A DNA stretch of 33,488 bases, from positions 1 through 33,488 of IMG/VR virus record IMGVR_UViG_3300017971_000173; one strand, given 5' to 3'. The first letter of the stretch is position 1, and each line of letters begins with the position of its first letter. This document shows, in pieces, positions 1 to 33,488 of the stretch. The stretch comes from a virus. A program made the translations under genes and the position numbers. Below the pieces are notes generated by a model. It worked only from the letters and a program-made list of their open reading frames with translations. It made no database searches and was not told the DNA's origin.

Positions 1-1313
1 ACATTACCTATAGTTATTGTTCTTGCTCCTGCAGTACCTAGATTTATATCAAAATTATCAGCATTCGAGCCAATATTTATATTTCCTGCCGAAGAATTTA
101 AATTAAGAAGTCCTGCTGAATCAACAGTAATATCATCTGTAGATGTTAAAGCGAGGTCGCCAGTACCAGAACGAATTGTTGTTGCACTTGCGCCTGTAAG
201 TGATCCTACTACTGTATTATGCGCTGTTGCTGATGCTGCTATATTTGCTGTTCCTGTTCCACAATCTAATGTAAGAGAGCTTGTTCCTGTGGTATTACCT
301 ATAGTTATAGCTTTCTGTGCAGCATCTGCACCAATCGAAATAGCTCCTGTTCCTGTAGCAACTGTAAATACTCCATTTGTACCAGTTACTAACATGCCGG
401 CGGTTCCATAATTTGCAGTTATTCCTCCTGCCGCATTATTAGCAGTTAACGTTATGGCATCAACATTAGCCATGTCAGAGAAAAGTGTTACACCACCAGC
501 TGTAGCAGTCAATATTATAGAATCTGTACTTATTCCCTGTATGTTTTCTAACTCAATAGTTTCATTGGTGCCACCATTAGTGTTTAAGAGAATCGCTTGT
601 GCTACATCTGTATCTGCATTTATAGTACATTCACCCGCAAGCATAGTAAAATCATTCCCAGCAGTTATTGATGTACCAGAATCAACGGAACCAGCCAATG
701 TAATACTATTATCTAGGTTAAACGTAACAACGTTTGCTACTGAACCATCGGTATTAATATTTAGGCCGCCTGTCATGTTTGTTAAACCACCTACCGTAGG
801 AGATACGGGGCCACCAATATCAGTACCAAAAGTTGTGCCTGTAGCACCTGGGTTAGATATCGTAATACTTCCAGCTGCATTAACAATATTAATTCCACCC
901 CCTGCAGTTAAATTTGCCCATGCCGGTGCAGCTACACCAGTTGATGCAATAAGCACCTGACCGTCTGTACCATCAGAAGATGAAAGCAAACCAGTAGCAT
1001 CCGATTGAACTACTCCTAAACCTAGGCCACTTACTGTAAGGGTTGTTCCAATAGTAGCTGCCCCAGTTGTTGTTATTGTGGTAAAGACAGGATTCGCACC
1101 TTGCGAGGTTTGCGTCCATGTTGCATTTATTGGGGAGCCAGATAGCTTTGTAAGCTTATATGCTACATCTGCATTTGTATCAATCCAATCACGCCCCAAG
1201 ACACTAATGTCTGTTGCAAGAGGAGCCCTGGGCATTACAATTGCTTGACTATATATCTTTGCAACCTTGCCAAATTTTGTAAAGACCAGATCTGGACTTT
1301 CTTTAATTGCCAT
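1..1313 (-). CDS. Tail fibre / beta-helix receptor-binding protein, N-terminal 437 codons. The gene wraps the contig junction and continues 33455 down to 32582 (728 aa in total).
   Basis: ATG at 1311-1313 (rc) is preceded by AGGAGA (rc of 1320-1325). I checked every codon of this frame from 1313 down to 3 by hand and found no stop. It is missing from the ORF track only because it runs off the window edge. The frame matches ORF 32582..33118 once the 33-nt overlap is removed. Translation is rich in G/T/S/N/A with repeated ...ITIGN.TG... units (beta-helix-like) and a DGQVLIASTG..P.W module typical of phage fibres. Confidence 0.8.
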   Translation of the reverse strand, partial: MAIKESPDLVFTKFGKVAKIYSQAIVMPRAPLATDISVLGRDWIDTNADVAYKLTKLSGSPINATWTQTSQGANPVFTTITTTGAATIGTTLTVSGLGLGVVQSDATGLLSSSDGTDGQVLIASTGVAAPAWANLTAGGGINIVNAAGSITISNPGATGTTFGTDIGGPVSPTVGGLTNMTGGLNINTDGSVANVVTFNLDNSITLAGSVDSGTSITAGNDFTMLAGECTINADTDVAQAILLNTNGGTNETIELENIQGISTDSIILTATAGGVTLFSDMANVDAITLTANNAAGGITANYGTAGMLVTGTNGVFTVATGTGAISIGADAAQKAITIGNTTGTSSLTLDCGTGTANIAASATAHNTVVGSLTGASATTIRSGTGDLALTSTDDITVDSAGLLNLNSSAGNINIGSNADNFDINLGTAGARTITIGN

Positions 1314-1383
1314 TATTATCTCCTAAAGTTAACTTTAATAATCTTTATTTCAATATACTTTGCTAATAAATTAATATTAATCC

Positions 1384-2982
1384 CTAAAAGCCATAGGGGT
1401 TAAACATAGATTTTGGCTTATGTCCAGAATCTAACATCTGACGAAGTTGTTGAAGTTCACTTCTTAGTTGCTCTGGAAGCTTTTGACCTTCGCGCACAAC
1501 TGCTTCGCCTCCAAGCATACCTCCTGATCCAAGCCCTAAAGAACCAATGCCACCAACGGTTCCCCCTATAATTGCACCCGGAACTCCTCCAACTGCAAGA
1601 CCGGAAAGCAAGCCAGCTCCTGCGCCTCCAAGAACTCCTAATGCACCTCCAACCATTGACCCAGTTGCTCTTTGACCAAATTTCTCCTCTTTTTTTTGAA
1701 GTGTTTTATTTTTCTCTAATTTTTTTGCTGCTTTGCGAACTGTATTGCCATAGTTTTTGTAATATGGTTCCATCTTATCTTCTACTTTATCAAAAAACCC
1801 ATCTACAAACTGTTCATTGTTTTTGCGTCGTATGCCACGTGCAATCTTATATGGCTGCATATCTAATTTTGTTTGAGCAATAAGATATTCTAAGACACGA
1901 GCACGAGCTTCAGGTGATTGATCAATATTTGGAAGAGCCTTTGTAAACTCTCCAAATATTTGTTCAGTCATTCGTCCCTCTCCCTTCATTTTTGAAGGTA
2001 ATCGTTTATATAGATCGGCTGAAAGTTTTTTTTGCTCCTGAGCGTCTAGGGAAAGAAATGATCCTAGATTGAATCCTAGTTTTTTCTCAAAAAAATTAGA
2101 TATAGCATTTAGAGACTGATATCCAAAATCCGTATTTGGATCACTATTCATGTCTCGCATTCTCTCAAGTATTACTAAGTCGCGCTCAAGATCTGCAGAA
2201 TGCTCTCTCATGGCAGCATAATCTTTATAATAAAGATCATTAAGTGCTTTACGCTGTTGCATCTTGCGATTAGTTTTACCTGATTCAAGTTGCTCTTCTA
2301 ATCTTATTTGATCACGCTCATCTTTCCGCTTATCAAGCTCTAATTTATCAAGAGAAACCTGTAATTTTCTGTCTTCAAGTAAAGTATCTTGAACTATTTG
2401 CTTTCTATCTGCTATATGTTTTGCGACTTGCATATATTGTTGCTCACTTAGATTTGAGCTACCTAACCTTGTTTCAAGGTCTGCAATATCATTAAGTTCA
2501 TTAGTTATTGCGATCTTGTCATCTCTTGTCATGCGATCGTCTCTTGGCGCACGAGGTCTTTGTTGTATTGCCTCACCAACTTGTTGTATTTGACCTTCAG
2601 GCATTTGCATCATTTGTTGTTGTTGAGGATCAACACCTAATGCTTCCGGAGTAAATCCATATCCTTCTTGTTGAGGTTGCTGTTGTTGCATACCAGCTCC
2701 AGGGCCCCTCATCACTTTCTGAAATTCAGCTGCCCCTAGACCTTGCATCATTTGCGATAATTGAGACGAAGGAATTTGGGCATACTCAGACAATTGTTGA
2801 TCAGTCATGCCAGGATATCGAGCCTTAATAATTCTTTTATTAGCGTCGAATTCTCTTCTTGTTTTATCTTGCTCTAATTTTGCCCCAAGATAGCCTCCAA
2901 GAATTTGACTTAAGGTTCCCCCTATTGCACCAATAGCTTGGCCTGCAGGGGTAAAGTTTTGAAAATTTGGATCATAAGCCAT
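1384..2982 (-). CDS. Internal virion / ejection protein candidate (third of three, T7 gp16 position). Q-rich with a coiled coil and a C-terminal glycine-zipper hydrophobic segment.
   Basis: 532-aa ORF with SD TAGGAGTAAATAATG. Lies between the nozzle-position gene and the fibres. Poly-Q stretches are present, and the C-terminus reads GGALGVLGGAGAGLLSGLAVGGVPGAIIGGTVGGIGSLGLGSGG. Function is inferred from synteny and composition only. Confidence 0.5.
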   Translation of the reverse strand: MAYDPNFQNFTPAGQAIGAIGGTLSQILGGYLGAKLEQDKTRREFDANKRIIKARYPGMTDQQLSEYAQIPSSQLSQMMQGLGAAEFQKVMRGPGAGMQQQQPQQEGYGFTPEALGVDPQQQQMMQMPEGQIQQVGEAIQQRPRAPRDDRMTRDDKIAITNELNDIADLETRLGSSNLSEQQYMQVAKHIADRKQIVQDTLLEDRKLQVSLDKLELDKRKDERDQIRLEEQLESGKTNRKMQQRKALNDLYYKDYAAMREHSADLERDLVILERMRDMNSDPNTDFGYQSLNAISNFFEKKLGFNLGSFLSLDAQEQKKLSADLYKRLPSKMKGEGRMTEQIFGEFTKALPNIDQSPEARARVLEYLIAQTKLDMQPYKIARGIRRKNNEQFVDGFFDKVEDKMEPYYKNYGNTVRKAAKKLEKNKTLQKKEEKFGQRATGSMVGGALGVLGGAGAGLLSGLAVGGVPGAIIGGTVGGIGSLGLGSGGMLGGEAVVREGQKLPEQLRSELQQLRQMLDSGHKPKSMFNPYGF

Positions 2983-2991
2983 TATTTACTC

Positions 2992-5007
2992 CTAAGTTAC
3001 ACTTAAACTATAATCAGAGGTTGTCAGAGGCGGTCTTGTTGTTGGGTTGACTTGTATTGGGCCCGATGAAGAAGGTTGATTTAGTGCTTGCGTAATTTGT
3101 GATTGTACATACGGTGTGATAGCTTGCTGCACCATGCCCCCAGTTGCCATGAGAGCCTCAGGCACACCAGGTTGCTGTGCTACTCGTTCTATAGGCATTT
3201 GCAATTGTACTTGTTGTCCAGAAAGCGCTTCAAGTTTTGAAAGTTGATTTCTAGCTGCTTGCATTCTAGACCGCTCAACCATTTCCCTACCTTGTAGTTC
3301 TTGCTGTCGAATATTTCTTCCAAACGTTTCTTGTTGCTGCTGACCTTTCAATTGATTAATAGCTGCTTGAATTGACGCATCTGCCGAAAGTGCTTGTTTT
3401 CTTTGTTCAAGCGCCTGTCGTCTACTTCTAGTTTCAGATTTTTTCAACTCTTGCTTTGCAAGTTGTGGTACCATCGTTCCTAACATTTCCTGTGTTAATC
3501 CCCTTGTTACCATCTCAGCAGGAATCTCACGCCCCATAAATTTTGAGGCTTGCTGTTGCAACACAGGTGCAAACTGTTGAATTACCGGGTTAATTGATTG
3601 AGCTGCTAAGCTTCCACCGGGATAATATTGCCCTGAAACTCCAACTTGCGGAGATAATATTCCTAGTCGTTCCCCAAGACTTCTTATAGCTCTATTAATA
3701 CCTAATTCTTCACCAAGACCATATGCAGCTTCTCCAGTTGCAAGAGCTCCTCTTATTTGCTGTGCTCTTCCAGGTTGAGAAAGCCAATCTCCAACACCTC
3801 TTAAGCCTCCCCCAATAGATCTTCTGAGCCCTGACATTCTTCCTGTAGGGCCACGACCTCTAAATAAGCCAAATCCTGTTCTAAGGCTAGATCTTGGATC
3901 TTCTCCAGATATCAATCCAGCTAAACCTCTCTGGCCGCTCCTTAACCAACCCGCAGGTGCACCACCTATCAATTTTCCCAAGGCAGATAATTCTGGATCA
4001 GGTTTCCCAGCTCTACTTAGTGCCGCTTCTAATCCTAAACCTGCAAGAGCTCCCACACCACCACCTATAGCGCTACCAAGCCCTGGTCCCCCTAAAGCAG
4101 TACCTGCAAGTCCTCCTAATGTAGCTCCAGTTTGTGTACCATATGGAGCAAATGCAGCCGCTGCACGTTGAGCCGTTGTTCTTTCTGGGCGTATCCTATT
4201 GATTAATTCATCATATGCAGCAAGCGCAGGACTTTGAGGCTGACCAGCACCAAATCTTTCAACTGGAGGAGCTCCCTGACGGTAGGCTTGCATTCCTGAA
4301 CCTAATAATTCTCCTCCTGCTGTAGTTGCTGCCTCCATTGTTTCAGGACTTATTCGCTGCTGTTGCCCTCGTGTAAATTTGACACCACCCTTCTTTTTTG
4401 GTTGCTCTCTTCTTTGCAATTGAGCAGCTAAACTTTGTGTTAATCCATCCGCTGTTCTCGTTGCTGGTTGCTGAGCGCCACCAGAAGGTATTTCTCTTAT
4501 AATATTTCCAATCTGCTCACCTATAACGTCTAATGGCTGTCTTGGGCCAACTTGTTGTTGAGCCGGTTGTTGTTGAGCCAGTTGTTGTTGAGCCAGTTGT
4601 TGTTGAGCCGGTTGTTGTTGAGCTCCCATAGTAACATCTCTATAGGCTGGCTTGTCTAAAATATCCCTTGATAATTCCTTAACAGCCTCTGCTTGCTGCG
4701 CAGTTTTTAATGTCGTTGTATTCCTTGCCTCTTTAAGTTTGTTATAGATTCCTGCCATGGGACCTTTAGTTCCCTTAGAAAGCGTTATCATGTTTTCTGG
4801 TGTGAAATATTTATTGAAATCTTCAAATACCGCAGCCTCATAATCTCTCATGTCCTTCTCAACAGACGGGTCAGTCGCTGGCCCCTGTGTAATGATTCTT
4901 TCAAGCCTCTTGTTATTCAAATTATAGAAATGCATGAAACTTTTTAAGTTACGAGGACCTACTTTTTTGGGAAACTTTTTAAGTCGAAATCTCTTATATA
5001 CAGCCAT
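2992..5007 (-). CDS. Internal virion / ejection protein candidate (T7 gp15 position), Q/G-rich.
   Basis: 671-aa ORF. Its start overlaps the upstream stop (TAATG at 5005-5009). Contains a (G/P/L)AQQQ x5 pentapeptide repeat and long Gly-rich segments (GGLAGTALGGPGLGSAIGGGVGALAGLGLEA). Synteny-based call. Confidence 0.5.
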   Translation of the reverse strand: MAVYKRFRLKKFPKKVGPRNLKSFMHFYNLNNKRLERIITQGPATDPSVEKDMRDYEAAVFEDFNKYFTPENMITLSKGTKGPMAGIYNKLKEARNTTTLKTAQQAEAVKELSRDILDKPAYRDVTMGAQQQPAQQQLAQQQLAQQQPAQQQVGPRQPLDVIGEQIGNIIREIPSGGAQQPATRTADGLTQSLAAQLQRREQPKKKGGVKFTRGQQQRISPETMEAATTAGGELLGSGMQAYRQGAPPVERFGAGQPQSPALAAYDELINRIRPERTTAQRAAAAFAPYGTQTGATLGGLAGTALGGPGLGSAIGGGVGALAGLGLEAALSRAGKPDPELSALGKLIGGAPAGWLRSGQRGLAGLISGEDPRSSLRTGFGLFRGRGPTGRMSGLRRSIGGGLRGVGDWLSQPGRAQQIRGALATGEAAYGLGEELGINRAIRSLGERLGILSPQVGVSGQYYPGGSLAAQSINPVIQQFAPVLQQQASKFMGREIPAEMVTRGLTQEMLGTMVPQLAKQELKKSETRSRRQALEQRKQALSADASIQAAINQLKGQQQQETFGRNIRQQELQGREMVERSRMQAARNQLSKLEALSGQQVQLQMPIERVAQQPGVPEALMATGGMVQQAITPYVQSQITQALNQPSSSGPIQVNPTTRPPLTTSDYSLSVT
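4552..4626 (-). repeat. Five tandem 15-nt repeats (TTGTTGTTGAGCCNN) encoding (G/P/L)AQQQ x5.
   Basis: Read directly from 4552-4626 inside CDS 2992..5007. Confidence 0.9.
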
Positions 5008-5795
5008 TATATTCCTCCTGATTGAGGTGCCACCTGCATAGTATATGGACTTTGTTGCCCAAGATTAAACTGTCTTATTGCCTGCTGTTGTTGCTCTGCT
5101 CCCATTATATTTGCAAAACCTGCCTGACCAATATTTTGTCGCATTTGACCAAGATAATCAGCTTGCATTCCAAGCTGCTGTTGTTGCCGGAGTTGATTTA
5201 GCATATTCATCAAAGCAGTATTTACCTGCTCACCTTGAGCATTAAGATTTCCAGCTTCAATCTCAGCAATTGCATTTCTGGTTGCAAAATCACCTAGCAA
5301 TTGACCCCTAGATCTTGCCAATCCTGACATTCTATTAGTCAAAGCATCTTTCATCATAGCAAGCTGTCCTGACGTCCTACCAACTGGATTTCTTACAGGT
5401 CCACGCCTTGCTCCTATCTGTGCAAGATCGGATTGGTATCCGGACGTTGCTCCCTGATCCAAAATATTTAATAACGCTGCTAATCCTGTAGCACGTTGCG
5501 GACTTGCTTCTTGACCTATCTGTTGCGGCAAACCTGCTGTAATATCTGCTTGTGGTTGCACCCGTGGAGCTGCCGGAGAAAAAACATCTGGAATAGACCG
5601 CATACCCCTTAGCGACTGCTCAAGAGACTGTTTTCGTAGATCATATTGCTCAGGAGTTATACCCTGTCTTTTAAGAATCTGCTGACGCCTAAGTTCTTGT
5701 GGATTTCTCCATTGCCTCAGTTTTCTTAACCCTAAACCAATGCCTTGAAGAGCTATCGGTAGAGCATTAGCGGCCAAAGCTTGTAGGAATGCCAT
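5007..5795 (-). CDS. Internal virion protein candidate (T7 gp14 position).
   Basis: 262-aa ORF with a hydrophobic N-terminus (MAFLQALAANALPIALQGIGLGL) and a Q-rich body. Translationally coupled to the next gene. Synteny-based call. Confidence 0.45.
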   Translation of the reverse strand: MAFLQALAANALPIALQGIGLGLRKLRQWRNPQELRRQQILKRQGITPEQYDLRKQSLEQSLRGMRSIPDVFSPAAPRVQPQADITAGLPQQIGQEASPQRATGLAALLNILDQGATSGYQSDLAQIGARRGPVRNPVGRTSGQLAMMKDALTNRMSGLARSRGQLLGDFATRNAIAEIEAGNLNAQGEQVNTALMNMLNQLRQQQQLGMQADYLGQMRQNIGQAGFANIMGAEQQQQAIRQFNLGQQSPYTMQVAPQSGGI

Positions 5796-5881
5796 AATAC
5801 TTTCTCCTATATATGATATATATCAATAAATATGTTCATATAAATACTAGTAACGATAATAAAAAAATTAGAGAGGAAATT

Positions 5882-6349
5882 ATGGCACAAGAGATTTTAG
5901 TTTCTGACAATGTTGCATATTCTCAAGATGACAAACAATTATTAAGAAACATCTATCGAAAAACTAACGAGCTCGTATATATCATAAATACTAAAGATAC
6001 GGGTATATTTAATGATGAAGAATTCTTCACATCACAACAATGGTATGTTGGAAAAGATCAAGCAAGACAGCAAATGATATTTAGAAAAGTTATAGAATTT
6101 GGAGCGCTACCAAATACAGGCACTACTAACGTTGCGCATAACCTCAATCCTGGTGGAACGATAAATAATACTTGGGACTTTGTAAAGATATATGGCACAG
6201 CAAAAGACCCAGTAACTCCACAATGGATACGACTTGCACATCCAGCTATAACTATCGTGATAACCAATACTAATGTGAGCATAACAACAACTGCCAATTT
6301 AAGTGCATACACAGAAACTAGAGTAATACTTGAGTATACTAAACCTTAA
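5882..6349 (+). CDS. Hypothetical beta-rich protein; a lone plus-strand gene inside the minus-strand tail module.
   Basis: The track ORF is 5813..6349. The likely start is ATG 5882, preceded by GAGAGGAAATT. 155 aa with a T/N-rich C-terminus (ITIVITNTNVSITTTANLSAYTETRVILEYTKP). Its stop overlaps the stop of convergent gene 6346..7536 by 4 nt. Confidence 0.6.
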   Translation: MAQEILVSDNVAYSQDDKQLLRNIYRKTNELVYIINTKDTGIFNDEEFFTSQQWYVGKDQARQQMIFRKVIEFGALPNTGTTNVAHNLNPGGTINNTWDFVKIYGTAKDPVTPQWIRLAHPAITIVITNTNVSITTTANLSAYTETRVILEYTKP

Positions 6350-7536
6350 AAACTTAATGAGGGTTCTACATCAATCATAATCGCATTAATAGTAAGTTCT
6401 TGATAAGGAATATCATCATCAAGCATATTTTCATCTGAAAATCCCAAAGCTAAAGCAACACTCTCTGCAGATGCTTGAAGAAACACATCATGCCAAAGCC
6501 TCGATTGAGTAGATTCTTTCTCAACTAAAGCATAGGCAACTGTGTCAAGAGTATTATCTCCAAGATAAAAATTGGGAACATCTGCCTGAACAGTAGAGTT
6601 GTTTGGTAGTCCAGCTACTATTACGTTACCGTTAATAGCAGTTCTATTCACATTAAATGAAATTTTGTTAATAGATGTACCATAGCCCTGTGACATATAT
6701 GGATTGAACTGCTTGGTAGTTATTAAAATTAGGTCTATAAGTGCAAGCGTTCCATCTCCTAGGTAGTTACCAACAGTAAGGGTGCCATTATCTGTTATTC
6801 TAACAGTATCACCATCAACCACAGATTGTATTTTATACGAACCATTAAAGTTTACAAGAAGCGAGTTCTCTACTCTGATCCTATTGCTTGTAGTTAATTG
6901 ATGATTGTATACTTTAAGGTCTACATTATTTGCATCAAATCTTGTCATACTAATAATACTTTGCGAAGCATTATTCTTATAAGCGTTCGAATTAAACAAA
7001 AATGTATACCCCCTATGATTCCCTAACAATACCTTCGGTTGAACTATTAGACTTCCACTTGGACGATTATATATTGTTCCAAGTGCGGTATACAAGTCTA
7101 AAATCAGACTAAAAGTATTATTGCGAAAATTATATGCCAATAATCTGTTGCCATAAATATTATTAAGAGTGGTTGACATTAAAACATATATGAATTCATC
7201 TGCAGAATCTTTATAGATAGTTCCAAACCTATATTCATATGTATCATAATCATCATCAAGAGCTATACTCATCTTGTTAACATTTCTACCGTCATAAAAA
7301 TAAAAGCCAAAGTTATTAGCAAACATAAGCATATTATTGACTTCCACAACTTCGGTAGATCTGTTACCGTGCGTATCATCCACTAGGGCAATCTGGAATG
7401 GTTCTCTATAATTACCTGTAGGTACTAACTCATATATAGCATCAAGTCCAAATACTATTAACCTTCCATCAAGTATTTCTGCATTTCGTATTATTGTTCC
7501 CGCAGGAAGATCTACAAAACCCCCCTTGTTGCTCAC
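6346..7536 (-). CDS. Tail nozzle-position protein (T7 gp12 position), downstream part. Opens at GTG with no SD, in frame with 7552..8436.
   Basis: 396-codon ORF whose first codon is GTG (rc of 7534-7536). It has the same frame as the upstream ORF and is separated from it by TAG plus 15 nt. No AGGAG-like motif occurs in the 30 nt upstream. Beta-rich sequence (GRLIVFGLDAIYELVPTGNYREPF...). Confidence 0.5.
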   Translation of the reverse strand: MSNKGGFVDLPAGTIIRNAEILDGRLIVFGLDAIYELVPTGNYREPFQIALVDDTHGNRSTEVVEVNNMLMFANNFGFYFYDGRNVNKMSIALDDDYDTYEYRFGTIYKDSADEFIYVLMSTTLNNIYGNRLLAYNFRNNTFSLILDLYTALGTIYNRPSGSLIVQPKVLLGNHRGYTFLFNSNAYKNNASQSIISMTRFDANNVDLKVYNHQLTTSNRIRVENSLLVNFNGSYKIQSVVDGDTVRITDNGTLTVGNYLGDGTLALIDLILITTKQFNPYMSQGYGTSINKISFNVNRTAINGNVIVAGLPNNSTVQADVPNFYLGDNTLDTVAYALVEKESTQSRLWHDVFLQASAESVALALGFSDENMLDDDIPYQELTINAIMIDVEPSLSF

Positions 7537-7551
7537 ATCTGGTGGAGAATA

Positions 7552-8436
7552 CTATGAGTCTACAGAGAATGCATCTCCAAATGCACTATATCGTATGCGG
7601 TTTGGGTGTATTATTGCGTCAGCTGGATTCCCCTCTCTTTCTGTAGTATTAAGCAATAACAGTCTTTGTTGGAAATTAATAACATATCTACATCTTCTTA
7701 CATTAAAGTTTGCAACTGCTGATGTAGCAGGAAGCAGGTTTGTAAATACGGGTGTTGTAGAAGTATAATATCTCAAGCTATTATCACTTTTTGCTGCAAC
7801 TATTAATGCGGATTCACCTGATGTAGCACTCTGAAAGTTAACCCAACTAATGCGTTGCTCATCTGCTAATGTAAATAATCCAGCACCGCCAGTCACATAC
7901 TCCCAACCTCCAGTCGCACTATCATATTTATACGCGCGTTGACGATCAAACGCGAATTCAAGATTTCCTCCAGAAGAAAGATTATAGGTTGCAAATCCAA
8001 TAACTGGCATACATGGATACCAATATACAGTTGCACCAACAGGCGCCCCCGTAATATCTACTGTTCCAACACCCGCAACTATATTAAAATTTCCCGTTGC
8101 TCCCGCAGGAGATACACTCATGGCGCCAACCGCCTGATATGATGTAAATATTGTATTCCCTACAGAAAATTGTTGCCCAACCTCTGCAACCCCAGGCACT
8201 ATTGTGGCAGCTAGGTTTCCAGTTACGGGATCTGTGGTACCTATATTAACCCTAAGCCGTGAGGTTAAACCTCTTGCATCTGTATCATCTAAAAACCTTG
8301 CTGCAGGCCTACGCTTAATTTTACCCTCATATATAACCATATTGTTAAGAACTTGAAAAGCATCATCTGGAATCAAAAACTGTACAAAGTCTGTCTTGAG
8401 TCCATGATTGAATGGCGCTATGAGTATCTTATCCAT
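7552..8436 (-). CDS. Tail nozzle-position protein, upstream part (ends at the in-frame TAG 7552-7554).
   Basis: 294-aa ORF with ATG 8436 and SD TAGGAGGTAACATG. Together with 6346..7536 it would give about 696 codons, the size expected for a podovirus nozzle between an adaptor-position gene and the internal core genes. Confidence 0.5.
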   Translation of the reverse strand: MDKILIAPFNHGLKTDFVQFLIPDDAFQVLNNMVIYEGKIKRRPAARFLDDTDARGLTSRLRVNIGTTDPVTGNLAATIVPGVAEVGQQFSVGNTIFTSYQAVGAMSVSPAGATGNFNIVAGVGTVDITGAPVGATVYWYPCMPVIGFATYNLSSGGNLEFAFDRQRAYKYDSATGGWEYVTGGAGLFTLADEQRISWVNFQSATSGESALIVAAKSDNSLRYYTSTTPVFTNLLPATSAVANFNVRRCRYVINFQQRLLLLNTTEREGNPADAIIHPNRIRYSAFGDAFSVDS

Positions 8437-8444
8437 GTTACCTC

Positions 8445-9443
8445 CTAAAAATTATCAAAGTAGAACCATGAATCAGTTAGATTTTCTGAACCTGTAAATA
8501 TGGTAGATGTCCTATCTTTAGATTTATTAAGATGAGTTTTACGCATAACAAATACTTTTTGGCGATCATATTCAGGCATTATACGCGCAACGGTTTCATG
8601 ATCAGAAGAATCTTCAAGAATTTTTTTAGCAGCACCATATGCTATAAGTTGCCACCATTCTTTGATCAATGGTGTATCAGCATCATTTACAAATGCAGTT
8701 GGCTGAACTCTTACTTGGAGCTTTACTTCATAGACTTTGTCTGGGACAGGTCTAAAAGTAAACGTATTGTCAAAAAATAACACTGCATTGGGTATAGTTG
8801 GCTTATAAGAAAAACACTCATATGTTATAGCCTGTCCAGCTGCTGGTGCAAGTGGAAAGGTTATATTAATCACACCTGTTAAATAATTAATATTACCTAT
8901 GTTGTTATCAGCATTATCTCTCATTTCACCAATAATTGAGGATATGCGACCATAGCCATCTGTTGTTGGAACATCACGCGCAATCATCGCATCATTATTT
9001 AAATCCAATGCTCCAATAACAACTGACCCCTGCAATACATCAGTTGGAAGACTATAAGTAAAAGCCGTAGCAATACCATTACCACTACCTATACTACCTA
9101 GTGTCTTTCTTTCTCTATAATAATTATAAAAATTCTCTGGATATTGATACATCCGTAGCTGTCTTCCGGCCAAATATATTGGTCTATCGGTCATTACTAC
9201 AAAATCTTTAAAATCTTTAAGATTGAGGATGAAATTTCCAGCTGTTGTGCTGTATGAAGCCACATTGGGAGTTGTAGTAAACGATATATTCTTAAATAGG
9301 TCAGAAGTTTGGACCATCTGAGGGAAATCATACAAGTAGAATGTATTAATATACCCAAGAATAGAGGCATCAGAAATTTGGCTCGTGTTTGGGCGTTTAG
9401 TTAATAATCTAACCTTATTTCTAATATCAAGTAATGTTGACAT
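8445..9443 (-). CDS. Virion protein, adaptor / tail-tubular-A position.
   Basis: 332-aa ORF with SD (rc of 9448-9456 GGAGGGAG). Positioned between the capsid-proximal genes and the nozzle-position gene. No motif recognised. Confidence 0.4.
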   Translation of the reverse strand: MSTLLDIRNKVRLLTKRPNTSQISDASILGYINTFYLYDFPQMVQTSDLFKNISFTTTPNVASYSTTAGNFILNLKDFKDFVVMTDRPIYLAGRQLRMYQYPENFYNYYRERKTLGSIGSGNGIATAFTYSLPTDVLQGSVVIGALDLNNDAMIARDVPTTDGYGRISSIIGEMRDNADNNIGNINYLTGVINITFPLAPAAGQAITYECFSYKPTIPNAVLFFDNTFTFRPVPDKVYEVKLQVRVQPTAFVNDADTPLIKEWWQLIAYGAAKKILEDSSDHETVARIMPEYDRQKVFVMRKTHLNKSKDRTSTIFTGSENLTDSWFYFDNF

Positions 9444-9459
9444 ACAACTCCCTCCTTAC

Positions 9460-9834
9460 TTAATTATCCATAAGGTCATCTATACGCCTAAAGGTATAAC
9501 GCCTTACTATTCCTTGGTGTTTGCCAAGATATCTTCCATGCTTGTCAATTTCAATATCACTGACTGGATACGAGCATCGATTTATATGTTTTGCCACTTC
9601 CAAAGGAAGCGTATACTTCTTCCCATCTTCAAGCGTATATTTTTTAGAAACGCCACTACGACCGCAAAGACTCCTGGAAAAGTAACTAAATGTTATAGGT
9701 GCACCACGCACCTCCCAGTTTTTAAAAATCCCATCTACCATGCATATCTTAGATTTTTTTGACTTACCTTTAGTTGGCGTTAGGGCTTCTTCTAGCTTGA
9801 CCGATTGTTTTATATCTTGTTGTTTTTCTTCCAT
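9460..9834 (-). CDS. Hypothetical virion-module protein (124 aa).
   Basis: The track ORF is 9460..9909. The likely start is ATG 9834 with AAGGAGAAATAT upstream. The longer version would run through the GC hairpin 9857-9873. Confidence 0.6.
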   Translation of the reverse strand: MEEKQQDIKQSVKLEEALTPTKGKSKKSKICMVDGIFKNWEVRGAPITFSYFSRSLCGRSGVSKKYTLEDGKKYTLPLEVAKHINRCSYPVSDIEIDKHGRYLGKHQGIVRRYTFRRIDDLMDN

Positions 9835-9856
9835 ATATTTCTCCTTCACTAAGAGA

Positions 9857-9873
9857 GGGGGCCAGAGGCCCCC
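9857..9873 (-). terminator. GC hairpin (7-bp stem GGGGGCC/GGCCCCC, 3-nt loop) after the capsid-proximal genes.
   Basis: Perfect inverted repeat, followed on the minus strand by TCTCTT. Confidence 0.5.
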
Positions 9874-9878
9874 AATTA

Positions 9879-10832
9879 TTATATTCCAAATGTATCGCCT
9901 GCAATCCAATGAATTACATCATTAGCAGCACCACCAGCAGCGGTAGCCCCACCTTTGATTTCAAATCCTCTGAATTGAGTATTTGTTATTGGCCCACTAA
10001 GTGGTATAACTTCAGCATATTTGTTTAGCCCTTCTCCTGTTGTTGGGAATGCAAACGCTGTATATCCTGAGGAATCTATATCAACTGTAATTGTATTAGT
10101 ACCAAGAGCTGTATCGATAGCAAGTATTTTTGCTTCTGCAAGATTTATTTCCTTCATGCCAAATTCTGGCGGACACATAATTCTTACATAGTCACCAACT
10201 GCATATTCGTGAGTTACTGTCATTTTGATAACAGTTGTGGCACCGGCAGTAATAGCCGATATAAATCTATTGCGAGGATACCAAACTTTCTCATACTTAA
10301 CTTTATAAAAACCGGCTGTTGTTGCAACGCTACTTGCCACCATGTTGATTAATTCTAAGCTTGTATTTGCAACAATATTATCAATAGTAAAGTCCATGCC
10401 TTGAAGTTGTGTTGCTCCTGTAACATTTCTCATTCTAATAATATCACCGTCTACCAATCCAGCTGTACTTGTTAACGATACAACAGGAGGTGCGGCACTT
10501 GTGATAGCTGTAACCGTAGTATTAACCGCAGATAGAGGATTGTTCCCAGTGTTTATTTTAGATATTCCTGAACCTGCTGCAAGAAGAGTGCTTTCCAGCG
10601 TGAGGGCACCGCCAGTAGTTTTTCTTTCTGCCATACCATAGTTCTGCGTTGCTGCATTAGGCGCTTGCTGCCAATATGTTTTGACAATCTGATTATTGCC
10701 AACTGCTGTTGTCGGCCACTGTGTGGCATTCATAAGTTTAATCCAATTAGCATCCAAAGGAACTTCCAGAAACTTATCGTTACCATCGGAAGTATATGTA
10801 CCTTGCATTATCATACTTTGAGACATAGCCAT
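9879..10832 (-). CDS. Virion structural protein directly downstream of the major capsid gene (decoration or head-proximal protein?), with an internal duplication.
   Basis: 317-aa ORF with SD AAGGAGTATAATTATG. Two similar segments are present: LVDGDIIRMRNVTGATQLQGMDFTIDNIV and AVGDYVRIMCPPEFGMKEINLAEAKILAID. They resemble the small beta-barrel GD.V.I...G...LNG repeat often seen in phage structural proteins. A strong hairpin follows the gene. Confidence 0.55.
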   Translation of the reverse strand: MAMSQSMIMQGTYTSDGNDKFLEVPLDANWIKLMNATQWPTTAVGNNQIVKTYWQQAPNAATQNYGMAERKTTGGALTLESTLLAAGSGISKINTGNNPLSAVNTTVTAITSAAPPVVSLTSTAGLVDGDIIRMRNVTGATQLQGMDFTIDNIVANTSLELINMVASSVATTAGFYKVKYEKVWYPRNRFISAITAGATTVIKMTVTHEYAVGDYVRIMCPPEFGMKEINLAEAKILAIDTALGTNTITVDIDSSGYTAFAFPTTGEGLNKYAEVIPLSGPITNTQFRGFEIKGGATAAGGAANDVIHWIAGDTFGI

Positions 10833-10843
10833 AATTATACTCC

Positions 10844-11785
10844 TTATGTGGTAATAGTTGCACGGCCTCTTAACAAGTAAGAGTCGTTAAGGATTTTAGG
10901 CACTTGCACCCATTTAACAGCAGCAGTAAAGTTTTGATGCAGCGGATCTAATGGAGGTGTATACAAGAACTTAGCATTGCCTTCGAGAGATACACGCGCA
11001 GCAGCTTCTTTTCCAACACAGAAAATATTATACACAGCTTTACCAAGGGAAGATGGAACTGAATCAATAGAACCTTGAGATGACGTATGAAATGCAAAAC
11101 CGTTAATTGTTCCATGTTCTGATTGTTTTATGCCTATCTGATTTGGATATTTTATTTTTTCAACAAACGAAGGTATCGCATCTAAATCAGAAATAAGGTC
11201 CGTATGACATAATGCATAATATGCTTCACGAGTTGGAACTGTATTGATTTTATTTTCACCAGGACGCCCCATGACGCATGGATATGCATCATTGCTACGC
11301 ATTGTTTGATACAGCTTAGCTGCGTCTTGCGCAGTAATTTCTGTTGGATCGTCACCATTCTCACCGAACACGCAATCATAAAAAGATGCCGTGGAAGCGA
11401 GTACATTCCTGATAAGTTCGTCATCAGTTTCCTTCATAAATACACCGAGACGCTCTGCAAGAACATTTAAAACGGGATCCTGAGACGTGATTACAACCTG
11501 CTCATTCGAGGTAACATATGTTCCATACCATTGAACTTCTGCATCTATATCAATTGCTTTTAATTGCTGCCCCGGAGGGGTTGCGCCAGAGTTTCCAAGA
11601 GGGGTTGTATCAGTCACAAGAGGAATATATCTTCTAAATCTTAATGTATTACCATTATTCCTTTGCAAAACTTTCCGTTCGAGAGGTAAGCCATGAATTA
11701 AGGATCGCGTTCTTGAACGTAAAAGTTTAAATGCATAGCTTTGAGCTATTGGAGGAGGCAATACTGACGTGGTCGTAATAGCCAT
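10844..11785 (-). CDS. Major capsid protein, HK97 fold, N4-gp56-like family.
   Basis: 313 aa. The pattern NGNTLRFRRYIPL...TPLGNSGATPPGQQL...IDAEVQWYGTYVTSNEQVVITSQDPVLNVLAERLGVFMKETDDELIRNVL matches my recollection of the N4 gp56-type capsid family (G.T..FRR...L...PL.EG.TP.G..L.....A.V.QYG.YV..SD.....A.DPVL......L). It follows a scaffold-like gene. Not verified by search. Confidence 0.8.
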   Translation of the reverse strand: MAITTTSVLPPPIAQSYAFKLLRSRTRSLIHGLPLERKVLQRNNGNTLRFRRYIPLVTDTTPLGNSGATPPGQQLKAIDIDAEVQWYGTYVTSNEQVVITSQDPVLNVLAERLGVFMKETDDELIRNVLASTASFYDCVFGENGDDPTEITAQDAAKLYQTMRSNDAYPCVMGRPGENKINTVPTREAYYALCHTDLISDLDAIPSFVEKIKYPNQIGIKQSEHGTINGFAFHTSSQGSIDSVPSSLGKAVYNIFCVGKEAAARVSLEGNAKFLYTPPLDPLHQNFTAAVKWVQVPKILNDSYLLRGRATITT

Positions 11786-11851
11786 AACTTACTCCTATAA
11801 AAATTTACATGTATTATTAATACTTCTGGGTTCGCGACACCCTTACCGCTA

Positions 11852-11911
11852 TGGATTGGCGAGTTCCTTACAGCCATTATAAATTTGTGGATTGGCGAGT
11901 TCCTTACAGCC
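11852..11911 (-). repeat. Two perfect 24-bp direct repeats (TGGATTGGCGAGTTCCTTACAGCC), period 36, upstream of the major capsid gene.
   Basis: Copies at 11852-11875 and 11888-11911. A degenerate third GTAAGG half-site lies at about 11839-11848 (rc CGGTAAGGGT). Confidence 0.9.
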
Positions 11912-11959
11912 TTATTTGACTATAGAATGTAAAATGAAAAAATTTAAAGAATTTATGCT

Positions 11960-11991
11960 AGACACCTGAAAGGAAGTCAATTCAGGTGCCT
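11960..11991 (-). terminator. Hairpin between the scaffold and capsid genes (11-bp stem with one G-U pair).
   Basis: Minus-strand RNA AGGCACCUGAA...UUCAGGUGUCU. No clean U-tract, so it may act as an attenuator or processing site. Confidence 0.4.
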
Positions 11992-12006
11992 AGCTAGTGA
12001 AGACTA

Positions 12007-12786
12007 TTAATATCGAGATATAGCTTCGTACATTTCTTCCTCTAGGGCTGCACCTATTTCTTCGTTATAACCATTAGCAAGTCGTCCAGCAATATTTAAA
12101 GGAGAATTTTGCTGATCTTTAATTGCTGTAGTAGGTATTGGCTTACCTGTGTTTGTATCAACTTTTACTTGATTATGTTGATTTACAGGTTGTTGATCTT
12201 CTTTCATGAATTTTTTAATCAATCTATAGGTTGCCTTACCACGATTGTACAATGGATCGTTATTTTGAATGGATGACTTCAATTCAGGATATTTTTTAAG
12301 AAAAGTCTTAACGTTATCGGCTGTTACAACATTATTAAAATCGGAGAACTCATTATTTAGCTTAAGTTCCGCGGTCATTTCTTCACTGTAACTACGCCAT
12401 TGATCTAGTTCTTGCTTCATTTGGTTCATTTGGTTAGCTACTTTATTAAGGTCTTTTCCCTCAACATAGGCATCTTCCTGAAATGCCTCTTGTTGAGACT
12501 GTTGTTGCTGAAATCCTAGTTGTGCTTCAACATTTCGTATATATTGAGCCATCTGATCACGCTCATATTCTGCTTGTTGCTTAGCTTGACGAAGATTTTT
12601 AACATTCTCATCAAAAGCATTTTCTTGATGAGAGTTTTGCTGTAGTGTAGGCTGATCTTGCAGCGGCGCTTGTTGCGGCTGCTCCTCTGACTGCTGTTCT
12701 AGCTCCTCTTGCGGTTGAGGCGCTTCAGCTACTGCTTCTTGTGTATATGGTTGTTGTATTGGCTGATCAATATTTTTTTCATTCAT
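12007..12786 (-). CDS. Scaffolding protein candidate.
   Basis: 259-aa ORF that is Q/E-rich and predicted helical, lying immediately upstream of the capsid gene. Confidence 0.6.
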   Translation of the reverse strand: MNEKNIDQPIQQPYTQEAVAEAPQPQEELEQQSEEQPQQAPLQDQPTLQQNSHQENAFDENVKNLRQAKQQAEYERDQMAQYIRNVEAQLGFQQQQSQQEAFQEDAYVEGKDLNKVANQMNQMKQELDQWRSYSEEMTAELKLNNEFSDFNNVVTADNVKTFLKKYPELKSSIQNNDPLYNRGKATYRLIKKFMKEDQQPVNQHNQVKVDTNTGKPIPTTAIKDQQNSPLNIAGRLANGYNEEIGAALEEEMYEAISRY

Positions 12787-12787
12787 A

Positions 12788-13318
12788 TTAACTCCTTGTT
12801 ACAGAAAATACTTGCTTTCTTGCCCTCTTGTTTTCAAGGTATTCTATCCTCGCAAGTTCTCCACTATAATATTTTCTAATATTCTCGTACAAATCTTTCT
12901 CATCCTCAGGGACAAGACCAATATTGTTTTTGTACAATTCACAAATATCAATGTCTGGAACTACCCATAAAAATTCCAGATTATCATCTCTTTTATTATA
13001 CTTGTAGACTGCCTGATCATAGAACGGTGTTGGACATGATCTTTGAGCAGCAAAAATATTTTTTCGACAATCTCGAATCAGACGATCTTTACAAAATAAT
13101 ACATGTATATAAAAATCATCATCAAAGTGCTTCTTCCCGTTCTTTAAGCACTCATATATCTGATTTGGATAATCTTTCAACTCTTCATCAACCTGATCTT
13201 GCGCACAATGCGTATTGAATTTACGCTTAGGCTCTAATATAAGTGACCGCTCTCCAATAGTTTGATCACCCTTATCCTTTATCTTCGTATATCTCACCCA
13301 TCCTTTATATTTTTGCAT
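12788..13318 (-). CDS. Hypothetical protein (176 aa).
   Basis: The track ORF is 12788..13453. The likely start is ATG 13318 with AGGGGAAGTTGT upstream. The N-terminal extension of the longer ORF would overlap the divergent gene start and promoter. Confidence 0.6.
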   Translation of the reverse strand: MQKYKGWVRYTKIKDKGDQTIGERSLILEPKRKFNTHCAQDQVDEELKDYPNQIYECLKNGKKHFDDDFYIHVLFCKDRLIRDCRKNIFAAQRSCPTPFYDQAVYKYNKRDDNLEFLWVVPDIDICELYKNNIGLVPEDEKDLYENIRKYYSGELARIEYLENKRARKQVFSVTRS

Positions 13319-13335
13319 ACAACTTCCCCTATATT

Positions 13336-13344
13336 TGCTATAAT
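13336..13344 (+). promoter_or_regulatory. Extended -10 element TGcTATAAT upstream of island gene 1.
   Basis: TG at 13336-13337 and TATAAT at 13339-13344. No good -35 element. Confidence 0.4.
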
Positions 13345-13385
13345 ATAAATGACATATTATAAATCTAAATCGGAGGAGGATTAAT

Positions 13386-13643
13386 ATGAAGGTTATAAAT
13401 GCAATTGCACTTTTGACATTGCTCTCTTCACTTACGATATGTCCAGCGAACAAACATAGAAAGCTGCGGGTTTATAAAAGACCTAGAACTGTAATGCAAA
13501 GAGATCTGTACAGAAACCAAGATCGTAAAAAAACACTCTGTACGCCAGATGTTATGAATCTTAGTGGAAAGATTGCCGCATCCATCATACAAGGAGGAGC
13601 GATAATCATTGGAGCTGTCTTAAGAGCTCTCATAGATAAATAA
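13386..13643 (+). CDS. Small secreted or membrane protein (island gene 1).
   Basis: SD GGAGGAGGATTAATATG. N-terminal signal-like segment MKVINAIALLTLLSSLTIC and C-terminal hydrophobic segment IAASIIQGGAIIIGAVLRALI. Confidence 0.65.
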   Translation: MKVINAIALLTLLSSLTICPANKHRKLRVYKRPRTVMQRDLYRNQDRKKTLCTPDVMNLSGKIAASIIQGGAIIIGAVLRALIDK

Positions 13644-13694
13644 GCGTTTCGTGTAATGGCCTGGTGAAATATCTGGGCCGCTTAATCATATGTC

Positions 13695-13723
13695 TTGACA
13701 CAATATTTATCATGTGTTATACT
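13695..13723 (+). promoter_or_regulatory. Sigma70-type promoter: TTGACA-17 nt-TATACT.
   Basis: TTGACA at 13695-13700 and TATACT at 13718-13723, upstream of island gene 2. Confidence 0.6.
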
Positions 13724-13751
13724 GTTAATACAAGATATGAAAGGAACACAC

Positions 13752-13928
13752 ATGATTGAATCACTAATAGTTTTGTTTGGATTTGGAATATTGGTATTAG
13801 GATTGATAATATTTTTTAAGACATTATTAATGATCTCTGCCAGAGATTACAGGAGAAAGTTAGAGCTTGCACATGCAAGTAAATGCTGTTGCAACTCTTT
13901 CTGCAAGAGAAATAAGGATTTTAAGTGA
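13752..13928 (+). CDS. Small membrane protein with a Cys-rich tail (island gene 2).
   Basis: The first 29 nt of track ORF 13695..13928 are a TTGACA-17-TATACT promoter, so the start is ATG 13752 (AAAGGAACACAC upstream) or ATG 13737. TM segment IESLIVLFGFGILVLGLIIFFKTLLMI; tail KCCCNSFCKRNK. Confidence 0.55.
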   Translation: MIESLIVLFGFGILVLGLIIFFKTLLMISARDYRRKLELAHASKCCCNSFCKRNKDFK

Positions 13929-14167
13929 TGTATAAAATATTGCTTGCTTCATTACTACTTTTCACGACACTCGGGGGCATGAAGAAGGCCCCCGAATGGA
14001 CCGAGAAAGATTTTCAGCTCGCAAGAAGACTTATCAAGGTGCTTAACGCGGTTGAAGATCTTAAAAGCGAAATAAAAAAACGGATAACTGAATGTGAAGA
14101 AAACACAAAGAAGCTCTTCGAGGAAGAACTCGAAAGACTTAAAAAAAATAAGGATTTATATGAATAA
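13928..14167 (+). CDS. Small signal-anchored coiled-coil protein (island gene 3).
   Basis: GTGATG at 13925-13930 overlaps the upstream TGA. N-terminus MYKILLASLLLFTTLGG, followed by a charged helical region. Confidence 0.6.
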   Translation: MYKILLASLLLFTTLGGMKKAPEWTEKDFQLARRLIKVLNAVEDLKSEIKKRITECEENTKKLFEEELERLKKNKDLYE

Positions 14168-14516
14168 AATTACATTTGAGGATTTAAGGAGCAAAGGAAA
14201 AGAAATCATCTGGAACAAAGAAAGGCTTGAAGACGGAAACTATAAAGTAACTATTACATTTGATCATGACGTAAAGAAATCAATAATCATGCAAGCTGTT
14301 CCTGGTCAATATACAGACAAAGACGGAGTCACATTCAAAGAAAAGCCAGAATTAAAAAAAGAAGACTCTGAAAAGCTCGTTGACTCAAGAATTCAAACCG
14401 CACTTACACAACTTCAACAAGCAATCTTCACTTTTAATTATTATGGCGGCAAGATCGATGGATTTATTAGCTCCGGAGAAGCAAGTGCGAAAGATAACAG
14501 TAGTCCTCAGGGATGA
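14160..14516 (+). CDS. Hypothetical soluble protein (island gene 4, 118 aa).
   Basis: Internal ATG 14160 of track ORF 14094..14516, with AAGGATTTAT upstream. Overlaps the previous gene by 8 nt. Confidence 0.55.
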   Translation: MNKITFEDLRSKGKEIIWNKERLEDGNYKVTITFDHDVKKSIIMQAVPGQYTDKDGVTFKEKPELKKEDSEKLVDSRIQTALTQLQQAIFTFNYYGGKIDGFISSGEASAKDNSSPQG

Positions 14517-14682
14517 AACTGAACGGCAGTTCGAGTATATACTTAAATCTCGCGCTGAGCGTGATAGATGGCAAAAATTACCTAGCTATAAGGAAGTAAT
14601 GATAGAAGCAATGCGATTATTATATATCAAAGAACTAAAGGAAGTAAAGAAAGAAGCCAATGGAAAGACTAGAAAAGATTAA
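14458..14682 (+). CDS. Ribbon-helix-helix (Arc/CopG-like) DNA-binding protein candidate (island gene 5).
   Basis: The sequence RKITVVLRDETERQFEYILKS...SYKEVMIEAMRLLYIKE has a beta-strand-helix-helix pattern. The start is ambiguous: ATG 14443, ATG 14458, or GTG 14485 preceded by GGAGAAGCAA. It overlaps the 3' end of the preceding gene. Confidence 0.45.
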   Translation: MDLLAPEKQVRKITVVLRDETERQFEYILKSRAERDRWQKLPSYKEVMIEAMRLLYIKELKEVKKEANGKTRKD

Positions 14683-14980
14683 GAAGATGGTAGGACTCGA
14701 CAAAGAGAGTGCACTATTACTTAAGAACCAACAAATCAAGGAAAGACAGAAGATAGATGATTCCAATAAGAGACTGCTTTCTATGTGCTTTGAGAATGCT
14801 CTCATATTGTTTTACGATACTGTTGACGAAAGACTAGAGCCTAATACAGGCAAGATTACCAAACGACAAACTATATATTTATCTCCAAGATCTAATGCGA
14901 AATTTAATGAGTTAGCCTTTAGACATAACTATGTTCTCCAAGACCTAGCTAACATAATAATAAAAAAAATTTATGGATAA
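14660..14980 (+). CDS. Second ribbon-helix-helix candidate (island gene 6); the RHH-like motif is at the C-terminus.
   Basis: 106-aa ORF. The C-terminal KRQTIYLSPRSNAKFNELAFRHNYVLQDLANIIIKKI fits a strand-helix-helix pattern. An alternative start is ATG 14687. Confidence 0.45.
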   Translation: MERLEKIKKMVGLDKESALLLKNQQIKERQKIDDSNKRLLSMCFENALILFYDTVDERLEPNTGKITKRQTIYLSPRSNAKFNELAFRHNYVLQDLANIIIKKIYG

Positions 14981-15016
14981 CTATCCCTTCAATACACCTA
15001 ATCCATATAGTAAAAA

Positions 15017-15034
15017 GGGTGGCCTAGGCCACCC
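15017..15034 (-). terminator. Intrinsic terminator at the convergence of the portal operon and the plus-strand island.
   Basis: Palindrome GGGTGGCCTAGGCCACCC. It is followed by TTTTTAC on the minus strand, but the plus-strand side lacks a U-tract. Confidence 0.6.
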
Positions 15035-15049
15035 ACACAGAAGAAGCTA

Positions 15050-15154
15050 CTAATACTCCTTCTTTTTTTTTCGTTTCTTTGGTTTTTGTGAAGATCCAAG
15101 GATATTTTCAACTATCTTTGTTGCTTCACCCTTAGGTCTCAATGAGGCAGGCAC
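15050..15154 (-). CDS. Possible 34-aa highly basic peptide (below the ORF-track cutoff).
   Basis: GTG (rc of 15152-15154) shares its G with the TAG of the upstream gene (TAGTG), with GGAGA 6 nt upstream. Hand translation: (M)PASLRPKGEATKIVENILGSSQKPKKRKKKKEY, stop TAG 15050-15052, ending just before hairpin 15017-15034. Confidence 0.3.
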   Translation of the reverse strand: MPASLRPKGEATKIVENILGSSQKPKKRKKKKEY

Positions 15155-15417
15155 TACATATCTCCATTATATGGGCCATATTTAGGTACTGACTGACCCT
15201 TCTCTCCAACATCATTAGCCATAGGTAAATCCATCTCCATGAACTGTTTAGGGACTACACCCTTAGATGTTTTAACCATATTCCAATATGTAGCCTGATC
15301 TTTGTTTGAATTATAATATCCTGCAAATGGCTCATAAACATCTGACTCATGCATCATTGCCTTGTCATGTTTGTTGTATTTGCGCCCAGAAGGCTGATAT
15401 TTCTTTTTTGTAGGCAT
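15154..15417 (-). CDS. Hypothetical protein downstream of the portal gene (87 aa).
   Basis: ORF with SD TAGGAGTAAGTTATG. Confidence 0.65.
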   Translation of the reverse strand: MPTKKKYQPSGRKYNKHDKAMMHESDVYEPFAGYYNSNKDQATYWNMVKTSKGVVPKQFMEMDLPMANDVGEKGQSVPKYGPYNGDM

Positions 15418-15483
15418 AACTTACTCCTATATATAGTAATAAATAAAAAATATTAATATTTCAATCTACATCCTCATTATTCT

Positions 15484-15510
15484 GGGGTGGCCAAGTGGGG
15501 AAGCCACCCC
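15484..15510 (-). terminator. GC hairpin just after the portal stop.
   Basis: GGGGTGGC ... GCCACCCC, 8-bp stem. No U-tract. Confidence 0.35.
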
Positions 15511-15522
15511 ATCGAGGAGAGC

Positions 15523-17637
15523 CTATAATTCCTGCTGAAACGCTTGCTCATCAGGTTGCAGCATCTCTTCTTGAAACGCTTGCTCCTGAGGAAATTCTTG
15601 TTGTGCTATAGGAGCATTAGCCATCTCCTGGTCTAATATTGCATCCTGCAAAGGAACTTCCTTAACTGTATCTTCACGCTCAGCCTGTATAATTTGCATC
15701 AAATCAACTAGCTCATCAATCTTATTTGGATCTGACTGCTCAAGATCTTTTAAAACCTTTATAGCTTCTAGATTTGTTTCTTGCTCCTTGCGGGCTGTAT
15801 CCATCGCATCATTAATCATATTGAACTTATCTTGCTCAACCTCACTCTCACGAGTTTTAGCTAATGCTTGATCAGCCTGAGCTTTAGAGTTCATCATATT
15901 CATGGTAGCTTGCTGCTCTGCCATTGCTGCCTGAGCTTGTTGTTGCTGCATTTGTGAAACTTCTTGTTTTTGTTGATCTATGGCCTTGATAAGCTCATCT
16001 TTATTTTGTATATTAGCCGCATTTATCATCGCAGAATCAGGAATCTCAATACCAAGTTCTTTAAGAACTACAAGCTCGGTAAATGCTTGTTGTCTTTGTG
16101 TAGATGTGTCAAACCCTTCTTCAATTGCAATATCATACTTTGCAAACTTCTTACTATAAAATTCTTGCGTAGGATCTTCTCCCAAAATCCTTCTAACTTT
16201 TCCAGGTGTATAATTATTTTGAATTGTCTTAACAATTATTTCGCCTAGAAGTTTTTGAGAATGGTCCAATTGATCAAATAAAGTTTGTTGCTGAATCAAC
16301 GCCCATCCATGGCGCTGGCGTGCAAGTGCTGCTGACTTAAAGTCATCTGCAACACCTAAAAGTTCCTCAGAAGCACCAGAGATTTCTTGGAACTCTCTAC
16401 CAAGCGCCTCTGTTAATTGAGGCCACGAAGCTGGAATTTCATTTTGTGGTATAGGAGCAAAATCACCCATATCGGCATTCCTCTTGAGTCGTATCATGCG
16501 CCCCTGACCAGTCTTCATCGGAGCATCTGGATCTACAAGTGATGATTCTTTATAAACATATCCATTAGTAGCAACAGATTCGGCATAATCAAGCTCTATT
16601 ATTTTCCTACGATTGTATAGATACTGAGTATCTCTTAAACCCCTTACAATGCCCTGTATTCGTAGTGGAAAATTATGAACGTCTGGGTCAAAGTATCCAA
16701 ATACCGGAACGAATGGATAAGTATCTATACCCAACGGATTAACATCATCGTACATTACAGATCCATTTACTAATAAAGCCAGCTTAACTGTAGGAACCTT
16801 AGTATCTATCACCTTGACTTGTGGATACATAGCAATAAATTCGCGCAATGCTTCATTACTACCTGTCCACTCCAATGTCTCCCCTAAATTAACATCGACA
16901 AGCAGCTTTTGCTTTCTGTAATCTCTATAATAAAACTCATCATATGCCAATAAATTCTTATTTAGAAGCTCGTTTTCAGGAAGATAGGGGAATTTCCCAT
17001 CATTGTAATAAGACGTCATCGGTTCTATTAATTCTTTCTTATCCGGGATAAGCGACATGACAGCATCTTTACACAAAAATGATCGTTTCCACATTGCATT
17101 ACAATCAGAAAGATCTTTTTTTCTAAAGTATGGGTCAATAACAAAACTATTATAGCTACAATTATCTACTTTAATATCTCCTGATACCGGATCATTTCTA
17201 TAGTCAACCCACACTTGCATTAAATTCATGCCTGTAACTATAGCCCCATTATAGGATTCTGATAAGACATCAAGTATATTTGCATTCTTAGAGGCTGCAA
17301 ATAAAAGCTTCGTAAGTTGATCTGCCGTCTGCTGATCAGAATTTTCAACTGGAGTTGCCTTCATAGTTTTACGTGTTCTTCGCTGATAACCGGAAAGGAG
17401 ATTTGTTATTCGCCTAATATGATTAAAGCTGAAATTCTTTCTAGTTCTTATGGGAACATTATAAAGCTCACTCCATAAAGTCTGATCGCCTGCATTAAAG
17501 CGCGCATCAATACTTGCCTCATGCCAATACGTCTGATTTACCATCATAGCATCATTATAGAATGTTTCGACCATCTCTCTTACGGCAGCATCTCCACTGT
17601 TGATTGTTATAATGTTTCCCTGAGGAAATAAAGCCAT
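15523..17637 (-). CDS. Portal protein.
   Basis: 704 aa, located in the packaging/head module near TerL. The N-terminal region (YNDAMMVNQTYWHEASIDARFNAGDQTLW...IRRITNLLSGYQRRTRK) is portal-like. The long Q/E-rich helical C-terminus is reminiscent of the P22-type portal barrel. SD TAGGAGTAGTTTAATG. Confidence 0.85.
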   Translation of the reverse strand: MALFPQGNIITINSGDAAVREMVETFYNDAMMVNQTYWHEASIDARFNAGDQTLWSELYNVPIRTRKNFSFNHIRRITNLLSGYQRRTRKTMKATPVENSDQQTADQLTKLLFAASKNANILDVLSESYNGAIVTGMNLMQVWVDYRNDPVSGDIKVDNCSYNSFVIDPYFRKKDLSDCNAMWKRSFLCKDAVMSLIPDKKELIEPMTSYYNDGKFPYLPENELLNKNLLAYDEFYYRDYRKQKLLVDVNLGETLEWTGSNEALREFIAMYPQVKVIDTKVPTVKLALLVNGSVMYDDVNPLGIDTYPFVPVFGYFDPDVHNFPLRIQGIVRGLRDTQYLYNRRKIIELDYAESVATNGYVYKESSLVDPDAPMKTGQGRMIRLKRNADMGDFAPIPQNEIPASWPQLTEALGREFQEISGASEELLGVADDFKSAALARQRHGWALIQQQTLFDQLDHSQKLLGEIIVKTIQNNYTPGKVRRILGEDPTQEFYSKKFAKYDIAIEEGFDTSTQRQQAFTELVVLKELGIEIPDSAMINAANIQNKDELIKAIDQQKQEVSQMQQQQAQAAMAEQQATMNMMNSKAQADQALAKTRESEVEQDKFNMINDAMDTARKEQETNLEAIKVLKDLEQSDPNKIDELVDLMQIIQAEREDTVKEVPLQDAILDQEMANAPIAQQEFPQEQAFQEEMLQPDEQAFQQEL

Positions 17638-17663
17638 TAAACTACTCCTATCTAATTAATTTC

Positions 17664-17678
17664 TATACTTTCAGTATA
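17664..17678. promoter_or_regulatory. 15-bp palindrome TATACTTTCAGTATA about 30 nt upstream of the portal start (operator-like).
   Basis: Perfect 6-bp arms with a 3-bp centre. Confidence 0.35.
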
Positions 17679-17729
17679 AGACCAAAACAAATAAAAATTT
17701 AAGTATTATGGAAACTTAATATTCAACAA

Positions 17730-17759
17730 GATGCGGGCCTCCAAAAAGAGACCCGCATC
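17730..17759 (-). terminator. Hairpin terminator candidate between the nuclease and portal genes.
   Basis: GATGCGGG...CCCGCATC, extendable to 12 bp with one mismatch. Followed on the minus strand by TTGTTG. Confidence 0.5.
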
Positions 17760-17893
17760 GCAATAAAAAGAAGAAAACGTCGATACTAACTACAGATTTA
17801 CTGTATTTTTTAAGATAGCCCCACCAATATAAGGCAACATATAACTAATACATAAGGGTTAATATGAAAAAACAATGGTGAGGCTATCACATA

Positions 17894-18418
17894 CTAAGCT
17901 ACTTTATATTTTTTTACCACAGGAAGGCTCCAACTGTGTAAGTTAGCCAAGTCATCCACCTTCCAAAACACCAAGTTTTTTTCTTGAACACAGCTATGTA
18001 AATTCTTGAATAAAAAATCTATATCCTGGCAAAACTTTCCACTCGGTGATATTCTTCCATCCCTAAGGCCTCCGTCAACAACCCAAACTATACATAGTTT
18101 GATCTGAGATTTGTTGTTCATCTCAACGTATTTAACAAAATCAGTATAACTCAAAGGAACAGTCCAAACTCCCTCATAATATCCACAAGTCTCCATGTGC
18201 TTAACTTCTACAATACGAGCATTCTTCTTATTATATACCAAAAGATCCGGAGCCGAATAACTTAACTCATGCACATCTTCGAACTCTACACCTTTACCAC
18301 TAGGATCGTCATTGTGTTTTTTTATTCTCCACGAAGTATATCCTTTAAGGTCGAATATCCTAGCCACGTCGCGCTCTGCGGCATGCCCATAAGGCAAATT
18401 CTCTTTATATCTTTTCAT
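17894..18418 (-). CDS. PD-(D/E)xK nuclease (Hjc / RecB-like fold).
   Basis: The likely start is ATG 18418 (GGGAGTAAAA upstream); the track ORF extends to 18511 over the TerL 3' end. Motifs: GHAAERDVARIFDLKGY (helix with Glu), APDLLVY (Asp) and ARIVEVKH (E-x-K), in the order and spacing typical of Hjc-like resolvases and restriction-fold nucleases. Confidence 0.6.
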   Translation of the reverse strand: MKRYKENLPYGHAAERDVARIFDLKGYTSWRIKKHNDDPSGKGVEFEDVHELSYSAPDLLVYNKKNARIVEVKHMETCGYYEGVWTVPLSYTDFVKYVEMNNKSQIKLCIVWVVDGGLRDGRISPSGKFCQDIDFLFKNLHSCVQEKNLVFWKVDDLANLHSWSLPVVKKYKVA

Positions 18419-18461
18419 TTTTACTCCCACACCAACAGGGAGCACTAGGAAAAGGAGAAAC

Positions 18462-19838
18462 CTAGTACTCCCTATCGCTAAATACAGGAGGAAGATTCGA
18501 TTCCCCCCCATATATTAATTCTTTATATTTCTTGTCAAATTCTTCAGGAGAGCGCTCATCAGTATCTATTCTATCTATAGATAGACACATATACCTAAAT
18601 GCATCGACATGATCGTTCGTCCAATCTTTTTTTTCATCGTTCACAAATCTTTTAGTCATAGGATCCCAATACCGAGAATAATTCTCCAACGCATCCAACA
18701 GTAACGAACAGCTCTTCTCATCAATAAATATTCGCTTGAATTTCACACGCACTGCCTCTATACCATCATGAAATCCCGCTCGTCCAAGCATAGTTGGCTC
18801 AATTCCAAGATCGCTCAATACATCAAGCCTGCTCTTGCAATCTTTAACATCTCGGTTAGCCGCATCATGAGGTACAAAATGTTGTCCATATTGATAACCA
18901 TACTCAGAAGAATATGAGCGCAACACACTCACATAATGTGACAATCCCTCATTGTTTCTATGGTAATGATTAATTACACATATCTTTCTACCAATGACTT
19001 GATAAAAAATTACAACACTTGCCGCCCGAACACCAAGATCCCATGCAGTGTGTACCAGGTGATTGCTATCATGAGGAACATAACCAACCCTATTTTCCGC
19101 ATAGGCTGAATGAACATATTTTGCATACCATGACCCCGTATTTGAAACCTCAAAGCTGCAATAATATTCCTGTAAGAATAGTTCCTCAGACATTCGAGCT
19201 TTCTCTTTAGCCAGCTGTTCCGGTGTCATATGCTTAGTCTCATCAACCGTCAACATCTTGACATACCAATCAGGATCTTCACCTGACATTCCATACTTGT
19301 AAACCTCATGAAATGCATTGTGACCATTCGGAGTTGATATAAAAGTCACCCAACCATGATTAGCGGCCAAGATAGGTGCGATAACTCCGTTATATGCTTC
19401 AGGGTGATTGACGCGACTATACTCAGAAAAAACCACCCCAACAGGATTGGTACCACGTAACGAGTCTGCGTTATCTGCTCCATTGAATTGTATAATACTG
19501 CCATTAACAAGAACAATCTTCATCTCTACGTTGTTTTTTTTGGCGATTAGACGCTTAGGTATAAAATCCAAAAATTTTTCGCCAGTAATCAAAATTGAGT
19601 CCCATATGGCACGACGACACTGATCGTACTTTGGATAGAGATAATAGTATACTCCGACACGCTTAAAAGCTTGCCTCAACATAAGGTTTAGAGAGGCCAC
19701 ATCCTTACCTGCACGACGTGGCCACACAATGACAAACTTCTTCTTGCCCTCATGTTCTAGAGCATTGATAAGATCCCTCTGATACCAACGAGGCTCAAAA
19801 GCAGTAACTTTTATAATTTCTTCTTTTGTTTCTTCCAT
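18462..19838 (-). CDS. terL: Terminase large subunit.
   Basis: 458 aa. Walker A-like VWPRRAGKDVAS, Walker B-like GVVFSEY, and a C-terminal RNaseH-like nuclease region (AWDLG...DHVDAFRY). SD AAGGAGACTATG. Confidence 0.9.
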   Translation of the reverse strand: MEETKEEIIKVTAFEPRWYQRDLINALEHEGKKKFVIVWPRRAGKDVASLNLMLRQAFKRVGVYYYLYPKYDQCRRAIWDSILITGEKFLDFIPKRLIAKKNNVEMKIVLVNGSIIQFNGADNADSLRGTNPVGVVFSEYSRVNHPEAYNGVIAPILAANHGWVTFISTPNGHNAFHEVYKYGMSGEDPDWYVKMLTVDETKHMTPEQLAKEKARMSEELFLQEYYCSFEVSNTGSWYAKYVHSAYAENRVGYVPHDSNHLVHTAWDLGVRAASVVIFYQVIGRKICVINHYHRNNEGLSHYVSVLRSYSSEYGYQYGQHFVPHDAANRDVKDCKSRLDVLSDLGIEPTMLGRAGFHDGIEAVRVKFKRIFIDEKSCSLLLDALENYSRYWDPMTKRFVNDEKKDWTNDHVDAFRYMCLSIDRIDTDERSPEEFDKKYKELIYGGESNLPPVFSDREY

Positions 19839-19958
19839 AGTCTCCTTAACCGAAGAGATTCCTTTATGTCTTTATCTGAAAACTCATCGTCTTTAGCTAA
19901 ATCTAAAGCATCTTCAAGCATCGAAGAGTCTAAGCGTGACTTAGGATATTCAATACGT

Positions 19959-20231
19959 CTAAACCTTATTTTTGCCACTCTTGCTCCCCTCATCTTTAGA
20001 CTTATGTCTGCTACGATTAGACTTCGACTTAGCAATAGCTTTCTCAATCTTCCCATCTATACTTAGACGATAGGACGCAACCTCGTGCTTGATCGCTGCT
20101 ACATGAGACATAAGCTCCCTATCAAGTGCCGCCTGATCTTCTTGCGTAGTCTTGTATAACTTATAGGTAACAACAAGATCGAGTACGATCATCAATATTA
20201 ATAATAAAAATAAAGTAGACACAGCCATCAT
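19959..20231 (-). CDS. N-terminally membrane-anchored coiled-coil protein with a basic tail (lysis-accessory, spanin- or antiholin-like candidate).
   Basis: 90 aa. TM segment VSTLFLLLILMIVLDLVVTY. SD AAAGGAGCCATGATG. Confidence 0.55.
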   Translation of the reverse strand: MMAVSTLFLLLILMIVLDLVVTYKLYKTTQEDQAALDRELMSHVAAIKHEVASYRLSIDGKIEKAIAKSKSNRSRHKSKDEGSKSGKNKV

Positions 20232-20242
20232 GGCTCCTTTCG

Positions 20243-20431
20243 TTAAGAATTTAAGAATGAATTAATCAGGTCATACCAGAAGACTGCTGACATCACAATC
20301 ACCGGTATACCAAAAAATATAAAACTCAATGTAAACATACTTAAATTAAAGAACTCTACCCCTATGAGGATGGCTATAAATACTATCATCAAGATAATAG
20401 ATAGAGTGAAAATTTTATCATCCCTTCTCAT
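20243..20431 (-). CDS. Small protein with two TM segments (holin candidate).
   Basis: 62 aa. Hydrophobic segments IFTLSIILMIVFIAILIGV and LSFIFFGIPVIVMSAVFWY. SD GGAG overlaps the upstream TAG (GGAGTAGCAATG). Confidence 0.5.
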   Translation of the reverse strand: MRRDDKIFTLSIILMIVFIAILIGVEFFNLSMFTLSFIFFGIPVIVMSAVFWYDLINSFLNS

Positions 20432-20433
20432 TG

Positions 20434-20823
20434 CTACTCCTTTATTATTTTCTTACCAATCAACGCCTCACTATCTTCCGAGCATTTCGAACCATCCAAC
20501 GTCATACAATTATTAATGATCTCTGCAATCCACTCACAAGCCTGCTGAAAGTCTGCCTGACAACCCTCGCACAATTGCACCTCTGGCGCCAGCACAACTT
20601 TGGCCCCCACGAAAGTTCCCGGCACAACCATATCGCCATTCTCGACGTCCCAGCCATCTCGGCCAAGTATACTTGGAGAGCTATCAATTGAATCGCTGTC
20701 AGGCGCTTCAGTATACCGTACGGCTAAAATCTGGGGCTTGCCTTGTGACCCCGCACACTCACAACGGGATCCATGTTCTAAATTCTTAAAGCAGAATGTA
20801 CAGACAGTGTAGGCTCTAAGCAT
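20434..20823 (-). CDS. Cys-rich hypothetical protein in a locally GC-rich segment.
   Basis: 129 aa. Cys motifs are C8-x2-C11...C21-x-C23 and C-x2-C-x7-C near the C-terminus. Three long shadow ORFs on both strands (20431..20691, 20502..20687, 20600..20812) reflect stop-codon-poor, GC-rich composition. Confidence 0.6.
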   Translation of the reverse strand: MLRAYTVCTFCFKNLEHGSRCECAGSQGKPQILAVRYTEAPDSDSIDSSPSILGRDGWDVENGDMVVPGTFVGAKVVLAPEVQLCEGCQADFQQACEWIAEIINNCMTLDGSKCSEDSEALIGKKIIKE

Positions 20824-21029
20824 TACTTCTCCTCAAACGTTAGCCTAATGCCTACCTCTTCATATAAGCGATCACAGAGCTCATTTATACTTCGAGTAAG
20901 ATTATCTTCCGTTAAAAATACTGCTTTAACCCCTCCATCAAGAAACATCATAAGATGGCTCTGAAGTTCGTGTTTATACCCCTCCTTGATATCATTTTTC
21001 TGAATGTCTCGCAATTCTTTAAGTGTCAT
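20823..21029 (-). CDS. Hypothetical early protein (68 aa).
   Basis: ORF whose stop overlaps the next start (TAATG). Confidence 0.55.
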   Translation of the reverse strand: MTLKELRDIQKNDIKEGYKHELQSHLMMFLDGGVKAVFLTEDNLTRSINELCDRLYEEVGIRLTFEEK

Positions 21030-21053
21030 TTGTCCCCTCTCTTTGTTTTTTCA

Positions 21054-21425
21054 TCATCTGGTCGCTTCACTTGACAGATCACGCCCCATACGCCTGTCTT
21101 TCTCTTCCTCCGCGATTAGTAAGTCATATCCTGCGCACTTGCCATCTATACTTGGATCGTTCTGGACTTCTTCGCTCACAATTGATTTTTTATCGTGTGG
21201 GCAAACCTTACTAAGGTCCACCGGAGTAAATGTAAGCCCCTCGATCTCATACTCCTGGCCATTCTCATCTTCACAATAAACACTGACCATAAACTTAGTC
21301 TCTAGGTCTTTTAATATCGCGGCAGTTAATTCTTCATGGGTAAGAAGTTTGTTTATTGTGAGCCGAGAACATTTCGTTACGCCGCACTTCTCACACATTG
21401 CATCTATGCTGTACTTATATTTCAT
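21054..21425 (-). CDS. Hypothetical early protein with an N-terminal CxxC...C motif (123 aa).
   Basis: ORF containing MCEKCGVTKC near the N-terminus. SD AAAGAGGAAGAAATG. Confidence 0.6.
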   Translation of the reverse strand: MKYKYSIDAMCEKCGVTKCSRLTINKLLTHEELTAAILKDLETKFMVSVYCEDENGQEYEIEGLTFTPVDLSKVCPHDKKSIVSEEVQNDPSIDGKCAGYDLLIAEEEKDRRMGRDLSSEATR

Positions 21426-21441
21426 TTCTTCCTCTTTAATG

Positions 21442-21645
21442 TTATTTCTTCTCCTTGGTTATCCATGTATCAGGATCAAACCCATCAGGATCCTTAGCAG
21501 CGCATAAAGCAATAGTATAGATGGTACGTTGATCTATCACTGGCTTGAGTATATTATCATGGTCTTTAAGATGCCTCATGATCTCATCGAACGTACAAAT
21601 TTCAGCTATCTCTTGTGCTTTCTTGCACATGTCTTTAGTTATCAT
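21442..21645 (-). CDS. Hypothetical early protein (67 aa).
   Basis: ATGA start/stop overlap with the upstream gene at 21642-21645. Confidence 0.55.
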   Translation of the reverse strand: MITKDMCKKAQEIAEICTFDEIMRHLKDHDNILKPVIDQRTIYTIALCAAKDPDGFDPDTWITKEKK

Positions 21646-22127
21646 TTCTTCTCCCTATAGTCATCAAATACGATCTTAATCGGCTGCGTCTTGCGCTCAT
21701 CTTCAAGGTTCTTAAGAGCTGCTTTATCTTTATTAGCTTTATCCCACTCTCTACTATACATGTGCAGAGTATGCGCGAGGGTCTTTGGATCACAGCTAGC
21801 CATCTTCTCTTCACGACGGAGGCCAATAAGGTCGACACAAAAGTCATGGCGTGCTTTAAGGTATGGGTACCTCCCAAGCCAATCGTGATATGTATCATAT
21901 ATTACTCCCTTATATATCCTGAAGGCCTTGATGTGCATTATAGTCGGATCGTTGTTAATAAACTCAACCATCTCATTAGCGAAGTGCTCTATAATGCTAT
22001 CTGTTACGTGCTCTCCAGACAGAAAGAACTCCTGTGCCTCTGAATAGAATCTCTTGGAGGCTACTTCAGGTTTCTTCTTCTTTACACTATTCTTTCTAGG
22101 TTTAGTGGCCTTATTTTTTGGCCTCAT
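21642..22127 (-). CDS. DNA-binding protein, possible small terminase subunit.
   Basis: Likely start ATG 22127 (GGGAGGAACCA upstream). Basic N-terminus (KNKATKPRKNSVKKKKPE). The segment IKAFRIYKGVIYDTYHDWLGRYPYLKARHDFCVDLIGLRREEKM resembles the HTH-plus-helical pattern of some TerS families. This is a weak, by-eye call. Confidence 0.3.
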   Translation of the reverse strand: MRPKNKATKPRKNSVKKKKPEVASKRFYSEAQEFFLSGEHVTDSIIEHFANEMVEFINNDPTIMHIKAFRIYKGVIYDTYHDWLGRYPYLKARHDFCVDLIGLRREEKMASCDPKTLAHTLHMYSREWDKANKDKAALKNLEDERKTQPIKIVFDDYREKK

Positions 22128-22509
22128 TGGTTCCTCCCTTAACATTCTTTATGGGTCTAATAACTATCTCTGTATGAGGATCATCGCTATATTCTTTATG
22201 AAGTTTAACATCATATAGAAGATGTTCCTTCTTGTATACTGTACCCTCAGCAACAAAATTAATGAATTCAAACAACTTGACTATTGATACTTTGTGTTGT
22301 CTATATTTAGCATTGTGTGGAAGAAAGAATTTAAATACTGCTGTAATTGGATGGTTTATAATCTCTTGATCGTCTATCTGGCTTTCAAGTGTGATACGAT
22401 ATTTTAATTTATTCTCCATGTATGTATCTAATGGTTGCCGCCCTTCTTCCTCTGTCTTAAATACGCGCACCGGTGCCCCTGGTATTCTAAACACGTATTG
22501 TCTCTTCAT
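22111..22509 (-). CDS. Hypothetical early protein (132 aa).
   Basis: ORF with SD AAGGAGATAAATG. Its size and strand pattern faintly recall RusA, but the catalytic Asp motifs are not evident. Confidence 0.55.
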   Translation of the reverse strand: MKRQYVFRIPGAPVRVFKTEEEGRQPLDTYMENKLKYRITLESQIDDQEIINHPITAVFKFFLPHNAKYRQHKVSIVKLFEFINFVAEGTVYKKEHLLYDVKLHKEYSDDPHTEIVIRPIKNVKGGTNEAKK

Positions 22510-22540
22510 TTATCTCCTTACATGTTTGGCTATGTATCCC

Positions 22541-22873
22541 CTAATCAACCTGGTCATCACGCTCATCCTTCACATTATCGTTGAATAGCATATTATATTT
22601 TTCAAAATAATCTTTGCGCGACACACGCAAATGTTTCCTTTCTCGTTTCTGTATCGTATCAAGTATTCTATCCCGAAGTTGAGTATTTAATGGTAGATTT
22701 TTCATAGATGCATAGGTTTTACACTGTCGATGAAATATATCATAATTGATGAAGTTCTGACTACATGAGTTTATATAAGATATTACTTCAACGGGGAACT
22801 TGGCTAGTTCCGCTATCTGTTGAGGCGAAAGTTTAATCCTTATTTTATCAATCTCGCTAAATACACTACCCAC
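22541..22873 (-). CDS. Hypothetical early protein (110 aa), GTG start.
   Basis: GTG 22873 preceded by AAGGAAGCAAA. Confidence 0.5.
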   Translation of the reverse strand: MGSVFSEIDKIRIKLSPQQIAELAKFPVEVISYINSCSQNFINYDIFHRQCKTYASMKNLPLNTQLRDRILDTIQKRERKHLRVSRKDYFEKYNMLFNDNVKDERDDQVD

Positions 22874-22887
22874 TTTGCTTCCTTATA

Positions 22888-23679
22888 TTATTCCATCTTT
22901 AATTGTTCCTTAAATTTTTCCTTCAAGAGATATCGTTCACACATTGTGACTCGTTCTTTTAGGGTGCGTCCTGATTTGAGTAACATGTCAAATTTATCTT
23001 GTGGTATGCGTTCTGCCATATCAGAGAGTTTTGATAAACAATCTTCTTCCATGGGTTTTAACATATTATTGTCAGGCTCTCTGGTTGCTTTAGCTTCACT
23101 TAAAACCTCCTCTAGCTCACAAGGTTTGTGTTTTAATCTTGAATCCATAACTTCACCTATAGATCTAAATCCACCTGGACGTGTTGGTTCTTCTTTCTTT
23201 GAATTGCCATCCCAAGGTCTGTGATATTCTGCATTAAAGTTTTTTTTGCATTTCATCTTTTTAATTTTCCTCTTGAGGGATGGAAACAAAAGCTGTCCAA
23301 TAGAGAATGAAAGCTTAATAATATTGGGCAACAATTGCTTAAGTAGGTCTTTTATTCTTGGTTGTCTAAATATATCTGCAATAAGATATATACACGTATC
23401 ATAGGTTCTATGTATTTTTGCGATTAAGCCAAGAGAATTGAGTTTAGAGATCACTCTATTGATTTGACGTCTTGTCAAGTTTAACCAGGTCCCTATTTTT
23501 GTCTGGGATACGTACACCTTGGTATATGAAGAAGAAAGTGAGAACAGAATATTAAGAACTGAGAGTTCGGTTTCTGTTAAAGCAGATGCACTCAATAGAG
23601 GATCTCTCACAAAAGAATCATCTAAAGGTAAAATCTTTGTATATTTATGATATAACGAGGATTTTTCTATCATATTCAT
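22888..23679 (-). CDS. Winged-helix DNA-binding protein, replication-initiator-like.
   Basis: 263 aa. The N-terminal LTETELSVLNILFSL...YVSQTKIGTWLNLTRRQINRVISKLNSLGLIAK is a typical wHTH, as in phage O/Rep/DnaD-type initiators. The C-terminal half is charged. Confidence 0.5.
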   Translation of the reverse strand: MNMIEKSSLYHKYTKILPLDDSFVRDPLLSASALTETELSVLNILFSLSSSYTKVYVSQTKIGTWLNLTRRQINRVISKLNSLGLIAKIHRTYDTCIYLIADIFRQPRIKDLLKQLLPNIIKLSFSIGQLLFPSLKRKIKKMKCKKNFNAEYHRPWDGNSKKEEPTRPGGFRSIGEVMDSRLKHKPCELEEVLSEAKATREPDNNMLKPMEEDCLSKLSDMAERIPQDKFDMLLKSGRTLKERVTMCERYLLKEKFKEQLKME

Positions 23680-23764
23680 AATTTATCCCATAGAGCAGAA
23701 GAGGAGCAAATACAAAAGAAGAAAACTCCCCTTCCGCTGGCAATGAAAAACTCAAGTAACAACA

Positions 23765-24361
23765 TTATAGCACCGATTCTACGCCAATGCAAGAAATATT
23801 CTGTTGTTCTTCAAAATTTTTTTGTGATTCTGATTTGATATTGGCAGCCATAGTTTCTTCTGCGCGTTGTATATAAAAATTTATTTGGTGTGTTATATCT
23901 GGTCGATTTATGAAGCATACTGATAAATACTTTAAACCCTTAATATTTAGATTTGGACTCTTTAACGCTTCCTTAAAGGTTTGGAGGGGATCACGCATAC
24001 TCCCATCTGGCTGTAAATATAAAAGTTTGTCTTTAAGTCCTGCGAGATCTTTCTTGTTTCTTTCAAGGTGCTCTTCGATTTTCAACACAAGTCTCATGGA
24101 GAATTTTTCGTTTGCTGATGAGACAAAAGCGTTTATGTCAAAATTATCTGCAAGACTCCAGTCTGGATATTTTTTTTGCAGCTCGCAAAATCTCAGAGCT
24201 ATGGCATACAAGGTATTAACCTTATTACAAGGAATGTATCGTTGTATTTTTTCGAAATCTCTATTTGCTTTAAATAATATTGATTTAGGTATAGTTTTTA
24301 ACAGTTGTCGACCGTTTGGTGTTAACCTGAAAAATCGAAGTTGATCGAATATATCCAACAT
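23765..24361 (-). CDS. Hypothetical protein, first gene of the leftward operon (198 aa).
   Basis: ORF with SD AAAGGAATCATAATG, about 30 nt downstream of the promoter at 24392-24419. Confidence 0.65.
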   Translation of the reverse strand: MLDIFDQLRFFRLTPNGRQLLKTIPKSILFKANRDFEKIQRYIPCNKVNTLYAIALRFCELQKKYPDWSLADNFDINAFVSSANEKFSMRLVLKIEEHLERNKKDLAGLKDKLLYLQPDGSMRDPLQTFKEALKSPNLNIKGLKYLSVCFINRPDITHQINFYIQRAEETMAANIKSESQKNFEEQQNISCIGVESVL

Positions 24362-24391
24362 TATGATTCCTTTCCAAACATGTTTACTTTT

Positions 24392-24419
24392 AGTATACCA
24401 TAAGAGCGTGGCTTGTCAA
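24392..24419 (-). promoter_or_regulatory. Sigma70-type promoter of the leftward operon: TTGACA-16 nt-TATACT.
   Basis: rc of 24414-24419 is TTGACA; rc of 24392-24397 is TATACT. Confidence 0.6.
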
Positions 24420-24707
24420 CACAGGTTTAACTCTCATCCAAGAGCCATATTTCAACAGAGAGGGAAGAATTCTAGCATCGGCGAGTGCTTGGTCGCGTTA
24501 TTTCATTTGGGCGCTTAGGATTGAAATATGGCGCGTACACAAGAGCAAATTATACACACAACAACCCTCCTCACGGTAATAGAAATATATACATCGAAGC
24601 AAATGTCTCACAAATACCCCTCTTTTAGGGCCTATTTAAATCATTCTCACTTCCGGGATGCGCTGCCACGACAAGGGAGATCCTTTTACCTCTGGTGACT
24701 CGGCAGA

Positions 24708-24735
24708 ACCAATTTTTCCAATCGGGAAAAATGGT
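24708..24735. other. Strong hairpin in the non-coding control region.
   Basis: ACCAATTTTTCC-AATC-GGGAAAAATGGT is a 12-position stem with one A.A mismatch and one G-U pair. Confidence 0.6.
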
Positions 24736-24786
24736 TAATAGGTGTAAGTTTCTCGAGAGTTTACGACACGCCTTGCACATTTCCCC

Positions 24787-24806
24787 TGCGCGTACGCGCG
24801 CGCGCA
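24787..24806. repeat. 20-nt strictly alternating pyrimidine-purine tract containing the 12-bp palindrome GCGCGTACGCGC.
   Basis: TGCGCGTACGCGCGCGCGCA; the palindrome lies at 24788-24799. Confidence 0.9.
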
Positions 24807-24849
24807 AAGTATCTTCTTTCTCAATTCCATATAGTTACATATATAAAAT

Positions 24850-24960
24850 GAGTATAACCTTCGGTATGAGTATATCTCTTTACAATCCGTTACTATATCT
24901 AAGTGAGTATCTCTAAGAAATATATATATAAATAACTAAGAGATATATAGTGAGACATCT
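24850..24960. repeat. Iteron-like cluster flanking a (TA)n tract: GAGTATA / GAGTATATCTCT / GAGTATCTCT direct copies and inverted AGAGATATA.
   Basis: Copies at 24850-24856, 24868-24879 and 24905-24914, with the inverted copy at 24939-24947. The core AAATATATATATAAATAA lies at about 24918-24935. Confidence 0.6.
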
Positions 24961-25007
24961 ATGGGAATAGCCCCTCTGGGAGCAACTCTCTAGAGTCGTA
25001 AAATTTA

Positions 25008-25058
25008 TTGTATTTTTTTACAAAAAAACTTGACTCTTATTCTACTGCGTGTTATAGT
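25008..25058 (+). promoter_or_regulatory. Sigma70-type promoter of the rightward operon (TTGACT-17 nt-TATAGT) with an upstream A/T tract (UP-like).
   Basis: TTGACT at 25030-25035 and TATAGT at 25053-25058. TTTTTTTACAAAAAAA lies immediately upstream. Confidence 0.6.
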
Positions 25059-25102
25059 ATTAGTGTTGAAAGTGAGAAGTCCCTAAAAAACAAAGGAAGA
25101 CG

Positions 25103-25807
25103 ATGATAAAGATAGAAGAAATCAAAAACCAAATACAAGCATACGACAAACTTATTGAAGAACTTGTTGAAGCAAACGCACCAGACAAAGTAATCGGCAA
25201 ATTAGAGATTAAGAGACAAAAGCTTGTTGAACGATGCAACAAGCTTGAAGCAAACAACAGCACCAAGGAGGATCCATATGCAAAGATCGCTAAAGGCCAA
25301 TCGCTACCAATACCTCAAGAAGATCCATATGCTGGACAAATAAATCAAAGAAGAGATGTATTTGCGGATAAATCAATAGAGATTGAAAAACTCAACAGAG
25401 CTATAGAGATATATGATGACATGATTCTGAAGATAGGCCTAAACAATCCAGAAGATGTTGCAATCAATGAGATCAAAAATAAAAGATCTTCTCTTGCAAG
25501 AAGAGTTGATATCCTTGTTTCCGAAACCAATGAAGTTGAATACAAACAATCTGCTTACGAAGTAATAAAAAAAATAAATAAACTCGATACCATAAACGAC
25601 AAAATACACGATATTAGAATAGTCATCAGAAGGACAACCAAAAACTTATTCAAGATTATCACATCTCCAGACTATACAGCTGAAGACATGCCTCCAGAAG
25701 TCAATGAACTTTTAATTCTAAAGCAACACAAAAGACGACTAGAAGAGCAAGAACAACAAATACTAAACTCAATAAGTAAATTCTTCAAAGAAAGGTTAAT
25801 AATTTAA
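25103..25807 (+). CDS. Coiled-coil protein, first gene of the rightward operon (234 aa).
   Basis: ORF with SD AAGGAAGACGATG, about 45 nt downstream of the promoter at 25030-25058. Heptad-like charged sequence. Confidence 0.7.
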   Translation: MIKIEEIKNQIQAYDKLIEELVEANAPDKVIGKLEIKRQKLVERCNKLEANNSTKEDPYAKIAKGQSLPIPQEDPYAGQINQRRDVFADKSIEIEKLNRAIEIYDDMILKIGLNNPEDVAINEIKNKRSSLARRVDILVSETNEVEYKQSAYEVIKKINKLDTINDKIHDIRIVIRRTTKNLFKIITSPDYTAEDMPPEVNELLILKQHKRRLEEQEQQILNSISKFFKERLII

Positions 25808-25816
25808 GAATAAAGC

Positions 25817-25845
25817 TTGACGCAGGATCAACTAGATGCTATAAT
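25817..25845 (+). promoter_or_regulatory. Sigma70-type promoter in front of erf: TTGACG-17 nt-TATAAT.
   Basis: TTGACG at 25817-25822 and TATAAT at 25840-25845. Confidence 0.6.
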
Positions 25846-25890
25846 GTTATTAGTAATTGAGGGATAACTAAAACTTTAAGGGAAACGATT

Positions 25891-26637
25891 ATGGAAAAGA
25901 AAGAATTAATAGAACTGATCAATATGATTGTAGATGCAAGACGTAAAGAGGTTGCTGAACAAAAAATTAAACCTATGAGCGATAGTATAGATCAACTTGC
26001 ACCAGCTTTGTCAAAGCTACAGGCAGCCGTCAAGACTGTCATGCCAAATAGAATCAATGAATATTCTAAGTGCACATATGCTGATTTAGTTGTAATACTA
26101 GAAGAAGCAAGGCCATTATTTGATGAGTTTGGATTTAGCGTAGTACCAGTAGAAGATGACTACGACGGAATAAAATATTTAAGAACCATGCTAATACACA
26201 GCAGTGGCCAATATATTTCTTCACTTGTAGAGATGATAATTCAAGACACAGAAAAAAATAAAAGATTAACTCCAATCCAAGCATATGGATCAGCTCTCTC
26301 TTACCACAAGCGATACTCAATAGCAAATATGCTCGGCATCACTGTAAGCAAAGACCCTAACGACGACGATGGGCAGCCAGGGGGCACACAAGGACAAACA
26401 CAGGCAAACAAAAATAACAAAGATGATATGAACACACCAAAAAAAGAAATCTTCCTCTCTGAGGGAGAAATAAAATTTATTAATGATAGGGTTAGGGGAT
26501 ATGAGGACGTAAAGAAAAAATTATTAACTACTCTACGCAAACCAAGCCTCGATAAATGCAACAAGAGTATGTTTGACATTATTGTTGAGTTTGTAGATAG
26601 CCACATACAGGCTAAAAAAAATAATCGTCTACCTTAA
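25891..26637 (+). CDS. erf: ERF-family single-strand annealing recombinase.
   Basis: The sequence YADLVVILEEARPLFDEFGFS...IHSSGQYI...LTPIQAYGSALSYHKRYSIANMLGITVSKDPNDDDG matches the conserved Erf pattern (Y..L..I....P.L...G....H.SG....Q..GSA.TY.RRY.....LGI...DDDG) known from P22 Erf. Confidence 0.8.
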   Translation: MEKKELIELINMIVDARRKEVAEQKIKPMSDSIDQLAPALSKLQAAVKTVMPNRINEYSKCTYADLVVILEEARPLFDEFGFSVVPVEDDYDGIKYLRTMLIHSSGQYISSLVEMIIQDTEKNKRLTPIQAYGSALSYHKRYSIANMLGITVSKDPNDDDGQPGGTQGQTQANKNNKDDMNTPKKEIFLSEGEIKFINDRVRGYEDVKKKLLTTLRKPSLDKCNKSMFDIIVEFVDSHIQAKKNNRLP

Positions 26638-26641
26638 CTGC

Positions 26642-26942
26642 TACAGTTTTTTCTTAGCTCATTAGGAGAACAGTGAACAAGGAAACCTTAGACACAACCC
26701 CTACTTTTACAGTTATAGACAAAGACCACAAGATACAAAAGCAAGTAGATGAACTTAAAGAAATGCTTGAAAGCCAAAATAAGCAAATACCTTTAATATA
26801 TTGCAGAGCAATGTTTGCAGGGCGCGAGGAAAAGATTATTGGATTCGCCCTGGACTGCCTTAAGGCCTATTTATTAAAACAATTAGTTTCGCGTGAGAGC
26901 CAACTATAAAAAGAGAACTATTACAGTTCTTTCTTAGCTCAA
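26642..26942 (+). repeat. 20-nt direct repeats (19/20 identical) bracketing ORF 26673..26909.
   Basis: TACAGTTTTTTCTTAGCTCA at 26642-26661 and TACAGTTCTTTCTTAGCTCA at 26923-26942. Confidence 0.85.
26673..26909 (+). CDS. Hypothetical protein (78 aa), GTG start, flanked by 20-nt direct repeats.
   Basis: GTG 26673 preceded by AGGAGAACA. Confidence 0.5.
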   Translation: MNKETLDTTPTFTVIDKDHKIQKQVDELKEMLESQNKQIPLIYCRAMFAGREEKIIGFALDCLKAYLLKQLVSRESQL

Positions 26943-26969
26943 AAGAATCTGTTTTCCTTTCTTAGAATA

Positions 26970-26987
26970 GCCCCCTTAGATGGGGGC
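26970..26987. terminator. Hairpin at the convergence of the rightward operon and the end of the long leftward unit.
   Basis: GCCCCC-TTAGAT-GGGGGC. Confidence 0.5.
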
Positions 26988-27040
26988 CTTATATTTACTT
27001 TGATCGATCTCTCACGATATGTTTAATAAAAATCTTTTAT

Positions 27041-27712
27041 TTAACATACTAATGATATTGAAAGCCAACCGCGTGGCGCAGATGCGCCAACAGTTTGAAC
27101 ATCTACAACTTTTGTGCCACCTGATACCGTTACAGTTGTTGTAACCGTATCTGATGCGTCAAGGTCTGCTAATACTGATAGTGGATTCGAACTTTGACCA
27201 CTAACGTTTGACGATATAGATCGAGCATTACACACAGCGCCCTCACAAGTTCTATTACTTGTAACTATTTGTATGTTTTGTGCTGTAAAAGCCGTTGTAT
27301 CAACATCATTTAACCACACACAAAGCGATATGCGATATCTACCGGTTACTGGTGCTATCCATGTTCCCGTTCCCGTATTAAAATCTGAATTCTGATCAAA
27401 TATTTCATCATCCCATATTATTGTATATGTCGAGCCATCACCCGTTACCGAATTAGCGGCTACAGCCATTACAACTGTAGTAGCTGGTTGCAACGGCATA
27501 ATCCTACATCCAGTAGAATCTGTAATAAAAGTATCTGTAGTTCCCAACACTCCAGAAGCACTTATTTTAAAGCTATCTGAATCCGTATCATCCACCCCAA
27601 TGGCAAACTTGCTGGAAGTATTTATTTCTAGCTTCACAACACTATCACCGGACGCTCCAGGATCAAATGTAAGTGAGCCAGTAGAATTATTTATACTATT
27701 AATCTTGGCCAT
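27041..27712 (-). CDS. C1q/TNF-like jelly-roll receptor-binding protein (short fibre), paralog 2.
   Basis: 223 aa. IWDDEIFDQNSDFNTGTGTWIAPVTGRYRISLCVWL resembles the C1q core (..F...N.......TG.FTAPV.G.Y.F). The N-terminus is shared with the upstream paralog (INSINN.T..LT.DPGASGDS...IGVDDTD.SF.IS). SD GGAGGTGTAGATG. Confidence 0.6.
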   Translation of the reverse strand: MAKINSINNSTGSLTFDPGASGDSVVKLEINTSSKFAIGVDDTDSDSFKISASGVLGTTDTFITDSTGCRIMPLQPATTVVMAVAANSVTGDGSTYTIIWDDEIFDQNSDFNTGTGTWIAPVTGRYRISLCVWLNDVDTTAFTAQNIQIVTSNRTCEGAVCNARSISSNVSGQSSNPLSVLADLDASDTVTTTVTVSGGTKVVDVQTVGASAPRGWLSISLVC

Positions 27713-28363
27713 CTACACCTCCAAGTTTCCAGACCACCACGTTTGAGGATCACTGGAGCCATTAGACTCTACATCTACAGTCTGAGTTGAGCCAACAACC
27801 TGTATCGCTAGGACTGCTGTATCAGAAGCGTCCATGTCTGCAAGCACACTCATATAGCAAGAATATTCGTCAGCGCTACTTCTAGATCCGCCTGGATTGT
27901 TTTGGATGAGATAAGTCCTATTGCTTGTTTCAAGCCTGAATGAATTATTGTTATGCGTTGAAGTAAGATCTCCCAAAAGCATAGACGCCTCAAAACGGTA
28001 TCGCCCTGTTACGGGTGCGGTAAATGTAGTTCCTGAAAAATCACTGTTTTGATCAAATATTTCGGAATCCCAAGACGCTGTATATTTAACGTTGTTCCCA
28101 GTTACATTGCTTTTTGTACTCGTTAATATAACAAGAAACGCTGACTGTAATGGCATAGTTCGCTCACCTGCGCTACTCATGATAAATGTATCATTGGTAC
28201 CCAACGCGCTTCCTTGGCTGATGCGAAAAGAATCGTCTGTATCATCGACGCCTATGCGAAACTTACCAGTACCAATATTGAACTGAACAAAGCTATCTCC
28301 ACTAGCGCCGGGATCAACAGTTAACTCACTTGTCTTATTGTTTATACTATTAACTATAGCCAT
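27713..28363 (-). CDS. C1q/TNF-like jelly-roll receptor-binding protein (short fibre), paralog 1.
   Basis: 216 aa. SWDSEIFDQNSDFSGTTFTAPVTGRYRFEASMLL is a close match to the C1q-domain signature region. Confidence 0.6.
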   Translation of the reverse strand: MAIVNSINNKTSELTVDPGASGDSFVQFNIGTGKFRIGVDDTDDSFRISQGSALGTNDTFIMSSAGERTMPLQSAFLVILTSTKSNVTGNNVKYTASWDSEIFDQNSDFSGTTFTAPVTGRYRFEASMLLGDLTSTHNNNSFRLETSNRTYLIQNNPGGSRSSADEYSCYMSVLADMDASDTAVLAIQVVGSTQTVDVESNGSSDPQTWWSGNLEV

Positions 28364-28371
28364 GGCTACTC

Positions 28372-28584
28372 CTAGTCTTTGCGAGCCTTCGACTTCTTAT
28401 TTTTACGATTAAGCTTACTTTTGTCCTCTGGCGTAAAATCTATATCAATTCCAGTCTGATTCTTAATTATCTTTTCAGCTATCTGCTCCACCGCGCTATC
28501 TTTCTTCTTAAAGATAAGATGGGAAACTGAACCAACAATTATTGATACGCCTAAAATTATTCCACTAATCAAACCTAAATGCAT
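28372..28584 (-). CDS. Small N-terminally anchored membrane protein with a basic tail (70 aa).
   Basis: TM segment LGLISGIILGVSIIVGSVSHLIF and C-terminus KLNRKNKKSKARKD. SD AGGAGAATATTATG. Confidence 0.55.
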   Translation of the reverse strand: MHLGLISGIILGVSIIVGSVSHLIFKKKDSAVEQIAEKIIKNQTGIDIDFTPEDKSKLNRKNKKSKARKD

Positions 28585-28600
28585 AATATTCTCCTATTAT

Positions 28601-28900
28601 TTATAATTCTGAAGCCTCTAAGTCTCTTGCACTGCGATCTTTATAGTCAGGCTGCTCAAATATTAATTGCGCAAACGCATCTTTATCCGTTGGTATAGTT
28701 GTTATGCCACGAGCTAACAACTTTGGTTCCCATTCTTTTTTTATCCTTGCAAAACAGGCATTATATTTATAATTTATGATACTAAATAACGCAGACTTCA
28801 GCGTGTCGTCAAGCTTGTCGCGAAATATGCTATCCTTTAGCACTGTCTTATTATGTTCAGATACTGTAAAAATCTCATTATTATCAACTGATACCTTCAT
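28601..28900 (-). CDS. Hypothetical protein, tandem paralog B (99 aa); possible fibre assembly/accessory factor.
   Basis: Aligns along its whole length with 28903..29205 (MK.SVD..E.FT..E..K.V.K..I..D...D..K..L...I...Y.......K..WEP.L..R....P....AF..L...Q.DYKD). Confidence 0.6.
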   Translation of the reverse strand: MKVSVDNNEIFTVSEHNKTVLKDSIFRDKLDDTLKSALFSIINYKYNACFARIKKEWEPKLLARGITTIPTDKDAFAQLIFEQPDYKDRSARDLEASEL

Positions 28901-28902
28901 GG

Positions 28903-29205
28903 TTACTCCTCTACCTGCACGGTCTTAGTTTCACGATCATACTTATCTTTATAATCTTGTTGCGAAGTTACCAAGTTAACAAATGCTTCGCTTTCCAATG
29001 GCATCTGCGCAACACGCTCACTCAAAATTGGCTCCCAGTCACGCTTCATCTTTGTGAGCCCTTGCTTGTACCTATGCATAATTACATACTCAAGCCTACG
29101 CTTAATATCATCTTCAAACTCATCTGACTTAATGTCATTCTTAATTACTTGCTTCTGTGTTTCCGTGAGAGTAAATAACTCTTGATCGTCTACTGAAATC
29201 TTCAT
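28903..29205 (-). CDS. Hypothetical protein, tandem paralog A (100 aa).
   Basis: See 28601..28900. SD AGGAGTATTATG. Confidence 0.6.
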   Translation of the reverse strand: MKISVDDQELFTLTETQKQVIKNDIKSDEFEDDIKRRLEYVIMHRYKQGLTKMKRDWEPILSERVAQMPLESEAFVNLVTSQQDYKDKYDRETKTVQVEE

Positions 29206-29217
29206 AATACTCCTATA

Positions 29218-29574
29218 TTACGTAAATATAAATGATCCGTTCGTATATAATACTGCAAAATCTGTATTCGCAATGACACACTTGAACGAGATAACAGTAT
29301 AGTCTGACTCTCCTGACGATATTCCGCCAGTAACACCCCTGGTTGTTGATGTGCCTAAGTTATGTATAGCTTGTCCAGCATTTTGTGTTATATCCAAACT
29401 GCCATCAGTGTCATTTACAATTGTAATAACACTTCCAATTGGCGCTACCGCAGGCAACAAAAATTCATTATCACCCGCATAGCTCATTGTATATTCTGTA
29501 TCTGGATCCATTGTCACACTTGCAGTCGTAACATGTACTCTCTTAAAATTAGCACCATTAATTACAGTCGACAT
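29218..29574 (-). CDS. Free-standing copy of the fibre C-terminal domain (118 aa).
   Basis: FLLPAVAPIGSVITIVNDTDGSLDITQNAGQAIHNLGTSTTRGVTGGISS...CVIANTDF aligns with the C-terminus of the 863-aa fibre (ITLPDTAAFGSVVKVMGKGAGGWKIAQNAGETIRWDESTVTTTGTGGYLES...CTTANTVW). Confidence 0.6.
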   Translation of the reverse strand: MSTVINGANFKRVHVTTASVTMDPDTEYTMSYAGDNEFLLPAVAPIGSVITIVNDTDGSLDITQNAGQAIHNLGTSTTRGVTGGISSGESDYTVISFKCVIANTDFAVLYTNGSFIFT

Positions 29575-29582
29575 ATCAACTC

Positions 29583-32174
29583 CTAAACAACATTAATATT
29601 GCCCTTTGCACCAGGTCCAACAGTCCATACAGTATTAGCAGTAGTGCATACCAACTCAATTGCGTCATGATCATCCGTAGACTCTAAATATCCACCTGTA
29701 CCAGTCGTGGTAACTGTAGATTCATCCCAACGGATAGTCTCACCTGCGTTCTGTGCTATCTTCCAACCTCCTGCACCTTTACCCATAACTTTAACAACTG
29801 AGCCAAATGCGGCAGTATCTGGAAGCGTTATCGTGACTTGTGATGCGTTATTAGCAACATAGCCATTATTCACAGCAGCAGCCTGAGAGGTTCCTGTAAC
29901 CTCGTTCCAAATAATACCACCTACAGCTTGAAAAGTTGGCAATGCGCCAGCCCCATTTGATGTCAATACTTGGCCAGCAGTTCCAACACTAGCTATAGAC
30001 TGTAGTGGATTTGTGGTTGTAGTACCTCCACAAAGCACAGCATACGCGGTTGTAGTTGAAACTCCAGTTCCACCATTAGCTACAGCCACCGGACTATCTA
30101 AATTCACTGTCACTGTAGAACCAGCAGCCGCACTTGTAATACCCGTTCCTCCTGCAATCGTAAATACAGCCGAGGCAGCCTGAGCCGTTCCGCTATCTCC
30201 TGCAAGAGTAAGGTCGTCTATTGTCTCTAATGCTGATTGAACCGTTGTGTCAGCTGCACTCAATATATGATCAAAGTTCGTTGTATCTGTAAGCACCAAT
30301 GAGGCAGTGGTTGCAGTTACACCAGAAAAACTAGATCTAAGAGTTTCTTTTGCAATAACCACTTGCACTATAGATGCTGTTGACTCTTCATAAACTATAT
30401 AACCAAGCTGAGCCACTTCTAATTGTGCAAGTTCTCCTGTCGCTGTAGGTATAGAATCGTTAGCAATAGCAGTATCAGCTTGAGCCAAATTATTATATTC
30501 AGCATCACCCATAATAGAGAAATATGTTGGTGTTGCTGAAGCAATATCATCCTTGCATACATATAACCTATTAACAGTATATTTATTGGTTCCTATAGCT
30601 GTTGGAGTACCTGCATTATTCCAAGTACCATCAAATGTATCACTTTGAGCATTACGTGCCCATTTGCCTGAACCAAGTGTATAATATTGTTCAAATACAA
30701 CAGCAACTCCGCCACTATCAGGTATGATTGTTTCAAGCCCGTGATCCTCAAGTTGGTCTGCTCCTGAAATTTCTATCTTCTGAGTTCCGTTAATCGTAAT
30801 ATTCGCACCGCCTTGCATGTCTGATATAACAGAACCAACAGTGTCATGAGCCCAGACTGATGTGCTCCAAGGGAACTGATATGGATGATTTTCTTTTACT
30901 GTAACCTGAATATTTGTAGGCGCGGTTGAGTCTCTCAGGCACTCAAATAAAACAATGTTATTTGCAAACAGCGATTCTGAATAGGTCGTTGTTTTTTGTA
31001 TAGTTCCCGTACCATCTATATAAATATAATAAGTATTACCCGCAGTCATACCAGTAACAGATTGTGGCGCCGTCCATGATATAGGTTTCCCACCAATATA
31101 CCCCGTACCTGATTGAGACAATGTAAAGTCGCCAAGTACTGTGTCGTCAAAATACGGAGCCCCACCATCCCAAGCTTCAAAGCCTGTCATTATACCAAAT
31201 CCGGCGCTAGAGCCAAGCTCTCCATTGGCATCAATGATTACTGCTTGTGTTGCACCTGCTGGAGTAACTCCATGTATGCCAGCTATAAAACAATTATTTT
31301 GTTGTCCTGGTCCTGTACCTGTAGTTCCTAAGCGGATCTTATTGTTGTCGCCAACGGTTCCAAGATTCCCGATAATAATATTGTCGGACTCTGATCCAGC
31401 AAGCAGGGATCCAGCTTCATCACCCATGGCAATATTATCTGCCCCATCTGTGATATTGCCGAGCGAGTCAAAACCCACAGAAACATTCCGCTCTCCGTCA
31501 GTAAGATTAGTACACGCAAAAGCTCCCAGAGCGACCGAGTAATTTGCATTATTGATATTCAATAACGATCGAAAACCAAGACCAGTATTATACTGTCCTG
31601 TGTTGAGTGAGCCGCCAGTCGTGTCTCCAAGAAATGTATTCCCCGTTCCAAGTGCTTGCAGAAAAATTTGGCCACCAACTCTAAATGTGCCCTCAGTAAA
31701 TGCCGCATTGGTTGCAGGCATACTAAAGTTACCGCCAGTTGTCACCGTGCCTGGAAATGATGGAGTAATTAAACTAAGATCTTGATCGCACATAGTAATT
31801 GTTCTAGTGTTACCTGTAGTTATCTGATCAGCTTGAAAAGCTATCTCTCTTGTATTATCACCATCATCTAATATTCTAAAAACATCATCTTCAAACGTTG
31901 GGCCGATACCACTTCCAGCTGCGTTTATTGTTATAGATCCTGCACCATTAACTATCCCAATGTTTGTTCCAGCGGTAAGAGTTGCAAGCACAGTCGGAGC
32001 TGCGGTTGATCCGATTGGGATTTGTCCGTCTGTTGCAACTGCGAGTGAATTAAGAACTCCGCCTGCAGCACCAATTACTAAAGCATTAGGAGTTGCACCT
32101 GTTATTTCTCCAGGATTTGTAATGTCGAGAGGCAGCCCTAAAGCTGTCGCGGCAGTTATACATATCTGTGACAT
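29583..32174 (-). CDS. Long tail fibre / receptor-binding protein (863 aa).
   Basis: G/T/A/N-rich. The N-proximal module ATDGQIPIGSTAAPTVLATLTAGTNIGIVNGAGSITINAAG is shared with the wrap-around fibre. A second GQVLTSNGAGALPTFQAV motif is present. Many plus-strand shadow ORFs overlap it. Confidence 0.8.
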   Translation of the reverse strand: MSQICITAATALGLPLDITNPGEITGATPNALVIGAAGGVLNSLAVATDGQIPIGSTAAPTVLATLTAGTNIGIVNGAGSITINAAGSGIGPTFEDDVFRILDDGDNTREIAFQADQITTGNTRTITMCDQDLSLITPSFPGTVTTGGNFSMPATNAAFTEGTFRVGGQIFLQALGTGNTFLGDTTGGSLNTGQYNTGLGFRSLLNINNANYSVALGAFACTNLTDGERNVSVGFDSLGNITDGADNIAMGDEAGSLLAGSESDNIIIGNLGTVGDNNKIRLGTTGTGPGQQNNCFIAGIHGVTPAGATQAVIIDANGELGSSAGFGIMTGFEAWDGGAPYFDDTVLGDFTLSQSGTGYIGGKPISWTAPQSVTGMTAGNTYYIYIDGTGTIQKTTTYSESLFANNIVLFECLRDSTAPTNIQVTVKENHPYQFPWSTSVWAHDTVGSVISDMQGGANITINGTQKIEISGADQLEDHGLETIIPDSGGVAVVFEQYYTLGSGKWARNAQSDTFDGTWNNAGTPTAIGTNKYTVNRLYVCKDDIASATPTYFSIMGDAEYNNLAQADTAIANDSIPTATGELAQLEVAQLGYIVYEESTASIVQVVIAKETLRSSFSGVTATTASLVLTDTTNFDHILSAADTTVQSALETIDDLTLAGDSGTAQAASAVFTIAGGTGITSAAAGSTVTVNLDSPVAVANGGTGVSTTTAYAVLCGGTTTTNPLQSIASVGTAGQVLTSNGAGALPTFQAVGGIIWNEVTGTSQAAAVNNGYVANNASQVTITLPDTAAFGSVVKVMGKGAGGWKIAQNAGETIRWDESTVTTTGTGGYLESTDDHDAIELVCTTANTVWTVGPGAKGNINVV

Positions 32175-32182
32175 ATTTACTC

Positions 32183-32524
32183 CTATACTTTATATCCAAT
32201 AGATACAACCACAGATCCGCTCGTAGGGGCGTCTCCAGCTGTAAATCGCTTTACATAAAAAGTTGTCTCTTTGGGGATTGCTATACCATTGGTTGTGCTA
32301 TCGACTATTAAATGTCCTCCAGGAGGTATAGCTAGATGGTCGGTTGCCCCATCAAAACTAATATATACAGGTTTATCCGTGAAATTATTGATAATATAAA
32401 TGCGCGGAGGATGATCTATAGGTGTACCTACTGCACTATAAGCATCAAGAATTGCACCAAAGGCAGCTGTTCTTGCAGCTTCCCACCATCCTCGCTGAGG
32501 CGCGATATAACTATATCCACTCAT
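32183..32524 (-). CDS. Hypothetical beta-rich protein between the two long fibres (113 aa).
   Basis: ORF with SD AAGGAATTGATATG. Its stop is embedded in the next gene's SD (TAGGAGTAAATATG). Confidence 0.6.
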   Translation of the reverse strand: MSGYSYIAPQRGWWEAARTAAFGAILDAYSAVGTPIDHPPRIYIINNFTDKPVYISFDGATDHLAIPPGGHLIVDSTTNGIAIPKETTFYVKRFTAGDAPTSGSVVVSIGYKV

Positions 32525-32540
32525 ATCAATTCCTTATATT

Positions 32541-32566
32541 AAAAGAGGGAGCTTTCTCCCTCTTTT
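32541..32566 (-). terminator. Intrinsic terminator-like hairpin after the wrap-around fibre gene.
   Basis: AAAAGAGGGAG-CTTT-CTCCCTCTTTT is a perfect 11-bp stem with T-runs on both strands. Confidence 0.55.
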
Positions 32567-32581
32567 CTATTTACCAAGTTT

Positions 32582-33488
32582 TTATGCTATTATCCAGAAT
32601 GTTAATATTACATCGCCATTAAGAGCTGCCGCACCTAAATTCTGATATGTCACGGTAAATGATCCTGCTGCAGGAACAACTCTTGTTACCGTACATTGAG
32701 CATCATTTGCGCCTTTATTAGCAATTGTACATATGATAGCTGAGTTAATAGTACACACACTATTTGTAACTGTAAGCACCTGAGATGCCGCTGCTGCAGT
32801 AGTTAAGCCAGTAAATGTTCCAACACCTGCATTAGCATTAATTGTAACTGCTGCCGCTGCCTGTGTATCAGTAACTGGTGTCATTGTTACAATACCAGCT
32901 GCATCTAAGCTTATACCTCCAGTTCCAGCCTGCAAGGTAGTTGAGCTTGTTGTATTTGTGCTGCCTGCGGTTAAATCACGTACGGCAGCTCCTGTGCAAA
33001 TATTAACAGCAAATGCATTTGCTCCAGTTCCTATATTTATAACGCCACCTGTAGAATCCGCTGCTATAGTTCCAGTAGACGTTAATGATGTGCCACCAGA
33101 TCCACTTTGAAGTAGCAAATCACTTGTTGTATTGGTTGACCCTATGGTTGTAGTATGAGCATTTGCACTAGCCCCAAAAGATGCGCCTCCTGTTCCACAA
33201 TCAACTACTGATGCGCTTGCACCTGTAGAAGATCCTACAGTTACCGTTCTTATTCCTGCAACACCAACATTAACTGCAAAATCATCTGCATCATTTCCTA
33301 TTCCAATTATTCCAGCAGAAGAATTGATCTCAACAACTCCATCTCCATCAATAAGTACAGTGTCATCTGAATTAAGAATAATATCGCCTGTACCAGTAGT
33401 TGCAACAGCAAAACTTCCTGTACCAGTATTTACGGCAACCCCTGTTGCTCCTGTTACATTACCTATAGTTATTGTTCTTGCTCCTGCA
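32582..33488 (-). CDS. C-terminal part of the wrap-around tail fibre (same gene as 1..1313).
   Basis: The track lists 32582..33118 from a TTG. I checked the same frame by hand from 33119 to 33488 and found no stop, and it is in phase with 1..1313 after removing the 33-nt overlap. Stop TAA at 32582-32584. Confidence 0.8.
   Translation of the reverse strand, partial: AGARTITIGNVTGATGVAVNTGTGSFAVATTGTGDIILNSDDTVLIDGDGVVEINSSAGIIGIGNDADDFAVNVGVAGIRTVTVGSSTGASASVVDCGTGGASFGASANAHTTTIGSTNTTSDLLLQSGSGGTSLTSTGTIAADSTGGVINIGTGANAFAVNICTGAAVRDLTAGSTNTTSSTTLQAGTGGISLDAAGIVTMTPVTDTQAAAAVTINANAGVGTFTGLTTAAAASQVLTVTNSVCTINSAIICTIANKGANDAQCTVTRVVPAAGSFTVTYQNLGAAALNGDVILTFWIIA
33456..33488. repeat. 33-nt terminal overlap identical to 1-33 (circular-contig signature).
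   Basis: ACATTACCTATAGTTATTGTTCTTGCTCCTGCA occurs at both ends of the window. Confidence 0.95.

Follow-up and report, generated by a model that had tools for sequence, protein, structure and literature searches.

Comparison with relatives indicates that the two minus-strand ORFs lying end to end at positions 6346 to 8436 of the window (the whole 33,488-nt stretch of DNA analyzed here) are the halves of one gene, predicted to encode a podovirus tail nozzle. The TAG codon that separates them is most probably a lone TGG>TAG change in an ordinary single nozzle gene, a peculiarity of this contig as opposed to a programmed trait of its phage lineage. Because the relatives carry a Trp (or Phe) codon at this position inside a single gene, the TAG is best explained by a one-base change, which would reflect a nonsense mutation of very recent origin or an incorrect base in the consensus.

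The original prediction for this region described an in-frame TAG, a 15-nt gap, a restart at a GTG and a joined frame of about 696 codons, and this layout was reproduced from the coordinates and the translation. The upstream ORF (8436..7552) opens with an ATG and runs for 294 codons to the TAG (the reverse complement of 7552-7554), and the downstream ORF (7536..6346) opens with a GTG and runs for 396 codons to a TAA stop. Both ORFs share one frame, and the 15-nt spacer between them encodes YSPPD (Table 1). When 8436..6346 is translated as one frame, codon 295 is the sole internal stop in 696 codons. The 401 codons that follow the TAG are open, a run with a chance probability of approximately 2e-11 at the stop-triplet frequency of the genome, and the other two frames of the post-TAG region contain 55 and 88 stops.

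Table 1. Features of the predicted nozzle gene and of its interruption, in window coordinates.
Feature	Position	Strand	Remarks
Predicted tail nozzle gene	6346..8436	(-)	696 codons, TAG at codon 295; single ~690-aa protein in relatives
Shine-Dalgarno region (AGGAGG) of the nozzle gene	8437..8450	(-)	Overlapped by the TAG (8445-8447) of the upstream 332-aa gene
N-terminal 294 codons	7555..8436	(-)	ATG at 8436-8434 after TAGGAGGTAAC; 72% identity to P0001 over the N half; expected sole product if the TAG terminates
In-frame TAG, codon 295	7552..7554	(-)	GAC TCA TAG TAT in the window, GAT TCT TGG TAT in relatives
YSPPD, five codons between TAG and GTG	7537..7551	(-)	Identical in P0001 and P0002
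C-terminal 396 codons and TAA	6346..7536	(-)	Called by JGI as a separate 396-aa protein, P0005; 67% identity to P0001

To compare the joined sequence with its homologs, we searched it against approximately 5.8 billion protein clusters. The search returned 22 matches, 20 of them single proteins of 686-839 aa with 26-69% identity, which cover 99-100% of the query in 17 cases, 90% in one and 60% in two. The sole half-length match to the joined query is the window's own 396-aa call, P0005. In the resulting alignment the family motif NRIRYS..G..F..DSWY continues across the TAG site, where the closer relatives carry W (10 of 11) or F (one) and more distant family members carry F, H, Y, L, W or C.

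The same picture emerges at the DNA level. Of 35 related loci gathered from assemblies in JGI, ENA, Logan and IMG/VR, 31 span the site, and all 31 are uninterrupted, with TGG in 25 and TTC or TTT in six; a stop at codon 295 was found in none of them. Among the loci compared, the TAG thus appears to be unique to this contig. It is one G>A transition away from TGG (C>T on the plus strand, at window position 7553), and we infer that TGG, encoding Trp, was the ancestral codon. Taken together, these comparisons support the earlier proposal that the two ORFs belong to one reading unit: homologs of the concatenated translation are contiguous across the junction, and no relative is split at this point with start signals of its own.

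The assignment of this gene was approached through structural prediction and profile searches. The AF2 model of the joined sequence, calculated with an alignment, is confident and all-beta (pLDDT 84.3, pTM 0.83). In a Foldseek comparison with the PDB, the best 20 matches are all podovirus portal-tail or tail complexes (E = 1.5e-17 to 1.7e-9), originating from A4 (cyanophage), Pa223, SU10, VP1, Carin-1, E1004, T7, P-SCSP1u, HRP29, Kp7, Pan3 and P22, and those labeled as nozzle protein include 7boy_s (T7 gp12) and 8zkk_O (VP1 gp16). The best BFVD match is a single-chain viral protein of 736 aa (TM 0.89/0.84). The predicted fold therefore resembles podovirus nozzles such as T7 gp12 (tail tubular protein B), P22 gp10, gp16 of the Vibrio phage VP1, chain 9nwi_Y of the Pseudomonas phage Pa223 and the nozzles of SU10 and cyanophage A4, with Foldseek E-values from 1e-17 to 1e-9. 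Consistent with these results, the family profile matched in the PDB both 9nwi_Y (E = 1.3e-9), a six-copy chain of the C6 Pa223 tail labeled by its depositors 'Capsid and scaffold protein', and the VP1 nozzle gp16 (8zkk_O / 8zkm_E, E = 1e-5). Both profile alignments extend over the TAG site, at which 9nwi_Y has a W.

In contrast with this structural resemblance, sequence identity to the solved nozzles is just 9-13%, and the gene in the window differs from them in its internal TAG. Pfam and PHROG models recognized neither half, and neither megablast of positions 6000-9000 nor tblastn of the joined protein produced a match among GenBank phages (50,697 records). Nonetheless, the fold and profile matches to solved nozzles agree with the original assignment to a T7-gp12-type nozzle, and we designate the gene a predicted podovirus nozzle of the T7-gp12/P22-gp10 type.

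In the neighborhood of the predicted nozzle gene, the genes follow the order portal (PHROG 156), capsid (PHROG 1357), 317-aa, 136-aa and 332-aa genes, nozzle, and 262-, 671- and 532-aa genes, and this order is conserved in relatives; the series also has an intervening 178-aa gene, which lies on the opposite strand. As in T7-like and P22-like maps, the nozzle gene follows the genes for portal, capsid and tail and is itself followed by three large genes, here candidate internal-core genes. The 332-aa gene immediately upstream matches a 'tail protein' family (PHROG 10775, E = 9e-6), and a phmmer search of the PDB gave no support for its identity as an adaptor.

To assess the age of the change, we performed a leave-one-out test restricted to alignment columns in which the other 11 close family members do not vary. 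The window protein departs at 1 of 39 invariant columns in the N half and at 2 of 71 in the C half, and the same test on intact members yields 1-9 departures in the N half and 0-10 in the C half. The window protein is 72% identical to its nearest relative before the TAG and 67% identical after it, and pairs of intact members show the same pattern. By this measure neither half appears to have decayed, both being as conserved as in any intact family member. With both sides free of decay, the change would have to be very recent or artefactual, or else the codon is read through or suppressed.

If the TAG is a genuine mutation, a single G>A transition would have turned the conserved Trp codon TGG into TAG. 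Unsuppressed translation would then end after residue 294 and yield a fragment of approximately 33 kDa, missing over half of the beta-rich body of the nozzle, so that the genome as written would be unable to build a tail on its own and would obtain full-length nozzle only through amber suppression. Failure to build a tail classically characterizes amber mutants in gene 12 of T7 and in gene 10 of P22. The parallel with these mutants extends to the conversion of a sense codon into TAG by a single-base change within an essential gene of the tail, to an intact downstream frame and to a full-length product that would need a suppressor. However, the T7 and P22 mutants are laboratory mutants selected on suppressor hosts, whereas the allele described here comes from the consensus of one metagenomic contig.

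The contig itself offers some guidance on whether this consensus can be trusted. The assembly is closed: its ends overlap by 33 nt, and a tail-fibre gene spans the junction between them. All its other conserved genes are intact, with no frameshifts or disruptions elsewhere. A closed, undisrupted assembly argues somewhat against a sloppy consensus or an error-prone assembly. It also suggests a replicating population, in which it would be a little surprising for an essential gene to carry a nonsense codon as its majority allele, unless that allele is rescued. Further copies of the allele were sought in several ways. Both half-proteins are singletons among approximately 15 billion proteins, present on this one 33,488-nt JGI contig only; a search of IMG/VR for the exact sequence pattern surrounding the TAG gave no match, and an exact look-up of the 396-aa product found it absent from the contig index. 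Protein-seeded scans of IMG/VR and JGI metagenomes reached 67% identity at the closest with the C-terminal half as query, and the closest related locus over the whole gene shows 69% identity by tblastn.

To determine how TAG is used in the rest of the genome, we tallied the terminators of the gene list, which ends 18 genes with TAA, 15 with TAG and two with TGA. The count of 15 TAG ends among 35 minus-strand genes given in the original prediction was thus reproduced, but it includes the internal TAG, and the genuine figure is 14 of 34. TAG is therefore the second most used terminator in the genome. These terminators often overlap the Shine-Dalgarno sequence of the next gene as TAGGAG, the TAG-terminated portal gene stops where its homologs stop in a tblastn comparison, and the next in-frame stop downstream of genuine TAG terminators lies at a median distance of 6 codons. 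Wholesale reassignment of TAG is excluded because the codon is a genuine terminator elsewhere in the genome. The base after the internal TAG is T, a context shared with two genuine terminators of this phage.

These usage data bear on the possibility that the TAG is real and fixed, and that full-length nozzle is made with the help of a suppressor tRNA from the host, by near-cognate readthrough at a low level or by inefficient RF1 termination. We regard this possibility as unlikely; it would represent a natural conditional dependency and not a selected two-isoform design. It is consistent with the closed and otherwise intact assembly, and with the 401 downstream codons, which are open and fully conserved. 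The first five of these codons still encode YSPPD as in the relatives and appear to remain conserved as coding sequence. Furthermore, the wider family tolerates W, F, Y, H, L and C at the site, so that several inserted residues could work, and suppression would add only short tails to most other proteins, since in-frame stops follow the genuine TAGs after so few codons. These considerations are weighed against the absence of a phage-encoded suppressor tRNA (ARAGORN identified no tRNA genes in the window), the dependence of 14 genes on TAG for termination and the occurrence of the allele on this one contig only among the collections searched. The TAG-T context also speaks against suppression, as TAG followed by T is a strong termination context, at least in E. 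coli. If suppression were nevertheless at work, this would be a natural conditional-lethal phage with its host range or burst tied to the level of suppression in the host, and both the 33-kDa fragment and a 77-kDa nozzle might possibly be made.

A different outcome would follow if translation terminated at the TAG and reinitiated at the GTG 15 nt further on, generating 294-aa and 396-aa fragments that co-assemble as a split nozzle. Short-range restarts independent of a Shine-Dalgarno sequence are known after nonsense codons in T4 rIIB and lacI and count in favor of this scenario, as do the in-frame position of the GTG and the location of the break, which falls within a predicted coil (residues 284-305) between beta strands. 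We nevertheless consider it very improbable. As had been noted in the original prediction, the GTG is without the Shine-Dalgarno motif usual for the other genes: none of the cores GGAG, GAGG and AGGA occurs in the 15 nt at -18..-4 of the GTG (TAGTATTCTCCACCA), whereas 28 of 33 minus-strand genes have one of them at -18..-4, against a background of 12% in random 15-nt windows. No relative is split, conservation persists in the YSPPD codons, which a restart would leave out, and the break would lose the Trp at residue 295 (W in 25 of the 31 loci and F in six, and W in the Pa223 nozzle), just past the invariant residues R280, R282 and S284. Two genuinely separate genes can be rejected on similar grounds, given the missing core before the GTG and the contiguity of all relatives, and a bypass of the T4 gene-60 type was set aside by inspection, as the frame is unchanged and the codons directly after the stop are conserved. 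The GTG at 7536 corresponds to V301, a Val codon inside the nozzle gene, and is not a demonstrated start.

To ascertain whether other genes in the window are interrupted in the same manner, we aligned the ORFs of six related contigs to the whole window using tblastn, and found no other internal stop in a conserved gene. A few 'stops' in those alignments fall at gene boundaries. A TAG|ATG pair at 27713/27712 was examined as a second case and discarded, as it joins tandem paralogous genes that each have their own Shine-Dalgarno sequence and ATG and are separate in relatives. An in-frame stop therefore affects 1 of approximately 46 genes, whereas in recoded phages in-frame stops occur in 26-71% of genes, TAG encodes Gln and suppressor tRNAs are frequent (bioRxiv 10.1101/2021.08.26.457843). 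With 14 genuine TAG terminators and no other conserved gene interrupted, the earlier view that wholesale reassignment is unlikely is upheld. The window shares with TAG-recoded (code 15) phages the interruption of a late structural gene by an in-frame TAG, and differs from them in the single gene affected, in the W or F, and not Q, aligned at the site, in the lack of a tRNA gene and in the frequent use of TAG as a terminator; code 15 was rejected on these points.

The region downstream of the TAG presented no RNA structure beyond that of shuffled sequences (z = +0.85 for the 141-nt fold, which was equalled or bettered by 167 of 200 shuffles), and internal promoter-like or terminator-like sites showed no excess over chance. 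The layout does recall that of the Q-beta minor coat protein A1, with an in-frame stop in a virion protein gene followed by a long open continuation. The leaky stop of Q-beta, however, is conserved and functional and sets a fixed product ratio, whereas the stop in the window is absent from relatives and falls on a conserved Trp codon. Programmed readthrough on the Q-beta A1 principle, which the original prediction had listed as an option, or TAG reassignment as in code 15, either of them yielding deliberate short and long isoforms or delayed late-gene expression, is barely credible and appears contradicted by the comparative data, for it has in its favor nothing beyond the presence of an in-frame TAG within a late structural gene, and against it the absence of the stop from 31 of 31 related loci, the single affected gene, the undepleted use of TAG as a terminator, the W or F in homologs and the lack of both a tRNA gene and a stimulatory RNA structure.

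The feature is most probably either a nonsense codon of the classical amber type or an error in the consensus, and not a new translational mechanism. For annotation purposes, the 294-aa and 396-aa calls should be merged as one nozzle gene flagged with an internal stop, and the 'GTG start' should not be propagated. The analysis also assigns to the podovirus nozzles a family of metagenomic proteins, ~690 aa in length, that had not been annotated before. Only if the TAG were fixed in a thriving population would the allele have a bearing on suppressor dependence between phages and their hosts in nature.

The two ends of the contig share an exact 33-nt overlap (window 1-33 and 33456-33488), and the assembly is therefore closed, either circular or terminally redundant, at approximately 33,455 bp. 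The junction falls within a large tail-fibre-like gene, which spans the contig ends and is consequently absent from ORF lists; its homologues measure 963-984 aa and contain internal repeats.

Features of the window by coordinates and strand
Feature	Window coordinates	Strand	Remarks
Large tail-fibre-like gene	1322..1 + 33488..32585	-	868-codon open frame across contig ends
178-aa gene	5813-6349	+	Between nozzle gene and three large downstream genes
317-aa gene	9879-10832	-	Follows capsid gene; DUF7243 and weak E1_FCCH match
Small-gene run	13386-14980	+	Between portal and scaffold-position genes; kept in relatives
Portal	15523-17637	-	
Gene block	25103-26909	+	
ERF-family recombinase	25891-26637	+	E = 7.7e-19; part of 25103-26909 block
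Two neighbouring genes, each ~220 aa	27041-28363	-	Common frame, only TAG|ATG between

The final 4 nt of the 178-aa gene overlap the nozzle stop on the opposite strand. Its counterparts in relatives (150-155 aa, 56-71% identity) retain both position and orientation, and the gene has no match in Pfam. The genome is otherwise encoded on the minus strand, with two embedded plus-strand gene blocks, the small-gene run and the block containing the recombinase.

TAG is unusually common as a terminator, closing 14 of the 34 minus-strand genes of the window, and it often supplies the first three bases of the Shine-Dalgarno (SD) sequence of the following gene (TAGGAG; for example, at 8445-8450, 2992-2997 and 29583-29588), so that stop and ribosome-binding site overlap. 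The two genes separated only by TAG|ATG, which bear a weak C1q-like match, are tandem paralogues with N-termini MAIVNSINNKT and MAKINSINNST. Relatives carry two or three copies of the paralogue, in which the spacer stop is mostly TAA and the frames often differ. This pair was considered as a second case of readthrough and rejected, since the paralogues are separate, each is preceded by its own SD and the copies in relatives are likewise separate.

The E1_FCCH annotation of the 317-aa gene recurs in some distant metagenomic homologues of the nozzle protein (P0014 and P0016) and in its best BFVD structural match, and the nozzle profile (nozzle residues ~497-555) weakly matches endosialidase residues 194-255 (E ~0.009). 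Taken together, these similarities suggest that these proteins may have a small beta-barrel insertion domain in common.

In a related IMG/VR locus (L053:7346-10696, IMGVR_UViG_3300028840_003472), the large terminase is a 1117-aa ORF, and the 458-aa terminase of the window matches it as three aligned segments. Both Intein_splicing and LAGLIDADG_3 domains occur in the inserts, suggesting that this terminase contains one or two inteins. The terminase matches in two further related loci (L050 and L051) are lengthened too.

The window and about 12 metagenomic relatives of 33-36 kb share a common gene order. Among GenBank phages, those that match the portal best (Shewanella X14, Thalassomonas BA3 and Vibrio phages) share only ~23% identity with it. 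This phage lineage is distant from any cultured phage.

Follow-up and report, generated by a model that had tools for sequence, protein, structure and literature searches.

Organization and distribution of a counter-oriented island

The window, the whole stretch of 33,488 nucleotides that was analysed, belongs to an uncultivated, tailed phage of a podovirus-like clade. Six plus-strand ORFs (i1 to i6, spanning 13386–14980) lie between two minus-strand operons, the portal operon and the g176-scaffold-capsid operon (Table 1). A sequence-only reading of this DNA had described a counter-oriented unit of six genes amid the head genes, between portal and scaffold. All six are present and under selection, and the site is right, but the exact flanks are the portal-g87-34-aa gene operon on one side and g176 on the other; the conserved 34-aa gene, which adjoins the island, had been overlooked.

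The six ORFs are real genes, each under purifying selection, because pN is far below pS in every one of them in the comparison of the window with its relative L006, and dN/dS is low (0.14–0.21 where dS is unsaturated; 0.19 for i1 and 0.21 for i3). Short minus-strand ORFs inside the island were dropped, since the selection signal and the skew reversal sit in the plus-strand frames. ORFs i2 to i6 abut or overlap, and therefore are probably translationally coupled. Rfam and tRNA scans of the window gave no matches.

Table 1. Coordinates of the island genes, their neighbours and the associated sequence elements
Feature	Position	Strand	Description
g176	12788–13318	-	minus-strand head operon; precedes the scaffold gene
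P1	13336–13344	+	extended -10 TGCTATAAT, read directly, in the 67-bp divergent g176/i1 intergenic region
Candidate weak g176-scaffold-capsid promoter	13342–13369	-	TTTAGA-16-TATATT; consensus scan, low confidence
i1	13386–13643	+	85 aa; N-terminal signal-like segment, basic middle, C-terminal TM anchor
Hairpin 3' of i1	13654–13684	+	fold -12.9 kcal/mol, z = -1.6; weak in the window
P2	13695–13723	+	TTGACA-17-TATACT with TGTG -16 element; 11/12 consensus positions plus TG (consensus scan)
Palindrome (candidate operator)	13698–13717	+	ACACA-N10-TGTGT; spans the P2 spacer
i2	13752–13928	+	58 aa; N-terminal TM segment, basic Cys-rich tail KCCCNSFC
i3	13928–14167	+	79 aa; Sec-type signal peptide, M-K-K-x-P-E-W motif, charged region
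i4	14160–14516	+	118 aa; soluble orphan, invariant core member of the island
Deletion junction	14478–14481		~265-bp in-frame deletion that removed iX (blastn, window vs L006)
i5	14485–14682	+	65 aa; GTG start; one candidate RHH unit
i6	14660–14980	+	106 aa; unit 1 ~14675–14815, unit 2 ~14861–14971
Intrinsic terminator of the converging portal-g87-34aa operon	15017–15034	-	palindrome GGGTGGCCT/AGGCCACCC
Conserved 34-aa gene	15050–15154	-	minus-strand portal operon; adjoins the island

At least seven related lineages of metagenomic phages (L002/L016, L003, L004, L006, L007/L028, L042 and L044), with portal proteins 57–91% identical, have the same operon in the same place and orientation. About 25 relatives with portal identity of about 50%, which have the same head module and g176, lack it; their portal-g176 spacer measures 0.6–4 kb and is filled by other genes. 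In L020, L022, L025 and L036, different counter-oriented signal-peptide genes occupy the island site. The absence from the more distant relatives marks the island as accessory rather than as a core virion component, in line with the earlier proposal, and i4, i5 and i6 form its invariant core.

The island had been called a moron. Own promoters, presence at 57–91% portal identity and absence at about 50% were found, whereas an own downstream terminator and an atypical base composition were not. An autonomous accessory unit is therefore upheld, but not a recent one: the island is stable in the clade, and its G+C content (0.35–0.37) equals that of the flanks.

There is no DNA similarity to isolated phages, whose portal proteins share no more than 23% identity with that of the window. 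No repressor, antiterminator, sigma factor or RNA polymerase is recognisable in phages of this group. A host assignment from the MAG bins of relatives was rejected, as these bins are taxonomically scattered over seven bacterial lineages (Pseudomonadota, Actinomycetota, Chlamydiia, Babeliales, Clostridia and two Bacteroidota), one archaeal bin and one unclassified bin.

Envelope, soluble and predicted DNA-binding products

The expectation of three small signal- or TM-bearing proteins agrees with hydropathy, which places hydrophobic segments at residues 1–21 and 63–84 of i1, 1–30 of i2 and 1–18 of i3. The middle of i1 has a conserved Cys-Pro-type motif; homologues occur in L006, L002, L028, L042 and L044, and L003 has none. 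In L028, L042 and L044 the signal region has no Cys and thus no lipobox-like Cys; i1 is not consistently a lipoprotein. L006, L002 and L028 have i2 homologues with Cys-rich tails; the L003 homologue has no Cys, and no i2-like ORF was seen in L042 and L044. The M-K-K-x-P-E-W motif of i3 is conserved and its charged region is probably helical; homologues are found in L006, L002, L028 and L042, L003 has no i3, and in L044 an in-frame fusion joins the i3 signal and motif to i4 (P0038). Since each of i1, i2 and i3 is absent in at least one lineage, the envelope proteins may be secondary cargo.

These topologies resemble those of lysis proteins, i1 having a signal plus a C-terminal TM segment, and the lysis genes of the phage are unaccounted for, because no endolysin, holin or spanin family was detectable in the genome. 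The island could accordingly be read as a lysis cassette, with i2 holin-like, i1 u-spanin-like, i3 i-spanin-like or a secreted coiled-coil protein, and i5 and i6 timing expression. We consider this improbable: the lipobox-like Cys of i1 is inconstant, i1, i2 and i3 are each missing from some lineage and all missing from the distant relatives, no muralytic enzyme is adjacent, and the promoter class is that of replication genes, wrong for lysis timing.

ORF i4 encodes a protein without hydrophobic segments by hydropathy, as the earlier description of a 118-aa soluble protein had it. Among 5.8 billion proteins, 12 belong to its family; a HMMER search of 1.84 billion representatives with the i4 profile returned 12 matches, about 10 of them full-length, and, beyond the small family, two weak matches to repeat proteins. 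The AF2 model (pLDDT 83) had no match with TM > 0.4 in Foldseek searches of PDB and BFVD. In the libraries searched, i4 is thus without structural or sequence relatives outside the clade; with its confident predicted fold and its conservation, it deserves to be flagged.

Alignments indicate that the last ~10 codons of i4 come from a deleted gene, iX, which encodes 97–114 aa in relatives and is present in L002, L003, L004, L006, L028 and L042. The window has lost iX, a seventh gene, through the in-frame deletion, and the i4/i5 overlap is the scar of that event. The window genome, without iX, was recovered from several samples. The island of L006 contains an extra 94-aa gene.

The start of i5 had been placed at 14458 (14458–14682); it was moved to the GTG at 14485, since homologues begin MRKITVV and a GGAGA precedes the GTG. 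The i5 family has 8 members. Their pattern, RKITVVL followed by two helices, fits a ribbon-helix-helix (RHH) protein. In L003, i5 and i6 are naturally fused (P0006), and the AF2 model of this fusion (overall pLDDT 86), which is 47% identical to the window i6, was the basis for the i6 fold. The i5 part of the model has helices at 10–24 and 35–52 (pLDDT 70–80) and no strand in this monomeric context, and hhalign of i5 against the i6 units gave P ~0.03–0.04. The model thus suggests that i5 carries the helices of one RHH unit and is a candidate RHH protein.

In the i6 part of the model, unit 1 (strand 68–75, helices 77–94 and 101–116) and unit 2 (strand 130–137, helices 138–150 and 155–167) both have pLDDT > 90, and their strands are the sole two strands of the model. 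ORF i6 is therefore predicted to encode a complete single-chain double RHH protein, a pseudo-dimer with the beta-alpha-alpha arrangement twice. The structure prediction rests on a shallow alignment of 20 sequences; in the combined fusion alignments by MAFFT, one version misaligned the i5 tail and the other the i6 N-terminus; the former was the one used. The top PDB matches of the i6 part in Foldseek were TraY chains of the F relaxosome (probability 1.00, TM 0.62–0.70, rmsd 3.0 Å over ~102 columns, with E-values of only ~1e-2); single-chain Arc also appeared in the list, below TraY. As an internal-repeat test, hhalign among the three RHH units gave a consistent register and scores that were not significant. 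The Pfam RHH families (RHH_1, Arc, CopG and others) had no match at E <= 1 to i5, i6 or their homologues; the profiles of i5 and i6 found no RHH chain among PDB sequences, and those of i4, i5 and i6 found no matches there at all.

The island had been credited with two candidate RHH regulators, the fold of which structure prediction was to check. For i6 it is borne out through the homologue P0006, with two units spanning the protein and not an RHH at the C-terminus only; for i5 the two helices, without a strand, are consistent with the fold and leave it a candidate.

RHH proteins are common as antitoxins and autorepressors, and the island genes are small, overlapping and operon-organised, so that i5 or i6 could be an antitoxin that neutralises a small toxin, i4 or iX, in a toxin-antitoxin or abortive-infection-like unit. 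No toxin family (Pfam, PHROGs, PADLOC) matched the island products, iX is deleted from the window genome, itself found in several samples, and the predicted i6 has no toxin-binding tail, because it consists of two RHH units only. This alternative is remote indeed.

For all island products and the homologues in relatives, Pfam, PHROGs and PADLOC searches gave sub-threshold noise only: no homology to exclusion, anti-defence, regulatory, toxin-antitoxin or lysis families was found, and PADLOC identified no defence systems. The Pfam/PHROGs set of ORFs, which includes all ORFs of at least 70 aa in the non-structural region, contained neither an integrase nor a partition gene nor a repressor of the CI or c2 type, which agrees with the sequence-only reading as to integrase and CI-like repressor. 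Relaxase and conjugation families were likewise absent among the ORFs searched across the genome.

This search bears on the analogy with P22 immI, under which two RHH repressors would control an antirepressor-type effector beside a sie gene and so govern lysogeny or a carrier state. The island is similar in that it lies in the late region and has its own promoters, two RHH-type proteins and small membrane proteins, and the distant portal relative L034 lies on a 546-kb MAG contig and could be a prophage. But L034 does not have the island, the lysogeny-related families named above are undetectable, and there is no similarity to Arc, Mnt, Ant or SieA and no repressor for an antirepressor circuit. 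The analogy is not supported in its specific form, and we regard such a system as very improbable.

Promoters, terminators and a candidate operator

The island had been assigned its own promoter signals, P1 and P2, and both are conserved across related lineages. At the position of P1, L006, L002, L028 and L042 have TGnTATAAT or TGnTAAAAT, while the rest of the spacer has diverged; L044 has the weaker TGTTATCTT. The TTGACA-like -35 and TGn extended -10 of P2 were read in the window, L006, L028, L042 and L044; in L002 TTGACA alone is visible, the retrieved sequence stopping there, and the g176-island spacer of L003 contains a single TTGACA-17-TATCAT promoter. P2 is the top promoter-like site within bases 1–17000. 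Genome-wide, four intergenic sites have at least 10 of 12 matches plus TG: P2 and those upstream of 23765–24361, 25103–25807 and the Erf gene (25891–26637). By its sequence, P2 is of the same class as the promoters before replication and recombination genes. The count of promoter-like sites was not above that in shuffled sequence; P1 and P2 are taken as real because they are conserved in diverged relatives, not because of site abundance.

The palindrome at 15017–15034 had been read both as the end of the island and as a terminator of the incoming portal transcript. The T-run is on the minus strand only, so that the terminator is that of the portal transcript; on the plus strand, the hairpin has no U-tract that would serve the island transcript. 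A G+C-rich hairpin or palindrome, of differing sequence, lies directly 3' of i6 in all six other lineages examined (L002, L003, L004, L006, L028 and L042), and an A-run precedes it in each of the five whose sequence was inspected. At the position of the hairpin 3' of i1, a true terminator, with a T-run after a G+C-rich hairpin, is found in L002, L028, L042 and L044.

A promoter for g176 is inferred because the conserved terminator should halt portal transcripts upstream. The -10 of the minus-strand candidate (Table 1) overlaps the -10 of P1, and TTTAGA or TTTAAA with an A/T-rich hexamer was read by eye in the g176-i1 spacers of relatives. The genome-wide promoter scan found no strong sigma-70-type promoters at the structural genes.

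These observations allow for a developmental switch at the 67-bp divergent region, in which i5 and i6, with i4, would regulate late transcription: RHH proteins made early would shut P1 and P2 and activate or unmask the weak g176-scaffold-capsid promoter, perhaps assisted by TraY-like DNA bending. It is in keeping with this that, downstream of a conserved terminator, the head operon depends on a start site of its own, that the two -10 elements overlap, that structural genes have no strong sigma-70-type promoters, that i4-i5-i6 is the invariant core, and that the only other recognisable regulator in the genome is an HTH in a replication-initiator-like protein. However, the relatives with ~50% portal identity share the head module and g176 and have no i4, i5 or i6, which therefore are not needed for the head module in general, and no shared binding motif is demonstrable. 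We regard such regulation as unlikely. In its stronger form, i4, i5 and i6 would be a previously undescribed DNA-binding module, the developmental switch of the clade, that toggles the overlapping P1 and head-operon promoters and sets the early-to-late transition or a carrier state; to this we give a somewhat smaller chance still.

The shared binding motif was sought in two forms. The palindrome ACACA-N10-TGTGT occurs once in the window (1.4 expected by chance) and is kept in L006 and L028; it may reflect only TTGACAca plus the TRTG -16 element. Neither this palindrome nor the box TGACAYAWT, common to P1 and P2, is enriched over shuffled sequence, and for this reason no operator is claimed.

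A near-consensus promoter, here overlapped by a palindrome, followed by orphan genes and 3' DNA-binding genes is also the layout of an acr-aca-type anti-defence operon, from the early promoter of which small orphan effectors against host immunity (i4, iX, perhaps others) would be expressed, with the RHH proteins as Aca-like autorepressors. RHH Aca proteins exist (Aca14), and gene content varies here in iX, i2 and the extra gene of L006. On the other hand, i4 is a conserved, not a variable, protein; membrane or secreted proteins, a kind uncommon among known anti-defence proteins, make up half of the cargo; no match came from PADLOC; and the operon is on the strand opposite to its neighbours. 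An anti-defence role has, in our judgement, only a small probability.

Proposed function and comparison with known systems

Starting from real genes in conserved synteny, with accessory status, conserved promoters, the RHH fold of the i6 model and membrane segments, we propose that the island is an autonomous, RHH-autoregulated early or constitutive accessory operon with envelope-directed cargo, maintained in one clade; we give this explanation, the best available, an even chance, and timing, autoregulation and cargo function are the parts of it that we infer. The host sigma-70-type RNA polymerase would start at P1, towards i1, and at P2, towards i2 to i6. Proteins i1, i2 and i3 would be inserted into or exported across the cytoplasmic membrane and most likely alter the envelope of the infected cell, for example for superinfection exclusion or receptor masking, a role modelled on early envelope proteins of other lytic phages. 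Protein i4, with iX where present, would act in the cytoplasm. The i5 dimer and the i6 single-chain pseudo-dimer would bind DNA via their RHH beta-ribbons and, as products of the 3'-terminal genes, most likely feed back on P2 and P1 and limit expression. The 15017–15034 hairpin would stop the converging portal transcript, and the g176 head operon would therefore restart from the 67-bp region shared with P1.

From the moron or immunity reading as a whole, the autonomous accessory unit, the envelope proteins and the RHH-type binders are retained, and P22-type immunity is not. Its exclusion, anti-defence and carrier-state functions are conjectural, and the one observation bearing on them is the promoter class shared with replication and recombination genes. 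The island is at present a well-documented accessory operon whose function is conjectural. It is a defined regulatory unit, with two conserved promoters, a terminator and two predicted DNA binders, in a nearly unannotated phage clade, and adds a phage-borne family of predicted single-chain double-RHH proteins for which TraY is the only good match among solved structures. Cargo proteins that mediate exclusion or counter-defence would represent new families, and control of the neighbouring head operon by the RHH pair, if real, would amount to a timing switch of a new kind.

TraY of the F plasmid is the closest solved structure to i6, and is likewise one polypeptide with two RHH units forming a pseudo-dimer. 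It is longer (131 aa vs 106 aa), the sequence similarity is not significant (hhalign P = 0.16; no Pfam TraY match), and TraY acts with a relaxase and oriT, whereas neither a relaxase nor conjugation genes are recognisable in the phage.

In P22, immI is an accessory region that lies among the late genes, is transcribed from promoters of its own and encodes two RHH-fold DNA binders beside a membrane protein gene. The island resembles immI/sieA in its late-region site, own promoters, RHH-type binders and membrane proteins; it differs in that the two are unrelated in sequence, neither an antirepressor nor a lysogeny module can be detected here, one binder is a single-chain double RHH, and the island is kept throughout a clade of apparently non-temperate phages.

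The llp gene of T5 also adjoins late structural genes and has its own promoter. Llp is a lipoprotein of lytic conversion and superinfection exclusion, expressed early by a lytic phage (PMC9586334), and, like the cargo of the island, a small exported envelope protein, early in T5 and presumably so here. There is no homology between them, i1 is not consistently a lipoprotein, and the island is a multi-gene operon with regulators.

Aca14 is an RHH protein encoded at the 3' end of an early accessory operon that it autorepresses (bioRxiv 10.64898/2026.07.27.740549). The island has no homologue of a known Acr or anti-defence protein, and differs in its three envelope proteins and two RHH genes; autorepression in the acr-aca operon acts via an inverted repeat at the promoter, to which the island offers a candidate operator only. 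The two share a strong promoter, small orphan genes and a 3'-terminal RHH gene.

Setting and coding content of the island

The window is a ~33.5-kb phage genome with a circular assembly, in which the first 33 nt repeat the last 33 nt and are otherwise unique. Nearly all of its genes lie on the minus strand. The plus-strand island is placed between the portal and g176 genes, and the sign of both GC skew and AT skew flips exactly across 13501-15000. Its G+C content (0.35-0.37) is like that of the flanks. The island region presented no DNA similarity to isolated phages, and the portal protein has at most 23% identity to that of any isolated phage.

Coordinates of the island, its promoters, and the neighboring packaging and head genes
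Feature	Coordinates	Strand	Remarks
Major capsid gene	10844-11785	-	
Scaffold-like gene	12007-12786	-	Q-rich
g176	12788-13318	-	
Candidate g176-operon promoter	67-bp g176/i1 region	-	TTTAGA-16-TATATT, weak; overlaps P1 -10
P1 (i1)	13336-13344	+	TGCTATAAT; extended -10
Island (i1-i6)	13386-14980	+	
P2 (i2-i6)	13695-13723	+	TTGACA-17-TATACT, TG upstream
34-aa gene	15050-15154	-	MPASLRPKGEATKIVENILG...; conserved
g87	15154-15417	-	87 aa
Portal, P22-like	15523-17637	-	PF16510, E = 4e-64
terL	18462-19838	-	

The six counter-oriented ORFs described by the sequence-only reading are real genes: in a comparison with L006, the nearest of the relatives (portal 91% identical), pN was far below pS in all six, a signal of purifying selection. 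The dN/dS ratios were 0.19 (i1), 0.21 (i3), and 0.14 (i5); in i2, i4, and i6 synonymous sites were saturated, with pN of 0.35, 0.23, and 0.09, respectively. A better start for i5 is GTG 14485, after GGAGA, which gives it the N-terminus MRKITVV of all homologues. Since the ORFs abut or overlap (i2/i3 by TGATG, i3/i4 by 8 nt, i4/i5 by 32 nt, i5/i6 by 23 nt), i2-i6 would fit one polycistronic message.

Among the neighboring genes, the 34-aa gene, missed previously, has a conserved place downstream of the g87 homologue; this holds for most of the relatives in which the spacer was inspected, also at ~50% portal identity. The g176 product (176 aa) has no Pfam or PHROG match and is probably a core head-assembly protein, since every relative, even at 45% portal identity, has its gene at this place between the portal and scaffold genes. 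Between terL and portal, ORF 17894-18511 (minus strand) presents, by eye, a PD-(D/E)XK-like motif (APDLLVY...VEVK) and may encode a homing or other nuclease; it is patchy, being 68% identical in L001, 33% in L006, and absent elsewhere. Another lone plus-strand gene, 5813-6349 (178 aa, no family match), lies among minus-strand tail and internal-protein genes. Two tandem paralogue pairs (27041-28363 and 28601-29205, minus strand) encode proteins of 223/216 aa and 99/100 aa; the former share their N-terminus, and one has a weak C1q-like match.

Distribution of the operon among related phages

Twenty-eight loci encoding related portals were collected from IMG/VR, and island genes were scored by tblastn and ORF inspection. 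Genes i4, i5, and i6 occur at the same place and in the same counter-orientation in L002/L016, L003, L004, L006, and L007/L028 (portals 57-91% identical); protein look-ups recovered two further lineages, L042 and L044. These three genes are the invariant core of the island. Genes i1 and i3 are absent from L003, no i2-like ORF was seen in L042 or L044, and L006 and L002 each have an extra small gene. Apart from the window and L044, all lineages have a seventh gene, iX (97-114 aa, helix-rich by eye), lying between i4 and i5. In the window, an in-frame deletion of ~265 bp took out iX, left its last ~10 codons attached to i4, and gave rise to the long i4/i5 overlap. Fusions also occur: i5 and i6 form a single 170-aa ORF in L003 (P0006), and L044 has an in-frame fusion (P0038) that joins i4 to the i3 signal peptide and conserved motif. 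Contigs from at least four samples carry the same i6 protein and gene layout as the window. The families are small, with 12 (i6), 8 (i5), and 12 (i4) clusters among 5.8 billion proteins; an i4 profile found ~10 full-length members among 1.84 billion representatives.

No i1-i6 homologues were found in the relatives of ~45-52% portal identity (the remaining IMG/VR loci and nine MAG loci), all of which retain the portal, g87-like, 34-aa, g176, scaffold, and capsid genes. Their portal-g176 spacer measures 0.6 to 4 kb and holds other genes, mostly on the head-gene strand. In L020, L022, L025, and L036 it includes different counter-oriented signal-peptide genes, one of which, in L022 and L025, has the architecture of i1 and lies 21-25 bp from g176. 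With this varied content, the site is a hotspot for accessory genes. The accessory status previously proposed is therefore upheld: rather than conserved core virion components, i1-i6 are a clade-specific occupant of the site.

In many relatives (L002/L016, L007/L028, L010, L015, L019, L026, L027, L034, L036, L040, and L041), terL and/or capsid homologues come as two or three tblastn pieces with inserts of ~0.1-1.2 kb between them, probably introns, inteins, or homing-endonuclease insertions; both genes are uninterrupted in the window. The island-free locus L034 (CAVYKV010000002.1; portal 47% identical) lies on a MAG contig of 546 kb, ~14-36 kb away from its end, and is possibly integrated as a prophage.

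Promoters and terminator

Both promoters of the sequence-only reading are present. Promoter-like sites are no commoner in the window than in shuffled sequence, and so their reality is argued from conservation, the surrounding sequence having diverged in all relatives compared. For P1, a TGn extended -10 occupies the same position of the 67-72-bp g176/i1 spacer in L006, L002, L028, and L042; its L044 counterpart is a weaker TGTTATCTT. A hairpin follows i1, bearing a T-run in L002, L028, L042, and L044. Past it, P2 is represented by a TTGACA-like -35 and a TGn (mostly TGTGn) extended -10 in the window, L006, L028, L042, and L044; in L002 its TTGACA alone is readable, at the end of the sequence retrieved. 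L003, which lacks i1, has a single TTGACA-17-TATCAT promoter in the g176-island spacer. A palindrome across the P2 spacer (ACACA-N10-TGTGT), also found in L006 and L028, is not put forward as an operator, being explicable by the TTGACAca -35 and TGTG -16 element and not enriched over chance.

Genome-wide, four intergenic sites had at least 10/12 matches plus TG: P2 itself, plus the promoters that precede 23765-24361, 25103-25807, and the Erf-like gene 25891-26637. The island thus shares the promoter class of replication and recombination genes, which suggests early or constitutive expression. At the strong promoters (13709-13723, 24392-24405, 25045-25058, and 25832-25845) the -16 element is of TRTG or RTG type, and the ribosome-binding sites of the island genes are strong and GGAGG-type; both are expression signals of a Firmicutes-like kind. 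Naming a host from the MAG bins with relatives was abandoned, as these bins range widely in taxonomy (Chlamydiia, Babeliales, Bacteroidota, Clostridia, and others). The 740-bp non-coding stretch 24362-25102, between divergent strong promoters (24419-24392, minus; 25030-25058, plus) and with a G+C-rich alternating tract near 24788-24806, could be an origin or control region.

The palindrome 15017-15034 has a folding energy of -15 to -17 kcal/mol, and a U-tract follows it on the minus strand only. A G+C-rich hairpin or palindrome of different sequence directly follows i6 in all six other lineages examined (L002, L003, L004, L006, L028, and L042), preceded by an A-run in at least five of them. 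On these grounds the hairpin probably terminates the portal operon, as had been proposed. The g176-scaffold-capsid operon must then restart downstream, and the sole intergenic DNA for this is the 67-bp region that also holds P1. The i4-i5-i6 core could act as an early-to-late switch on overlapping divergent promoters, an unlikely role given that distant relatives keep the same head module without it.

Predicted products and proposed function

Protein i1 opens with a signal-like stretch and closes with a C-terminal TM segment; the part between them is basic and carries a conserved Cys-Pro-type motif. In i2, one TM segment at the N-terminus is joined to a basic tail, Cys-rich in most lineages. 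Protein i3 begins with a Sec-type signal peptide, with small residues where cleavage is predicted; a conserved M-K-K-x-P-E-W motif and a charged helical region come after it. The i4 protein has no hydrophobic segment; its model (pLDDT 83), a three-stranded sheet against a long helix, had no credible match in PDB or BFVD. Searches of the six proteins and their homologues against Pfam, PHROGs, and PADLOC gave nothing above noise, nor did profile searches with i4, i5, and i6 against PDB sequences find anything. All island proteins are new families.

The natural i5-i6 fusion P0006 was modelled with AlphaFold2 from an alignment of 20 sequences (pLDDT 86). Its i6 part (pLDDT > 90) is a strand-helix-helix unit repeated twice, whose strands must pair with each other because the model has no others. 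In Foldseek against PDB, the top 11 matches were TraY chains of the F-plasmid relaxosome, their identity verified (probability up to 1.00, target-normalised TM 0.53-0.70, rmsd ~3 Å over ~100 columns, E ~1e-2); DndE and single-chain Arc ranked lower. F TraY is a monomer with the whole RHH-dimer fold in one chain (PMC12117103). Model and match together argue that i6 is a single-chain double RHH, rather than another domain with a C-terminal RHH as first read. Its sequence similarity to TraY is not significant, the best alignment being in the structurally correct register; in the libraries searched, nothing related in sequence to this phage-borne double RHH turned up. For i5, the model gives two helices (pLDDT 70-80) and no strand, the look expected of a lone RHH monomer and not proof of one, and hhalign of i5 against the two i6 units was suggestive only. 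Of the two RHH proteins proposed, the fold is therefore supported for i6.

As an accessory operon, the island is autonomous and stable across its clade; its sigma-70-type promoters are conserved, and it is insulated from the portal operon that converges on it. Its products are envelope proteins, one orphan protein of the cytoplasm, and at least one predicted RHH DNA binder. We give about even chances to an early, self-limited accessory operon: feedback on P2 and P1 would come from its 3′-terminal RHH genes, and the exported proteins would alter the infected cell's envelope. That the same genes form an acr-aca-like anti-defence operon is doubtful, and a toxin-antitoxin module has the slightest chance.

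Across the whole window, Pfam and PHROGs detected no endolysin, holin, spanin, integrase, repressor, polymerase, or RNA polymerase; the sole non-structural assignments are the Erf-like annealing protein (25891-26637) and an HTH replication-initiator-like protein (22888-23679). With no lysis gene recognisable anywhere in the genome, the operon might be the missing lysis cassette, but its promoter class, the patchy presence of i1-i3, and a non-conserved lipobox make this quite improbable. A P22 immI-type immunity circuit is very unlikely, as homology is absent and no lysogeny module was detected; the immI/sie likeness earlier suggested is only an analogy, while accessory status, promoters, and an RHH fold stand.

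In architecture the island belongs to a known kind, moron-like early operons that lie within late genes and have a regulator at the 3′ end. For the early, self-limited operon, the feedback role of i5 and i6 is modelled on other early accessory operons regulated by their own RHH/HTH proteins, such as the 3′ RHH regulator Aca14 (bioRxiv 10.64898/2026.07.27.740549), and that of the exported proteins on early exclusion proteins with which lytic phages modify the infected-cell envelope, such as T5 Llp (PMC9586334).
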